Origin: an uncultured Gammaproteobacteria bacterium
GTDB taxonomy: Bacteria; Patescibacteriota; Patescibacteriia; JAHIZJ01
Reading direction: 5' to 3'
NCBI GenBank assembly: GCA_964371245.1
Contig: CAYJKP010000001.1
Span: 123,042-187,041, forward strand
DNA: 64,000 nucleotides
Position 1 is the first letter of the stretch; each line of letters starts with the position of its first letter. The position numbers were made by a program, and so were the translations under genes. Below the pieces are notes generated by a model. The model saw only the letters and a list, made by a program, of their open reading frames with translations, had not been told where the DNA came from and ran no database searches. Shown here piece by piece: positions 1 through 64,000 of the stretch.

Positions 1-881
1 AGGGTGCCAATCTCGGCGAGCTGACAAAAGCCGGCATCCCGGTGCCGCCCGGATTCGTTGTCACGGCCACGGCGTTCAAGAAATATCTCGAGCTGTCAGA
101 CCTTGATGTCGAGCTCGACGCCATCCTTGACGAACTGAAGATAGAAGACGTCAGTTCGGTCGAACGCGAGTCGCGGAAGATGCGTTCGCTCATTCAACGA
201 GAGAAAATACCTGAAGCGATAAGCCAAGAAATCAAAAAAGCGTTTCGTCATTTACGAGCCAAGTACGTGGCCGTGCGCTCCTCGGCTACGGCCGAGGATT
301 CAAAAGTGGCTTCCTGGGCGGGTGAGCTCGAGACCTACCTCTTTATTACCGACAAAGAGCTTCTCGCCGCCGTCCGGAAATGCTGGTCATCGCTGTATAC
401 GCCGCGGGCTTTGTTCTACCGATTTGAAAAGAAACTACACAACAAAATGATCCGCGTCGCGGTTGTGGTGCAGAAGATGATCAATGCGAAGGTTTCCGGC
501 ATAGCGTTTACCACTCATCCGGTAACGCGCGACCCAAACCAGCTGATTATTGAAGCGGGCTGGGGTTTGGGTGAGGCGATCGTGTCAGGGCAGATAACAC
601 CTGACGCCTACGTCCTGGACAAGGCAGATAACACCTTCATTGACGTAAACGTAAACCGACAGGAAATGATGATCGTGCCGGCCGTGCCAAAGGGCACGAA
701 AAAAGTGAGCGTGCCGCGGGCCAAGCAAGAAAAACAAAAACTGACCAAGAGCCAAATTCTTACGCTGGTCGACATCCTCCGGCGGATCGAGAAATATTAT
801 GGCAGCCCACAGGATATCGAGTGGGCGTTTAACGGGCAAAATTTCTATATTGTACAAACACGGCCAATAACCACGCTTTAA
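1..881 (+). CDS. PEP-utilizing enzyme, PPDK_N (pyruvate/PEP-binding ATP-grasp) domain protein; 5' end lies outside the window; the ORF stops right after the PPDK_N domain
   Basis: Translation carries PPDK_N hallmarks (VAVRSSATAEDS, SSLYTPRALFYR, DIEWAFNGQNFYIVQTRPIT). The frame is open from the window start. No PEP-utilizer or TIM-barrel domain follows. Confidence 0.7.
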   Translation, partial: GANLGELTKAGIPVPPGFVVTATAFKKYLELSDLDVELDAILDELKIEDVSSVERESRKMRSLIQREKIPEAISQEIKKAFRHLRAKYVAVRSSATAEDSKVASWAGELETYLFITDKELLAAVRKCWSSLYTPRALFYRFEKKLHNKMIRVAVVVQKMINAKVSGIAFTTHPVTRDPNQLIIEAGWGLGEAIVSGQITPDAYVLDKADNTFIDVNVNRQEMMIVPAVPKGTKKVSVPRAKQEKQKLTKSQILTLVDILRRIEKYYGSPQDIEWAFNGQNFYIVQTRPITTL

Positions 882-883
882 TT

Positions 884-2701
884 ATGGAGCTAGCCGGCAC
901 ATCACCACAGTCCAAGACAGACGGCGCAGACAATCTCGCCGACCAGATCCTTGACGCACTCCAAAGTCAATCGCCAAAGCATGCGCTGACGCTGCTCTTC
1001 CAGCTCCAGGCGAAAGAACAAACGACGGCGCTGCCAGCCGATCTCCAGATACAGAAACAGCGCTTGCAAATCATTGCCATCCCGTTGCTCTCGGCCAACG
1101 AACTGGTTTCGATTTTTCAAAAAAATCTCCGTCCGGTGCTTGAATTCAACGTCGGCGATCGTTTGAAACGCCGCTTTGTGTCGTTACCGTTACGCGACCA
1201 GGACGAGCTGAAACAGAATATTCAGTCAGCCCTTGAATTAAACACACTCCCGTTTGTATCGGGCGTTGCATCTTCGCCGGCTGCCTGGATCGAACAATAC
1301 AACCTGCGACACGGCCAATACTCCGATTTTCTGAAAAATAACGTGGCCTATATTTCCCTGACGAAAGAAGAGCAGCTAAAGGTTGAGCGTCTCATGCGGT
1401 TGTACCAGCAGATTTCCGCGCTCTCCACGTCGCCGGCCGGGATAGAGGACGAGATGCTGGTGAAAGACGAGCAGGGGAAATTTCAGGTATTACGCGAAGG
1501 GCGCTTCATTGAACTGAACGCCGAGCCGGTTGAAACCCCACCGATACCAAGTTCGAACGTCCAACCAGTGCCGTCGAAACCAGCCATTTCATCGTCGCCA
1601 GTTGTGACGGTCCCGATTGCGCCGACGCTGCCACCACGACCGCCGGTCTTGCCCAGAACAGATCCGCAGAAGCCAACAACGCCGCCGATCACGCCGGTTC
1701 CACGGCCGATTATGCCGCAACCTCGCCCCAGCCCCGCGAGCCAAAACCCAACCGCTGATTTCTATTTTCACCGCGAAGACGAGGAAGAGGTAAACCGCTT
1801 CCGTACGCGGCTAGCTGATGCCACCACCCCATCTGGCGCAAATATCGAACAAATCGCCGATCGGTTGATCCGGGACTTCCGCTTAACCTTTGCTAATGAC
1901 GCGTTACGCTCGCGCTTTGTCAGCATAATCGTTTCCCGTTTGAAAGACGTGCGTGATTTGATTGAAACAAAGAGTATGCTCATGCGGCCGATCGAGGTCG
2001 GCGGTATCGGTCTGCCGGAAACACTCGTGATGCAGATACTCTCTCAGGTTGAGGAGGAAATACTCACCTTGCATAGCCGACCAGCCGAACCGATAAGCCA
2101 GGAAAAACCGCCCGAGCCGCTTCCCGTCAAACCGCGCGAGGAGCCAATTGCGCCGCCGGCTATTCAAACGCCGCCACCAGCCGCGCCAACAGTACCAGTG
2201 CGGCCACCGGTTCCGCCAAGATTGGATATACCGAAGCCAATGGCGGCAGTTCGGCCTACGCCAATTCCGCCGCGCCAAACGCTTACGAGCCAGCCAGCAA
2301 ACTCGGGTACGACCATCGTAAAGCGGCCTGTTGAGACAACGCGACCGGTTATGTCAGACATAAAACCGCCGGCCAAGACCGTCGGACCAGTTGAAGAAAT
2401 TTTTCGTCTGACCCCCGATGATTACCGCCGTCTCGGGAAGACGCTAGCCGAAGCAAACGATAAAATCGCTGAAAAACTCGATCTTTTGGAAGAGGATTCA
2501 TATCTCAAGCGGGCCGAGGGCGTAAAAGCTTGGAAGAAGAACGCCGTTCACCGACTCTATCTTGAAATCGGCCGGGAAAGCATGGAGCGGAATATGGCCA
2601 TATCGGACGTTATTCGTCAGCGTCAGGAAGCCAACCGTCCAACCGTAACCGAGGAGGAATTTCACGCCATCGCTGATTTAAATAAGCGGATAAGTTTCTA
2701 G
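884..2701 (+). CDS. hypothetical proline-rich protein
   Basis: Long ORF with strong coding asymmetry; only short, likely spurious antisense ORFs overlap it. Two long P/T/V-rich low-complexity tracts; no recognizable catalytic motif. Confidence 0.5.
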   Translation: MELAGTSPQSKTDGADNLADQILDALQSQSPKHALTLLFQLQAKEQTTALPADLQIQKQRLQIIAIPLLSANELVSIFQKNLRPVLEFNVGDRLKRRFVSLPLRDQDELKQNIQSALELNTLPFVSGVASSPAAWIEQYNLRHGQYSDFLKNNVAYISLTKEEQLKVERLMRLYQQISALSTSPAGIEDEMLVKDEQGKFQVLREGRFIELNAEPVETPPIPSSNVQPVPSKPAISSSPVVTVPIAPTLPPRPPVLPRTDPQKPTTPPITPVPRPIMPQPRPSPASQNPTADFYFHREDEEEVNRFRTRLADATTPSGANIEQIADRLIRDFRLTFANDALRSRFVSIIVSRLKDVRDLIETKSMLMRPIEVGGIGLPETLVMQILSQVEEEILTLHSRPAEPISQEKPPEPLPVKPREEPIAPPAIQTPPPAAPTVPVRPPVPPRLDIPKPMAAVRPTPIPPRQTLTSQPANSGTTIVKRPVETTRPVMSDIKPPAKTVGPVEEIFRLTPDDYRRLGKTLAEANDKIAEKLDLLEEDSYLKRAEGVKAWKKNAVHRLYLEIGRESMERNMAISDVIRQRQEANRPTVTEEEFHAIADLNKRISF

Positions 2702-2707
2702 GGAAGT

Positions 2708-3163
2708 ATGCCACTTCAATTCACCGTGCCACAATTTATCGATGTTGAAGACAAGATCTTTGGTCCGATCTCGGTCCGTCAATTCGTTATTATCCTAATC
2801 GGGATCGGTGTGGTCGTGATGCTGTATTTCGTGTTAACATTTACATTGTTTATCTTTGCCGCTCCGATCGCCTGCGGCGTGATCGCCATCTTTGCCTTTT
2901 TTAAGATAAATGGCCAGCATTTTCACCTTTTTCTCCTCAACGTTGCGACCACCTTCCGTCGTCCGCGCATCAAGCTTTGGCACAAACATTTAGCCGATGA
3001 CGAGATTCAAGAGGAAAAAGCGAAAGAAAAGGTCGGTTCCGAAGGCGGCGGACCGCCGAAGATTACACCGACAAAAAGTCGTCTTCGCGAACTTTCCTTG
3101 ATCGTCGACACGGGCGGAGCCTATGGCGAGGAATCCTGGCAGGTGACGCGCGATACCCGATAG
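2708..3163 (+). CDS. PrgI/VirB3-like small T4SS membrane protein
   Basis: N-terminal motif (IDVEDKIFGPISVRQFVIILIG) followed by two TM helices is typical of Gram-positive PrgI-family (VirB3-like) proteins. It sits immediately upstream of VirB4. Confidence 0.55.
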   Translation: MPLQFTVPQFIDVEDKIFGPISVRQFVIILIGIGVVVMLYFVLTFTLFIFAAPIACGVIAIFAFFKINGQHFHLFLLNVATTFRRPRIKLWHKHLADDEIQEEKAKEKVGSEGGGPPKITPTKSRLRELSLIVDTGGAYGEESWQVTRDTR

Positions 3164-3176
3164 CTAACAAACATAC

Positions 3177-3860
3177 ATGCCTACCCCACAGAACAAACAG
3201 CGTAAAAACACCCCTTCGACTCAGCGGTTCGTACCGATCGCTGAAATTAAAGACGACGCCGTGATCTTAAAAGACGGGACAATTCGAGGCGTCATCCTGG
3301 TTTCATCGATCAATTTTGCTCTGAAGTCGGAAGACGAACAAAACGCCATCATCCAGGCCTATACCCAATTTCTCAACTCATTTGAATTTCCGGTGCAGGT
3401 GGTGATTCAATCGCGGAAACTTGATATTGATGAATATCTCCAGCGGCTCGAGAAGGTCGAAAAGGAGCAGATGAACGAATTATTAAAAATGCAGACTCGC
3501 GAATACCGCCAGTTTGTAAATGAATTGATTGAATTGGCCGATATCATGAGCAAGCGTTTCTATGTCATTGTTCCGTATGCGCCGGTGACGAAAAAATCTT
3601 CAAAAAAGTTTTTTGACCGGGTTCAAGAATTATTTGCGCCCAGCCGGATTATTCAATTGAAAAAAAGCCAATTTGAAAAATACCATACCGAACTGGCCAA
3701 GCGGGTTGATTTCTTGATCAGCGGCTTGAACGCCATGGGCTTGAAGGCCGTTGGTCTCGACACGCAGAGCCTGATTGAACTGTATTACAATACGTATAAT
3801 CCAGAAACCTACGACCATCAAGAATTGGTCCAGGTTGATCGTATTCAAGTGGAGCGTTAA
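3177..3860 (+). CDS. VirB4 N-terminal domain-like protein; appears to be the detached N-terminal domain of the downstream VirB4 ATPase
   Basis: Motif 'FVPIAEIKDDAVILKDGTIRGVILVSSINFALKSEDEQNAIIQAYTQFLNSF...VQVVIQSRKLDIDEYL' resembles the N-terminal region of Gram-positive VirB4/TcpF/TraE-type ATPases. Stop TAA at 3858-3860, then one nt, then ATG of the next ORF, with GGAG 7 nt upstream. Confidence 0.5.
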   Translation: MPTPQNKQRKNTPSTQRFVPIAEIKDDAVILKDGTIRGVILVSSINFALKSEDEQNAIIQAYTQFLNSFEFPVQVVIQSRKLDIDEYLQRLEKVEKEQMNELLKMQTREYRQFVNELIELADIMSKRFYVIVPYAPVTKKSSKKFFDRVQELFAPSRIIQLKKSQFEKYHTELAKRVDFLISGLNAMGLKAVGLDTQSLIELYYNTYNPETYDHQELVQVDRIQVER

Positions 3861-3861
3861 T

Positions 3862-5787
3862 ATGGCAAACCTCGATCTCTCGAAAAAACAAGCCGTCGTA
3901 CCAGAGGCAACCCAGGCCAAGGTCATTTTAACGCCGCAACAAAAACGCGAGGCGGAGGCGTTAGCCATGGAGCGTGAGAAACGCGCGATCGAAGTAGAGC
4001 GGATCTACCGCGAAGGCGTGGTGACCATCCGAGATCTGATTGCTCCATCATCTTTCCGGGTGATGCCGTCGTACGTCGAGTTGGGCAGCAAATTTGTCCG
4101 GACGCTGTTTGTGGTGACCTACCCGCGCTACCTCACGGTCGGCTGGTTCGCGCCGATTGTCAATCTTAATTTCACGCTCGATATTGCGATGTATTTCTAT
4201 CCGATCAGCTCCGATATCATCCTGAAGCAATTACGGAACAAAGTCGGCGCGCTCGAAGCGCAAATTATGGCCGACGCCGAAAAGGGAGCGGCGCGCGATC
4301 CGATGCGGGAGACCGCCCTGCGCGACATTGAAAAATTGCGCGATGATCTGACGCAAGGGACAGAGAAGTTCTTTCAATTTTCCCTCTACATGACGCTGTA
4401 TGCGGATTCACTCAAGGAATTAAATGAATTGACGGATCGAGTCGAAGGCATGCTCGGTTCGCGCCTCGTCTATTCGAAGCGGGTGTTTTACCAGGCGGAA
4501 CAGGGCTATAATTCCACCCTGCCCATGGCGATCGATGAGATCAATGTGACCTTTAACATGAACACCTCGCCGGCCGCCTCGTCCTTCCCGTTTATTTCGT
4601 CCGAGCTGACGAGCGACAACGGAATTCTCTACGGCATCAACCGCCACAATAACAGCTTGATCTTATTTGACCGCTTCAGTCTTCAGAACGCCAATTCGTG
4701 CGTTTTTGCGACCTCAGGCGCTGGCAAAAGTTACGCGGTCAAGCTCGAAGTGCTCCGCAGCCTGATGCTTGGAACGGACGTTATCATTATTGACCCAGAA
4801 AAGGAATATAAGTATCTCTGCGACGCCGTCGGCGGAGCCTACGTCAACATCTATCTCAACTCGGACTCAAAGATAAATCCGTTTGATTTACCGAGACCGG
4901 TCGGGGAAGCCGATCGACCGGCCGATATCATCCGTTCGGCCGTGATCACCTTAAAAGGGCTGCTTCGCTTGATGCTCGGCGAATTTACGCACGAGGAAGA
5001 TTCGCTCGTCGACCGGGCACTGATCGAAACCTACGCCAAGAAAGACATCACAGCCGATTCCGACCTAACGAAAATCGAGGCGCCGCTTATGTCCGATTTC
5101 GAAGAGGTGCTCGGTGGCATGGAGGGCGGTGACGGGTTGGTCAAGCGGCTGAAGAAATTCACCGAGGGAACGTTTGCCGGCTTGTTCAACAGCCCGACGA
5201 ACATCGACGTGAAAAACCAGCTAGTTGTGTTCAGCGTGCGGGACCTTGAGGATGAGCTGCGTCCGATCGCCATTTACACCATCGTCAATTATATCTGGAA
5301 CGTTGTCCGGTCGGAAATGAAGAAACGGATTATGGTCATCGATGAGGCGTGGTGGCTAATGCAGAACGAAGATTCAGCCAAATTCATCTACGCACTGGTC
5401 AAGCGCTGCCGCAAATATTATCTCGGGGTGACGACGATCACGCAGGATGTCAACGACTTCTTGCGATCACCGTATGGCCAGGCCATTGTCACGAACTCGT
5501 CATTGCAGCTTTTACTCAAACAGTCGCCGGCTGGTGTCGATATTTTGGCGAAAACATTCTTGCTGACGGAAGGCGAAAAATATTTGCTGCTGGAAAGTGG
5601 GGTTGGCGAGGGGATATTCTTTGCCGGTTCCCGCCATGCCGCCATAAAAGTTGTTGCCTCGTACACGGAAGATCAAATCATTACCTCGGATCCAAAGCAG
5701 CTGCTCGAGATAGAAGCCGCGAAGAAGGAGTTTGCCGAATCGATGGCCCAAGAGGAAGACGTAAAGTCAGCCGCACCAAAACCATAA
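3862..5787 (+). CDS. virB4: VirB4/TraE-family T4SS ATPase (AAA-like, DUF87-type), C-terminal two-thirds
   Basis: 'RDLIAPSSFRVMPSYVELGSKFVRTLFVVTYPRYLTVGWFAPIVNL' is the conserved Gram-positive VirB4 segment. Walker A FATSGAGKSYAV, Walker B VIDEAWWLM, and 'TQDVNDF' are present. The ORF-track start at 3775 is an upstream extension; ATG 3862 with an RBS is preferred. Confidence 0.8.
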   Translation: MANLDLSKKQAVVPEATQAKVILTPQQKREAEALAMEREKRAIEVERIYREGVVTIRDLIAPSSFRVMPSYVELGSKFVRTLFVVTYPRYLTVGWFAPIVNLNFTLDIAMYFYPISSDIILKQLRNKVGALEAQIMADAEKGAARDPMRETALRDIEKLRDDLTQGTEKFFQFSLYMTLYADSLKELNELTDRVEGMLGSRLVYSKRVFYQAEQGYNSTLPMAIDEINVTFNMNTSPAASSFPFISSELTSDNGILYGINRHNNSLILFDRFSLQNANSCVFATSGAGKSYAVKLEVLRSLMLGTDVIIIDPEKEYKYLCDAVGGAYVNIYLNSDSKINPFDLPRPVGEADRPADIIRSAVITLKGLLRLMLGEFTHEEDSLVDRALIETYAKKDITADSDLTKIEAPLMSDFEEVLGGMEGGDGLVKRLKKFTEGTFAGLFNSPTNIDVKNQLVVFSVRDLEDELRPIAIYTIVNYIWNVVRSEMKKRIMVIDEAWWLMQNEDSAKFIYALVKRCRKYYLGVTTITQDVNDFLRSPYGQAIVTNSSLQLLLKQSPAGVDILAKTFLLTEGEKYLLLESGVGEGIFFAGSRHAAIKVVASYTEDQIITSDPKQLLEIEAAKKEFAESMAQEEDVKSAAPKP

Positions 5788-5816
5788 ATAACTACGTTGG
5801 TTAAAAATATTATCGT

Positions 5817-6455
5817 ATGAAAGGGTTCCGTATTCTCATCATCGTGCTTGGAGGGCTGGCCGTTCTCGCCGCCGCGGCGTTGGTGATTTTGCGATTGACG
5901 CAAAAACCGACCAATTCTAATACCAATACGAATACGCCGGTAAATAATGCAGTGGTGAATACGACGAACGAAAATACCAACACGTCGAATACAAATACAA
6001 ATACGAATACGGCGAACACCAACGCAAATACAAATACGGTTCCGAGTAATACGAATACAAACACCGGGAGTACACCCGAAGCGAATCTCAAAGGGGTCGC
6101 GCGAAGTTTTGCCGAGCGCTTCGGCACCTATTCAAACCATTCGGACTTTGAAAACATCGAGCACTTGATACCGTATATGAGCGAACGGATGAAAAAATGG
6201 GCGCAAAAGTATCTCGATGAGCAACGGGAAAAAACCGTCGATCAAAGCGTCTATTATGGCATGATTACTCGGACCATGTCGGTCAAGCAGACCAGCTACG
6301 ATTCTGACAATGGCACGGCTGAATTTCTGGTCACGGCGCAACGAAACGAATCGACCGGTACAAGCTCAAACTCAAGGATATTTTACCAAGACCTCCAGAT
6401 AAAATTTATTAAAGAGCAGTCGGTTTGGAAAGTAAACGAAGCCTGGTGGCAGTAA
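5817..6455 (+). CDS. membrane-anchored protein with Asn-Thr tandem-repeat linker and ~130-aa C-terminal domain (speculatively VirB8/NTF2-like)
   Basis: N-terminal TM (ILIIVLGGLAVLAAAALVIL), (NT)n repeats encoded by aatacgaatac-type DNA repeats, then a globular domain. Located inside the T4SS-like module. Confidence 0.5.
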   Translation: MKGFRILIIVLGGLAVLAAAALVILRLTQKPTNSNTNTNTPVNNAVVNTTNENTNTSNTNTNTNTANTNANTNTVPSNTNTNTGSTPEANLKGVARSFAERFGTYSNHSDFENIEHLIPYMSERMKKWAQKYLDEQREKTVDQSVYYGMITRTMSVKQTSYDSDNGTAEFLVTAQRNESTGTSSNSRIFYQDLQIKFIKEQSVWKVNEAWWQ

Positions 6456-6464
6456 CGGGTTGAT

Positions 6465-7181
6465 ATGGCTACGAATGGTAACAATTTTGATAACGCGCTA
6501 GGGAAATCAAAGGAGAAACAACGCGAATTGGACGATCGAACCGGTCGTTCAAAATCGAGTCAAGAAGCGCTCGATCGTCAGCTGGGACAAGATCCGAAAT
6601 CTTGGCACGATCAGCAAATTCGGCAGGGTAAAGACACGCACACAAAAGACCGATTAGCCGGTTCGATGGGCAGTTCAATCGGCGACGTCAATCAGCCGCG
6701 CGGCATTCGCGGACGGGTGACTGACAAGATGGATCGATCGATACAGGATTTTGACGCTCGTCAGGGTGTTGCTGGCGCAGCCGGAGAACGGTCGGCCGCG
6801 AAACAGCTTGGCGGTGCAAAAGCCGCTGCCATGAAAAAAGCAGCCGAAGGAGGAAGTGCTGAAGAAGTCGGCGAAGCGGCCGGCGCCGCCGCCCTGCAAG
6901 CGAAAAAAATACAGCAATTCCGGATACTCCTGATGGTTTTAAAAGGAGTCAAAATCGGCGCCGCAGCAACGGTGGTGGGGATAATCATCACGATCCTTAT
7001 CTGGGTGGCTCAGGTAATCCTCTCAAAGGTCTTTGGCAAAAAAGAGTTTGAACTCGATTTGTGGGAAAAAATAATTGCCTATCCAATTTGTTTTATTATT
7101 TTGGTCTTCGTGGTAACGCAAATTGCGGTTCTTGTCCAAGCCCTTGGCTTAGTAAGCAGTGTCGTTGATTGGATCTTCTAA
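6465..7181 (+). CDS. hypothetical membrane protein (Gly/Ala/Lys-rich N-terminal region, two C-terminal TM helices)
   Basis: ORF with two hydrophobic C-terminal helices (IGAAATVVGIIITILIWVAQVIL; IIAYPICFIILVFVVTQIAVLV). Confidence 0.45.
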   Translation: MATNGNNFDNALGKSKEKQRELDDRTGRSKSSQEALDRQLGQDPKSWHDQQIRQGKDTHTKDRLAGSMGSSIGDVNQPRGIRGRVTDKMDRSIQDFDARQGVAGAAGERSAAKQLGGAKAAAMKKAAEGGSAEEVGEAAGAAALQAKKIQQFRILLMVLKGVKIGAAATVVGIIITILIWVAQVILSKVFGKKEFELDLWEKIIAYPICFIILVFVVTQIAVLVQALGLVSSVVDWIF

Positions 7182-7208
7182 TCCCACACGGGCGTCCGCG
7201 ATGATTAC

Positions 7209-8342
7209 GTGTCAGCGAAAAAGATGTGGTATAATATAGCTATGAATAACACGGCAATAAAAAGACATAATCAGGTTCAACGGTGGTTTGGCATCCTGAT
7301 GTTGATATCGTTATTGACCGTCGCGGTGGCTATGTTTATGGCGCCGCGAGTAGCATATGGTCTAGTTCCAGATGCGGACGCTTGTGGCAAGGGCAAGGTA
7401 AAACTGAATGTTAAGCTCGGCACGACTGAGTGTATTTCTGACATTACCCAGTATACGAAGATTTTTTACAATCTCTTTATCGGGGTCATCGGCATCTTCG
7501 CTGCGGTTATGATTATGTATGCCGGTTTTCAATGGATTTCCGCCTCCGGGAATTCCCAAAAAATTGAACGGGCCAAAGACAGTTTTACGTCGGCCATTAT
7601 TGGTGTTGTGATTGCGCTCATTTCGTACGTTTTGTTGAATTTGATCAATCCTATGATCGTCAACCTGCAGCCAATCGCCCTGGAGACGATTACCGGGCAG
7701 GCGACCGTCGCGAACATGGAGCTCTGTAAAAACATGCTCGGCGATAATTGGTCGCAGCAGGTGATCAGCCCAAACGCCAGTTGCGGCGAGCCGAACAATT
7801 TAAAGGACGCGCAGGGTAAGCCGACGGGCGGTATATGTTATGGCCACGAATGCGGATCTGGCACCCAGTGCTTCAATAAAGCTGGCGTCTGGAAGTGCGA
7901 CTCACCGTATAAAAAATGTACAGATGCAAAAAAGGACCAATGCGCGGCGGTTGACACGATGCTTGAGGATCGAACGTATGGCTGTATCCAAAACACCACT
8001 GGCACGGGTGATGAAGATAAGTGTATCTATGGTCCGATCATCCCCTTAATCATCGGGCAGGGGACTGTCGGTGTCGCGCCAAACATTTATGAGCGAATTC
8101 GCTGCGAAGATTCACCTGAGAGGGACTGCTGGAAAGTAAGTGGTTCGGGAGCGACGCCAACGAAATGCGTTGATGCTGGTTTATATGGAGATTATTTTTG
8201 CACGAACTCTGAGCGGGCGGTTCAATGGGGGCAATCAGTCTGTGTTCATAAGGTTGGCAGCGACCCGCCGGAATATTACCTTTGGACTGGCGCCGCGCAA
8301 GGGGACGATATCGCCCCGGGTTTGTGTTCATCCACCCAATGA
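7209..8342 (+). CDS. VirB2/TrbC-like T4SS pilin-like protein fused to a ~230-aa cysteine-rich C-terminal domain
   Basis: Signal/TM segment, then two hydrophobic helices separated by a short polar loop (IFYNLFIGVIGIFAAVMIMYAGFQWISASGNSQKIERAKDSFTSAIIGVVIALISYVLLNLINP), typical of VirB2/TrbC pilins. Then ~26 Cys in the C-terminal extension. Confidence 0.5.
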   Translation: MSAKKMWYNIAMNNTAIKRHNQVQRWFGILMLISLLTVAVAMFMAPRVAYGLVPDADACGKGKVKLNVKLGTTECISDITQYTKIFYNLFIGVIGIFAAVMIMYAGFQWISASGNSQKIERAKDSFTSAIIGVVIALISYVLLNLINPMIVNLQPIALETITGQATVANMELCKNMLGDNWSQQVISPNASCGEPNNLKDAQGKPTGGICYGHECGSGTQCFNKAGVWKCDSPYKKCTDAKKDQCAAVDTMLEDRTYGCIQNTTGTGDEDKCIYGPIIPLIIGQGTVGVAPNIYERIRCEDSPERDCWKVSGSGATPTKCVDAGLYGDYFCTNSERAVQWGQSVCVHKVGSDPPEYYLWTGAAQGDDIAPGLCSSTQ

Positions 8343-9589
8343 TACACTCACCACAAACAAAAAAAATCCTGATTATCGCCGGCCTGGCGGTCGTTGTATT
8401 GGTCGTCGGCTTCGCCATCTATTTTTTCTTTTTCCGATCAATTTTTGAACCGACGGGCAATGGAAACACAAATGGCAATACCAACAACACCAACGACCTT
8501 AATCGTTTACCCAACATTAACGGTAATCGGAACGTAAACGTCAACACGAACGGAAACACGAACAGCGTGTCGACCCTGCCGGACATCTCTGATGTGGCGG
8601 ACGGTGGTCCGACGAAGGTTACCCCGATCATCAACAGCCGAACAAAAGACGGCGCGCCGACAAGCGATGGAACTGGCTATGTGTACTATGATCCGGCCAC
8701 GTACAAGTTTTACAAAGTACTGGCAAACGGCGAACGCGTCGAAATATCCTCAAAAGAGTTCTATGACGTTCAGAGCATTGCTTGGTCGCCTGATCGGCAG
8801 CGGGCCATCCTCAAGTATCCAGACGGCAGTAATTTGTATTACAACTTCAGCGACGGCCTCTCCGTGACGCTGCCAAAAGAAATACAGGAGCCGGAGTTTA
8901 CGGCAACTGGCAATAAAATCGCCTATAAATTTATTGGCGAACAAGAAGGACAACAATGGCTGGCAGTCTCAAACCCAGACGGCAGCGAACAGCAATTGCT
9001 TCAAGCGCTTGGCGACCGCGCCTCCCGCGTCGACGTCAACTGGTCGCCCGACGGCCAGGTGGCGGGTATTTATCGGGAGGGTACCGGCCTTGATGAAGAG
9101 GAAATATACTTTATCGGCCAGCATGGGGAAAATTTCAAATCCTTCACGGCCAAAGGCTCTGGGTTTACCAGCGCCTGGTCACCGCAAGGCGATAAACTCC
9201 TTTATAGCGTCTATAGCGCCGAGACTGATTATAAACCGACGTTAAGCATTGTTGACGCGCGCGGTGACGCGGTAGGGCTCAATAATACCGCTTTAGATCT
9301 AAACACCTGGCCGGATAAATGCACCTTCGGCGGTACCGCCCTGTATTGTGCCGTTCCGACCGATCTGGCGACCGGCGCCGGCTTATCGCGAGATAGCGCC
9401 GTCATGGCCAACGACAATTTCTACAGCATTGACCTTGCGACCGGACAGAAAACACTCCTCGCGATTCCGTACAACGGACCCGATGATATCGGGTATAGCG
9501 CAGATGGGTTGTATTTGTCGCCCGGCGAAGACGCCTTATATTTTCATAATGCGAAAAACGACAAGCTTGAAAAAATAACGCTCAAATAA
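8339..9589 (+). CDS. membrane-anchored TolB-like (PD40/WD40-like) beta-propeller repeat protein with Asn-Gly/Asn-Thr repeat linker
   Basis: Start overlaps the previous stop (ATGA). TM helix (ILIIAGLAVVVLVVGFAIYFFFF), N-rich repeats, and repeated 'WSPDGQ/WSPDRQ/WSPQGD' motifs. Confidence 0.6.
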   Translation: MIHSPQTKKILIIAGLAVVVLVVGFAIYFFFFRSIFEPTGNGNTNGNTNNTNDLNRLPNINGNRNVNVNTNGNTNSVSTLPDISDVADGGPTKVTPIINSRTKDGAPTSDGTGYVYYDPATYKFYKVLANGERVEISSKEFYDVQSIAWSPDRQRAILKYPDGSNLYYNFSDGLSVTLPKEIQEPEFTATGNKIAYKFIGEQEGQQWLAVSNPDGSEQQLLQALGDRASRVDVNWSPDGQVAGIYREGTGLDEEEIYFIGQHGENFKSFTAKGSGFTSAWSPQGDKLLYSVYSAETDYKPTLSIVDARGDAVGLNNTALDLNTWPDKCTFGGTALYCAVPTDLATGAGLSRDSAVMANDNFYSIDLATGQKTLLAIPYNGPDDIGYSADGLYLSPGEDALYFHNAKNDKLEKITLK

Positions 9590-9590
9590 T

Positions 9591-10334
9591 ATGGCTGAGA
9601 AAAAGGTAACGACCGCCCCAAAAACGAAAACCATCGTTATTGTTGTTATTGGACTGCTGGCTTTTCTCGGTTTTCTTTTTGCCTTGATCATGACCCGGTC
9701 AACAATGAACTCAATCTCGCGGCGACTGAACACGAAGGTGGTCTACGAAGGCGTCTCAGATCCGGTTGACCAGTCACAAGATGTTTTGGTAACCGCCGCG
9801 AATAAAGAAGTGAGCGGGACGCCGGAAATCCGTGACACCGATCCGGTCTTAGGAACCGCGGCTCCAAAAATCACCATCATCGAATTTGCCAGTTTCGGAT
9901 CCGGCTATTCAGCAGCGGCTCAGCCAATCGTTCAACAAATCATGGACAATTATGGCAGCGAGGTGAAGCTTGTTTTCAAGGATTATTTTAGCCAGTCTGA
10001 TGCAATGGCGAGCTTGGGAGCGAAGGCGGCTCGCTGCGCTCAAGCCCAAAACAAGTTCTGGGAGATGGAGAAACAGATTTTTCAGACCACGGATGGATTT
10101 GGGAAGTCAGACCTCGTTGATATCGCAAAAAAAATCGGGTTAACCGAAGACGCCTTCACCGCTTGCCTCGACAAAACAGAAACCGATTCCGCCGTCAGCC
10201 AGAATATCAGCGATGGCATTGAGCTTCACCTGTCCGCCGTTCCGACGTTTTTTGTCGACGACAAGGTGCTAACCGGCATCGTGACGTATGACGAATTTGA
10301 GGCACTGGTCATACAAGAACTCGAAGGAAAATAA
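9591..10334 (+). CDS. DsbA-like thioredoxin-fold protein with degenerate active site (CxxC replaced by SFGSGYS)
   Basis: N-terminal TM, then DsbA-like layout (…ITIIEFASFGSGYSAAAQP…KFWEMEKQIF…VPTFFVDDKVL). No Cys at the position where the paralog at 14987-15730 has CPAC. Confidence 0.55.
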   Translation: MAEKKVTTAPKTKTIVIVVIGLLAFLGFLFALIMTRSTMNSISRRLNTKVVYEGVSDPVDQSQDVLVTAANKEVSGTPEIRDTDPVLGTAAPKITIIEFASFGSGYSAAAQPIVQQIMDNYGSEVKLVFKDYFSQSDAMASLGAKAARCAQAQNKFWEMEKQIFQTTDGFGKSDLVDIAKKIGLTEDAFTACLDKTETDSAVSQNISDGIELHLSAVPTFFVDDKVLTGIVTYDEFEALVIQELEGK

Positions 10335-10346
10335 GAGGATATAAAA

Positions 10347-10380
10347 AAACAGGTTGGAACGCTACATCGCCTGTTTTTTT
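10347..10380. terminator. putative bidirectional terminator (weak stem between an A-run and a T-run)
   Basis: aaaaaaacagg...cctgttttttt immediately after the dsbA-like stop. Confidence 0.3.
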
Positions 10381-10472
10381 GGTAATAAAATAGCAGGCGA
10401 CTATCTCTTCGGACGCGAGTCCTAAAGAGACAGCCAACCTGCCGTGACTGAAAAGATCAGATCAGACGCGTA

Positions 10473-11048
10473 CTACGCAGACGGGACAATGTGTGCCCGA
10501 GACCGACGGCGTCCGTTGATAGCCTCCAGACCGAACAGCTCGAGAACCTCGGCCGGACCACTGAGACGCTGCAACGACTCGCCGAACTGCTCAACCCATT
10601 CGGGTAGAGTCGTCGTGGTGCCCTTGATGGCGCCACAGTGACCCGTTACCGTCCGGTGGAGGCAGACCGTGAGCGGCACCTCGCCTTCTCCGTGGAGTGT
10701 GGCCTTGATCTGGCAGCTGAAGTCGTGGTGTCCGGCATAGAGGAAGCCAGGACGATCGGGCTTGAACCGACGCAGCTCCTGACAGACCTCGCCAACCGGG
10801 GTTACGCCAGCCGCCGTGAGCAGTTCCATGGGTCCACCGAGGTGGCGGATCCGAGGATCCGCTGCGAACACGGCCAGCGGCTTGGAGACTTCAGGGACCA
10901 GGCCGTGGATTCGCCCAGGCCCGACTAGGTTGATGCAGGCGTTGAACTGTCTCGCCCCACCGTTGCCCTGGAACTCGACATCGAATGGACTGAAAATGCA
11001 TGGTCCAAACGAGTGCTTACCCGTCTTCGGGTTGTAGATCATGCACAT
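10473..11048 (-). CDS. hypothetical protein in GC-rich segment (no family recognized)
   Basis: 191-aa ORF in a ~60% GC block (10440-11545). Alternative ORFs on the + strand cover the same DNA, as expected for GC-rich sequence, so coding status is uncertain. Confidence 0.3.
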   Translation of the reverse strand: MCMIYNPKTGKHSFGPCIFSPFDVEFQGNGGARQFNACINLVGPGRIHGLVPEVSKPLAVFAADPRIRHLGGPMELLTAAGVTPVGEVCQELRRFKPDRPGFLYAGHHDFSCQIKATLHGEGEVPLTVCLHRTVTGHCGAIKGTTTTLPEWVEQFGESLQRLSGPAEVLELFGLEAINGRRRSRAHIVPSA

Positions 11049-11545
11049 ACTCGCCTCCCTTTCAGGCAGTATGCAGTGAAGCGTCGTGAGGATCCGTCCT
11101 CACCGATCTCATGCAAGGTGCAAGCTGATGTTGAAGGACCCCCGTTTTCATACCGTGATGATCACCAGAAGAACGGCGATCGAAGAACCCGCAACCTCAG
11201 CCGAATTTCAAGCGCATGTCAACCCCCTTTGCCGTTGTTGTACCCCCTTGTACCCAGTCCTCGGGATGCTGATCTACCGGATTGCTCCGGAGAAAATCGC
11301 GGGGGGAGCCCGTAACGTTTCAGTGGTCCTTCCATCAACTGGGTAGGGCTTGGTCTGGGGAAAGGGCCCAGGCCGTCCTCCTACTGATGTTGTGGGCAGA
11401 CCTATACAGATTCGAATCGCGGGGCTCCCACCCACTAACCTTGCTTTCAAGAGTGTGGTGTGTCGTAGCACGCGAACTTAAGATAGCAATGTGCTATCAA
11501 CGAGTATATTTAGATATTGCATTTCTGTCAAGGCAGGGGAGCGCC

Positions 11546-13627
11546 TTATTCCCAGTGAATTGATTCCTTAAACTCGCGCATTTTTTGCCTGATGTTAGGG
11601 TATCGTGTCAATTCAAAATCACGGTCAAGGATATTTTTCGCTATAGCTTGCGCTTTATTGATAATCGGAAAGTCTGTTAGTTTCGCGATTTTAAATTCTG
11701 GGAAACCAGATTGCCGTAAGCCGTAGAGTTCGCCGGCCCCGCGCATTTCCAGGTCCTTTTCCGCTAAGGCAAAGCCATTTTGCGAACCAGCAATCGCATA
11801 TAGGCGCTGCTGGGCGTTTTCATTTTCGGTTTCGGTCAAGAGGAAGCAGGAGGCTTGATGACTACCTCGGCCGACGCGGCCGCGAAACTGGTGGAGCTGA
11901 GCCAAGCCAAAGCGTTCAGCGCCTTCGATCAGCATGACCGTCGCGTTTGGCACGTCGATGCCGACTTCAATAACCGACGTTGAAACAAGTATTTGAATAG
12001 TGTTCGCCAGGAAATCGCGCATGACCTTCTCACGGCTCGGCGCCGGTAGTCGGCCGTGGAGCAGGCCGATTTTAAATTTTGGAAAAATCTTTTTTTGCAG
12101 CCGTTCATGCTCTTCGCGGGCGGATTTTACGCCGAGCTTGTCTGACGGATCAATCAGCGGGCAGATGACAAATGCCTGTCGGCCATGAGCGATTTCCTCG
12201 GCAATGAACTGATAGGTTTCCATTCGTTCGTGCGGAGGCACGATCTTTGTGAGAATCTTTTGACGGCCTTTTGGCAGTTCATCAATGACCGAAATATCCA
12301 GGTCACCATAAAAACCGAGTGCGAGCGTCCGCGGGATCGGCGTGGCAGTCAGGCTCAGAAAATGAGGGGAGGTCAACGCGCCGGTTTGTGATTTTCCGGC
12401 TAGGGCTTTCCGCTGGTCCACGCCGAAACGATGCTGTTCGTCAACCATGGCTAGGCCGAGCCGGTGAAAAGAAATTTTTTCCTGGAGCACGGCGTGGGTA
12501 CCGATCATCAGGTCGAGACGACCACTTGAAATTTTTCGGGCGAGCGTCGTCTGAGTCAACGATTTATTTGTCTGATTTGTCATTTTCAAGCTTCGGGTCA
12601 GCAGTCCGACGGTTATTTTTTCTTTTTGAAAAAGTTTGGAGAAGGTATCAAAATGCTGCCCGGCGAGAATTTCGGTCGGGGCCATGAGAACTGATTGCCA
12701 GCCCTGTTTGGCAGCATTGAGCACGGCCAGGCTGGCGACGACGGTTTTACCCGAGCCAACGTCGCCGTCCAAGAGGCGGTTCATCGGATGATTTTTTCCC
12801 ATGTCCCGTAATATTTGCCAGGCAGCGCGTCGCTGCGCGTTCGTCAGACGAAAGGGCAGACGGTCGACATATTTTTTCGTCAGCTCCTGGTTGAAGGGAA
12901 TGGCCGGAGCGGGGATGTGCTCGAGGAGGCGGCGGTTTTGGAGGGTATAGACTTGGATCGGAAAAAGCTCGTCGAATTTAAGGCGTTCGAGCGCTTTTTT
13001 TAGGAGAGAATGGTTACGCGGAAAATGAATTTCCTGGAGTGCATATTGTTCCTCCATCAGCTCGGCCTGTTTCCTGAGGGCAAAAGGGAGATAGTCAATC
13101 GTTCGACGGGCGAGTGGTCTCACTAGCTGGGCGAGAAAGCGAATCTGACGCTGGGTCAGCCGATTGGTCGTCGGATAGATGGGCACGAGCCGGCCAGTAT
13201 GGATCGCCGGTCCGGCTAATTTTTCATACGAGGGGCTGGTAAAATGCAGACCGTATTTGTCCATTTCCAGCTTGCCGGCCACAACAATATGGTCGCCCGG
13301 CGAGAAGGTTTTCAGTAAATACGGTTGATTAAACCAAATGATTTTAACTGAGCCGGTTTGGTCGCCGACAATCGCTTCGGTGATATAGAGGCGCCGGCGG
13401 AAACTCCGGCGATTCTGGATGTCCTGGATCTTCCCTTTAATCGTCACCTGCGCGCCGGGGACGAGTTTGTCGATGGTGGTAATCTTTGAAAAATCCTCAT
13501 AGCGCGACGGGAAATGATACAGAACATCTTTGGCTGTCCGGATACCAAGCGTTTTCAGGCGTTGGGCAACTGTTTTCCCAACCGAGTATAATTCCTCAGC
13601 CGGCGTATCAAATTGAATGAGTTTCAT
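11546..13627 (-). CDS. recG: ATP-dependent DNA helicase RecG
   Basis: Wedge/OB N-terminal region and SF2 helicase motifs (DVGSGKT, DEQHRFG, QLHQFRGRVGRG), 693 aa. Confidence 0.9.
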   Translation of the reverse strand: MKLIQFDTPAEELYSVGKTVAQRLKTLGIRTAKDVLYHFPSRYEDFSKITTIDKLVPGAQVTIKGKIQDIQNRRSFRRRLYITEAIVGDQTGSVKIIWFNQPYLLKTFSPGDHIVVAGKLEMDKYGLHFTSPSYEKLAGPAIHTGRLVPIYPTTNRLTQRQIRFLAQLVRPLARRTIDYLPFALRKQAELMEEQYALQEIHFPRNHSLLKKALERLKFDELFPIQVYTLQNRRLLEHIPAPAIPFNQELTKKYVDRLPFRLTNAQRRAAWQILRDMGKNHPMNRLLDGDVGSGKTVVASLAVLNAAKQGWQSVLMAPTEILAGQHFDTFSKLFQKEKITVGLLTRSLKMTNQTNKSLTQTTLARKISSGRLDLMIGTHAVLQEKISFHRLGLAMVDEQHRFGVDQRKALAGKSQTGALTSPHFLSLTATPIPRTLALGFYGDLDISVIDELPKGRQKILTKIVPPHERMETYQFIAEEIAHGRQAFVICPLIDPSDKLGVKSAREEHERLQKKIFPKFKIGLLHGRLPAPSREKVMRDFLANTIQILVSTSVIEVGIDVPNATVMLIEGAERFGLAQLHQFRGRVGRGSHQASCFLLTETENENAQQRLYAIAGSQNGFALAEKDLEMRGAGELYGLRQSGFPEFKIAKLTDFPIINKAQAIAKNILDRDFELTRYPNIRQKMREFKESIHWE

Positions 13628-13689
13628 ACCCCAATGGTATCAGATTATTTCCAAAAGCGGAATGCATATCTAGACTGATTCGCGTTCTA

Positions 13690-14274
13690 TTGATATACTA
13701 CGGCCTGATGTTAACCCAATTATTTCAACATATCGACCTTGTTGTCACTCAGGCCCTGCAGTCGTTCCAGCCGTCCTGGCTGACAAATATTGCGCGGCAC
13801 GTCAGCGATATCTGCGCGCCGCGATTTATCGTGCCGGCGCTCGTCATCAGCTTGATCGTTTGGTGGTATTCTCGTCAAAAACACCGTGAAGCAATCCAAT
13901 TCGCGGCGGTTCTCTCCGGTAATATTTTCTCATTTATTCTTAAACCGTTGATTGAGCGGCCGCGCCCAGTTGATGGTATTGTACGCGTCATAGTTCACGA
14001 GCCAACGTACAGTTTTCCGAGTGGCCACGCCTTGGCCATCGCTCTCGGAGCCGGGTTTCTATGGTTTTGGTCAAATCACTTCTCGCGGCCAATTCGTATT
14101 ATTATCCGGCTGATTGCGGTTGCCGCTTTTTTAGCCGTCGGCTGGTCGCGTATCTATCTCGGAGCGCACTGGCTGAGCGACGTTATTGCCGGATATGCGA
14201 TTGGACTTCTCTGGGTCGGGGCAGTCTGGCTCTACTGGCCGAGAGTATTGGCTAGGACTCTAAAAAAGATATAA
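13690..14274 (+). CDS. PAP2-family phosphatase (undecaprenyl-diphosphatase-like)
   Basis: PAP2 motifs KPLIERPRP, PSGH, SRIYLGAHWLSDV; multiple TM helices. Confidence 0.8.
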   Translation: MIYYGLMLTQLFQHIDLVVTQALQSFQPSWLTNIARHVSDICAPRFIVPALVISLIVWWYSRQKHREAIQFAAVLSGNIFSFILKPLIERPRPVDGIVRVIVHEPTYSFPSGHALAIALGAGFLWFWSNHFSRPIRIIIRLIAVAAFLAVGWSRIYLGAHWLSDVIAGYAIGLLWVGAVWLYWPRVLARTLKKI

Positions 14275-14295
14275 GGCGATTGTCATAATCACAAA

Positions 14296-14322
14296 AACCG
14301 CGACTGGGCGGTTTTTTGTTTT
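14296..14322. terminator. rho-independent terminator (AACCGC-gactgg-GCGGTT + T-run); palindromic, could serve both strands
   Basis: 6-bp GC stem followed by TTTTTGTTTT; lies between PAP2 (+) and tRNA-Arg (-). Confidence 0.55.
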
Positions 14323-14326
14323 ATCA

Positions 14327-14403
14327 TGGTGCGCCCGGCAGGGGTCGAACCTGCGACCTTGAGATCCGCAATCTCACGCTCTATCCAGCTGAGCTACGGG
14401 CGC
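14327..14403 (-). tRNA. tRNA-Arg, anticodon read as GCG, CCA encoded
   Basis: Reverse complement GCGCCCGTAGCTCAGCTGGATAGAGCGTGAGATTGCGGATCTCAAGGTCGCAGGTTCGACCCCTGCCGGGCGCACCA folds as a cloverleaf (7-bp acceptor, Arg-type D-arm, anticodon stem TGAGA/TCTCA, loop TTGCGGA). Confidence 0.85.
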
Positions 14404-14436
14404 GCGTGTATCCATTGTTGGAGTCGGACGCGATTC

Positions 14437-14925
14437 TTAGAGTTTGTATTCGCGACTGATGGTTTCCGAGATATTTTCGTCCTCTTTCGAAATATCTTCC
14501 TTCAAATAATCGAGCAAGATTTCCCGCACCTTCGTCGGTTGGGCACGTTCGAGTGGAATGACGAGCTCAGGCTTCCAAAAGGTTTTGAAATGGAAATAGA
14601 CGTATTTGCTGTGCGGTGGTTTGTATATTACCCAGAATTTTTCGATATCGTCAAATGGGTAGAATTTGTTATTGACCAGAAGTCCGTCTTCCAGGATAGT
14701 GAACTGAAGCATTTGCGGTTTGCGACGGCCTGAAACGTAGATAACCGTCCAGGCGATCAGGATAATCATCAGGAAGAGAAAGTTGGCCGTGAAGAGCGAC
14801 CAGATCATCGCTGCCCCGCCAATTAGGAAAAAGAAGACATGCCAGGCTTTTCCGCGCTGGCGCGCTTGGTGTTCGGGGAACTTCCAGGTGGCTAATTTTT
14901 GGCCACGATCATTCGTTTCGGGCAT
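14437..14925 (-). CDS. hypothetical membrane protein (two TM helices plus a small PH-like soluble domain)
   Basis: ORF with TM segments (VFFFLIGGAAMIWSLF; FLFLMIILIAWTVIYV); no catalytic motifs. Confidence 0.45.
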   Translation of the reverse strand: MPETNDRGQKLATWKFPEHQARQRGKAWHVFFFLIGGAAMIWSLFTANFLFLMIILIAWTVIYVSGRRKPQMLQFTILEDGLLVNNKFYPFDDIEKFWVIYKPPHSKYVYFHFKTFWKPELVIPLERAQPTKVREILLDYLKEDISKEDENISETISREYKL

Positions 14926-14986
14926 AGAATTATAGCTAGCAAGTTAACGAATCCATAGTAGCATGTTTTTGGCCGCCCTAACAGGC

Positions 14987-15730
14987 TTAGGTCGGATTTT
15001 TATCGACCGCTTGCTGCAGTGCTTGTTTCAGCTGTCCATAGGTCGAAAATGGTTCCAGAAACTTCCCGTTGAGATAATAGGTGGGCGTGCCATTAATTGG
15101 GATGCGCTCGCCGGCCAGGACGGCGTCAGAAATGATTTTCTTAATGGCGTCAGACGCATAATCGCTCAGGAATTGTGTTTTATCGAGATTGAGCGACTCG
15201 GTGTACTGGGCAAACGTATTTGCCGGATCATCAAGCTCTGACCACTCGGCTTGTTTTTCAAACAAGACATCGTGCATCTCCCAAAACTTCCCCTGTTTGC
15301 CGGCGGCTTCGGCTGCCCAGGCGGCCGGCTTCGCGTTTGGGTGCATGGTCAGGGGGAAGTGACGAAAGACGAAAGCGACACGATCACCAAACTCAGTTTC
15401 GGCCTGTTTCACGAACAGGTACCGGGCGGAGCACGCCGGACATTGAAAATCGCTGTATTCGATTAAGACAACTTTTGAATCGTTTTTACCTCTGACCCAG
15501 TCGCCGCCGGCAACGGCGTCAAGCGGTAATTTTGGCATTTTGGCCGCGCTTTTGCTGCCCAGCCAGAAGATGCCGAATATGACAAGCGCTCCAGCGACGC
15601 CGATAACACTCCAAAGCAATATTTTATTACGGCGCTGTTTGCCGACTTGTTGTTCGCTGCGTTCGGCTTTTTCCTGCCGGCGCAATTCGCGCCGTTCCCT
15701 TTTGGTCAGGTTTTTGTTTAGTTCATCCAT
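14987..15730 (-). CDS. dsbA: DsbA-family thiol:disulfide oxidoreductase (intact CPAC active site), membrane-anchored
   Basis: N-terminal TM, then 'LIEYSDFQCPACSARY', 'GKFWEMHD', 'INGTPTYYLNGKF' (cis-Pro loop region). Confidence 0.75.
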   Translation of the reverse strand: MDELNKNLTKRERRELRRQEKAERSEQQVGKQRRNKILLWSVIGVAGALVIFGIFWLGSKSAAKMPKLPLDAVAGGDWVRGKNDSKVVLIEYSDFQCPACSARYLFVKQAETEFGDRVAFVFRHFPLTMHPNAKPAAWAAEAAGKQGKFWEMHDVLFEKQAEWSELDDPANTFAQYTESLNLDKTQFLSDYASDAIKKIISDAVLAGERIPINGTPTYYLNGKFLEPFSTYGQLKQALQQAVDKNPT

Positions 15731-15797
15731 ATCGCAACACCTTGTTGATTAAATTAATTATCCTGGCGGAGGAGAGAGGATTCGCCCAGCACCAGGG

Positions 15798-15884
15798 CGG
15801 AGGGGGTGAGATTCGAACTCACGGTACCTTTGCAGGTACAACGGTTTTCAAGACCGTCCCTTTAAACCGCTCAGGCACCCCTCC
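15798..15884 (-). tRNA. tRNA-Ser (anticodon TGA), long variable arm, CCA not encoded
   Basis: Reverse complement GGAGGGGTGCCTGAGCGGTTTAAAGGGACGGTCTTGAAAACCGTTGTACCTGCAAAGGTACCGTGAGTTCGAATCTCACCCCCTCCG; anticodon loop CTTGAAA. Confidence 0.8.
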
Positions 15885-15890
15885 GCTCTC

Positions 15891-15937
15891 GGTGCTGGGT
15901 TCAAGACTGCCCCGTTCAACCACTCCGGCACTCCTCC
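15891..15937 (-). pseudogene. tRNA-Ser-like 5' half remnant (acceptor + D-arm only)
   Basis: Reverse complement GGAGGAGTGCCGGAGTGGTTGAACGGGGCAGTCTTGAACCCAGCACC: Ser-type acceptor/D-arm but no foldable anticodon or T arm. It abuts tRNA-Ser(TGA). Confidence 0.3.
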
Positions 15938-15957
15938 AGAAGAGGGTGGTAAATCAT

Positions 15958-15978
15958 TGGCGGAGAGTGCAGGATTCG
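15958..15978 (-). repeat. 21-nt exact duplicate of the 3' end of tRNA-Ser(GCT) (copy at 16115-16135)
   Basis: tggcggagagtgcaggattcg occurs at 15958 and again at 16115, the latter as part of the intact tRNA. The copies diverge immediately after. Confidence 0.6.
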
Positions 15979-16114
15979 TGTCCGGGGCAGCGACGTATGC
16001 TCTCGCTGGTCGCATCCGTCGGCGCTCCCTTCGTCTCACTCCGTTCGCTCTGATCGCTTCTGTCCTTCTCATCCTGCCATTATTTTTTATCCGCTGCCGC
16101 TTCGCTCCAGCTTT

Positions 16115-16204
16115 TGGCGGAGAGTGCAGGATTCGAACCTGCGAGGGACCTTACGGTCCCATGGTTTAGCAAACCATTGCCTTAAGCCACTCGGCCAACT
16201 CTCC
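16115..16204 (-). tRNA. tRNA-Ser (anticodon GCT), CCA encoded
   Basis: Reverse complement GGAGAGTTGGCCGAGTGGCTTAAGGCAATGGTTTGCTAAACCATGGGACCGTAAGGTCCCTCGCAGGTTCGAATCCTGCACTCTCCGCCA. Confidence 0.85.
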
Positions 16205-16313
16205 GTGTTAGTTGTTGTCAAACTTCTTCGTTATTTAGGATTGTGAAAAAGCTACTTTACCTCGGTCTCCCTTCGGGAGATCCCCCGTAGGGGGACCAAC
16301 TCTCCGTATCATA

Positions 16314-17054
16314 TTACTGTTTTGATCGGGCAAACACGACACCCCAGACTTTTCCGGCGCCAGCCTTACGAAGCGTCTGGGCGCAGGCCTCAAGCGTGGC
16401 GAGCGTTGTGGCCACATCATCAATAAGTATAACGGTTTGACCAGATATGACAACCCCTCGTTTGACCCGGATGGCGGCCGTCAGATTGGCTAAACGTTCA
16501 GCGCGCGCCAACTGAGCTTGCGGGCTCGTATAATAGGCGCGGCTGAGTATATCAGTTCGTACGGGCCAGTCAAGCGCCTGTCCAAAAGCCCTGGCGATCG
16601 TCTCGGCTTGATTAAAGCCACGTTCGTTTTTTCGTTGCCAATGAAGGGGGATCGGGATTACAACCGGTTTTTGATTGGCTGTGTCAATGGCCAGCCGCTG
16701 CGTTGTTATGGCCGAGGCGATCTCTTGTCCGAGGGACACGCCAAGTTCTTCAATGAACCGGTATTTCAGGGCGTGAACGCAGGTTTGGATAAGAGGTTGT
16801 TGATAATCAGCCCGGACGAATAAACCAGCAAGCGAAGTTTTATGCGAGCAATCAGGACAGGTCAAGTACGACGCTTGCGGCCGGCGACATACGGGGCACT
16901 CAGGCTGGGGGATAGGTCCGATGCGTTTTCGGCAGTCGTCGCACAGCCAACGGTCGTAACGGCCACACCCGCCGACGCAGCGGATCGGGAAAATGCAATC
17001 GAGAACGAGTTGCCAATAACGCCGAAGTGTTTTCGCGTACATAAAAAGGCGCAT
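16314..17054 (-). CDS. comFC: ComF family protein (competence protein ComFC; double zinc-ribbon + phosphoribosyltransferase-like domain)
   Basis: N-terminal CxxC...CxxC pairs (CPVCRRP, CPDCSH), C-terminal PRTase-like 'VILIDDVATTLATL'. Confidence 0.75.
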   Translation of the reverse strand: MRLFMYAKTLRRYWQLVLDCIFPIRCVGGCGRYDRWLCDDCRKRIGPIPQPECPVCRRPQASYLTCPDCSHKTSLAGLFVRADYQQPLIQTCVHALKYRFIEELGVSLGQEIASAITTQRLAIDTANQKPVVIPIPLHWQRKNERGFNQAETIARAFGQALDWPVRTDILSRAYYTSPQAQLARAERLANLTAAIRVKRGVVISGQTVILIDDVATTLATLEACAQTLRKAGAGKVWGVVFARSKQ

Positions 17055-17075
17055 TCTCCCAACCGCCTTTTTTTC

Positions 17076-19562
17076 CTACGATTTTCGGATGACGATTTTT
17101 TGTTTTTGGACGTCGAGTTTTAGAGCGGCACCTGATTCGAGCTGGCCGGAAATGATTTCCTCAGCCAATTTCGTTTCGATTTCGTCTTGGATGATTTTTC
17201 GTACGGCCCGGGCGCCCTCCTCTGGTTTGAAGGCTTTTTTTGCGATGTATTTGATGGCGGCCGGCGTCGCCTGAACACTGAGCTGATGATGGCCCAAGCG
17301 CTGTTCCAGGGCGGCCAGCTGAAGCTGGACGATTTGTTCAACGACGTGCTCGGTTAACGGCCGAAAGACGACAATGTTATCGAGCCGATTGATGAATTCG
17401 GGTCGAAACGATTTCTTTAAATTTTGCAGGATATCCTGTTTGATGCTTTCGTACGAATTTTCCTGTTCGTCGGATTGAGCGGCGGATCGAAAACCGACCT
17501 TTGCGGCTCGGTTAAGCTCAGCCACGCCGACGTTCGAGGTCATGATGATAACGGTGTTTTTGAAATTCACCTTCTTGCCGACCGCGTCGGTGAGCTGGCC
17601 GTCTTCCAGTACCTGGAGCAGGAGATTGAAGACGTCCGGATGGGCTTTTTCGATCTCGTCGAATAACACCACGACATACGGCTTGCGACGGACGATTTCG
17701 GTCAGCTTGCCCCCCTCTTTGTAGCCGACGTAGCCGGGCGGCGCTCCAATCAATTTTGAAGCTTGAAAACTCTCGCCAAACTCGGACATATCGATGCGGA
17801 GCAGCGCCTTCGGGTCCTCGAAGACGACATCGGCAATAACCTTGGCCAGCTCGGTTTTGCCGACCCCCGAAGGCCCGAGAAACATAAACGATCCAATCGG
17901 TCGGTTTGGCTCGGTCAAGCCGGCGCGCGCCCGGCGAAGGCAACGCGCGACCGTCTGGACGGCTTCGCTTTGGCCGATAATTCGTTCGGCCAGGTCGTGT
18001 TCCAGGCGGAGTAACTTATCCTTTTCTTCCTTGAGTAGTTCGGTGACCGGGATTTTTGTCATTCGGGCGACTATTTCGGCGATGTCTTTTTGGGTTATTT
18101 CACCCTGGAGCTCGGTTTGTTCCTGGCGCCGCTTTTCTTTCAATATGCTGATACGACGTCGCAACAACTCTTGCTGGGTTTTGAGGCGCATTGCCCCTTG
18201 AAACTGTTCCGTCGCCACCGCCTCGTGTTTTTTCTTTTCCGAGTCCTTGACCTGCTTGGTGAGATGGAGTATTTCTTTCGTCCGTTCGTCCTGTTTACGG
18301 CCGACCTTGTGTTTTGAGGCCGCTTCGTCAATCAGGTCGATCGCCTTATCGGGAAAAAACTTATCTTGAAGATATCGTTGGCTGAACCGAACTGCCGCTC
18401 GTAGTGCGGCATCGGTGATATTCACCTGGTGGAACAACTCATAATTTTTCTTGATGCCGCGGAGCACCTCAAGCGTTTCTTCAGGACTCGGTTCCTCCAC
18501 CAAGATTGGCTGGAAGCGGCGCTCCAGGGCGGGGTCAGACTCGATATGCTTGCGGTATTCGTCGAGCGTGGTCGCACCGATGCAACGAATCTCGCCTTTT
18601 GCCAAGGCCGGTTTCAAAATATTGGCGGCATCAAGCGTCCCAGTTGCTCCACCCGTGCCGATGATTGTGTGAAGCTCGTCGATAAAGAGAATGATATTCG
18701 GATCTTTTTTTATTTCATCGATGATCTGTTTGAAACGGGCTTCAAATTCACCCCGATAGATCGTCCCGGCGATGACGAGGCCGAGATCAAGATTCAATAT
18801 GCGTTTATCGAGCAGAATGTCCGGAACTTCGTGATTGAGTATTTTTTTTGCCAAACCCTCGACGATGGCGGTTTTTCCCACTCCCGGATCGCCGATTAAG
18901 ACCGGGTTGTTCTTTGTCCGGCGGGAGAGGATATGGATTAAGCGTTCGATTTCATCGATTCGGCCGATCACCGGGTCGATTTTTTTCTGGAGGTGTTCAG
19001 AGGTCAGATCGGTACAAAAGAAATCAAGAGCCGGGGTAGCCGGACTGCCATCGGGTTGGAGAGCGAGCTCGCCATTTTTATCGAAAATCTCGGTCAGGTC
19101 TGGAAATTTTGAGGTGCTTTTTAATACCTGCAAGAGCTGTTGATTCAAGTGCTGGAGATTGACCTGGCTACGCTGAAGCATAGCGTGAATATTCGATTCT
19201 TTGAGCTGGGCCAGGGCATAGAGGAGATGTTCTGTGCCAATATATTTATGGTTGTGCTGTCGAGCGGTTGTCGTCGCTTTGACGAGTGCCTCTTTGGCGA
19301 GCGGGGAGAAATCAATCGGTTTCGCCGGCGTTTGGCCAGCAGCGGGTTTGATCTTTTCCAGAATGACCGTTTTAGCAACGTCTTTTTTTAAGCCGACCTT
19401 GTGGAGAATCTCCGAGCCCAAGCTGCCACGCTGAGAAAGCAGACTGTACAGCAAATGCTCCGGCAGGATAGCCGGGTGGCCCCACTCCTGAGTCAATTCA
19501 GTGGCTTTTAGCAGGGTCCGCTTCAGGTGGGTGGTAAATTTATTGAGCGTGTCGAGATTCAT
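17076..19562 (-). CDS. clpC: Clp/Hsp100-family AAA+ chaperone ATPase (ClpC-like; two Clp_N repeats, two AAA+ modules, short middle domain)
   Basis: Walker A GDPGVGKT and GPSGVGKT; sensor/arginine-finger regions; 828 aa. Confidence 0.85.
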
Positions 19563-19564
19563 GG

Positions 19565-20458
19565 CTAGGCCATTGTCCTCAGGGCTTTTACGCGTTCTTC
19601 GATTGGCGGGTGAGTTGAGAAAAGATTTCGGAAGGATTTGCCTGATCCGCCAAACGGGTTCGTGATATAGAGGTGGGCAGTAGCGGTGTTGACGCGGTGC
19701 AGCGGTTGCTTGTATTGGCCGATCTTTTCCAGCGCTTTAGCCAAACCCTCGGGATAGCGAGTCAACAAGGCACCGGACGCATCAGCCAAGAATTCCCGCC
19801 GCCGGGAAACGGCGAATTGGATCAACCGAGCAAAGAGGGGGGACAGGATAATCAACGCCAGCCCAATAATCGCAAATATGTCGTTCCCCTCGCGCCGGCG
19901 ACTGCCGCGAAACAAGCTGCCTCGGAAGAAAATATCAGCCAGTAGGGTAATTACGCCAACGGAGACGATAACAATCATCATGAGCCGGATATCGTAGTTT
20001 TTCACGTGTGAGAGTTCATGCGCGATCACGCCCTCAAGCTCTTCATTTTCGAGGCTCTGGATGAGTCCGGTGGTGACGGCAATCGAGGCGTGTCTCGGGT
20101 CGCGGCCGGTGGCAAAGGCATTCGGAGCTGGGTCGTCAATCACGTAGACCTTTGGTATCGGCAGACCGGCGGTGATGCAGAGATTCTCAACCATTCGATA
20201 GACATAGGGATTTTCCTCTTTGGTGATTGCCCGCGCGCCCGCCGTTGCTAAAGCAATTTTATCGCCCGAATAGTAACTGACCAGGCTCAGCGATCCGGCG
20301 ATGATTACTGCGAAAGCAATCGCGACGCCCGGGGACTGCGACCATTGGCCGACGGCCCAGCCTAAGCCGAGAACAACCACCACAAACAATAGCATGAGTA
20401 TGACCGTGGCACGTTTATTTGATGAGATTTGATTATACATAGTCAATGGATGAAGCAA
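19565..20458 (-). CDS. htpX: zinc metalloprotease HtpX (M48 family)
   Basis: HELSH zinc motif (GVIAHELSHVKNYD), TM helices, typical length. Confidence 0.85.
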   Translation of the reverse strand: MLHPLTMYNQISSNKRATVILMLLFVVVVLGLGWAVGQWSQSPGVAIAFAVIIAGSLSLVSYYSGDKIALATAGARAITKEENPYVYRMVENLCITAGLPIPKVYVIDDPAPNAFATGRDPRHASIAVTTGLIQSLENEELEGVIAHELSHVKNYDIRLMMIVIVSVGVITLLADIFFRGSLFRGSRRREGNDIFAIIGLALIILSPLFARLIQFAVSRRREFLADASGALLTRYPEGLAKALEKIGQYKQPLHRVNTATAHLYITNPFGGSGKSFRNLFSTHPPIEERVKALRTMA

Positions 20459-20511
20459 ACGGCTGAAAATCAGCCGTCCGCTTGCGAATTATTTTATCTG
20501 AGAGAATTGTT

Positions 20512-21069
20512 TTAGAATTTCACTTGCGGGGCTTTCCGTTCGGCCTCACCTTCAAGTTCGAAAAATTCCCGTTTCTTGAAGCCCAGCATGCCAGCGATTA
20601 AGGTATTCGGGAAAGTCTGGAGCATGATGTTGAAGTCCCGGACATTGCCATTGTAGAAGCGGCGAGCGGCTTGAATTTTATTCTCTGTATCAGATAGCTC
20701 GTCCTGGAGTTTGGCGAAGTTTTCTGAAGCCTTTAACTGTGGGTAATTCTCAGCCACGGCAAAGAGTGATTTCAGGGTGCTCGAGAGAGCATTCTCGGCC
20801 TTGGCTTTATCAGCCGGCGATTTGGCGCCCATGGCCGTGGCACGGGCCGCGGTCACATTCTCAAACACTTCGCGCTCGTGCGTCGCATATCCTTTGACAG
20901 TCTCGATCAGGTTCGGGATCAAATCATATCGCCGTTTTAATTGGACGTCGATGTCTGACCAGGCCTCGTCCGTTTGGTTCCGGCGCCGGATTAAACCGTT
21001 GTAGACGGCGATGAACCAAAACACGATGATGACGATAATGCCGAGGATAATCCAGGTAATAGTTGACAT
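20512..21069 (-). CDS. lemA: LemA family protein
   Basis: N-terminal TM plus LemA-like sequence (WSDIDVQLKRRYDLIPNL...). Adjacent to htpX, as is common. Confidence 0.8.
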   Translation of the reverse strand: MSTITWIILGIIVIIVFWFIAVYNGLIRRRNQTDEAWSDIDVQLKRRYDLIPNLIETVKGYATHEREVFENVTAARATAMGAKSPADKAKAENALSSTLKSLFAVAENYPQLKASENFAKLQDELSDTENKIQAARRFYNGNVRDFNIMLQTFPNTLIAGMLGFKKREFFELEGEAERKAPQVKF

Positions 21070-21095
21070 ACGTTTTTTTCCTTTGTACTCTTACA

Positions 21096-21124
21096 TTGAC
21101 ACTAAAGTAGAAATATGTTAAAAT
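21096..21124 (+). promoter_or_regulatory. putative sigma70-type promoter for the large surface protein gene (-35 TTGACA, 17-nt spacer, extended -10 TGtTAAAAT)
   Basis: TTGACA at 21096-21101, TAAAAT at 21119-21124. Confidence 0.4.
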
Positions 21125-21228
21125 TTCAAGTAGGTTGGCTGAATTTCATTTTGATTATATAATTTAGCTAACCAGGTGTCAAAAGAAACACGCCAACTGG
21201 GTAATTACCCAATAAATAACATACTACA

Positions 21229-24200
21229 ATGAAAATGGTAGGGAAACTCATAAGGAATCTTTTGCGAAAAAAGATTTTTTATTTTGGCATTGTGGCAATA
21301 ATTCTCGGACTATCATTTTGCCATTACGCATTTATCCGCTCCGCCCAGGCCGCGCCACAGTGCACATCATCGTCAATGCCAGGTGATCCGTGGGGCGGCG
21401 ATGGCGTCCATTTTTTCTATAGCGCTACGCCAACCAGTCTGATTGTCGGCCGGCCAGACGCAGTAATCGAAATCGACAGTTGCAACATGCACGAGCCAGA
21501 CAGTCCGCCAAATCGAGGTTGGAACCGATACCTACTCAGAAGGGTCGGGACGACTGGGCCGGATCTCGAAGCTCAGTACGGGTATGGTGGTGGACAGAAC
21601 TTGACCATTAGTTTTGATCTTTCGAGCGTGGCGCCTGGGTATTACAATCTCATCCACTACTATTCGAATAAAACAAGTTATATTCCCGAGGTGTGGAATC
21701 CAGGAAGCGACGGTCAGGAGCTGCCTGATTATCCAGCTGGCCCCAATGAATACTATGACGCCCCACACGTTCCAGTGGGTGATTACCATCCAAAAGTTGT
21801 TTACAATCGACAAATCTTGGTTTATTCGCCGGCAATAGTCGGCTGGGGCTGGTTTGGCGCGGCCACGCCGGGTGATACCAGTTGTCGTGATTCGCGCGGC
21901 CAGCCGTATCCCTGCGGTTCGCCTGCCTGGATGAGCTTGAATTGTTTGAGCGACACCATCGGCGGGACCAGCCGCAACCGATGCTATGACGCAGTCGACA
22001 ACCCAACTGGGGTTGATTATGGTTTGAGTTTGTTTTATGACATGGATCATTTCAGTATCCGCGGCCAAGCCTGGCTCGGCATCCATAGCGATAATGATTC
22101 AAATCCAGCAAATAATACCGGAATTGGCTGGGCAAGTTTTGATCCGACCATTGATCAAGGTAATGCCTATTATGCGGTTCCGACGCTCGCTGGCACGACC
22201 GCGACACAAGCCAGTTACAATGAAGACACGGGCGCGGTCTATGGCTGGGCTCGGATACGAACGCTCCAAGAAGAGGGGGTGAATACCCGCTGTTCAACGA
22301 CCACGCGTGATTGGAGCGACGTACCGATTAGTTTGTTGGGCAGTCTCAATGGTCTCTCTAGCCACCTCGTTGAAGCATCAGACCGCACAGTCCATGCGAC
22401 CTGGGTCGGGCCAGGTCCGGATCAGTCCATCTATTATGATTATCTGACCGGCGGTTCATGGCTGGCAAACCCGATCAATCTATCGAATATTGTGGGTGGA
22501 GAAACGGGTAACTCAGCTCCTGATATCGCAGTCGAGTCTGACGGAACAGTCTACGTATCATATATACACCAAGGGACCGATATACGCGTGTTTTCGTGCA
22601 GTTCGAGTTGCGACGATACAGCGAATTGGTCCTATACCAATGCGGTTACGGGCGTGGTTGGTTTAACAGACCAGTCGCTTGCCACGACAAAGGATTTTAG
22701 CCGCACAATCTATGTCTATTACCAATTAAACAATGAAGTATACATTGTTACCAGCCAAGACGGTAGCGCCTGGACCGGTCCGGAAAACATATCAAATTCT
22801 GGGACAGCTTCCTGGCCTCGTCTGGCCGTTGATTTTCAGGATAATGTCCACGTCGTCTGGCAAGCCGGATCAAATATCTACTATCGGAAATACACAAACG
22901 GCTCTGGCTGGTCGCCGGATTTATCCTCACCAGGCACACAAGTAAACGTACTTGGCGCCAGCGCTCATCCAGCCATCGCGGTTGATCCTGAAGCCAATCC
23001 TCACATCGTGTATGAAACTGCCGCGAATATTGTGTATCGGAAACACACCCCAATCGGCGGATGGTATTCGGAAATACAAGTGAGCAGTGGCACGAGCGAT
23101 ACCAATCCGATCATCGCCTATGGAAATGATTACCGGGTGCATATTCTGTATCTCGACAACGACCACGCTCCCAACAAGAAAATCCTATACACCGAATCAA
23201 CCAACGGCAAAGACTGGTCTGTGCCAAATCCAGTCTATGATGAAAACACAGTCGATCAATTGTCCCCCGATGCAATCGTGACAAAGGATAATTATGTTCA
23301 GGCGCTTTTTAGCCGGCCGGGCGATGTGATCCATCAAACCGTGTCCACCGGCAGCTTTGGCGACTCCTGCACAGCGCCAAGTCCAACTGACGTGTCCGGA
23401 ACGGACTGGGGCTGGGTAAGCCTCCGTGGCGGACTGGGCATGTGTGGTGCCGCGCAATGCGCCACTCCCCAAGATTATGCCGACGTTCTCGAAACAATCG
23501 GTCCAGGTTTCCGGAGTTGTTTTGCCTGTGATGAAACGGCCAAGTCCTGCAAAATCTGCGAAGTCCTCGATAAGGATTATGGCGCTCCCAGCGCGACGAA
23601 CCCGCCGCGCTATGCCTGTAATGTCTGTACGGCTTGCGGAAAATGCGAAAATCAGCCGGCCATATCTTGCTATGATGATACGCCGTGTAATGGCGGGAGC
23701 TGCGTGATTAATAATAAATGCTCACGCACGGGGGTGGCGTGTGATCAAGAGAACCCGTGTGAGTGGACTGAAGGCGAAAAGAACGAATGTGTCCCGGCCT
23801 GTGCGTCTTGCGATTCTTGTAATATCTGGGGCGTATCGATCGATGGTGATCTTGCGACGGGCGCAAATTTTCACGGCTATGGCTGGTCAGCCGGCGGGAC
23901 AGTAGATATCACTGGTCAGCCCGGTTCGTATAATTCTGGAGACGTCGATTCAGCCTATAATTTAACATTGGCCGGAGCATGTACCAGCTCAAATGATTGC
24001 GTTGCTGGCGGCTGGGCGATAAATAATCCAGCTAATCCGAACTTTAATACAGCCGGGCAGTTGTGCGGTAAGGATGCAGACTTTGGTCTGGCGGGTGGAA
24101 CACTCGACGGTTGGGGTGCTTGTCAGGTTCGCGGGCCAGGGGCGTTGACCAAGTATTTCACCAAAGACATCCCGATCACCCAGGCTGGCAACTATTTCAT

Positions 24201-25476
24201 ATCACTTAACGCGATCTTCGATGCCTCGGTGAACGAAAATGTGGTTATCGAAATACTTGATAACGCGACTGATGGAAATATTATCAAAACCTTAACTTCG
24301 GCCGATCTGAATAACGTCGGAAAGGTCCGTAAAACGTGCACCTTCCCGAACGAGGTCTATCTCGAACCAGGCAATTTATTGCGCCTTAAGTCGTCAAATG
24401 ACGTTGATACCGAAATCGATTCTTTTCAGCTTACCAGCCTGCCGGTCAGCGACTTGAACTGCGAGCTGAACAATGAGTTGACCGAGGTATATGTCGATGA
24501 GGTCGGATTCGGCTTCATGGATTATAGCAACGTGTCTACACTCGACCCGTGGGTACAGACGCAATATGGCAATATTTATTCAGGCGGGGCAGTTGGTCCG
24601 GGCGGCGGAGCGCCAGCCGGAGCCATGAACTCGACCTATATCATTGGCACGGCCGCAGGTGCAGGAATTGATAGCAGCTGGATTGCTCCAATCATCCGGG
24701 AAGGCACGGAAACGACATTCGGGCTACCATCGGCCGAGCATAATTATCGAAACCCGCTCGGAAAAATACCGTATGCAGAGCTAAGCAAACCAGCCGGTAG
24801 TAATCCCTACAGCGACCGCGTGATCGAGTATAATAGTGAGACGGCACCGGCCTGCGACCCAGTCACTCATAATATCTCCTGGGGCCAGGTAAAGGACAAC
24901 ATCATACCGCCCAACGGAAAGGGTCCGTTACGAAAAGGGGTCTATCATTTTGGACGCATTGATGATCCCTGCAATCTCGTTATTAATCAAGAAATGGAAC
25001 TTGAAAACGGCAATAATGAGAATGGCGCAGGAACCTTCTTAATTGAGGGTGACCTGATTGTTGACGCCAACATCTCGGTTAAAGAAACCGGTAATCAGAT
25101 AGATGTCATTAGCGAACTCGCCTCAGCTGGGTTCATTGTAAAGGGGAATGTTAAAATAAAAGGTACGGTCACCGAGATGGTCGGCGCCTATGCCGTAATC
25201 GGCTGTGATAATGTCGGCGGAAACTGCCAGGGCGATCCGTCAAGCCATGTTGGTTTGTTTGATACGGCATATGACTCCGATGCGTCAACCGATCAATTCA
25301 AGCTGTATGGCGTGGTTATTGCATATCGCTATGATTTTGGACGGAAGTATTCTGGTCTGGAAGGCGCCGAGGTCTTCACGAATAACGGCGTTCTCCAAGC
25401 CAATCCTCCGCCGGGATTTGTGGATATTTCAACTGCCACGAAGATTTCGGCCGAAAGACCGTTTACCACCCCCTAA
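21229..25476 (+). CDS. very large secreted/surface protein with Asp-box (BNR-like) beta-propeller repeats and a Cys-rich central region
   Basis: Signal/TM at the N-terminus. Repeated 'hVxW...IYYRKxTxxxGWS' units with Asp-box-like motifs (SQDGSAWT, STNGKDWS). A ~300-aa stretch contains >35 Cys. 1415 aa. Confidence 0.7.
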   Translation: MKMVGKLIRNLLRKKIFYFGIVAIILGLSFCHYAFIRSAQAAPQCTSSSMPGDPWGGDGVHFFYSATPTSLIVGRPDAVIEIDSCNMHEPDSPPNRGWNRYLLRRVGTTGPDLEAQYGYGGGQNLTISFDLSSVAPGYYNLIHYYSNKTSYIPEVWNPGSDGQELPDYPAGPNEYYDAPHVPVGDYHPKVVYNRQILVYSPAIVGWGWFGAATPGDTSCRDSRGQPYPCGSPAWMSLNCLSDTIGGTSRNRCYDAVDNPTGVDYGLSLFYDMDHFSIRGQAWLGIHSDNDSNPANNTGIGWASFDPTIDQGNAYYAVPTLAGTTATQASYNEDTGAVYGWARIRTLQEEGVNTRCSTTTRDWSDVPISLLGSLNGLSSHLVEASDRTVHATWVGPGPDQSIYYDYLTGGSWLANPINLSNIVGGETGNSAPDIAVESDGTVYVSYIHQGTDIRVFSCSSSCDDTANWSYTNAVTGVVGLTDQSLATTKDFSRTIYVYYQLNNEVYIVTSQDGSAWTGPENISNSGTASWPRLAVDFQDNVHVVWQAGSNIYYRKYTNGSGWSPDLSSPGTQVNVLGASAHPAIAVDPEANPHIVYETAANIVYRKHTPIGGWYSEIQVSSGTSDTNPIIAYGNDYRVHILYLDNDHAPNKKILYTESTNGKDWSVPNPVYDENTVDQLSPDAIVTKDNYVQALFSRPGDVIHQTVSTGSFGDSCTAPSPTDVSGTDWGWVSLRGGLGMCGAAQCATPQDYADVLETIGPGFRSCFACDETAKSCKICEVLDKDYGAPSATNPPRYACNVCTACGKCENQPAISCYDDTPCNGGSCVINNKCSRTGVACDQENPCEWTEGEKNECVPACASCDSCNIWGVSIDGDLATGANFHGYGWSAGGTVDITGQPGSYNSGDVDSAYNLTLAGACTSSNDCVAGGWAINNPANPNFNTAGQLCGKDADFGLAGGTLDGWGACQVRGPGALTKYFTKDIPITQAGNYFISLNAIFDASVNENVVIEILDNATDGNIIKTLTSADLNNVGKVRKTCTFPNEVYLEPGNLLRLKSSNDVDTEIDSFQLTSLPVSDLNCELNNELTEVYVDEVGFGFMDYSNVSTLDPWVQTQYGNIYSGGAVGPGGGAPAGAMNSTYIIGTAAGAGIDSSWIAPIIREGTETTFGLPSAEHNYRNPLGKIPYAELSKPAGSNPYSDRVIEYNSETAPACDPVTHNISWGQVKDNIIPPNGKGPLRKGVYHFGRIDDPCNLVINQEMELENGNNENGAGTFLIEGDLIVDANISVKETGNQIDVISELASAGFIVKGNVKIKGTVTEMVGAYAVIGCDNVGGNCQGDPSSHVGLFDTAYDSDASTDQFKLYGVVIAYRYDFGRKYSGLEGAEVFTNNGVLQANPPPGFVDISTATKISAERPFTTP

Positions 25477-25494
25477 AATCTGATCATAATACTG

Positions 25495-25523
25495 AAAAGG
25501 GCTGATATTCAGCCCTTTTTGTT
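25495..25523 (+). terminator. rho-independent terminator (AAAAGGGCTGA-tat-TCAGCCCTTTT + T)
   Basis: Perfect 11-bp stem immediately after the stop of the large gene, followed by a T-run. Confidence 0.65.
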
Positions 25524-25529
25524 GAAATC

Positions 25530-25558
25530 TTGAATTTTTTGTAGTTTTATGCTATACT
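25530..25558 (+). promoter_or_regulatory. putative promoter of the pil operon (-35 TTGAAT, 17-nt spacer, TGcTATACT)
   Basis: Sequence match; located 37 nt upstream of the pilM start. Confidence 0.4.
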
Positions 25559-25595
25559 TAAATTGTAGAAAATAAACATCCACCATAATACCAAT

Positions 25596-26720
25596 ATGGG
25601 TCTATTTGCGAAAAGATTGAGTTATATCGGCATTGATATTGGCACTGCCGGTATTAAAATTGTCGAATTATTGAATGATCAGGGCAAACCGCGCCTGGCT
25701 ACGTATGGGTATCTCGATGAGCCGATTAATGTGGTTCGGAGCGATTCGCCGGAGGCGCACGCGAAGGCCGTTCAGGTGATTAAAGAGATATTTAAACAAG
25801 CCAAAGTCGGTACGAATCGCGTCATTTCCGCCTTGCCCAGCTTTTCCGTCTTCAGCGCGATTATCAGTCTGCCAAACATGTCCCGTAAGGAGCTTGTTTC
25901 AGCCGTCCGGTGGGAAGCAAAAAAATTCGTGCCCATGCCGATTGAGGAAATGATATTGGACTGGAAAGTACTCGATGAACAAACGAATGACGGGGCGCCG
26001 TCGAAAGCCGAGTCAGCGCCAACGGATAAGAAAGCAGGCGAGCCAGCGGCACCAGGGAAAAATTTAAACATTTTACTAACAGCCGCGCCGCGCAACCTCG
26101 TTCAACGGTATCTCAATATATTTAAAGAGCTCAACGTCAAACTGGTCGGCCTTGAGACGGAGGCGTTCGCGCTCGAACGGTCATTGATCGGGCACGATAA
26201 ATCGGCCGTCATGATTGTCGATATCGGTGGTCTGAACACGAATGTCTGCGTTATGCGTGACAGCATTCCGCTTTTGAATCGGAGCATCGACGTCGGCGGG
26301 GAAACGATCACCCGGACAATTGCGAACGGATTAAACGTCGATTTGGAACGCGCGGAACAGTTCAAACGCGATTTTGGCATGTCGACGGATGAGTCCGGCG
26401 GACAGCAGCAGATTCCGAAAACGATCGAATTCGTTATCAGTTCGATTGTCAACGAAATAAAATACTGTTTTAATCTCTACCACAACCAATCGCTCGGACC
26501 GACCGACGCGAACAAGGCGATAGAGAAGGTGATATTAATCGGCGGCTCCGCATTTTTACCGTCGTTACCAGAGTATCTTTCCAAGGTCTTGAATATGCGT
26601 GTCTATATCGGCGATCCTTGGGCGCGGGTCGCCTACCCAGAAGAGCTGAAGCCGGTTCTGACCGAACTCGGTCCGAAGCTGGCTGTTGCCATTGGCTTAG
26701 CGATGAGAGAAATATATTAA
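25596..26720 (+). CDS. pilM: type IV pilus assembly protein PilM (actin-like ATPase fold)
   Basis: N-terminal 'IGIDIGTAGIKIVEL', ASKHA-fold layout, ~370 aa; followed by pilN/pilO. Confidence 0.85.
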   Translation: MGLFAKRLSYIGIDIGTAGIKIVELLNDQGKPRLATYGYLDEPINVVRSDSPEAHAKAVQVIKEIFKQAKVGTNRVISALPSFSVFSAIISLPNMSRKELVSAVRWEAKKFVPMPIEEMILDWKVLDEQTNDGAPSKAESAPTDKKAGEPAAPGKNLNILLTAAPRNLVQRYLNIFKELNVKLVGLETEAFALERSLIGHDKSAVMIVDIGGLNTNVCVMRDSIPLLNRSIDVGGETITRTIANGLNVDLERAEQFKRDFGMSTDESGGQQQIPKTIEFVISSIVNEIKYCFNLYHNQSLGPTDANKAIEKVILIGGSAFLPSLPEYLSKVLNMRVYIGDPWARVAYPEELKPVLTELGPKLAVAIGLAMREIY

Positions 26721-26729
26721 AAAAAACCT

Positions 26730-27905
26730 ATGGTAGACATCAATTTACTCGACGACACCACGGGTGAGGGGGATGAGAATAAGAATAAAAAGGCGAAAAA
26801 ACCTCCCGAACGGATAGAATATACGAAACCGTCGATCGAGCCGAAAGAAAACGAACAAGACGCAAAAGTAAAAAGTGGTTTGCTGGGCGGAATATTCAAG
26901 AAAAAAACCGTCTCGACAGCGGGCGCAGAATTGCCACCACCGACACCTTTATCTCGACCAACGGCAAAGCCGATCGAGACTCGTTCAGTACCGAGAGAAA
27001 CACCGGCTGTCACGAGCGAGAGTCTGCCGTCGACGAAGCCGAAAACAGGGATTTTTGGAAACTGGTTTGGTCGCCGGCCAGCCCCAGCAAATCCGCCGAC
27101 TTCAGCAACAACACCGAGTCTTCCAGGTGGGAGTGCCGAGGCGCGGTTTCGAGCGTCCTATGCCCAGAAAGAAAAGGTGAAAAAGACAGATAGCCAGGTG
27201 CTGGAAGAAAAGGTAATCTCATCCAAACAACCACGCGCGTTGCCGGTCGAAGAGCCGCCGACAGAAGAGAAGTCGTCATTCCTTGACGTCAACCTTATGC
27301 CGGCCGATCTCATGGTCGAGCTTGAGCCGAGAAAGAAATTGTTACTGTATGCGATTGTCACTGGAATTTCCATCGCATTTGTGGCGGCGATCTATTTTGG
27401 CCTGCAATTCTATGAAAGCCGGATACAAAAAGATGTCGAACAAACCTCGGGACAGATAGCAGAAGTGGAGAAAAGTATTGCCGCTCTCAGAAAAGAGCAA
27501 TCGGCGGCGATCCTCTTAAAATCACGCACTGATCAGGTAAAGGAAGCCTTAGACAAACATGTTCACTGGACGAATTTTTTCAGCAAACTCGAGGCCAACA
27601 CGATCAGTGATGTCCAGTATGATAGTTTTGCCGGGTCGTTTGCGGGCGGAAGCAATCCCACGTTTTCATTAAATGCGGTTGGTCGTGATTATAGCTCTAT
27701 CGCACGCCAAATTAAAGCTTTTGAGGATCCAAAGGCAGCCGACTTCATTGCCAGCGTGCGCGTCGACCGCGGCGAACGGACGATTCCCCAAACCGCTGAT
27801 GAAAAGGAGTATGTCCGATTTGGCATCCAGTTTACTGTCTTAGAAAGTCTCTTTTATGACACCGAGAACAGTGTTAGCTCGACCGGTGTCGGAGGGGAGG
27901 AATAA
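26730..27905 (+). CDS. pilN: PilN-like pilus assembly protein with a long disordered N-terminal extension
   Basis: Starts MVDINLLDD (INLL PilM-binding motif), single TM (LLLYAIVTGISIAFVAAIYFGL), then a coiled-coil/PilN-like periplasmic part. ~190 aa of low-complexity sequence sit between the motif and the TM. Confidence 0.6.
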   Translation: MVDINLLDDTTGEGDENKNKKAKKPPERIEYTKPSIEPKENEQDAKVKSGLLGGIFKKKTVSTAGAELPPPTPLSRPTAKPIETRSVPRETPAVTSESLPSTKPKTGIFGNWFGRRPAPANPPTSATTPSLPGGSAEARFRASYAQKEKVKKTDSQVLEEKVISSKQPRALPVEEPPTEEKSSFLDVNLMPADLMVELEPRKKLLLYAIVTGISIAFVAAIYFGLQFYESRIQKDVEQTSGQIAEVEKSIAALRKEQSAAILLKSRTDQVKEALDKHVHWTNFFSKLEANTISDVQYDSFAGSFAGGSNPTFSLNAVGRDYSSIARQIKAFEDPKAADFIASVRVDRGERTIPQTADEKEYVRFGIQFTVLESLFYDTENSVSSTGVGGEE

Positions 27906-27909
27906 TACC

Positions 27910-28620
27910 ATGTCGACTGCATCACAATTAGGCAAAACAGTTCTCTATCTATTCTTCAAGAAACACAAGATTGTTTCAGGCATATTAGTAGTGCTTATTC
28001 TCACGATCGGATCATTGGCGTTTCTGGTACCAAAATATCAAGTGATCCGCAATCAAGGATTGCTTAGCTCCGGGAATAAGAAGAAACAACTGACCGAGCG
28101 GCAAAATTATCTTGATCGGCTCCAAAAAATGGTTAATCTCTATCGCGGTATCCAAAAAACCGACCTGGATAAGCTCCAGCAGATCCTCCCGGACAGTCAA
28201 GAGGTTCCGGAGCTTTTCGTAATGATTGATCAGATCGGCAAGGATCTCTCGAGTAAAGGCGTGAACGTAACGATCACGCGTATCTCGCTGACGCCCCAAA
28301 CACTCGCGTCGACCAATGTCAGCGCGCCGGCAGGTGATTATAATCAAAATCGCCAAGGCGGAGTTTCGAGCCTGCTGAGCCCGATAACGGGGACAAATCC
28401 CGCACTGGCGACGCCGTCAGCCGTAAAAACGTACCAAATCGGAAAAATCAACGCAGTAGTTGACATGTCGGTCCGTGACCTTACCTACACAGCGTACAAG
28501 AAAATACTCGAAAGCCTGGAAAATAATATGCGCCTGTTTAATATAACCAGCATTAATTACCTGCCGGGCGCTGAGTCAGTGTCATTTAATCTCGAAACCT
28601 ATTATCTCTCATCGTCATAA
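27910..28620 (+). CDS. pilO: PilO-like pilus assembly protein
   Basis: N-terminal TM (ILVVLILTIGSLAFLV), coiled coil, position after pilN. Start ATG 27910 with GGAGG RBS; the ORF-track start at 27856 overlaps pilN. Confidence 0.55.
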   Translation: MSTASQLGKTVLYLFFKKHKIVSGILVVLILTIGSLAFLVPKYQVIRNQGLLSSGNKKKQLTERQNYLDRLQKMVNLYRGIQKTDLDKLQQILPDSQEVPELFVMIDQIGKDLSSKGVNVTITRISLTPQTLASTNVSAPAGDYNQNRQGGVSSLLSPITGTNPALATPSAVKTYQIGKINAVVDMSVRDLTYTAYKKILESLENNMRLFNITSINYLPGAESVSFNLETYYLSSS

Positions 28621-28638
28621 TTGGAGGAGGTTTAAACT

Positions 28639-28956
28639 ATGGCCCTTGTACAAAAAAGATTAGCCCCAAAAAAGAGAAACCTTCTGGCCATCATTGTCGT
28701 GGCATTTATTGGCATATCAGCCGTGCTGGTGATACAGAATTATTGGAAGCCGGGTGTCACGACACCGACTGATGACGGTTCATCCGAAACCCTCAACGTC
28801 CGCGACGTGCCTATTTACACCGATCTCGGCGTCGATGTCTTACAGGACGTGCGTTGGCAGGAGCTGAAAATGCCAAAGATGACACTCCCGATCGAGCCCG
28901 GCGTGGTCGGTCGCGCGAACCCCTTTGTTGACGCGCCGCCAAAATCGACCCAGTAA
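28639..28956 (+). CDS. small membrane-anchored hypothetical protein (position analogous to pilP)
   Basis: TM (LLAIIVVAFIGISAVLVI) followed by ~70 aa; RBS GGAGG upstream. Confidence 0.4.
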   Translation: MALVQKRLAPKKRNLLAIIVVAFIGISAVLVIQNYWKPGVTTPTDDGSSETLNVRDVPIYTDLGVDVLQDVRWQELKMPKMTLPIEPGVVGRANPFVDAPPKSTQ

Positions 28957-28970
28957 TACATCGCAAACAC

Positions 28971-30737
28971 ATGGGCGACAACCCGATCGCGAATAATCCA
29001 TCCGCCAGACTCAATTTTTTAGACTACCTTGTCAAAGGCAGTCTTGCGACGGCTGAGCAGATTGAGGAATGGAAGCGCAACGCTCGTTCAAAAAACATGA
29101 GCGTTATTGAGATAATCGAAGACGCCCAGGTTATTAAAGACGACGCGCTGCTCCAAGCGAAAAGCGAAGCCTACTCGCTGCCATCGGTCGATCTTTTTGG
29201 TCGCGTGGTCACGCCCGATGTGTTGCGCGTTATCCCTCAGGAAATCGCCACGAATTATAAAATCATCTGTTTCGCGCAAAGCGGCAAAGAGGTGAGCATC
29301 GGCATGGTTGACCCTGGCAACTATAAAGCGATCGAAGCGGTTGAATACATCGCCCGGGAAAATCACTATCAGGTCAAATATTTCATCATTAGTGGAAATT
29401 CATATAAATTCCTCCTCCGTCAATACGAAAGCTTGAGCTCGGAAGTAGCCGAAGCGCTCGAGGGCGCGGGAAATGAGATAGGCGTCGAAGTGGGCGAAAA
29501 GGTAGAAATCGCTGAAAAAGGTTTTGAAGAAGTAGTTCGTTCAGCGCCGGTGGCGAAAATGGTGAATGTTATTTTGGAGCATGCCGTTGAAGGGAAGGCC
29601 TCAGATGTCCATATTGAACCGCTGGCCGAAGACACCCGGGTACGGTATCGGATCGATGGTATTTTACATACTTCGTTGATTTTACCGAAAACGGTTCATT
29701 CCTCGATTGTCGCGCGCATCAAAGTATTGGCCAACCTGAAAATCGACGAAACACGCGTACCGCAAGACGGACGGTTTCGAAGAAAGTTTGAAACGGGCGA
29801 TGTTGATTTCCGTGTTTCTACGTTGCCCGTCGTCGGGAACGAGAAGGTGGTGATGCGGATACTCGACACCTCGTCAAACGTTCTTGATTTGGAACGGCTT
29901 GGCTTCTGGGGCAAGAGCTTGGAAAAAATGATTGATAATATCGACCGGCCGCACGGCATGTTCTTGATTACTGGGCCGACCGGTTCCGGAAAATCGACCA
30001 CCCTCTATGCCTTGCTGCATATATTGAACGAGGATTCCGTCAATATTATCACCCTCGAAGATCCGGTCGAGTATTACCAAAAAGGGGTCAATCAATCTCA
30101 GGTGAATCCCGAAGTCGGCCTCACCTTCGCGCGCGGCTTACGGTCTATTCTGCGTCAGGATCCGGACATTATCATGGTTGGCGAGATACGCGACAGTGAA
30201 ACCGCTGAATTGGCTGTCCATGCCAGCTTGACGGGTCATATCGTGCTCTCGACGCTGCATACCAACGATGCCTTCGGCGCGGTGCCGCGCTTGGTCGACA
30301 TGAAAATAGAACCCTTTCTATTAACCTCATCGCTCAACCTGGTCATGGCCCAACGCTTGGTCCGACGCCTGTGCGATTATTGCAAAGAGGAGATGGTGCT
30401 GCCGAAGCGCTATGAAGATGAGGCCTTCCGGACATTATCGCTCTTGCCAAAAGACGCCATGCCGAAGAATTTCAAACTGGCCAAGCCGATGAAATTCTAT
30501 AAAGGGAAAGGTTGCGCTCGCTGCGAAAATACCGGCTACAAGGGCCGCGTCGCCTTAGCCGAGATACTCGAAGTCACCGAGGAATTGAAACGTATCATTT
30601 TGGCTGGGTCAGACCAGGATAAGATCAAAGAAGAGTTCAAGCGACAAGGGATGCACTCAATGCTCCAGGATGGTTTTATCAAGGCGATCCAGGGTCTGAC
30701 CACGATCGAAGAAATAATGAAAGTTACCAAAGAATAA
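28971..30737 (+). CDS. pilB: type IV pilus assembly ATPase PilB (GspE family)
   Basis: T2SSE_N-like N-terminus, Walker A GPTGSGKSTT, Asp/His boxes, tetra-Cys motif (CDYC...CARC). Confidence 0.9.
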   Translation: MGDNPIANNPSARLNFLDYLVKGSLATAEQIEEWKRNARSKNMSVIEIIEDAQVIKDDALLQAKSEAYSLPSVDLFGRVVTPDVLRVIPQEIATNYKIICFAQSGKEVSIGMVDPGNYKAIEAVEYIARENHYQVKYFIISGNSYKFLLRQYESLSSEVAEALEGAGNEIGVEVGEKVEIAEKGFEEVVRSAPVAKMVNVILEHAVEGKASDVHIEPLAEDTRVRYRIDGILHTSLILPKTVHSSIVARIKVLANLKIDETRVPQDGRFRRKFETGDVDFRVSTLPVVGNEKVVMRILDTSSNVLDLERLGFWGKSLEKMIDNIDRPHGMFLITGPTGSGKSTTLYALLHILNEDSVNIITLEDPVEYYQKGVNQSQVNPEVGLTFARGLRSILRQDPDIIMVGEIRDSETAELAVHASLTGHIVLSTLHTNDAFGAVPRLVDMKIEPFLLTSSLNLVMAQRLVRRLCDYCKEEMVLPKRYEDEAFRTLSLLPKDAMPKNFKLAKPMKFYKGKGCARCENTGYKGRVALAEILEVTEELKRIILAGSDQDKIKEEFKRQGMHSMLQDGFIKAIQGLTTIEEIMKVTKE

Positions 30738-30749
30738 TCGTTCATCCGT

Positions 30750-31175
30750 ATGGCACCGAGCGAGAAAACAACAAAAAAAGAGAGTCTGAGTCGAGGCAAA
30801 CGGAAAATCCTGCTCGTTGAGGACGACACCTTTATTTCCGGAATGTATATTGCCAAGCTTGCTCTCGAAAACTTCGATGTCCTGCTGGCAACTGACGGGG
30901 AGATGGGCTTAGAATTCGCTCGGAAACAAAAGCCCGATTTAATCCTGCTTGACCTGATGCTGCCGAAGCTTGACGGCTACGGCGTGCTCAAGGTGTTAAA
31001 GAAAAGTCCGGCCCTCGCCAAGATTCCGGTCATACTCCTGACGAACTTAAATCAGCAGGAATCGATCGACAAGGCCAGGAAATACCAGATTGAAGATTAT
31101 CTCATCAAAGCGCATTTCATGCCGTCCGAGGTCATCGAAAAGGTGAAAGTCGTGTTGCGTAAATACCGACGCTAA
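30750..31175 (+). CDS. CheY-like single-domain response regulator (REC only; PilH/PilG-like position)
   Basis: KILLVEDD...DLILLDLMLPKLDG...K conserved REC residues; 141 aa; sits between pilB and pilT. Confidence 0.8.
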   Translation: MAPSEKTTKKESLSRGKRKILLVEDDTFISGMYIAKLALENFDVLLATDGEMGLEFARKQKPDLILLDLMLPKLDGYGVLKVLKKSPALAKIPVILLTNLNQQESIDKARKYQIEDYLIKAHFMPSEVIEKVKVVLRKYRR

Positions 31176-31180
31176 AAACC

Positions 31181-32257
31181 ATGCCAGACACAACCACCCA
31201 ACTCGGTTTATCAAAACTGCTCAGCCAAGTGGCCGAATACAAGGCCTCGGCCTTGCATTTATCTGTCGGCAATCCGCCGATTCTCCGGGTCGATGAAAAA
31301 CTTCTGCCGATCGAAAGCGAAGGCATCATGACACCCGACCGGATAGAGAAGATCGCGTTTTCGTTCTTAAACGCTGATCAAAAAGCCGAGCTTGAGGCGC
31401 AGAAAGAAATTGTCTTCACATATTCCTTCGAGGAACGAGCGCGTTTTAAAGTGAGTATTTTCTATCAAAAAGGCTATCTGTCCGTCTCCTTGCGCTATAT
31501 CCCGACCGTGGTGCCGACGCTCCATGAGCTCGGCCTGCCCTCGATCGTCGAACGGTTTACTCATCTGAAAAAGGGCTTGGTGCTGGTGACCGGCCCCTTC
31601 GGCTCAGGCAAGACAACAACACTGGCCTCACTCGTTGATGCTATCAATCAGAGTCGGTCAGAATACATCATTTCCATTGAACGGCCAATCGAGTATCTTT
31701 TCACAAATAATAAAAGCATTGTCGAACAGCGCGAGGTCGGTCGAGACACGCAGAGTATCCAGAAGGCGCTCTTCAATATCCCGCAAGAGGACATGAATGT
31801 GGTGATGATTTCCGAGATGGAAACACCCGAAATTATGGAGCTTGTCTTCACGGTTGTTGAATCAGGCCGCCTGGTGTTCTCTTCGATGAATACCGACTCA
31901 GCCTATAAGACGATTGAGCGGATCATCAATAGCTTCCCAGATCAAAAACACGAGCAAATACGTCTCCAATTGGCTGACGCGCTCGAAGGGGTGATCAGCC
32001 AGCGTTTATTGCCGCGCGTCGGCGGTGGGAAAGTTGTGGCGGCGGAAATATTAGTCCCGGCGCCGGCCGTCAAGGCGATCATGAAGGAGGGCTCCATTTA
32101 TCAGCTCAATACAATACTCCAGACCTCTCGAGAAGAGGGGATGATCTCGCTTGATCGCGCACTGGCCGACCTCGTGAAAGCGGGGGACGTCCTGATGGAA
32201 GACGCGCTGGCCCATGCCGTCGATAAGAACGGTTTTAAAATGATGATTCGTATATAA
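31181..32257 (+). CDS. pilT: twitching-motility pilus retraction ATPase PilT
   Basis: Walker A GPFGSGKTTT, PilT-type Asp/His box, 358 aa. Confidence 0.9.
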   Translation: MPDTTTQLGLSKLLSQVAEYKASALHLSVGNPPILRVDEKLLPIESEGIMTPDRIEKIAFSFLNADQKAELEAQKEIVFTYSFEERARFKVSIFYQKGYLSVSLRYIPTVVPTLHELGLPSIVERFTHLKKGLVLVTGPFGSGKTTTLASLVDAINQSRSEYIISIERPIEYLFTNNKSIVEQREVGRDTQSIQKALFNIPQEDMNVVMISEMETPEIMELVFTVVESGRLVFSSMNTDSAYKTIERIINSFPDQKHEQIRLQLADALEGVISQRLLPRVGGGKVVAAEILVPAPAVKAIMKEGSIYQLNTILQTSREEGMISLDRALADLVKAGDVLMEDALAHAVDKNGFKMMIRI

Positions 32258-32260
32258 CCT

Positions 32261-33469
32261 ATGGCAATTTTTGATTATCGAGCTAAAGATCACCAAGGCA
32301 ACACTGTTTCCGGCGTGATCGAGGCGCCGACTGAGAACGTGGCGGCCGAACTTTTGACCGAGCGGCGGTATATTATTTTAAATCTCGCGCCGCGACGAAA
32401 AGCCGTCCTCTTTCAGAGCTCGCTCGGGTTTTTGAATCGCGTCCCCATGCGGGAAGTCGTGATCTTTTCGCGTCAGCTCGCGGTCATGATCAACACGGCC
32501 GTACCAATCGTCCAGGCGCTTCGGATCCTCGTGAAACAAACCAAGACGGTTGCTTTTAAAATTATTATCTCGGAGATTGCCGACGAGGTTGACGGTGGGG
32601 CAAAACTCTCAACCGCGCTGAGCCGGTACCCGCAAGTGTATTCAGAATTTTTCGTACACATGATTCGATCGGGTGAAACAACGGGCAAACTCGATGAAAC
32701 CCTGAATTATCTCGCTGACCAGCTGGAGAAGGACTATGATCTCAACAGCCGGATCAAGGGCGCGATGATCTACCCGGCCTTCATCCTGACGGCTATTGTC
32801 GGTGTCGGTATCGTGATGATGATTTATGTCATACCAAAACTGACCGCCGTGTTGGAAGAAAGCGGGACCAAACTTCCCTGGTCGACAAAGCTCATGATTA
32901 ATACGAGCAAATTTCTGAAACAGGACTGGTGGCTCGTGGTCTTGATACTGATTGGGCTCGGTTTTCTCTATCGTCTGATTACGCACACCAACGCTGGCCG
33001 GCGGCAAATGGATGCGATGAAGATACGGATGCCGATCTTTGGCAATTTGTTCCAAAAAATATATTTGACCCGGTTTACGCGGAGCATTGCCACGCTCATC
33101 ATGGGCGGCATCCCGCTGTCCCGGACCCTGGAAATAGTGGCTGACATCGTTGGAAATAGCGTCTATAAGGAGTTGACCCTCGATACAATCGCGGTGATCG
33201 AGGATGGCAGCTCGATCGCCACCTTGTTCGCGAAGAGCCGTGATGTCCCGCCGATGCTGACGCAAATGATGACGGTCGGCGAGCAAACCGGGAAGCTCGA
33301 CGTGATTTTGTCGAAATTGTCAGATTTTTATTCAAAAGAGGTGGATAATCTCATCCGCAATCTCGTCTCGTTGATGGAACCGGTGATCATGTTGGTTTTG
33401 GCGATCGGCGTCGCCGTACTGGTCATGGCCATATTGTTACCCATGTATAACCTATCGTCGGCGATATAA
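32261..33469 (+). CDS. pilC: type IV pilus inner-membrane platform protein PilC (GspF family)
   Basis: Two GspF repeats, TM helices, 402 aa. Confidence 0.9.
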   Translation: MAIFDYRAKDHQGNTVSGVIEAPTENVAAELLTERRYIILNLAPRRKAVLFQSSLGFLNRVPMREVVIFSRQLAVMINTAVPIVQALRILVKQTKTVAFKIIISEIADEVDGGAKLSTALSRYPQVYSEFFVHMIRSGETTGKLDETLNYLADQLEKDYDLNSRIKGAMIYPAFILTAIVGVGIVMMIYVIPKLTAVLEESGTKLPWSTKLMINTSKFLKQDWWLVVLILIGLGFLYRLITHTNAGRRQMDAMKIRMPIFGNLFQKIYLTRFTRSIATLIMGGIPLSRTLEIVADIVGNSVYKELTLDTIAVIEDGSSIATLFAKSRDVPPMLTQMMTVGEQTGKLDVILSKLSDFYSKEVDNLIRNLVSLMEPVIMLVLAIGVAVLVMAILLPMYNLSSAI

Positions 33470-33493
33470 TATTTGCATTGGCTAAATTTGACA

Positions 33494-33522
33494 TTGTTCT
33501 TTTCCAATAATTGTGCTATAAT
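33494..33522 (+). promoter_or_regulatory. putative promoter of pilin gene 1 (-35 TTGTTC, 17-nt spacer, extended -10 TGcTATAAT)
   Basis: TATAAT at 33517-33522 preceded by TGn; ~115-nt 5' UTR ending in an AAAGGGGG RBS. Confidence 0.45.
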
Positions 33523-33637
33523 ATAGCATAGTGAGCTGTGATGATAACGGATATAGGTCGATTTATAATAATTTACCATCATGCTTTTAGGCTGGTTCTA
33601 GAGTGGCCTAAAGGCCTCAACGAAAGGGGGTGAACAA

Positions 33638-34183
33638 ATGAAAAACAAAAAAGGTTTTACTTTGATTGAGTTACTCGTGGTCATCGCGATCATCGGGTTA
33701 CTCGCCTCACTCGCTCTCGTCGCCTTAGGCGGCGCGCAGAAGAAAGCACGTAATTCCAAGCGCATGGCTGACATCCGGACGCTCCAATCGGCGATCGAAC
33801 TTTGTATCAACGAAGGCGGTCGCGTACCGACCGACCCAGCAGACTGGGGAGGCCTAGCGGATGCTGTTTGTGCGGAAGCACCTGCAACTTCACCAACAGT
33901 CGGACAATTTCTAGCATCAACTGCGGTTCCAACGCCACCTCAATCGTGCACGGCTTGGGCGACGGGTGATTGTTATGCGTATTGTGCGCAACCAGCTAAT
34001 AGCATCTATCTATTGGCTGCCCGCATGGAAGGCTCTGACGACATATCGGGTGACAACGACACTAATACCCTCTATGCCGCAGGTGAATGCATGAATAGTA
34101 ACGACAATCCGAATGCCGGTGCCCTCTTGGCTGCCTTTTGCGATGATGGCGGCACGAACTCAATGTTCTGTCTCGGTAAATAG
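33638..34183 (+). CDS. pilA: type IV pilin (prepilin with class III signal; probable major pilin 1)
   Basis: MKNKKG|FTLIELLVVIAIIGLLASLAL prepilin leader and N-methylation/cleavage motif; C-terminal region has 8 Cys and ends in FCLGK. Confidence 0.85.
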   Translation: MKNKKGFTLIELLVVIAIIGLLASLALVALGGAQKKARNSKRMADIRTLQSAIELCINEGGRVPTDPADWGGLADAVCAEAPATSPTVGQFLASTAVPTPPQSCTAWATGDCYAYCAQPANSIYLLAARMEGSDDISGDNDTNTLYAAGECMNSNDNPNAGALLAAFCDDGGTNSMFCLGK

Positions 34184-34203
34184 GATCGGATAGCAAATAC
34201 TAT

Positions 34204-34230
34204 AAAAGGGGACTCGTTCCCCTTTTATAG
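34204..34230 (+). terminator. rho-independent terminator after pilin 1 (AAAAGGGGA-ctcgt-TCCCCTTTT + T)
   Basis: 9-bp stem followed by TTTTAT. Followed by GATATAAT (34256-34263), a likely -10 for pilin 2. Confidence 0.6.
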
Positions 34231-34286
34231 TGCCTATGTTCTCGTTCCTGAATCTATGATATAATCATATCATGAGTACCCACAGG

Positions 34287-34844
34287 ATGAAGACGCGGAT
34301 ATCACATGGATTTACCCTAATAGAGCTGCTTGTCGTCATTGCGATCATCGGCCTTTTGTCGACATTAGCCCTCATGGCATTCCAGGGCGCACAGAAGAAA
34401 GCGCGTGATGCCAAACGCTGGTCAGATGTTCGGGCGATGCAGTCGGCGATTGAGCTGTGCATCAATGAGGGCGGGGCCGCGCCAGCTGCAGCGGCCACCT
34501 GGTCAGGCATGATGAATGAATCCTGCGGCGGCACTACGCTACTCAAGAATTATTTCGCGAATGGCTCTCTCCCAGAACCGCCACGCGGAGAGACGTGCGC
34601 GGCAACAATGGCGGACGAGGAAGATTGTTATATGTACTGCAAAAAGACAAGCCGAGACAACTATATTCTCTACTCAAACTATGAGGGAACAGCACCGGCT
34701 GGCGGCGAAAATGGAGCCGTGAGTAATTACGATCCGGGAACCGAATGCATTTTAAGCAATAATGACCGTCCAAACGCGCTGCCAACCTGTTCGCCGATCG
34801 CTGGCGGCACGTTCTGCCTGGGTAAGCTGGATGGGAATATATAA
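34287..34844 (+). CDS. pilA: type IV pilin paralog (probable major pilin 2)
   Basis: MKTRISHG|FTLIELLVVIAIIGLLSTLAL. The first ~65 aa are nearly identical to pilin 1, the C-terminus diverges but keeps 8 Cys and the FCLGK end. An in-frame ATG at 34272 is an alternative, possibly leaderless, start. Confidence 0.8.
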   Translation: MKTRISHGFTLIELLVVIAIIGLLSTLALMAFQGAQKKARDAKRWSDVRAMQSAIELCINEGGAAPAAAATWSGMMNESCGGTTLLKNYFANGSLPEPPRGETCAATMADEEDCYMYCKKTSRDNYILYSNYEGTAPAGGENGAVSNYDPGTECILSNNDRPNALPTCSPIAGGTFCLGKLDGNI

Positions 34845-34901
34845 ATCCTAGAAGAATCACAAATATATTGACGGGAAATAAATATTTCGCGTCATTTTAT
34901 T

Positions 34902-35426
34902 GTGACACAAAGGAGAATCTATCAAACCGAATACCCGTATTTCGTGACGTTTCGGACGAGCGGCGATAACCCGTTTTTTGAAGAGACGAAACACGCGGCA
35001 TCGTTATCGCGTATTATATTCCAGGCCGGGAAATTAAAAGGATATGACATTTTGTCGTATCAAATCATGCCGGATCATGTGCATTTGTTGATTCATAAAA
35101 TGCCCCAAGCGCACCTCTCCGTGGGTGCGCGCGGTTGTTTAAATGTGAGCGCGGGCGCGGAGACCCGCGCTCGGGGGTATAACATTTCCCAATTCATGTA
35201 TTCGGTGAAATCATATTTTATCAGACAAATACGAGATAAAGATGAAATTATGGACTCGATTTGGCAAAAACGCTTTTACACCCGGATCGTCAATACCCAT
35301 AAATATCTCGAAACAGCGGTGCAATATATCAAACATAACCCGGTCAAAGTATCATTGCCCAAGAAATATTACCGTGCGCCGTATCAATATGTCGATTGGG
35401 AGGCAATCAAGAAGATAATCGGGTAA
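34902..35426 (+). CDS. tnpA: IS200/IS605-family Y1 (HUH) transposase TnpA / REP-associated tyrosine transposase-like
   Basis: HUH motif 'IMPDHVHLLIH' and catalytic-Tyr region 'AVQYIKHNPVK' in a 174-aa protein. No tnpB partner. Confidence 0.7.
   Translation: MTQRRIYQTEYPYFVTFRTSGDNPFFEETKHAASLSRIIFQAGKLKGYDILSYQIMPDHVHLLIHKMPQAHLSVGARGCLNVSAGAETRARGYNISQFMYSVKSYFIRQIRDKDEIMDSIWQKRFYTRIVNTHKYLETAVQYIKHNPVKVSLPKKYYRAPYQYVDWEAIKKIIG
35109..35172. repeat. two GC-rich perfect palindromes (GCGCACC-n8-GGTGCGC and GAGCGCGGG-n8-CCCGCGCTC) embedded in-frame in tnpA
   Basis: Seen directly. Local GC far above the rest of tnpA. Corresponds to an extra ~21-aa segment (VGARGCLNVSAGAETRARGYNI) relative to the usual IS200 TnpA spacing after HVHLL. 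Confidence 0.55.
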
Positions 35427-35530
35427 TTACCATTATTGACTTCCATGGCCACCAATGGTACACATAAGCCGCTGTCCGATAGCCGGATGGCGTGATCATT
35501 CACATTTTCCCAAGGGAGGGGCTGAACCCC

Positions 35531-37432
35531 ATGAAGACTCAACCGTCTTCCCAAATCGGTCGTCTCGCGGCCGTGGCCTGTTTTCTATTCGTCGTTGCCG
35601 GGCTGGGGCTGGTTTCCGCGCCGGTCTGGGCGCTGACCTGGACGCCGGACCTGCGCCTTTCTATTCCGCCCGATTCGGTCGGTGTTACGCCGGCGATTGC
35701 CAGCGGGCAGGACGGTCATGTGCACGTGGTGTGGGTCGGGGCACCCGGTGATGGCTGGCTCCTCAGCTACAAGCGCTGGGATGGAGCAGCGTGGTCGCTG
35801 ACCCAAGGTTTGGCTTTTAGCCAATATCGTCTGGAACGCCCCTCGATTGCCGTTGATGTGCGCGGATACGTTCACGTCGTCTTCGATGCTCAGATGACGG
35901 AAGAGCAGGATGGCGTCTACTACATGCGTTGGGACGGGATTTCCTGGAGCCAAGTCTATCGGATTAGCGATGACGAGACGGGAGGAATATGCCCGTCCAT
36001 CGCCACAGATACAAATGGGTATGTGCATGTCGCGTGGTATGGATCGGAGATTTACTACAAACGCTGGGACGGGGAGTCGTGGACACTAACCATGCAGCTC
36101 AATGATCAGCACTACTACGTATCAAACAGTCCGTGCCTGACCGCAGATGTGAACGGCAATCTGCACGCCGCGTGGATTACATGGCTGGGTACTAGTCAAC
36201 CCCGGCAGCTTTACTACAAACGCTGGAACGGATGGTCGTGGACGGCGGACTCACTTCTTGTGGACACGCCATGGGCTGAAGCTCCTGCCATCACCGCTGA
36301 TCCAGTTGGAAACGTACATCTGACATGGATTGACGGACGGATTCAATTTGACCCTCAGATCATGTACAAGCGGTGGGATGGGGCTACCTGGAGTGGGGAT
36401 GAGTCGCTGTACTATGGCATGTCGCGCATGTTTCAGCATCCGACAATCACTGCCAGCGATGACGGCAATGTTCACGTCGCCTGGACCCAATACCCTTTCG
36501 GAGGCGGGGATTCGCAACTTCTCTACAAGCTTTGGAATGGGGTGGCATCGGAGACTGAACGCACCCTCGTTTCCGGATCGTTTTCCCTGAACGGCGCGGC
36601 GATGGCTACGGATACCTATGGTAACGTCCACCTCGTATGGCAGGACGGCCGTCACTACAACACCTCCATCTACTACAAGATGCGGAAACACTGCTTGGAT
36701 GGAGATGAGTACGAAGAATGCCGATGGTACACGCCTGACCCGCTGTTCTACGAGCGCTACTCCGCTAATGCCGATACGCTATCCCAGCTGCCGGGCGTGC
36801 CGGTCTTCTACGACTCGACGCGGGTGACGATCAACCGGGGGCCGAATGACCGGTTCTATATCTCGGGCGAGCAGTACGCGCTGGCGGACTGGATCTGCGA
36901 CGACAAGCTCTACATCGACGGCGCTGACGCCGGACTGGGATTCGCGGGGGTGGCTGACTCTGCTCTCACGCTCTGCCAGCCGATCGAAGACGTGTTGATG
37001 TCAGTACCGCCGCGCGACGTGACCGACTTCATCCCGGAAGGCGATCACTGCGTGACCTTCAAGCTGGCCGACACCCAGCGCGCTATCCTCGGCAACACCA
37101 GGATCTACCTGGTTTGGCAGGATGTGTCCGGCGTGGCTGACGGTGACGCACGAGTCAGCCCGGTGCTTTCCGTGTCGCCGAATCCGGCCCAGCGATCGGC
37201 GCTATTCGAGCTGAGCGTTCCGGCCACCGGCCAGTATGCCCTGGACATCTACTCGGTTGACGGCCGGCTGGTGCGTTCGTATCCGGCGGTAAGACTGACG
37301 GCCGGCGAACAGCACCGCTGGACCTGGGACGGCCGTGATCAGCTCGGTGAAACGGCCGGACAGGGGATGTATTTCGGCGCGGCCCGTTCATCTGCCGGCC
37401 AGACCGTCAGGAAGTTGCTCATCGTCAGGTAG
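35531..37432 (+). CDS. secreted beta-propeller repeat protein with a T9SS-type C-terminal sorting domain (Por secretion CTD-like); GC-rich, probably horizontally acquired
   Basis: Signal peptide (MKTQPSSQIGRLAAVACFLFVVAGLGLVSAPVWA). Eight repeats of 'hVHVVW...YYKRWDGxSW'. The final ~85 aa (VSPNPAQRSALFELSVPATGQYALDIYSVDGRLVRSY...WDGRDQLGETAGQGMYFGAARSSAGQTVRKLLIVR) match the T9SS CTD / FlgD-Ig-like consensus. ~62% GC vs ~50% for neighbours. ATG 35531 with GGGAGGGG RBS; ORF-track start 35492 is likely an extension. Confidence 0.7.
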   Translation: MKTQPSSQIGRLAAVACFLFVVAGLGLVSAPVWALTWTPDLRLSIPPDSVGVTPAIASGQDGHVHVVWVGAPGDGWLLSYKRWDGAAWSLTQGLAFSQYRLERPSIAVDVRGYVHVVFDAQMTEEQDGVYYMRWDGISWSQVYRISDDETGGICPSIATDTNGYVHVAWYGSEIYYKRWDGESWTLTMQLNDQHYYVSNSPCLTADVNGNLHAAWITWLGTSQPRQLYYKRWNGWSWTADSLLVDTPWAEAPAITADPVGNVHLTWIDGRIQFDPQIMYKRWDGATWSGDESLYYGMSRMFQHPTITASDDGNVHVAWTQYPFGGGDSQLLYKLWNGVASETERTLVSGSFSLNGAAMATDTYGNVHLVWQDGRHYNTSIYYKMRKHCLDGDEYEECRWYTPDPLFYERYSANADTLSQLPGVPVFYDSTRVTINRGPNDRFYISGEQYALADWICDDKLYIDGADAGLGFAGVADSALTLCQPIEDVLMSVPPRDVTDFIPEGDHCVTFKLADTQRAILGNTRIYLVWQDVSGVADGDARVSPVLSVSPNPAQRSALFELSVPATGQYALDIYSVDGRLVRSYPAVRLTAGEQHRWTWDGRDQLGETAGQGMYFGAARSSAGQTVRKLLIVR

Positions 37433-37508
37433 GCCGGAGGCCGGGCAGACCACCAGAATTCGTACGCATGGAGAAATCCATGCTTTTTCATTTGCCAAAG
37501 CGCCGGTA

Positions 37509-37577
37509 GCCCGAAATCTGTGTTTCGGGCGCGGTTGTATATATTAATACAAACACGCCCCGGCATGCGCCGGGGCG
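37509..37577. repeat. pair of GC-rich perfect hairpins (GCCCGAAA-n6-TTTCGGGC; CGCCCCGGC-atgc-GCCGGGGCG) at the downstream edge of the GC-rich gene
   Basis: Seen directly; the second is followed by TGGATTTG. Could be a terminator and/or REP-like boundary. Confidence 0.5.
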
Positions 37578-37647
37578 TGGATTTGCGTCTCCACGGAGAT
37601 CGTAAATCCGGTGTGACAAATATTAATAAGTTTGGTATAATATACTC

Positions 37648-38067
37648 ATGGCATGGCCTCATCCAGGATCGCTGAAAGTACGTCTCGTGGTCTATTGCGT
37701 GATCATTGCGGGTATCCTTACCGTACTCTTTTTGCGTGTTGGGTATGAGCAAGCGCGCGCCCGAGATCTCCAGCGGATCGCGGATGCGTTGATCATCCGT
37801 GGCGCGTTTGAACGGATGTATCTGCACGATCGAGGCTATGCAGCGGCGGCTGATCACGGCTGCGACAAAATCGGCGTTTCCATCCGGCAATGCAATTTAC
37901 GCACCTATTACCGGGAAATAAACGAACTCGTTGACCCGGGAAAACGGGAGTATGTCGTTACCCAGGTTCCAAGCGCGACAAATTACGAGATTACCTTCCA
38001 GCTCGAGCTTGATCATCCCAACCTGGCAAAAGGGAAGCATACGGTTACGGCCGACGGGATACACTAA
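37648..38067 (+). CDS. hypothetical membrane-anchored protein
   Basis: TGgTATAAT -10 element at 37633-37641, N-terminal TM (VVYCVIIAGILTVLFL), 139 aa. Confidence 0.45.
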   Translation: MAWPHPGSLKVRLVVYCVIIAGILTVLFLRVGYEQARARDLQRIADALIIRGAFERMYLHDRGYAAAADHGCDKIGVSIRQCNLRTYYREINELVDPGKREYVVTQVPSATNYEITFQLELDHPNLAKGKHTVTADGIH

Positions 38068-38125
38068 AGCCGTATAAATTTTCTAGATCCAACAACCTTT
38101 CGTTTGCGAGCCTGAAAAATAAGCA

Positions 38126-38887
38126 ATGTCAATGATTGTTCTCACCACCCTCATCGTCTTCATCGTCGGGGTCAGCATCGGGAGTTTTTTAAATGCGGTC
38201 ATCTGGCGTCTCCATACGCAGGAAGGTTTTTTGCGCGGCCGGTCGTATTGTCCGAAATGCCGGGCGACGATTCGGGCCAAGGATCTCGTTCCGCTGGCCA
38301 GCTTTTTTCTCTTGCGCGGCAAATGCCGTGACTGCGGCAAAAAAATATCATGGCAATATCCGCTGGTGGAACTCGCGGCTGGTCTCGCCTTCGTCGCGCT
38401 GTTCCTGGTTTATGGTTTTACCGACGCATTTTTCGTGTACGCGGTTGAGACCGCTTTTCTTATTATTGTTTTTGTCTTTGATCTCAAGCATTATCTGATT
38501 CTTGATCGGGTCATGCTACCGGCCGCCGTCGTTGGCCTGCTGGGCAGTCTTTTGCTCGGCGTGGACCCAGTCAAAATCCTGATCGGCGGTATCGCGGGCG
38601 GCGCGTTTTTTCTGCTCCAATACCTCGCCTCACGCGGAAAATGGATCGGCGGCGGCGATATCCGTCTCGGCGCGGTCATGGGTTTAATGCTTGGGTGGGA
38701 CAAATTGCTAGTGGCGATGTTTATCAGTTATTTAGTCGGTTCGCTGGTCGGCCTTGGCTTAGTGGCGAGCCAGCGCAAGAATTGGCAGAGCCGTTTACCG
38801 TTTGGCGTATTTTTAAGCGCGGCCACGTTTCTGACCTTTATTTGGGGCGGTGATATTATCGCCTGGTATGTAAAATTCCTATCATAG
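38126..38887 (+). CDS. pilD: prepilin peptidase PilD (A24 family, with N-terminal zinc-finger/methyltransferase-loop region)
   Basis: GSFLNAVIWRL, CPKC...CRDC tetra-Cys, conserved Asp-containing TM core (GGGDIRLGAVMG). Confidence 0.85.
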   Translation: MSMIVLTTLIVFIVGVSIGSFLNAVIWRLHTQEGFLRGRSYCPKCRATIRAKDLVPLASFFLLRGKCRDCGKKISWQYPLVELAAGLAFVALFLVYGFTDAFFVYAVETAFLIIVFVFDLKHYLILDRVMLPAAVVGLLGSLLLGVDPVKILIGGIAGGAFFLLQYLASRGKWIGGGDIRLGAVMGLMLGWDKLLVAMFISYLVGSLVGLGLVASQRKNWQSRLPFGVFLSAATFLTFIWGGDIIAWYVKFLS

Positions 38888-38900
38888 TGTATAATCATCA

Positions 38901-39524
38901 ATGATGAAAGTGTTAGGAAAAAAAGGCTTCACGCTTATCGAAATGATTTCCGTCGTTGCGATTATTGGCATTTTAACGACGGTTGGCGTGGTTGCATTTC
39001 TGAGAAATCGCCAGTCAGCCGATCTTGATCGGAGCGCCTCAGAACTGGCCAGCAATATCAGAAAAATACAAGGCTACACCCGGGCAGGACGGAGCGAGGG
39101 TGCAAATGTGCCGCGCGCCTACGGTTTAATGATCGATCTGACCGGCGGATGGGCCGACACATATACGTTGTACGCTGATTTCGGCACCAGTGGTGATGAT
39201 TTTTATTTCGAGCCGGCACCGACCGGCCCGGATGTCCAGATTGATAATTTTACTCTGGCGTCAAATACGCGGATAACGAGTGTCGAAATAAGTAATTTGC
39301 GAGAATCCTTCGGCCGCATTGATTTTGGTTTTTTTGTGCCCTCATCTGATTTGAAGGCAATGGGGACAAGCGTCGGCGGCATACCGCCAGATGATTCGAG
39401 TATTTTTGATACTGGTCCGATCGAGGTAAAAATTACCGTTACACACGCGCAAGCCAACAAGTCAAAGGTCGTGCGGTTCAACGGCGGCTCGCTTGGCGGC
39501 GCGACAGTGGAGGATGGCTCATGA
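38901..39524 (+). CDS. minor pilin / pseudopilin (prepilin-type N-terminal cleavage-methylation domain)
   Basis: KG|FTLIEMISVVAIIGILTTVGV leader and motif. Confidence 0.75.
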   Translation: MMKVLGKKGFTLIEMISVVAIIGILTTVGVVAFLRNRQSADLDRSASELASNIRKIQGYTRAGRSEGANVPRAYGLMIDLTGGWADTYTLYADFGTSGDDFYFEPAPTGPDVQIDNFTLASNTRITSVEISNLRESFGRIDFGFFVPSSDLKAMGTSVGGIPPDDSSIFDTGPIEVKITVTHAQANKSKVVRFNGGSLGGATVEDGS

Positions 39525-40192
39525 AACGACCAATGATCAAAAAAAACCAAACAGGGGTTACGTTACTGGAGGTTGTGGTGGCCATCTTTGTCATTACGGT
39601 CGGCTTGATATCAGCACTGGCTCTGATCATCTCAAGCATCACCGGCGCCCGGACGAGCAAGTACCAGCTGGTGGCCGGCAACTTAGCGCGGCAGGCGATC
39701 GAAGTGGTGCGCACCCAGCGCGACGGCAATTGGCTTGAAATCGAATCAAACAGTCTCGACCCAAGTTTGTGGGACCAAAACCTCTCTGGAAACGGGATGA
39801 TCTACACGGGAATAATCAATTTTCAAGATGATCCAGCGCTCGCCGATTATATGAAGTGGACCATTCTCTATGATTCGACCTATAATTTTTCTGACAATCC
39901 GTCGCAATTAAAGGTTTATTATGTCGACCACGGTTCCTGGAAAATCTATAATCAATATATGCAAGCCAACCCGCCGGGGTTGTCCGAGAGCGTTTTTCGG
40001 CTCGCTGCGTCGACAAAGCCAATCTGTATAGAAAACGGTATTGAATCGACGGTAGGAAATGGCTTCAGTTGTGAAACGACGGTCCCGCCGAAAACAAAAA
40101 TCGGCATCCAGATAAAAGCCACGGTAAAATGGCTTGAGTCGGGGATCGAACGATCGTATGAGCAAGAAGAAAAAATATATAATTGGAAATAA
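39521..40192 (+). CDS. minor pilin / pseudopilin (PilV-like)
   Basis: QTG|VTLLEVVVAIFVITVGLISAL; overlaps the previous stop by 4 nt. Confidence 0.7.
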   Translation: MKRPMIKKNQTGVTLLEVVVAIFVITVGLISALALIISSITGARTSKYQLVAGNLARQAIEVVRTQRDGNWLEIESNSLDPSLWDQNLSGNGMIYTGIINFQDDPALADYMKWTILYDSTYNFSDNPSQLKVYYVDHGSWKIYNQYMQANPPGLSESVFRLAASTKPICIENGIESTVGNGFSCETTVPPKTKIGIQIKATVKWLESGIERSYEQEEKIYNWK

Positions 40193-40193
40193 G

Positions 40194-40835
40194 ATGCGCT
40201 GGCTTCGCGATAAAAAAGGATTAAGCTTGGTCGAAATGATCGTCGTGGTCGGGCTTTTTGGCATTTCTATGTCAGTCTCAATGACGATATTGGTAAATGC
40301 CTTGCAGAACCAGCGCTCGATTCGGGCGGAACAAAAGGTCATCAGTTCCGCGCGCGACGCGCTCGAGGTACTCGCCCGAGAAATACGGCTTGGCTATATC
40401 GATTATGACACACATTATACAGGCGGCGCGCTAAATTCCGTCCAGGACAATCTCTGGGTAACAACCGGGAGTGGAAATAATTATAATTTTCGGATAACCC
40501 AAGAAGCCGGTGGTGATCCGATTACCGGACAGCTCGTGGCTGATGATGGTATGGTGGCGTCGCCGCTGAGCAGCACGGATATTAGAATTGATGCGATCAA
40601 GTTTTATGTCCGGCCGATCTCTGATCCCTACTATATCTTTTCTTGCACCGACAATAGCCAATGCGATCCGAACATCATACCGGTGAAGGCTCCGGGGGTG
40701 TGTGTAAACAACATTTGCGAATTGGAAGACCAGCAGCCACGCGTGACGATTGTTTTAAACGCGACTAACCGCGGCCAGGGTTTTGCGAAAGTCGAGCTGC
40801 AAACAACCGTGGCCGTACGCACGTATAAACGGTAA
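40194..40835 (+). CDS. minor pilin / pseudopilin (PilW-like)
   Basis: KG|LSLVEMIVVVGLFGISMSV. ATG 40194 immediately after the previous stop; the ORF-track start 40134 is an overlapping extension. Confidence 0.7.
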   Translation: MRWLRDKKGLSLVEMIVVVGLFGISMSVSMTILVNALQNQRSIRAEQKVISSARDALEVLAREIRLGYIDYDTHYTGGALNSVQDNLWVTTGSGNNYNFRITQEAGGDPITGQLVADDGMVASPLSSTDIRIDAIKFYVRPISDPYYIFSCTDNSQCDPNIIPVKAPGVCVNNICELEDQQPRVTIVLNATNRGQGFAKVELQTTVAVRTYKR

Positions 40836-40840
40836 CTATT

Positions 40841-43722
<2,882 letters not shown>

Positions 43723-44232
43723 CGAAGTCGTTGATTGAAGGATGACGAGTGATGCCCGCCTCTTTTTTATTGTCAATTTTCTGGACAAAAGAAAAAGGAG
43801 CTTCGTTCCATCGACCCGAGACTGGCGTTGTACGACGCTGCCGGCGAAGGAAGAAGCTCCTGAAGGAGCGGTCCATCCAATCCGATCGGGGGGTCAGCCG
43901 ATCCAGATTCCACAACCGTCGTGGGAGCCACGGACTCGGATGGACGCTCAAGATGCCGGGGTGAGGGGGTGGCTTCTCGCAGGAGAACGGGTTAGGCGAG
44001 ACAGTACCGTTATGTTTTGGCCGTCCCCTAGACTCATCTAAACCCCATCACCCCCGCAGTATCTGAGCAAGAAAGTAAGTTACAACCACTGATTATACGT
44101 GCAATGATTGATCGTGTCAAGGCGCCGATTGTATAAAAAAATCGGCGCAGTTTTCATAAAAACAAATCGCTTGTTCCATGGGTAGCGCCCTATCTATTAG
44201 TTATTAATCTCTGCGCAAGATCTGAAATTCTG

Positions 44233-44565
44233 TTGTATCAGCGGCAAGAAAATGCTATGCTTTATACACGTATGACAAGTTTTAATACCCGTGACATTGA
44301 CCACCTGGCCGCGCTGGCTCGTCTGGATCTGTCCGAGGAAGAGAAAAAACGTTTTGAAGGTCAGCTAGCCTCGATTTTAGCGTACGTGGAAAAACTCAAT
44401 CAGGTTGATACGCGCAATGCCGCACCGACCGCGCATGCGACTGGTTTAGTCACTGTCACCCGGAACGATAGCGTGAAGGACGAAGGCCGACAAACGGAAA
44501 TATTGAGGGAGGTGCCGGCGACCGAAGGAAAAAACTATAAGGTCAAATCAGTCTTTGAAACGTAA
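44233..44565 (+). CDS. gatC: Asp-tRNA(Asn)/Glu-tRNA(Gln) amidotransferase subunit C
   Basis: IDHLAALARLDLSEEEKKRFEGQLASILAYVEKLNQVDT is the GatC signature. Alternative start ATG 44272. Confidence 0.75.
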   Translation: MYQRQENAMLYTRMTSFNTRDIDHLAALARLDLSEEEKKRFEGQLASILAYVEKLNQVDTRNAAPTAHATGLVTVTRNDSVKDEGRQTEILREVPATEGKNYKVKSVFET

Positions 44566-46030
44566 GTCCATGGATTCTCTGCATTTAACAATAGAAGAAG
44601 CGCGGCGCGGTTTAGCCGAGAAAAAATATTCAAGTCATGAGCTTGTCCAAGCAAGCCTTGATCGAATTTCAGCGTTGAATCCTTCGCTGAATGCCTTTTT
44701 AACAGTGACGGCTGAAACCGCCTTGGCGCAGGCAGACGAGATTGACGCGAAACGACAGCGGGGCGATCAACTGTCGCCGTTGGCCGGATTGCCCTTGGCT
44801 GTAAAGGACGTCCTGGCAACCCGTGGCGTCCGTACGACCGCCGGCTCGAAGATACTCGAACAGTACACGCCGCCCTATACCGCCACCGCAGTTCAGCGGC
44901 TGTTTGACGCCGGCGCAATTATGGTCGGGAAAACTAACTGCGACGAATTCGCTATGGGTTCATCCGGCGAATGGTCGGCCTATGGGCCGACGCGCAATCC
45001 CTGGAACACTGAACGTGTGCCAGGCGGGTCATCATCCGGTTCGGCGGCAGCGCTCGCGAGCGGCATGTGTCTCACGGCATTGGGAACGGATACTGGCAGC
45101 TCGGTCCGGCAACCCGCTGGTTTCTGCAATCTGGTTGGGCTGAAGCCGACCTATGGACGGGTTTCTCGCTACGGCCTGATTGCCATGGCCTCGTCGCTTG
45201 ATCAGGTCGGCATTTTTGCCCGAACGGTTGAGGATAGCGCACTCATCCTCGAAACCATCGCTGGCCACGACTCATTGGATTCAACCAGCGTAGCGAAAAC
45301 AATTTTTGACCTCAAGGAAAGCCTGAAAGAGGTACCGAAGGGATTGCGGCTGGGCATTCCGAAAGAGTATTTTATTGACGGTTTGGATCCGGCAGTTGAA
45401 ACAACGATCCGAAAGGCGATTGAGGACTTACGCGGACTCGGCTTTACGATTGTCGATGTGTCATTGCCCCATACTCCGGACGCGCTGGCGGTGTACTACT
45501 TGGTCATGCCAGCGGAAGCGTCGTCAAACCTGGCCCGGTATGACGGGATCCGCTATGGCCTATCGCTTGGCGACGAGGCGAAGGACCTCATCGATATTTA
45601 CCGGAAGACGCGAGCGGCTGGATTTGGGCCGGAGCCGAAGCGCCGGATTATTCTTGGGACTTACGTGTTATCATCGGGCTATTACGACAAATATTATCTC
45701 AAAGCCCAAAAAGTCAGGAGCGTTATTATCCAGGAGTATAAAGACATATTCAAAAAGGTTGATTGCCTGGTAACGCCGACCTCGCCGACCTTGCCGTTTA
45801 CAATCGGTGAGCGGAATGAAGACCCGCTCCAAATGTATCTGGCCGATATATTTACGGTTTCCGCAAACATTGTCGGTCTGCCGGCAATATCGATTCCGGC
45901 CGGTTTCAGCGACGGTTTACCGATCGGTTTGCAGCTGATCGGACCTCATTTCCGAGAACACCGGCTCTATCAGGTTGCCCGAGCCTATCAAGGCGTAACG
46001 TCGTGGCACCGGCAATATCCAGCGAGCTAA
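44555..46030 (+). CDS. gatA: Glu-tRNA(Gln) amidotransferase subunit A (amidase signature family)
   Basis: Amidase signature GGSSGGSAAALA with catalytic Ser-cisSer-Lys context. An alternative in-frame start ATG 44570 directly follows the gatC stop. Confidence 0.9.
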   Translation: MKRKSMDSLHLTIEEARRGLAEKKYSSHELVQASLDRISALNPSLNAFLTVTAETALAQADEIDAKRQRGDQLSPLAGLPLAVKDVLATRGVRTTAGSKILEQYTPPYTATAVQRLFDAGAIMVGKTNCDEFAMGSSGEWSAYGPTRNPWNTERVPGGSSSGSAAALASGMCLTALGTDTGSSVRQPAGFCNLVGLKPTYGRVSRYGLIAMASSLDQVGIFARTVEDSALILETIAGHDSLDSTSVAKTIFDLKESLKEVPKGLRLGIPKEYFIDGLDPAVETTIRKAIEDLRGLGFTIVDVSLPHTPDALAVYYLVMPAEASSNLARYDGIRYGLSLGDEAKDLIDIYRKTRAAGFGPEPKRRIILGTYVLSSGYYDKYYLKAQKVRSVIIQEYKDIFKKVDCLVTPTSPTLPFTIGERNEDPLQMYLADIFTVSANIVGLPAISIPAGFSDGLPIGLQLIGPHFREHRLYQVARAYQGVTSWHRQYPAS

Positions 46031-46095
46031 TCTATTGCCAAATCTTTTTACTCGTGGTATACTGAAAAACGAATCACAATTAATAGTATTCGACA

Positions 46096-46485
46096 ATGGC
46101 ACCGAATAAATCGAATAAAAAGAGAGTCCTCCTGATTGAAGATGAAAAAATGCTCTCTACGATGTATGCGACGAAATTTACGAAAGAGGGTTTTGATTTG
46201 ATTCAAGCTTTTGACGGGGAAGAGGGGCTGGAAAAGGCGACAACGGTAGAGCCCGACATTATCTTGCTTGATATTATCATGCCGAAACTGGACGGGTTTG
46301 TCGTCCTCAAAAAGCTCAAGCAGGACGCGACTCTGAAAAAATTGCCAGTCATACTTTTGACGAACCTTGGCCAAGATGAAGATATTAAAAAGGGCAAACA
46401 GCTTGGCGCCGATGATTATTTCATCAAGGCAAATCACACGCCTCAAGAAGTAGTTGATAAGGTGAGAACCTTTTTTGAGAAATAA
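46096..46485 (+). CDS. CheY-like single-domain response regulator (REC only), paralog of 30750-31175
   Basis: RVLLIEDE...DIILLDIIMPKLDG...K; 129 aa. Confidence 0.8.
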   Translation: MAPNKSNKKRVLLIEDEKMLSTMYATKFTKEGFDLIQAFDGEEGLEKATTVEPDIILLDIIMPKLDGFVVLKKLKQDATLKKLPVILLTNLGQDEDIKKGKQLGADDYFIKANHTPQEVVDKVRTFFEK

Positions 46486-46577
46486 ATCCGGTGCGCCAGT
46501 GGAAGCCCGGCCTAAATTGGTCGAGTTATTTTTATCGAAATAATTATTCATAAATTATTTAATACGGGCAGGGTATT

Positions 46578-47648
46578 ATGAAAGATTTCCAGTTTCCATT
46601 TGTCAAAACGAAGGTTGAGGGGTTAACGACGAAATTTAATCTCGAGGATCCGGTTGAACGTCGGAAATATTTTGAAGCCAAAGTCGGCCCCGAGATTGAG
46701 AAGATCCGCGACTACCTCCGTGATGGTACATTCGTGAGTTTTTTGCTTGGGAAAAAGAATTCCGGCAAAGGTACCTACTCGAAACTTTTTATGGAGGCGA
46801 TCGGCCATGAACATCTGGCGCATGTGTCCATCGGTGACGTTATCCGCAAGGCCGACCAGGACCTGCGCGACCCGGCCAAAAAAGATATGCTGGTTGCCGA
46901 GATGCGTCGTCGGTATCGGGGATTTATCACGATCGAGGAAGTTGTCGAAACAATCTTATCGCGTTCACAGCAGAAACTGCTCCCGACCGAAGCGATCCTC
47001 GCATTGCTCGAGATTGAAATCGACCATCTCGAGCATAAGGCTGTCTTCGTCGACGGTTTTCCGCGCAATATGGACCAGGTTTCGCTCTCCCTCTTTTTCC
47101 GCGCCTTGATGGGCTATCGCGACGACCCAGACTTCTTTGTCTTCATCGATTTGCCAGAAGCGGTCATTGATGAACGAATGAAGTACCGAGTGATTTGTCC
47201 GATCTGCAAGACGCCACGGAACATCCGACTCCTCCGCACCAAGAACGTCGGCTATGACGCGGCCACGAAAGAATTCTATCTGATGTGCGATACACCCAGC
47301 TGCAACCAAGCTCGGATGGTACCGAAAGAAGGGGACAGTCAGGGTATCGAGTCGATTCGGGAGCGGATTTCCATTGATGACGAAGTCATGCGGTCGCTCC
47401 TGGGTTTGCAGGGCGTACCAAAGGTTTACCTGAGAAATTCATTGCCTGTTGATCAAGCGCGTGAGTACGTTGACGATTATGAGATTACGCCGGCCTATGT
47501 CTATCAGTATGACGCTGCCTCGCAGCACGTGAATATAACCGAAGAGCCGTACATCGCGGCTGACGATGACGGGAAAAAATCATACAGCTTACTGCCGCCG
47601 CCGGTGGTTGTGGCGTTAATCAAGCAGGTTGCTCAGATCCTCTCCTAA
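46578..47648 (+). CDS. adenylate kinase-family NMP kinase homolog with long N- and C-terminal extensions
   Basis: P-loop GKKNSGKGT, 'VSIGDVIR', 'GFPRNMDQ' and a Cys-containing LID-like insert (ICPICKT...CDTPSC); 356 aa vs ~215 for canonical Adk. Confidence 0.55.
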   Translation: MKDFQFPFVKTKVEGLTTKFNLEDPVERRKYFEAKVGPEIEKIRDYLRDGTFVSFLLGKKNSGKGTYSKLFMEAIGHEHLAHVSIGDVIRKADQDLRDPAKKDMLVAEMRRRYRGFITIEEVVETILSRSQQKLLPTEAILALLEIEIDHLEHKAVFVDGFPRNMDQVSLSLFFRALMGYRDDPDFFVFIDLPEAVIDERMKYRVICPICKTPRNIRLLRTKNVGYDAATKEFYLMCDTPSCNQARMVPKEGDSQGIESIRERISIDDEVMRSLLGLQGVPKVYLRNSLPVDQAREYVDDYEITPAYVYQYDAASQHVNITEEPYIAADDDGKKSYSLLPPPVVVALIKQVAQILS

Positions 47649-47776
47649 CCAGAAGACCCCAATATTTGGAAGAAATAAAAAATCTGGCCGGCAACGGACA
47701 GGTTTTTTTACGCCGGTTTGTCCCCCGGCGATATCATGATATACTAGTAACAGGTTTTTGTACGCGATTGTCCAAT

Positions 47777-47853
47777 TGGTCGGGGTAGTGGGACTCGAAC
47801 CCACGACCTCATGCACCCCATGCATGCGCGCTAGCCAACTGCGCCATACCCCG
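47777..47853 (-). tRNA. tRNA-Pro (anticodon GGG), CCA encoded
   Basis: Reverse complement CGGGGTATGGCGCAGTTGGCTAGCGCGCATGCATGGGGTGCATGAGGTCGTGGGTTCGAGTCCCACTACCCCGACCA. Confidence 0.85.
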
Positions 47854-47873
47854 GACAGCTGGAGGCAAAACCG

Positions 47874-48050
47874 TTAGTGCGCTTTTTTTGTCTGGGTTTT
47901 CAGACAGCTGGAACAAACGGACAAGCGCTGACCGTCGATAACACGCGTCTGAAGATTGATGAACTTTCGCCGTTTGGTGGCAATGTTTGAATGACTGCGC
48001 GAAACCGAGACTGTGGAGCCGCGGCGGCAGAGATCACATGATCGAGACAT
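47874..48050 (-). CDS. rpmB: 50S ribosomal protein L28 (zinc-binding variant)
   Basis: MSRSCDLCRRG...RSHSNIATKRRKF.NLQ...VCSSCLK. The ORF-track start at 48077 is an N-terminal extension. Confidence 0.8.
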   Translation of the reverse strand: MSRSCDLCRRGSTVSVSRSHSNIATKRRKFINLQTRVIDGQRLSVCSSCLKTQTKKAH

Positions 48051-48116
48051 ACGGAATTTGTTTAGCAATATAATCAACCGTCAGAATATCACATCGGCCA
48101 TAAACAATCAAGTCTC

Positions 48117-48737
48117 ATGCTCATCCAATATTTATTTCAAAACCCAAGCTATTTTATCACCTGGCTATTCGCGATCATCGTCGGCATCAGCGTACACGAG
48201 TTCTTCCACGCGTGGGCGGCCTATCTGCAGGGCGATCGGACAGCACAGCACGCCGGTCGGCTCACCTTAAATCCGCTCGCCCACCTGGACCCGCTCGGCA
48301 GCGCCATGCTGTTGTTTCTCGGTTTTGGCTATGGTAAGCCCGTACCCTTCAATCCAAACAATCTCCGTAACCGGCAATACGGCCCGGCCCTGGTTGGAGC
48401 GGCGGGACCGTTTTCAAATCTTCTCATGATTTTCGTGTTTGGTTTAACACTTCGGTTTTTACTGCCGGTCCTCGGAGATGGTAATCTTCTGTCACTCTTT
48501 CTCTATAACCTCGTCCAGATAAATGTCATTTTGCTCGTGTTTAATCTTTTTCCCATCCCGCCGCTCGACGGCTCAAAAGTTCTTTTTGCGATCTTGCCGA
48601 AATCGCTGGAAAATGTGCGGATATTTCTCGAACACTATGGCCCGTGGGTTCTTTTGGCACTACTGGTATTTGGCCAGGGAATTTTCACGCCGATTTTTGA
48701 CTATTTTCGCAATCTTTCCCACCTTCTCATTATCTGA
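48117..48737 (+). CDS. M50-family (site-2 protease-like) membrane zinc metalloprotease
   Basis: HEFFHAW zinc motif in a TM helix, 'LNPLAHLDPLG', 'FNLFPIPPLDGSKV'; ~6 TM. Confidence 0.6.
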   Translation: MLIQYLFQNPSYFITWLFAIIVGISVHEFFHAWAAYLQGDRTAQHAGRLTLNPLAHLDPLGSAMLLFLGFGYGKPVPFNPNNLRNRQYGPALVGAAGPFSNLLMIFVFGLTLRFLLPVLGDGNLLSLFLYNLVQINVILLVFNLFPIPPLDGSKVLFAILPKSLENVRIFLEHYGPWVLLALLVFGQGIFTPIFDYFRNLSHLLII

Positions 48738-48839
48738 CGCCTCATTATTAGGCTCGGTAATAAATACCGTATCAGGGTCAATGAGAAGTACGAGTTCTTT
48801 CGGTGATAGGTGTAAGAAGGTGTTCAGGGTTGACGCGTG

Positions 48840-48868
48840 CCGAAACGCGTGGTATTCTGTGGGGGAAA
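48840..48868 (+). promoter_or_regulatory. putative promoter of the str operon (-35 TTGACG, 17-nt spacer, -10 TATTCT)
   Basis: Sequence match ~30 nt upstream of rpsL. Confidence 0.4.
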
Positions 48869-48896
48869 TTCTTGTTAACGAATTTAAAAGGTCTCG

Positions 48897-49316
48897 ATGC
48901 CAACAATTCATCAGCTTGTCCGAAAAGGACGGAAAACCATCAACAAAAAGTCAAAGACACCGGCTCTCCGGAGCGTTTTAAATGCCTTAAAGCGCCGACG
49001 CGCGGATTTACCGAAGGGCAGTCCGTTCAAGCGTGGGGTTTGTGTTAAAGTGACCACCATGACGCCGAAAAAGCCGAACTCGGCCTTGCGAAAGATTGCC
49101 CGCGTGAAGCTCTCAAACGGCATGGAGGTAACGGCCTATATCCCTGGGATTGGCCACAATCTTCAGGAACACTCAATTGTTCTGCTGCGCGGCGGACGCG
49201 TGAAAGACCTGCCGGGCGTTCGCTATCACGTCATCCGTGGCGTGTACGATACTCTTGGCGTTGAAGGTCGGAAACAGGGCCGAAGCCTGTACGGCGCGAA
49301 ACGTGAAAAATCCTAA
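48897..49316 (+). CDS. rpsL: 30S ribosomal protein S12
   Basis: [13 protein letters not shown]...[10 protein letters not shown]; highly conserved. Confidence 0.95.
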
Positions 49317-49329
49317 ATTCTAAAGTATT

Positions 49330-49794
49330 ATGCGATCAAAGCGAGCCCCAAAAAAGATACTCTTACCGGATCCGAAATTCAATAACTTGACGATTTCGAA
49401 GTTTGTGAATTACGTCATGGAGCGCGGTAAAAAAACCGTTGCTCAAGGAATCGTCTATGATACGTTTGAAATGATTTCCCGGCAGACCAAGAAAGATCCG
49501 CTGGACGTTTTCGATCTCGCGATCAGGAACGTAACGCCTCTCTTGGAAGTAAAATCGCGACGGATCGGTGGCGCCAACTACCAAATTCCGATGGAGGTGC
49601 GCGGCGACCGGAAAATGTATTTAGCCATGAACTGGATCATTGACGCCGCCAAAGCGAAGAAGGGAAAGCCGATGTCCGAACGCCTCGCTGAGGAAATTAC
49701 TGCGGCCGCCGAAAATCAAGGCGACGCGATTAAGAAAAAAGAAGATGTCCATCGGATGGCGGAAGCAAACCGAGCCTTTGCACATTTTGCCTAA
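49330..49794 (+). CDS. rpsG: 30S ribosomal protein S7
   Basis: Conserved S7 sequence (…RRIGGANYQIPMEVR…). Confidence 0.95.
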   Translation: MRSKRAPKKILLPDPKFNNLTISKFVNYVMERGKKTVAQGIVYDTFEMISRQTKKDPLDVFDLAIRNVTPLLEVKSRRIGGANYQIPMEVRGDRKMYLAMNWIIDAAKAKKGKPMSERLAEEITAAAENQGDAIKKKEDVHRMAEANRAFAHFA

Positions 49795-49806
49795 GGGTAT
49801 GAAATA

Positions 49807-50446
49807 TAAACGGCCGGTCTACCTTTTTTTGATTGTTGTCCTGGTCGCGCTTGTCACGTACGGGATTTTTTATACTCGGAAACACGTCGAGACAAAAACC
49901 TCATTCTCAGACTTCCAGCTACAAAATCCGCCGGAACGCGATGTCGCATTTTCGGCTCGTCTGGCGGAAGCCATCGATAAAGCCGCCGCAGACTGGCACA
50001 GTGATGCTGCCTTAGTGGCCGTAGACATCGTTTTTAATGGCACAAAAATATCTGACATGAATCCGCCGGTCGCCTTCTTTGTTTCAGAGGAAGACCAGTA
50101 TCAACACGACTACACCATAGAGTTTAAATCCGATTTTAGTGCCCTCGGGTTAGCCGAAGAAACCGAGAAATCACAAAGTTATAAGGAGACGCTCTATACC
50201 GAATTTTTTCCTGAGGACTTTAAACTTGGCTACGCTCAAATTCTTGAACTGGCCGACGGCCTGGGCGGTGAAAATTTTCGTTCGCAGCACCCGTTATCGC
50301 AGATATTACTCGAACTATCAAAAAACCCGCAGTACGGCGTTGAATGGTCGGTATTTTATACGGATATAAAAGACGGTAAAAAGGGCGCGACCTACAATCT
50401 CATTTTCGACGCTTCAACCGGGCGATTAAAAAAATCTAATTCGTAA
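49807..50446 (+). CDS. hypothetical membrane-anchored protein inserted between rpsG and fusA
   Basis: ATG 49807 after the rpsG stop; the ORF-track start at 49640 overlaps rpsG. TM (VYLFLIVVLVALVTYGIFY) plus ~180-aa domain. Confidence 0.45.
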
Positions 50447-50467
50447 TACGAATAAAGGAGAATTAAC

Positions 50468-52555
50468 GTGCCACGCGAGTACACGCTAGAAAAAACACGC
50501 AACATCGGAATCATCGCCCACATCGATGCCGGAAAGACAACGGTCAGCGAGCGAATATTATTTTATACGGGCAAAAAACATAAGATTGGCGAGGTCCACG
50601 AGGGTGAGGCTGAAATGGACTGGATGGAGCAGGAACGAGAGCGGGGTATTACAATCACCGCCGCTGCCACCACCTGTTTCTGGAAGGATCACCAGATCAA
50701 TATTATTGATACGCCGGGACATATCGATTTCACGGTCGAGGTGCAGCGAAGTCTGCGCGTTCTCGACGGCGGGGTGGTGGTTTTTGATGGCGTGGCTGGT
50801 GTCGAGCCGCAGTCCGAGACCGTCTGGCATCAAGCGGAAAAGTTCAACGTTCCCTTGATCGCGTTTGTGAACAAACTGGACCGAACGGGCGCGGATTTTT
50901 ACGCCGACATTGCCTCGATTCATGAACGCTTAACCCCGAACGCCCATCCGTTGCAACTACCGATCGGTTCCGAAGATAAATTCCAGGGTATTATCGACCT
51001 TTTTGCCATGCAAGCCCGGATCTATAAAGACGAGCTGGGAAAAGAATGGGAAGACACAGAGGTGCCGGCGGAATTACTTGATAAAGCTAAGGAATATCGG
51101 GCCAAACTCGTTGAGGCGATCGCCGAACATGACGACGAGCTTTTGCCAAAATTTCTTGACGGTAAGGAAATAGCCGTCGAGGACTTGAAACGTGTCTTGC
51201 GAAAAGCAACCATCGAGAATAAAATCGTCCCGATTTTATGCGGTTCGGCGCTAAAGAACAAAGGCGTCCAGTTTTTGCTCGATGCGGTCAATGATTATCT
51301 GCCGTCGCCACTCGACGTTCCGGCGGTGAAGGGGAGTAATCCGAAGACCAAGGCAGAGGAGGAACGACCGGCTGACGACAACGCGCCGTTCGCGGCGCTG
51401 GCGTTCAAGGTCGCCAGCGACCCATATGTCGGCAAACTCTGTTTCTTTCGTGTGTATTCTGGAAAGATGGGAGCTGGTTCGTATGTTTTGAACACCTCGA
51501 CCGGGGAAAAAGAGCGCATTGGCCGGATTGTTCGAATGCACGCTAACGATCGCGCGGAGGTCTCCGAAGTCTTTGCTGGCGATATTGCGGCCGCCGTCGG
51601 ATTAAAGCGTACCGCTACCGGCCAAACACTCTGCGATCCCGATCATCCAATCGTGCTTGAATCAATCAATTTCCCCGAACCCGTCATTTCTATGGCGATT
51701 GAGCCAAAGACGAAGGCTGATCAAGAAAAGATGGGCTTGGCGTTGGCTCGCTTAGTCGAAGAGGACCCGACCTTCCGAGTGCGGACGGATGATGAAACAA
51801 ATCAAACCATTATCGCCGGTATGGGCGAGCTTCATTTGGAAATCATCGTTGATCGGATGAAACGTGAATTTAATGTTCAAGCAAACACCGGCAGCCCCCA
51901 GGTCGCTTATAAAGAAACCATTCTCGGTCAGGCTGAAGCCGAAGGAAAATATATCAGACAATCAGGTGGACGCGGTCAATATGGCCATTGTTGGTTGCGC
52001 GTCCAGCCGTTGGAGCGAGGCAAAGGGTTTGAATTCGTTGATGAGGTAAAAGGTGGCGTCATTCCAAAAGAATATATCACGCCCATCCAAAAGGGCGTCG
52101 TTGAAGCGCTGGCTAACGGCGTGGTCGCCGGTTACCCGATGGTTGACGTTACGGCGACCGTGTATGACGGCAGCTACCACGAAGTCGATTCGTCTGAGGC
52201 AGCCTTTAAAATTGCCGGTTCGATTGCCGTCCAGGAAGCGTGTCGTCGGGCAAAGCCGATTCTCCTTGAACCGATTGTGAAAGTCGAGGTTATCGTGCCA
52301 GAACAGTTTATGGGCGAGGTGATTGGCGATCTCAATTCAAAGCGCGGACAAATACAGGAAATGCGCGATCGCGGTACCATGAAAATCATCGACGCGAAAG
52401 TACCGCTGGCCGAGATGTTTGGCTATGCCACGCAGCTCCGATCGATGACCCAGGGTCGCGGTACCTATAATATGGAATTTGAAGAGTACGGCCAGGTACC
52501 GCACGCGATTGCCGAGCAATTGCGTGAAGGATATATCGCCAAGAAAAATGAATAA
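50468..52555 (+). CDS. fusA: translation elongation factor G
   Basis: GTG start with AAGGAG RBS; G-domain motifs [18 protein letters not shown]; 695 aa. Confidence 0.95.
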
Positions 52556-52579
52556 GCAGTAATCACATAGGAGGTAACC

Positions 52580-53131
52580 ATGGCCAAACTACGCATTAAG
52601 CCAACCAGCGGTATTGTCATTCTTCTCCTGTTAGCCTTCGGGGGAGGGTATGGAATTTATGCCATGGCGAGCGCGACTGACCAAACGCAATTCGGCCTGC
52701 GGGTGATAAATCGGAATATTTCTGCCAATAAGAACGCCTCGGGCGAAGCAAATACCTATGTGAATTCCCAATATGGCATTGAACTGGCACGGCCGGCCGA
52801 CTGGAACGCGGTTGAAACGACGCCGGTTGGTCTAGCTGAGGCAATGTTGACGGTGACGCTCACGGATCCGCTATCAACGGAGCGAATGATTTTTTCAATT
52901 TTCCAACCGTCCATGAAAGAGACGCTGCGGAATTCACTCAGCATTGAAAGCGAGGGAACGGCCTTGCTCGGTACACTCGCGGCTGATAAATGGGTCGGTG
53001 AAGACCAAAAGGATGGCTCCCCAGTGACTATCATCACCGCCGAATCCAACGGGCGCCTCTATGAGGTTACAAGCTATGCGTCAGAAAGCACGCTTGACAG
53101 TTTTCTGTCAGCGTTTAAGATAGTACAATAG
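52580..53131 (+). CDS. hypothetical secreted/membrane-anchored protein inserted between fusA and tuf
   Basis: RBS AGGAGG; N-terminal TM/signal (IVILLLLAFGGGYGIYAMA); 183 aa. Confidence 0.5.
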   Translation: MAKLRIKPTSGIVILLLLAFGGGYGIYAMASATDQTQFGLRVINRNISANKNASGEANTYVNSQYGIELARPADWNAVETTPVGLAEAMLTVTLTDPLSTERMIFSIFQPSMKETLRNSLSIESEGTALLGTLAADKWVGEDQKDGSPVTIITAESNGRLYEVTSYASESTLDSFLSAFKIVQ

Positions 53132-53197
53132 GTAAAATAAACGTTAAGCAAATATTAGCCAAATAAAAGCGATACGAGAACAGGCGTACGCTAATAC

Positions 53198-53226
53198 TTG
53201 TCAAAAAACAAACGCTTTGCTATAAT
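53198..53226 (+). promoter_or_regulatory. putative tuf promoter (-35 TTGTCA, 17-nt spacer, extended -10 TGcTATAAT)
   Basis: Near-consensus elements ~80 nt upstream of tuf. Confidence 0.5.
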
Positions 53227-53307
53227 CAGTTGTGCTAATATATTTTCTAAGAATAATAAGCATTTCGCGGGTATATCAACGCCCGTGACAATTAGAGGAG
53301 TATCATT

Positions 53308-54492
53308 ATGGCAGAAAAATTTGAGCGCACTAAGCCGCACGTCAACGTCGGAACGATTGGACACGTTGATCATGGAAAAACAACGTTAACCGCGGCCATC
53401 CTAAGCGTTATGCGCGCAAAAGGGATGAAAGCTCAAGAAAAATCCGTCGACCAGATCGATAACGCGCCTGAGGAACGGGAACGCGGTATTACGATTGCGA
53501 CGGCGCACGTTGAATATGAATCGGAAAAACGGCACTATGCCCATATCGATTGTCCGGGCCATGCCGACTATATCAAGAACATGATTACCGGCGCCGCCCA
53601 GATGGACGGTGCAATTCTGGTCGTTTCCGCGGCTGACGGCCCGATGCCGCAGACTCGGGAACACATTCTGTTAGCGCGCCAGGTCGGCGTGCCGGCGATT
53701 GTTGTTTTCTTGAACAAGGTTGACCAGGTTGACGATAAAGAGCTGATTGACCTCGTCGAGGTAGAAATTCGCGATCTCTTGAAGAAGTACAAATACCCCG
53801 GAGATAAAATCCCGGTCATCAAGGGCTCAGCCTTGAAAGCGCTCGAAGGCGACGCCGACGCCCAGAAAGCCATTATGGAGTTGATTGAAGCGCTCGACAG
53901 CTATATCCCAGAGCCGGAACGCCCGGTTGACCAGCCCTTCCTGATGCCGATTGAGGATATTTTCTCGATTGAAGGCCGCGGTACGGTTGTGACCGGTCGG
54001 ATCTCCAGCGGCGTAATCAAAGTGAACGAAGACGTGGAAATCGTCGGTATTAAACCGACCCAAAAAACCGTCGTGACCGGCATTGAAATGTTCAACAAAT
54101 CGTTGGACGAAGGCCGGGCTGGCGACAACGCCGGACTCCTCCTGCGTGGTACGAAAAAAGAGGACGTTGAACGCGGGCAAGTCTTGGCCAAGCCGGGCAC
54201 AATCACCCCACACACCGAATTTGAGGCTGAGGTCTATATTCTGACCAAAGAAGAGGGTGGACGCCATACCCCGTTTTTCACCGGCTACAAACCCCAATTC
54301 TATATCCGCACGACCGATGTGACCGGTGATGTTGCCTTGCCGGAAAAAACCGAAATGGTTATGCCCGGCGATACGGTAAATATCACCGTGAAACTCATCG
54401 CCCCGGTGGCGCTTCAGGAAAAGGTGAACTTCGCGATCCGCGAGGGCGGGCACACGGTTGGCGCAGGCGTTGTAACAAAAATCGTTAAATAA
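53308..54492 (+). CDS. tuf: translation elongation factor Tu
   Basis: [22 protein letters not shown]; 394 aa. Confidence 0.95.
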
Positions 54493-54526
54493 GCACGTCA
54501 GAGCGATAACCCGGAACATTAACAAG

Positions 54527-54877
54527 TTGATCGAAGGTATGCCACAAGAGACGAAGAACGGTGCAGTTGAAGAGAAACAACGGATTCGGATAAAGATCCG
54601 GGCTTATGATCACAAAATTATTGATCAGTCGACCCGGACGATTATTGATACCGCCGAGCGGAGCGGTGCCCAAGTAAACGGCCCGATCCCGCTGCCGACG
54701 GAAAAAAGCAAGTATACCGTTATTCGCTCCCCCTTCGTTCACAAAAACTCCCGCGAGCAGTTTGAGATGCGCGTGCACAAGCGGTTGATCGATATCATCA
54801 ATCCAACCGCGAAAACCGTGGATTCACTGATGAGTCTCAATTTGCCAGCGGGCGTCGACATCGAAATTAAAATGTAA
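54527..54877 (+). CDS. rpsJ: 30S ribosomal protein S10
   Basis: [41 protein letters not shown]. Start ambiguous: TTG 54527 per the ORF track, or ATG 54539. Confidence 0.9.
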
Positions 54878-55061
54878 CTTCGACAAGAGAATACTTATCG
54901 AGCGCAGGCTCGATCGGTAAATAGGTTCTGAGGATGATAATACACGTTCTCGCGCCAACGGGTGTTTGAACAGCCAATCCTCAGATAACGATTTGCCAGC
55001 GTAAAAGACCGGAGCATTCTGGATTTTTCCTGGCGTACCCGGTTTTTTTGTTACCACAACG

Positions 55062-55673
55062 ATGAAATTCATTCTCGGAAAAAAAATAGGCATGTCCCAG
55101 CGGTTTCTGGAAAACGGCAACGTTGTTCCAGTGACCGTGGTTCAGGCTGGCCCGTGTGTCGTCGCGACTGTCCGAACGAAGGACACGGACGGATATCAAG
55201 CGGTCCAGCTCGGTTTGGGTGAAAAAAAGCGGCTCTCCAAACCGCTGAAGGGTAGCCTCAAGGATTTGCCGTTACTGCGCTATCTCCGTGAATTCCGAGT
55301 TGAAGCTGATGCGACCTATAAAAAGGGCGACAAAATCACCGTTGAGACGTTTGCGGTCGGCGATACGATAAAAGTCACCGGTACGGCCAAAGGAAAGGGA
55401 TTTCAGGGCGTGGTCAAGCGGCATCATTTCGGCGGCGGTCCAGCGTCCCATGGCCATAAGGATAATCTTCGCGCCCCTGGCTCGATCGGAGCAACCAATG
55501 CCGGCCACGTGTTTAAAGGCACACGGATGGCCGGGCGGATGGGCGGACAAACGACGACCCTGCGCAATTTGACAGTTGTTGAAGTGGATGCGGCCAAAAA
55601 CCTTTTGTTTATTAAAGGCGCGGTACCGGGCGCACGTCACGCGCTTTTGAAAATTCAGACTATTGAGAAATAG
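55062..55673 (+). CDS. rplC: 50S ribosomal protein L3
   Basis: Conserved L3 sequence. Confidence 0.95.
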   Translation: MKFILGKKIGMSQRFLENGNVVPVTVVQAGPCVVATVRTKDTDGYQAVQLGLGEKKRLSKPLKGSLKDLPLLRYLREFRVEADATYKKGDKITVETFAVGDTIKVTGTAKGKGFQGVVKRHHFGGGPASHGHKDNLRAPGSIGATNAGHVFKGTRMAGRMGGQTTTLRNLTVVEVDAAKNLLFIKGAVPGARHALLKIQTIEK

Positions 55674-55675
55674 CC

Positions 55676-56308
55676 ATGCTGGAAATCGAGATAAAAGATC
55701 ACGCCGGGAAGAAGGTTGGTCAGACAAAACTGGATCCGAAAATTTTTGATGTTCCGGCGAACCCCGAAGTGATCTACCAAGTAACGGTAGCCTATCAAGC
55801 GAACAGCCGTCACCCGATTGCCCATACAAAAGATCGTTCCGAGGTACGCGGCGGCGGACGCAAGCCCTGGAAGCAAAAGGGAACCGGCCGTGCCCGGCAA
55901 GGTTCGATCCGATCACCGCAGTGGCGTGGTGGCGGTGTAATCTTTGGTCCGCGCAATACCCGGAACTTTTCAAAGCTGGTAAACAAGAAGGTCAAACGCT
56001 TGGCGTTGTTCATGTCATTGAGCGAACGGTTGCGCCATAAAAAAATGACCGTCCTGCAAACCGTAGAGATGGCCAAACCAAAAACAAAAACGATCGCCAC
56101 AATTTTGAAAAACCTGAAAATTACCGGCGCACTCTTCGTAATTCCAAAGAATGATACCGCCATCCAGCATTCGATCAGAAACCTGCCAAAATGCAGCGTC
56201 TTGCCGGCAAACAGCCTGAATGCCTATGAAGTCTTGAAATATCGACAGCTGATTATTCTTGAACCGGCCTTGCCCGTGATATCGAAACACTTTCTTCACA
56301 CAGACTAA
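55676..56308 (+). CDS. rplD: 50S ribosomal protein L4
   Basis: Conserved L4 sequence; operon position. Confidence 0.9.
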   Translation: MLEIEIKDHAGKKVGQTKLDPKIFDVPANPEVIYQVTVAYQANSRHPIAHTKDRSEVRGGGRKPWKQKGTGRARQGSIRSPQWRGGGVIFGPRNTRNFSKLVNKKVKRLALFMSLSERLRHKKMTVLQTVEMAKPKTKTIATILKNLKITGALFVIPKNDTAIQHSIRNLPKCSVLPANSLNAYEVLKYRQLIILEPALPVISKHFLHTD

Positions 56309-56311
56309 TTT

Positions 56312-56788
56312 ATGGGAATATTAGATCGATTTAAAAAGAAACCCGCTACTCAGCCAGTGCCGCACCAACCGGAGCGGAAGATTGAAGCTGTTCAGAAAAA
56401 GACTACTGAGGTTAAAAAGGCGGAACCGAAGAAAGTGGAACCGAAGAAAGCAGAAGCGAAAAAAACGCCCGTTCGTCCAACGCACGCGGCCAAGAAGAAA
56501 TATCCTGAATCGGAGCGATCGATCATAAAACCGATCATTACCGAAAAAGCGACGAATCTGAGTGCTGACCGAAAATATATATTTGAAGTAGCGACCGGCG
56601 CGAATCGGATTGAAATTGCCAAGGCTGTTCAAAGCCTCTACGGTGTCCAGCCGGTGAAGGTGAATATTATCAGACAAGGTGGCAAGCAGATACGCTATGG
56701 GCGTGCCGAAGGACGGACCAAGGACAGAAAAAAGGCAATCGTGACGTTACGGGAAGGGGAGAGCATTAAAATCCAGGACGGAGTCTAA
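56312..56788 (+). CDS. rplW: 50S ribosomal protein L23 with ~60-aa Lys/Pro/Glu-rich N-terminal extension
   Basis: L23 core [13 protein letters not shown]...RIEIAKAV preceded by [17 protein letters not shown] repeats. Confidence 0.9.
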
Positions 56789-56790
56789 TC

Positions 56791-57618
56791 ATGGCTATAA
56801 AACGCTACAAACCCCATACCCCGGGACGCCGCCACGCCAGCGTCATTCACGAACCTGGGATGCATCGCCAGCGTCCAACGCGAAGCTTGCTTGAAGTATT
56901 GAAGAAACATAGCGGTCGGAATCAACAAGGCATTATCACCGTGCGCCACCGCGGCGGCGGTCATAAGCGTTTCTATCGAGTGGTCGATTTTCGGCGGCAG
57001 CGATTTGATACGCCCGCCACGGTCCGTTCCATCGAATATGATCCAAATCGCACGGCGCACATCGCCTTGATTGAATATCCTGATAAAACGAAAAGCTATA
57101 TCATTGCCCCGCACGGCTTGAAAACGAATGACCAGGTAGTCTCGTCAAAACAGAAGGTGGAAATTCAGGTAGGTAATCGCATGCCACTCGAGCACATTCC
57201 CGTCGGCTTGATGGTTCACGATATCGAATTGATACCCGGCAGCGGCTCGACCGTTGTTCGTTCGGCCGGCTCCGGCGCGAATTTGATGAATCTGGAAGGT
57301 AATTTCGCCCAGCTGAAACTCCCTTCGGGCGAACTGCGGCTTTTTCCGAAAACCTGCCTTGCGACGATTGGCATGGTCAGCAACGCTGATCTGAAAAATA
57401 TTCGGCTCGGGAAAGCCGGACGCATGCGCTGGCTCGGTATTCGGCCGACGGTTCGCGGCAAAGTCATGAATCCGGTCGACCATCCGCATGGTGGCGGCGA
57501 GGGGAAATCACCGATTGGCTTGAAACATCCGAAAACTCCGTGGGGTAAACCAGCCTTAGGCGTGAAAACGAGACGCCATAAACCCTCGGATCGGCTTATT
57601 CTTAAACGAAGGCGCTAA
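56791..57618 (+). CDS. rplB: 50S ribosomal protein L2
   Basis: Conserved L2 sequence. Confidence 0.95.
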
Positions 57619-57621
57619 GCT

Positions 57622-57963
57622 ATGTCACGAAGTCTAAAAAAGGGACCATATACCGACCCGAAACTGCTCAAGAAAATGTCGAAAGTACGCGCGGGCGACA
57701 AAACGATTATAAAAACCTGGTCGCGCGATTCAGTGATTACCCCGGAAATGGTGGGATTCACGTTCGGCGTGCACAACGGTCGCGAGCATCTGCCGGTTTT
57801 CGTTGTTGAAAATATGGTCGGTCACCGACTCGGCGAATTCTCGCCGACGCGCAAGTTTGTTCGACACGGCGGACGGATGCAACGGGAACAAGAGACAGCC
57901 GCCGCTGAAGCCGAACGCCAGCAGGTTAATGCGCCCCCGCCAGCTGAAAAACCAACCAAGTAA
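57622..57963 (+). CDS. rpsS: 30S ribosomal protein S19 (with short C-terminal extension)
   Basis: [19 protein letters not shown]... Confidence 0.9.
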
Positions 57964-57968
57964 CACGT

Positions 57969-58511
57969 ATGGAAGTAACCGCACAACTTAAACATCTTCA
58001 AACCTCAGCCAGAAAGGTCCGGCTGGCCACCCAATTTATAAAGGGGCTTGATGTTTCAGTGGCTCGCCAGCAGCTGATGTTTTCACCGCGAGCGAGCGCG
58101 CGGCCGGTGCTGAAGCTCTTAAATTCAGCGATCGCGAACGCTGAAAAAAATTTCGAACTGGATAAAGAAAATTTGTATATAAAAAGCGTTTTAATTAACG
58201 AAGGCACCACGCTGAAACGGTATATGTCGCGCGCGTTTGGCCGAGCCGCCGTGATCCGGAAGCGGGCCAGCCACATAATTTTAGTACTTGCGGAGAAGAA
58301 ACCATCCCCGGCCAAGAAGAAATCGACCAAGCCGGCCGCCGAAAAAAAACCGGCAGCCGAACCGGTGATAAGCTACAAAGATCTGGCTCGAACGCAAACC
58401 GATCGAAAGGACAATAAGCCGAAATTTGAGGAAATTAAGAAGGAACGGAAACCCTTTATCAATATCAAAGAAATAAAAGATAAATTTATCCGTCGCAGCG
58501 GCGAAGGTTAA
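57969..58511 (+). CDS. rplV: 50S ribosomal protein L22 with Lys/Pro-rich C-terminal extension
   Basis: L22 core followed by a KKKSTKPAAEKKPAAEP... tail. Confidence 0.9.
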   Translation: MEVTAQLKHLQTSARKVRLATQFIKGLDVSVARQQLMFSPRASARPVLKLLNSAIANAEKNFELDKENLYIKSVLINEGTTLKRYMSRAFGRAAVIRKRASHIILVLAEKKPSPAKKKSTKPAAEKKPAAEPVISYKDLARTQTDRKDNKPKFEEIKKERKPFINIKEIKDKFIRRSGEG

Positions 58512-58521
58512 ACAATATTTT

Positions 58522-59193
58522 ATGGGACAAAAGGTAGATCCACGCAGTTTTAGACTCAAACAATCGCAGACCTGGCGGTCAAAATGGTTTGCCCGGAAGG
58601 GTTTTGGCGATTATCTGGCGCATGATTATGCGATCCGCTCATTTTTGACAAAGAAAATGAAGGAAGCCGGTCTTTCGCGGGTTGAAATTGAACGTTCGGC
58701 GAATGCGATTACCGTCACCATCTTTACCTCGCGGCCAGGTGTTGTCATCGGTCGTGGCGGCGCCGGTGTTGAGGAGCTAAAAAAGACATTGAAGCAGAAA
58801 TACCTCCAGCCGCGGCAGGAGCTTCGCTTGAATATCCAGGAAGTTGCCAAACCGTATTTGGATGCTGAAATAGTTGTCCGGATGATGGCGGAGCAAATCG
58901 AAAAACGGATGCCTTTCCGGCGCGTTCTGAAACAAATGGTGATGCAGATTGAACGGGCTGGGGCCATAGGCGTCAAGCTCATCGTGGCCGGACGCTTGAA
59001 TGGCGCTGAAATCGCCCGGACTGAAAAACAGAGTTCCGGCAAAGTGCCCCTCCATACTATCCGGGCGGATATAGACTATGCACAGGGCGTAGCCATGACG
59101 GCCTACGGCACGATTGGCATCAAGGCCTGGATTTATAAAGGCGAGGTCTTTCAAACGAAAAAGGGACCGGTACCTGAAACAACAAACGCATGA
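58522..59193 (+). CDS. rpsC: 30S ribosomal protein S3
   Basis: MGQKVDPRSFRL..., KH domain. Confidence 0.95.
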   Translation: MGQKVDPRSFRLKQSQTWRSKWFARKGFGDYLAHDYAIRSFLTKKMKEAGLSRVEIERSANAITVTIFTSRPGVVIGRGGAGVEELKKTLKQKYLQPRQELRLNIQEVAKPYLDAEIVVRMMAEQIEKRMPFRRVLKQMVMQIERAGAIGVKLIVAGRLNGAEIARTEKQSSGKVPLHTIRADIDYAQGVAMTAYGTIGIKAWIYKGEVFQTKKGPVPETTNA

Positions 59194-59600
59194 CATTACT
59201 CAATCCTCGAAAAGTTAAACATCGGAAATGGCAGCGCGGCCGGCAGCGCGGTATAGCGGTGCGAAAAACCCGGGTCGCCTTCGGGAGCTATGGCTTAAAA
59301 GCGCTCACCGGCAGCCTCGTAACCGCACGACAGCTGGAAGCAGCGCGGCGCGCGATTATTCGCTTTGTCCAGCGCGGCGGAAAGACTTGGATTCGGATTT
59401 TCCCTGATAAACCGATGACGCTGAAGGGATCCGAAGTCCGGATGGGTGGCGGGAAGGGCGCAGTCGATCACTACGTGGCTGTCGTCAAACCCGGGACAGT
59501 CATGATTGAGATCGATGGCGTAACTGAAGCGGTGGCGCGGGAAGCGTTCCGTTTGGCCGGCCATAAGCTGCCGGTTCGGACATCCTTTATCGAAAAATAA
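59190..59600 (+). CDS. rplP: 50S ribosomal protein L16
   Basis: Conserved L16 sequence. Confidence 0.95.
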   Translation: MTLLNPRKVKHRKWQRGRQRGIAVRKTRVAFGSYGLKALTGSLVTARQLEAARRAIIRFVQRGGKTWIRIFPDKPMTLKGSEVRMGGGKGAVDHYVAVVKPGTVMIEIDGVTEAVAREAFRLAGHKLPVRTSFIEK

Positions 59601-59601
59601 T

Positions 59602-59814
59602 ATGAAAATAACTGAACTAAAAACCAAGTCAACCGCCGAGCTTCACAGTTTTTTACGTGAGTGCCGAGCGAAGGAGCGCGATCTCCACTTCAAAATTGCG
59701 GTGAAGCAGGCCAAGAACGTGCGTGAAATCCGCGATTTGAAAAAAACCATTGCGAAAATAATGACCCTATTGAATACGCTTGAACATAAGCAGACTCACT
59801 CAACCAAGACGTAA
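59602..59814 (+). CDS. rpmC: 50S ribosomal protein L29
   Basis: Position and sequence (ELKTKSTAELHSFLRECRAKERDLHFKIAVKQ). Confidence 0.85.
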   Translation: MKITELKTKSTAELHSFLRECRAKERDLHFKIAVKQAKNVREIRDLKKTIAKIMTLLNTLEHKQTHSTKT

Positions 59815-59815
59815 T

Positions 59816-60061
59816 ATGGACAAGATGAAGGCAAAAAAACGAATCCTCTCCGGTACCGTCGTCCGTGACAAGATGGACAAAACGATTGTCGTTCGGGTTG
59901 ATCGAACTAAGGTGCATCCGCTCTATCACCGTCGCTATCACGTGAGCAAAACCTATCACGTCCACGATCCGGAAAAGTCGTTTCACGTTGGCGATCGCGT
60001 TGAGATTCAAGAAACACGGCCATTATCACGCACCATCCGCTGGCAGGTAATCAAAAAATAA
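59816..60061 (+). CDS. rpsQ: 30S ribosomal protein S17
   Basis: KRILSGTVVRDKMDKTIVVRVDRTKVHPLYHRRY. ATG 59816 is preferred over the overlapping ORF-track start 59780. Confidence 0.9.
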   Translation: MDKMKAKKRILSGTVVRDKMDKTIVVRVDRTKVHPLYHRRYHVSKTYHVHDPEKSFHVGDRVEIQETRPLSRTIRWQVIKK

Positions 60062-60070
60062 ACAACCACC

Positions 60071-60442
60071 ATGATTCAAGTTGGCACATATCTAATAGTT
60101 GCAGACAACACCGGAGCCAAGCGTCTCAAGTGTATTCGGGTATTGGGTGGTAATCGGAAACGCTATGCGCGCGTCGGCGAGATTATTACTGCAGTTATTA
60201 AAGAGGCGATGCCGCACACACAGGTAAAGAAAAGCGAAATTGTCCACGTGGTGATCGTTCGGCAACGCAAAGAACTGCGCCGCCCAGACGGCAGCTACAT
60301 CAGATTTGACGATAACGCCGGCGTTATTGTTGATAAAAATTCGAAAGAACCAAAAGGTTCGCGCATCTTTGGTCCGGTGGCTCGGGAGTTGCGGGCGAAA
60401 GGTTTTATGAAAATTATTTCACTTGCCCCGGAGGTACTCTAA
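60071..60442 (+). CDS. rplN: 50S ribosomal protein L14
   Basis: [17 protein letters not shown]... Confidence 0.95.
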
Positions 60443-60762
60443 TGGGAATAATGAAGATTAAAAAAAACGATATTGTCCTGATCCTGCAAGGGAAGGATCG
60501 CGGCAAAAAAGGCAAGGTGCTGCAAACCCTTCCGGAGGATAGAAAAGTGGTGGTTGAAAACAGCAATGTCATGGTGCGCCATCTCCGACCTCGGAAAATG
60601 CGCGAGAAAGGGCAGAAGATTCATTTCAACGCCCCGCTTGATATCTCAAGCGTGAGTCTGATCTGCCCGAAGTGCAGCAAGCAGACCCGCGTGGGCTATA
60701 AAATACTGGAGAATAAAAAGAAAGTTCGCCTTTGCCGAAAGTGTAAAGAAGTTATTGATTAA
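60442..60762 (+). CDS. rplX: 50S ribosomal protein L24 with C-terminal CxxC...CxxC zinc-ribbon-like extension
   Basis: KOW core (IKKNDIVLILQGKDRGKKGKV) followed by CPKCSKQTRVGYKILENKKKVRLCRKCKEV. Confidence 0.9.
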   Translation: MGIMKIKKNDIVLILQGKDRGKKGKVLQTLPEDRKVVVENSNVMVRHLRPRKMREKGQKIHFNAPLDISSVSLICPKCSKQTRVGYKILENKKKVRLCRKCKEVID

Positions 60763-60767
60763 AAAAC

Positions 60768-61310
60768 ATGAATCGACTTGAGAAAAAATATCGGAAAGAA
60801 ATAGTGCCAGAGATGAAGAAAGCCCTTAGCCTCTCCAATGATTTAGAGGTGCCGAGAATTTTAAAGGTGGTCGTCAACGTCGGTATCGGCAAACTGGCGC
60901 GCGAGGAAAAGAACCAGGAGAGCGTCAAAACCACCCTTCGTCGGATCACCGGCCAAGAACCGCTTCTCACCAAGGCGAAGAAATCCATTTCCAACTTCAA
61001 GGTCCGACGCGGCATGGTTGTTGGCGCCTGCATAACGCTGCGTCGCACGCGGATGTATGATTTTATCGACAAGCTTATCCACGCGACCTTGCCTCGGGTC
61101 CGCGATTTTCGCGGGCTGGATACGACGAATCTTGATGGTCATGGGAATTTAAATATCGGTTTTAAAGAACACACGGTCTTTCCGGAAGTGAAGTCGGATG
61201 AAATAGAAACAATCCATGGTCTCGAAGTCGCCATCGTCACGAACGCAAAAACGAACGAGGTGGCGCAAGTATTATTTGAACGACTCGGTTTTCCCTTTAA
61301 AAAAACATAA
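60768..61310 (+). CDS. rplE: 50S ribosomal protein L5
   Basis: Conserved L5 sequence. Confidence 0.95.
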
Positions 61311-61312
61311 CT

Positions 61313-61498
61313 ATGGCAACAGCCGCATGGAAAGCAAAAGCAAATAGGAAACAAAAATATTCGACTCGGGTGATCCGTCGATGCTGGCGCTGTGGCCGAG
61401 TTCATGGCTACATGCGGAAGTTTCGTCTTTGCCGGATTTGTTTCCGGGAAATGGCGAACAAAGGGGAAATCCCCGGAATAACAAAATCAAGCTGGTAA
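61313..61498 (+). CDS. rpsN: 30S ribosomal protein S14 type Z (zinc-binding)
   Basis: 61 aa, [20 protein letters not shown]. Confidence 0.9.
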
Positions 61499-61527
61499 GA
61501 TAACTACTTAAACGGTACACGATTGTT

Positions 61528-61917
61528 ATGACTCATGATCCCATCGCAGACATGCTCACGCAGATTCGCAACGCTTCGAAGGTGACGAAAGCGGAGGTTT
61601 TGATTCCTTTTTCCAAAGTGAAAGAGGCGATTGCGGGCATTCTTGTTCAAGAGGGATATGTCGAACGGGCTGAAAGAGTCGATGGTCCGCCGGCCAAGCT
61701 TCGTTTGGCGCTGAAATACTCCGGCCGGAAACCGGTGATAACCAACCTGAAGCGGATTAGCAAGCCAGGACGTCGCATCTATGTCTCGAAAGATCGTCTT
61801 CCGTGGGTTTTGAACAATTATGGCATTGCCATCATCTCGACGTCCTATGGTATCATGTCGAATCGCCAAGCTCGCAAAAAGCGAATCGGCGGAGAAATTA
61901 TTTGTGAGGTATATTAA
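61528..61917 (+). CDS. rpsH: 30S ribosomal protein S8
   Basis: MTHDPIADMLTQIRNA... Confidence 0.95.
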   Translation: MTHDPIADMLTQIRNASKVTKAEVLIPFSKVKEAIAGILVQEGYVERAERVDGPPAKLRLALKYSGRKPVITNLKRISKPGRRIYVSKDRLPWVLNNYGIAIISTSYGIMSNRQARKKRIGGEIICEVY

Positions 61918-61922
61918 GACAT

Positions 61923-62480
61923 ATGTCAAAGATTGGTAAAATTCCAGTTCCATTGCCAGCCGGCGTCCTGCTGACGGTCGGTCAAGACAATGTGGTTACG
62001 GTCAAAGGCCCGAAAGGGGAGTTGCGTCAGCCTTTAGATAACCATGTTCAGGTTCGCCAGGAGGACCAAGTGATTCAGGTGAGCGTTAAAAACCCCGACG
62101 ATCGGAACCAGCGGGCGTTATGGGGGTTAAGCCGTTCCCTCATCAATAATATGGTGATTGGCGTGTCAAAAGGCTTTGAAAAGAAGCTAGAGATAAATGG
62201 CGTTGGCTATCGAGCGGCGCTCCAGGGACGAACGATTCAGCTGAATCTAGGATTTTCGCACCCGGTAAACTACATCGTACCGGATGGCATTGAAGCGAAA
62301 ATTGAAAAAAACATCATCGTCTTAACCGGAATCGATAAACACTTGATCGGCGAGGTGGCGGCGCAAATCCGTCGGCTCAAGCCGCCGGAACCGTATAAGG
62401 GTAAAGGCATTAAATATCTTGAAGAAGTTATTCGACGCAAGGCCGGAAAAGCGGTCAAGGCGGCCGAAGGAAAGAAATAA
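61923..62480 (+). CDS. rplF: 50S ribosomal protein L6
   Basis: Conserved L6 sequence. Confidence 0.95.
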   Translation: MSKIGKIPVPLPAGVLLTVGQDNVVTVKGPKGELRQPLDNHVQVRQEDQVIQVSVKNPDDRNQRALWGLSRSLINNMVIGVSKGFEKKLEINGVGYRAALQGRTIQLNLGFSHPVNYIVPDGIEAKIEKNIIVLTGIDKHLIGEVAAQIRRLKPPEPYKGKGIKYLEEVIRRKAGKAVKAAEGKK

Positions 62481-62492
62481 CAGCGCTTTATT

Positions 62493-62849
62493 ATGGCAAA
62501 TCTTCAAAAAAAGAAACAAGCGGGTCGTATCCAACGCCGTCGCCGAGCCCGGTCAAAGATTGTTGGCACCGCCAGTCGTCCGCGCCTGGTTGTATTTCGG
62601 AGCCTGAAGCATATTTCCGTTCAGGCAATAGACGATAACCGCGGACAGACGCTCGCGGCGGTCACCGACCGGGAAGCCGGAAAGAAACTGGCCGGCGTTG
62701 AAGCAGCCAAAGCGGTTGGTGAGTTGGTGGCTAAAAAGCTGCAAACCAAAAAGATAACCGCGGTAGTTTTTGATCGGAATGGCTATAAATATCACGGTCA
62801 GGTGAAAGCCTTGGCCGAAGCGGCGCGGGCAGGAGGCTTACAATTTTAA
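62493..62849 (+). CDS. rplR: 50S ribosomal protein L18
   Basis: Conserved L18 sequence. Confidence 0.9.
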
Positions 62850-62851
62850 GG

Positions 62852-63391
62852 TTGAACATGGAACCAGATAAACGACCAAGACGAAGAAATCAGCGACGTG
62901 AGGAAAAAAAGGATTCTGAATTCGATCAGCGCGTTATTGAAGTGAAACGCGTCACTCGAGTGATGGCCGGTGGCAAGCGGATGCGTTTTCGGGCCTGTGT
63001 TGTTGTCGGTGACGGCAAGGGGCGAGTTGGCGTTGGCCTGGCAAAAGGCGCGGATGTATCAATTGCGGTAAACAAGGCTGCCTTAAAAGGCCAAAAAGCG
63101 CTGATCCGGGTAAACATAGTGAAGGACACTATTCCGCACCGCGTTTTGTGCAAGTATAAAGCCGCCCAGGTGCTCTTAAAGCCCGGCCCGGCCGGTACCG
63201 GCGTCGTGGCTGGCGGACCAACGCGCTCAGTTGTTGAACTCGCCGGTATTAAGAATATTATTATCAAAATGCTTGGCTCGCGGAATAAACTAAATAACGT
63301 GAAGGCGACGATTGAAGCATTAAGCCAGCTCAAAGACATTAAAAATGATATCCATGGAACTCAGCCTGAATCAGCTCCAGACAAAAAATAG
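62852..63391 (+). CDS. rpsE: 30S ribosomal protein S5 (with N- and C-terminal extensions)
   Basis: S5 dsRBD and C-terminal domain (VIEVKRVTRVMAGGKRMRFRA...). Confidence 0.95.
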   Translation: MNMEPDKRPRRRNQRREEKKDSEFDQRVIEVKRVTRVMAGGKRMRFRACVVVGDGKGRVGVGLAKGADVSIAVNKAALKGQKALIRVNIVKDTIPHRVLCKYKAAQVLLKPGPAGTGVVAGGPTRSVVELAGIKNIIIKMLGSRNKLNNVKATIEALSQLKDIKNDIHGTQPESAPDKK

Positions 63392-63806
63392 AAAACACCG
63401 CCGGCGCGTTGGTCGGGGAAGCGGCTCAGGTCGCGGAACCTACAGCGGACGGGGTATGAAGGGCCAGAAATCTCGTTCGGGCGCGAATATCCGGCCGGGC
63501 TTTGAAGGCGGTCGGATGCCGCTCATCCGTCAAGTTCCCAAAAGCCGAGGCTTCAAGAGCCGTTATGAGAAAGCGACGGTGGTTAATATTGGCGATTTGG
63601 AAAAAACCTATGCCAATAACGAGTTGGTCACACCGGCGAAATTAGTGGAGAAAGGTTTTCTCAAAACAGCCAACCAGTACGTGAAGATATTAGGGAATGG
63701 GGAATTACAGAAGTCATTGACTGTTGAAGCGAACGCATTCTCAAAATCGGCAAAAGATGCTATAACAAAAGCAGGCGGCGCCATACGCATCCGTCGATCT
63801 CTATGA
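63354..63806 (+). CDS. rplO: 50S ribosomal protein L15
   Basis: KRVGRGSGSGRGTYSGRGMKGQ. It follows S5 directly (no L30 gene) and overlaps the S5 3' end by ~38 nt in another frame; start chosen at MELSLNQLQ. Confidence 0.85.
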   Translation: MELSLNQLQTKNRKHRRRVGRGSGSGRGTYSGRGMKGQKSRSGANIRPGFEGGRMPLIRQVPKSRGFKSRYEKATVVNIGDLEKTYANNELVTPAKLVEKGFLKTANQYVKILGNGELQKSLTVEANAFSKSAKDAITKAGGAIRIRRSL

Positions 63807-64000
63807 ACATTTGGCAGAAAATCATACAAATTTGGCAAATCCGCGATCTTCGGAAGAAGATTTTGTTTGTTTTTGCGATTCTGATTGTTTTCCGGCTCGC
63901 GGCCCATATTCCCGTTCCCGGGGTTGACGTCTCGAACCTAAAGAATTTTTTCAATTCCAACCAGGTCCTTGGTTTGTTGAATGTCTTTTCCGGCGGTGCG
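63803..64000 (+). CDS. secY: preprotein translocase SecY, N-terminal fragment (continues beyond window)
   Basis: MNIWQKIIQIWQIRDLRKKILFVFAILIVFRLAAHIPVPGVD...; ATG overlaps the rplO stop (ATGA). Confidence 0.85.
   Translation, partial: MNIWQKIIQIWQIRDLRKKILFVFAILIVFRLAAHIPVPGVDVSNLKNFFNSNQVLGLLNVFSGGA

Follow-up and report, generated by a model that had tools for sequence, protein, structure and literature searches.

The type IV pilus locus and its propeller gene

The window, that is, the whole stretch of 64,000 nucleotides analysed here, harbors a type IV pilus (T4P) cluster whose genes run in the order pilM, three unnamed genes, pilB, a response regulator, pilT, pilC, two pilins, a RAYT-like transposase and a propeller gene, a 139-aa gene, prepilin peptidase, and minor pilins. 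This order is kept in the sister genome L010 and in the lineages L011 and L094-L096. The gene calls and Pfam matches agree with the preliminary description of this DNA in placing the propeller gene within the pilus locus and beside the transposase. The features of the locus are as follows.

22306..23328, + strand: distantly homologous propeller (BLASTP) within a giant protein of 1415 aa (21229-25476) at the head of the pilus locus
25596..40835, + strand: type IV pilus cluster (Pfam matches on called genes and NCBIfam matches)
34902..35426, + strand: RAYT-like Y1 (IS200-type) transposase gene, 44% GC (PF01797, 44.5 bits against a cut-off of 23)
35436..35464, + strand: possible own promoter of the propeller gene (TTGACT, 17-nt spacer, TACACA, with TG one base upstream of the -10)
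35514-35521, + strand: ribosome-binding site GGGAGGGG, 9 nt 5' of ATG 35531
37466..37490, + strand: intrinsic-terminator-like hairpin (GCATGGA-gaaa-TCCATGC, then a T run)
37509..37579, no strand assigned: two perfect GC-rich hairpins (37509-37530 and 37554-37579; fold z = -6.3) in a variable spacer
37613..37641, + strand: promoter-like element (GTGACA, 17-nt spacer, TATAAT with TG) preceding the 139-aa gene and the prepilin peptidase gene

A single long open reading frame extends on the + strand from 35492 (GTG) to 37432, and the gene is real. The ATG at 35531, which is the start used by public gene calls and has the ribosome-binding site upstream, is the likely start codon and would give a protein of 633 aa. 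The GGGAGGGG site is kept in L010, and GGA.GG is found in all four lineages. The element at 35436..35464 is a possible promoter serving the propeller gene; its TTGAC core is unchanged in L010 and L011 and reads TTGGC in L094, a -10-like element occurs in 4/4 lineages, and a consensus promoter scan made no call for it. Downstream, the hairpin at 37466..37490 has a counterpart at 11938-11960 in the sister genome and probably marks where the gene truly ends. The propeller gene, with its putative promoter and putative terminator, thus seems to form its own transcription unit. The promoter-like element at 37613..37641 matches 11 of 12 consensus positions and is also kept in L010.

The two GC-rich hairpins lying between these elements had been taken as the boundary mark of an inserted segment. 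They exist and are perfect, and the marking of a boundary falls away with the sister genome, which has a longer spacer with different hairpins between the same terminator and promoter. Read from this comparison of sequences, the hairpins sit in a variable spacer, flanked on one side by the conserved terminator and on the other by the conserved promoter, and not at an island border. Their assignment to REP or MITE elements was considered and is unsupported, as each is present in one copy in the window and related loci and an Rfam scan returned no family at threshold. The neighboring transposase scores 78.1 bits against NF047646 (REP-associated tyrosine transposase, cut-off 80), with single-copy hairpins nearby. 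L010 has it too, L011 and L094 lack it at this slot, and it is a later arrival at the site.

The resemblance of the repeats to those of the giant protein, which had been pointed out as odd, reflects homology (BLASTP E = 1e-8, 23-24% identity). In a phylogeny of the repeat domain, as proposed earlier, the propeller of the giant protein is a distant outgroup. L011 and L094/L095 carry a protein of 1342-1426 aa upstream of pilM, a positional counterpart of the giant protein.

Host and integrity of the assembly

The host is a Patescibacterium, and so one of a group of ultra-small bacteria. The proteins neighboring the gene in the L010 sister genome have been deposited as 'Patescibacteria group bacterium' under the consecutive accessions MFA5106776 to MFA5106784, and L30 is missing between S5 and L15 in the ribosomal operon.

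The exact protein is present on 20 contigs. Nine independent contigs, drawn from several ENA metaSPAdes assemblies and from Logan assemblies (different runs and samples, two pipelines), match the window at 99.96-100% identity throughout their overlap with positions 33001-40000; eight of them span both junctions, and one is 918 kb long at 48x coverage. The segment had alternatively been suspected to be an assembly chimera, in which a misjoin would have placed a piece of some high-GC genome within a Patescibacteria contig. The compositional jump alone speaks for such an error, and against it stand the identical junctions across contigs assembled independently from different samples by two pipelines, the same arrangement in other species from unrelated studies, and the conserved ribosome-binding, promoter-like and terminator elements that run on into the flanks. 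The chance of a misjoin is hence negligible.

Architecture of the encoded protein

The combination of a signal peptide, a propeller and an Ig-like C-terminal domain, as read in the preliminary description, is borne out, and a further domain lies in the middle of the protein.

35531..35632, + strand: signal peptide, aa 1-34 (basic n-region, hydrophobic helix at aa 8-25 in the model, A-x-A-like site before 'LTW')
35633..36694, + strand: seven-bladed beta-propeller, aa 35-388 (AF2 pLDDT mostly 87-97)
36695..37165, + strand: middle beta-jelly-roll, aa 389-545, the most conserved part of the protein
37166..37432, + strand: C-terminal Ig-like domain of the T9SS type A CTD / FlgD-Ig kind, aa 546-633 and stop (HMM, profile, AF2 model)

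The N-terminus looks like a Sec signal peptide, with cleavage predicted after VWA, and its Sec-like layout is the same in all five orthologs, in keeping with the earlier claim. Neither a prepilin G/FTLIE motif nor a lipobox was found at the N-terminus. The propeller had been described as eight repeats; seven blades are counted from the motifs (the 'HVxW' strand occurs seven times, the 'Y[KM][RL]W[DN]G' motif six times) and from the AF2 model, where the N-terminal 'TWTPDLRL' strand packs on the last blade. A Foldseek search with the propeller gave the seven-bladed Photorhabdus lectins PLL and PHL as best matches (TM 0.70, E 1e-13), with GH145, sialidases and PL25 ranking next. The whole protein scores 28 bits against the Pfam SBBP model (PF06739, cut-off 20.5), yet no single repeat passes alone. 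The propeller is the fastest-evolving domain, with a dN of 0.168 to L010 and 30-33% identity to the deeper orthologs.

The middle domain has five Cys residues invariant among four orthologs, and its fold resembles carbohydrate-binding modules (CBM) and the sugar-binding accessory domains in GH2 enzymes and PNGase F. A homolog search with the middle-domain alignment returned 6 fragments, and the domain is also found in non-Patescibacteria proteins, ahead of the same CTD. The protein falls outside NF053835 (PDIAV motif-containing lipoprotein), scoring 39.6 bits against a cut-off of 90 and having no lipobox; the 'P-x-I-A-x-D' repeat type is all that the two have in common.

The C-terminal domain and type IX secretion

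The preliminary description held that the C-terminus matches the consensus of type IX secretion system (T9SS) sorting domains. The type of domain stands; a clear HMM match does not, with scores at or below threshold. The proposed check of the tail against TIGR04183 (cut-off 23 bits) gave 23.9 bits for the last 97 aa and 18.4 bits for the whole protein, and the scores of four orthologs are 19.0, 23.0, 25.1 and 18.9 bits. PF18962 reached 12.7 bits against a cut-off of 27, and PF13860 (FlgD Ig-like) 25.2 bits against a gathering threshold of 27, a near miss. Relatives outside the Patescibacteria exceed the TIGR04183 cut-off. When the sequence profile was compared with solved structures, the CTD of PorU (6za2) was the best match (E 3e-7), with FlgD next (~1e-4).

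In position and fold, the domain is like T9SS type A CTDs (TIGR04183/PF18962) and FlgD Ig domains (PF13860), as it lies at the extreme C-terminus and in the AF2 model forms an Ig-like beta-sandwich of seven strands (pLDDT ~79-95 save for the last few residues). It also shares their motif pattern, PNP...L.IYS.DGRLV...W.GRD..G....G.YF....KLLIVR. Unlike them, it has scores that straddle or miss the curated cut-offs. The domain is kept intact in five orthologs, with a dN/dS of ~0.3.

The CTD might be thought a working T9SS sorting signal, so that the protein would be exported by type IX secretion. The threshold-level scores in TIGR04183 (the isolated tail at 23.9 bits and two orthologs at 23.0 and 25.1 against 23) and the best structural match, the CTD of PorU, favor this. 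However, no other open reading frame of the window carries such a CTD, and the annotated portion of the 64-kb window (Pfam matches over 11-64 kb and the eight largest open reading frames of 1-10 kb) shows no T9SS component, which upholds the earlier remark that nothing else in the window is T9SS-like. Moreover, Patescibacteria have genomes of ~1 Mb and no outer membrane, and a T9SS needs an outer membrane. In a lineage without an outer membrane, the CTD could not serve as a T9SS signal, and since the host lineage is expected to have neither a T9SS nor an outer membrane, its role here is most likely a different one. Export through a T9SS is therefore scarcely credible. A T9SS-type CTD can apparently persist outside a T9SS context, and its presence should be taken as a sign neither of type IX secretion nor of recent transfer.

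Compositional anomaly of the gene

The profiling of GC and tetranucleotides that had been proposed as a check confirms the gene as the strongest outlier of the window on both measures. The GC content had been put at ~62%; it was measured at 59.4% for the open reading frame (window, 50.9%) and 58.5% for the segment 35455-37640, and it is unevenly spread over the thirds of the gene (60%, 54.5% and 63%). The open reading frame is the highest-GC stretch of 1.9 kb within the window (z = 4.2), and its tetranucleotide correlation to the window signature is 0.34 vs 0.82 +/- 0.09 for other stretches. At 70.5%, its GC3 is the second highest among 56 open reading frames. The anomaly itself is thus as described, and the sharpness of its borders holds in part, because the upstream GC step looks sharp partly on account of the 5' neighboring transposase gene, which has only 44% GC.

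The anomaly mostly stems from the amino-acid composition of the protein, which has few Lys, Asn and Ile residues and many of Gly, Ala, Asp, Trp and Arg. A GC of 55.7-56.6% is predicted from this composition and native codon usage. When the gene was recoded with native codons, its tetranucleotide correlation to the host was 0.41, vs 0.69-0.83 for native proteins recoded likewise. GC-rich synonymous codons also contribute in the lineage of the window, and the likeness of synonymous choices to those of high-GC genomes is r = 0.50 as observed vs 0.18 after recoding. The GC3 of the L011 and L094 orthologs is inside the range of their neighboring genes.

Similarly, three orthologs compared with their own host loci have GC contents of 59.5% vs 51.7%, 58.7% vs 53.6%, and 55.3% vs 49.3%. 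The GC of the orthologs tracks that of the host locus and is raised above it in each case. The compositional anomaly recurs in every lineage and belongs stably to the gene family. Hence a pronounced departure in GC and tetranucleotides can be a lasting trait of a protein family and is not necessarily the mark of a recent acquisition.

Orthologs, divergence and origin

Three further lineages have an ortholog of the gene in the corresponding region of their T4P locus, with amino-acid identities of 78.5% (L010), 39% (L011) and 39% (L094-L096). They are located among the pilin genes, upstream of prepilin peptidase, and in L094-L096 between the two pilin genes. One more ortholog, P0003, lies on a 3.2-kb contig where the gene context may differ from the pilus locus. 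The dS of the gene to L010 is 0.58 vs 0.31-0.70 for most flanking genes, and its dN/dS is 0.22 vs 0.015-0.09 for the core pilus genes. Its divergence tracks that of the pilins, which are 61-84% identical to those of L010 and 48-53% identical to those of L011, vs 96-98% and ~72%, respectively, for the core genes. In a tree of the propeller domain, the five Patescibacteria orthologs form one clade (bootstrap 76). The gene is thus syntenic, co-diverging with its neighbors and under purifying selection.

Relatives outside the Patescibacteria are distant. A contig profile search with a 4-sequence alignment gave distant relatives only, among the matches listed, and none from the species of the window; the best identity is 35-39%, over the propeller only. 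Among the matches listed, the nearest of these relatives are in genomes of 62-69% GC, including Ca. Eisenbacteria, and carry the same CTD. The three closest of those listed (P0008, P0009 and P0010) are secreted SBBP/BNR-like propeller proteins of Ca. Eisenbacteria and other high-GC genomes, and share the repeat family, the CTD and 35-39% propeller identity with the protein of the window. Unlike it, they are without the middle domain, are encoded outside pilus loci and come from genomes of 62-69% GC. Replacement of the propeller from a high-GC donor, prompted by the 39% identity of P0009 vs 30-33% for the deeper orthologs, was rejected in view of the monophyly of the orthologs on the propeller alone (bootstrap 76).

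The gene had been interpreted as cargo from a high-GC donor; in the form weighed here, it would have come recently from a T9SS-bearing (FCB) bacterium, have been inserted with or beside the transposase, and be bordered as an island by the hairpins. Its standing as the strongest GC and tetranucleotide outlier of the window, the GC-skewed synonymous codons, the T9SS-type CTD, the adjoining Y1 transposase and the 62-69% GC of the genomes that hold the nearest non-Patescibacteria relatives among the matches listed would all suit such an event. Nevertheless, syntenic orthologs are found in three lineages whose core pilus proteins are ~70% identical, and two of the three have no transposase at the site (L011 and L094). 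The dS of 0.58 equals that of the flanking genes, the orthologs are monophyletic, and identity to non-Patescibacteria proteins is at best 35-39% and over the propeller alone. Furthermore, the sister genome keeps the terminator and promoter but has another spacer, with other hairpins, between them, and neither direct repeats nor other island features were seen. Recent acquisition is therefore very unlikely. The link to a high-GC FCB donor survives only in a weak and ancient sense, that of relatives with the same CTD in genomes of 62-69% GC. To judge from few taxon-labelled relatives, an ancient transfer probably brought the family into the ancestor shared by these lineages, the source being a high-GC, CTD-bearing bacterium of the FCB type (Eisenbacteria-like).

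Altogether, the favored reading, which is reasonably probable, is that the gene is native, vertically inherited and long resident in the T4P cluster of a Patescibacteria (CPR) clade, and that it encodes a secreted glycan-binding adhesin cooperating with the pilus.

Possible function in host recognition

Patescibacteria have a lifestyle of attachment to other microbes, in which type IV pili play a central part in finding and binding the host. PilY1/PilC are propeller adhesins associated with the tip of type IVa pili, and in Pseudomonas PilY1 has a proposed role in host or surface recognition together with the pilus. A precedent within the Patescibacteria is PilX2, a propeller protein of a T4P locus, which is needed for T4P-2 function in Nanosynbacter lyticus and is a proposed adhesin (PMC12206443). 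Like PilY1/PilC and PilX2, the protein described here is a beta-propeller whose gene stands among the pilin genes in a T4P cluster, kept so in four lineages; it is without a canonical prepilin signal and diverges more quickly than the machinery of the pilus. Unlike PilY1 and PilX2, it has no PF05567 or RCC1 match (the PF05567 PilY1/PilC model gave none at E <= 1) and belongs to another propeller repeat family (SBBP/BNR-like). It also differs in an ordinary Sec signal, an extra jelly-roll and a T9SS-type CTD, and its association with the pilus is putative. A non-pilin propeller encoded with pilins is thus found in the T4P clusters of four lineages, as an analogy to PilY1 and not as membership of its family. 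A link to the 'Pam' pili of CPR was also considered and is unrelated, as PamR gave a weak match of 16 bits on a non-CPR homolog alone.

The folds of the domains emerge clearly from the predicted model, and export, glycan binding and cooperation with the pilus may be inferred. With a lectin-like seven-bladed propeller, a CBM-like jelly-roll, an Ig-like CTD and no pilin features, the protein would be exported by the Sec route and be secreted or held at the surface as a glycan-binding adhesin, aiding the pilus in the recognition of hosts or surfaces. Its cooperation with the pilus is suggested by gene order alone. The fast-diverging propeller would supply the ligand specificity, and the conserved middle domain and CTD would supply a stalk or docking surface. 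The best structural matches, the Photorhabdus lectins PLL, PLL2-5 and PHL, likewise have seven Trp-rich blades (TM ~0.70, target-normalised, E ~1e-13); these are single-domain soluble proteins with 11-16% sequence identity, and the likeness is at the level of the fold.

A protein of the same origin and location could instead be a secreted enzyme (a glycoside hydrolase, sialidase-like or polysaccharide lyase) that trims glycans of the host or its own so that the pilus or cell makes contact. Foldseek matches to GH145, sialidases and PL25 lyases (E ~1e-10 to 1e-11), homologs with faint BNR_4 and sialidase-family Pfam matches, and the likeness of the middle domain to sugar-binding accessory domains in GH2 enzymes and PNGase F point that way. 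However, the best structural matches are non-enzymatic lectins, and no sialidase or GH model of Pfam or NCBIfam matched at E <= 1, including sialidase/BNR PF13088 and PF15892, which leaves a likeness at fold level only. Most residues conserved among orthologs are W, G, D, H and Y with a structural part in the repeat; neither a RIP nor an Asp-box nor any other recognisable catalytic motif is seen in the alignments, and the propeller is the fastest-evolving domain, which suits ligand recognition over catalysis. An enzymatic role is accordingly rather unlikely, though it deserves some weight next to that of an adhesin.

Returning to the adhesin, the T9SS-type CTD might have been re-used as a docking or anchoring module that tethers the propeller and jelly-roll head to the pilus or cell surface, and, together with the giant propeller protein, it might form an undescribed host-recognition device of Patescibacteria pili. 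This is a speculative suggestion, and no paper was found in the literature that ties T9SS-type CTDs to Patescibacteria pili.

Little is known of the molecules that confer specificity on Patescibacteria pili, PilX2 of one Saccharibacterium being the exception. The conserved position in the pilus cluster, the quick divergence and the look of a secreted lectin make the propeller protein a concrete candidate for a host-recognition factor in this uncultivated clade.

Gene model and contiguity of the locus

The GC-rich gene in the type IV pilus (T4P) cluster is a real, conserved and syntenic gene under purifying selection. The forward strand carries a single long open reading frame (ORF) in this region, from a GTG at 35492 to 37432. 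The likely start is the ATG at 35531, with GGGAGGGG 5' of it; the same ATG is used in public gene calls and yields a propeller protein of 633 aa. A TTGACT-17-TACACA element with an upstream TG and a ribosome-binding site is common to the sister genome, L010, and in part to two more distant loci, L011 and L094. The signals downstream of the gene are as follows.

37466-37490: terminator-like hairpin, kept in L010
37509-37530 and 37554-37579: two perfect GC-rich hairpins
37613-37641: near-consensus promoter, kept in L010, which would serve the next gene

The preliminary description had correctly noticed the two GC-rich hairpins near the gene end and had taken them as the border of an island. They fall, however, between the conserved terminator-like hairpin and the promoter, in the only stretch here that does not align with L010, whose spacer is longer and has different hairpins. 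They are single-copy across all available sequence, and an Rfam scan assigned them to no family at threshold. They do not mark an island border, but represent either additional terminators or a variable insert between the genes.

The possibility that the segment is an assembly chimera was also raised. Records of the exact 633-aa protein exist for 20 contigs. Over their overlap with 33001-40000, nine contigs were compared with the window, drawn from a number of ENA metaSPAdes assemblies and from Logan assemblies of different runs; all are 99.96-100% identical to it and eight span both junctions, one of the nine being 918 kb long at 48x coverage. With this agreement between independent assemblies, the segment is not a chimera.

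Descent within the pilus cluster

Orthologs occupy the same region of the T4P cluster in three further lineages, and a fifth ortholog, P0003, lies on a short contig.

Orthologs of the propeller protein in related T4P clusters
Locus; amino acid identity to the window protein; transposase at the site; gene GC; locus GC
L010; 78.5%; present; 59.5%; 51.7%
L011; 39%; absent; 58.7%; 53.6%
L094-L096 (gene between the two pilin genes); 39%; absent; 55.3% (L094); 49.3% (L094)

Upstream of pilM, L011 and L094/L095 encode a protein of 1342-1426 aa, matched by position and size to the giant protein (1415 aa, 21229-25476) at the head of the window cluster. Identity of the core pilus proteins to those of the window is 96-98% in L010 and about 70% in L011 and L094; for the pilins it is 61-84% in L010 and 46-53% in the deeper lineages. 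The divergence of the propeller protein resembles that of exposed pilus components. The dS of its gene against L010 is 0.58, within the range of most neighbours (0.31-0.70), and dN/dS is 0.22, which indicates purifying selection and co-divergence with the flanks. A neighbour-joining tree restricted to the propeller domain unites the five Patescibacteria orthologs in one clade (bootstrap 76), with the propeller of the giant protein as a distant outgroup.

The gene had been regarded as cargo inserted next to the transposase. The syntenic orthologs in three more lineages, without a transposase in L011 and L094-L096, contradict this, and a recent transfer is at odds with a dS inside the flank range and with the monophyly of the five orthologs. 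Hence, synteny, dS and the clade together imply that the transposase came later and that its adjacency to the propeller gene is coincidental.

Base composition

Composition had suggested a foreign origin. The GC content is 59.4% (not about 62%, as first estimated) against 50.9% for the window, the maximum among its 1.9-kb stretches (z = 4.2), and is uneven by thirds of the gene (60%, 54.5% and 63%). Part of the apparent sharpness of the 5' step is due to the transposase gene upstream, whose GC content is only 44%. The tetranucleotide profile confirms the gene as the strongest outlier in the window (r = 0.34 to the window signature; other stretches, 0.82 +/- 0.09); the second strongest is the giant protein gene.

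GC is raised over the own locus in every ortholog and tracks host GC; in L011 and L094, native neighbours (pilC and pilT among them) have GC3 values that bracket that of the ortholog. The protein is low in Lys (1.7%), Asn and Ile, high in Gly, Ala, Asp and Arg, and contains 4.4% Trp; from its amino acid composition and the native codon usage one would expect 55.7-56.6% GC, so that about half the excess is accounted for. When the gene is recoded with native codons, its tetranucleotide r to the host is still only 0.41 +/- 0.06, against 0.69-0.83 for native proteins recoded likewise, so most of the oligonucleotide anomaly stems from the protein sequence. The anomaly is not fully explained by this effect: GC3 is 70.5% (rank 2 among 56 ORFs), and synonymous choices are closer to high-GC genome backgrounds than expected (r = 0.50 observed, 0.18 recoded). 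The earlier observation was largely right, and its reading as foreign cargo or a chimera was not.

The closest relatives outside Patescibacteria, one of them labelled Ca. Eisenbacteria, share 35-39% identity in the propeller and the same C-terminal Ig-like domain (CTD), and their genomes have 62-69% GC; among the matches listed, the CTD-only ones fall in Eisenbacteria, Krumholzibacteriia and Calditrichia. Since the relatives' genes lie in high-GC genomes and outside pilus loci, it is plausible that the ancestor of these lineages of Patescibacteria received the gene in one ancient transfer from an Eisenbacteria-like donor, and we lean slightly towards this view.

Host lineage and neighbouring genes

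The proteins of the sister genome are filed under 'Patescibacteria group bacterium', with consecutive accessions (MFA5106776 to MFA5106784) following gene order. The window includes the S12-to-SecY ribosomal operon, in which no L30 gene was found between S5 and L15 (~62960-63810; 19656-20499 in L099 numbering). A missing L30 is a hallmark of CPR bacteria, and the passage from S5 straight to L15 is consistent with a CPR/Patescibacteria genome. The longest contigs reach 0.9-1.2 Mb. The EF-Tu of the organism has no relative with at least 90% identity among 15 billion proteins, which marks the lineage as sparsely sampled.

Several other features of the window were observed.

2708-3163 and 3775-5787: a PrgI-family protein and a TraG/VirB4-like P-loop ATPase, whose presence upstream of the pilus region points to a type IV secretion or conjugation-like module
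10340-11545: about 1.2 kb of 56-62% GC between a DsbA-like gene and recG, without a convincing gene, without an Rfam match at E <= 1 and with folding z of only -1.1 and -1.9; its only sizeable ORF, 10473-11048 (-), encodes 191 aa (62% GC; GC3 72%, the window maximum) and has no Pfam match
21229-25476: the giant protein, with an N-terminal hydrophobic segment, a distantly homologous propeller (~aa 360-700), a Cys-rich region (~aa 700-870) and a large C-terminal part without a family match
30750-31175: a stand-alone response-regulator receiver gene between pilB and pilT, kept in 4/4 lineages
34902-35426: a RAYT-like Y1 transposase gene with an in-frame GC-rich double hairpin (35109-35130 and 35147-35172) that separates the HUH motif from the catalytic Tyr region; the encoded insert of ~25 aa is kept in L010 (91% nucleotide identity), and L011 and L094 lack the whole gene at this position
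37648-38067: a 139-aa protein in which a pilin-like helix (ARDLQRIADAL...) comes after a single transmembrane helix, without a G/FTLIE prepilin cleavage motif or family match, kept in the pilus locus (94% identity in L010, 53% in L094)

Domains and proposed role of the propeller protein

The protein has the following parts.

aa 1-34: predicted signal peptide, ending in VWA directly before 'LTW', a layout common to all orthologs
aa 35-388: propeller (AF2 pLDDT mostly 87-97)
aa 389-545 (36695-37165): jelly-roll domain
aa 546-633: CTD, with seven strands in the model

The N-terminus has neither a prepilin motif nor a lipobox, and export would proceed by the Sec pathway. Instead of the eight repeats counted initially, the AF2 model has seven blades, with an N-terminal strand against the last blade. 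Structurally, the propeller comes closest to the seven-bladed Photorhabdus lectins PLL and PHL (TM 0.70, E 1e-13). The propeller and jelly roll probably bind glycans. The next structural matches are GH145, sialidases and PL25, and an enzyme, either a glycosidase or a lyase, is a serious rival; the Pfam scan of the protein gave SBBP above cut-off and no sialidase or PilY1 model. Among the homologs of the jelly roll (P0086-P0131), many non-Patescibacteria proteins end not in the Ig-like CTD but in a conserved extreme C-terminal tail, '...PRDALDALPxCP', which could be an unrecognised sorting or processing motif.

The CTD had been called T9SS-type. It does belong to the same domain family (its profile matches the PorU CTD first, E 3e-7, and FlgD second, ~1e-4), with a TIGR04183 score only at threshold: 18.4 bits for the whole protein and 23.9 for the tail alone at a cut-off of 23, 18.9 to 25.1 for the orthologs, and 23.1 to 26.7 for the non-Patescibacteria relatives. 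None of the other ORFs of the window has this CTD. The domain cannot serve a T9SS where the cell has no outer membrane; a role as a stalk or docking module is more likely.

PilX2 of Nanosynbacter lyticus, a propeller protein of a T4P locus, is needed for T4P-2 function and is a proposed adhesin (PMC12206443). By analogy with PilX2 and PilY1, the glycan-binding propeller protein envisaged here probably helps the pilus to recognise a host or surface. It represents a previously undescribed, clade-specific component of a Patescibacteria pilus locus.
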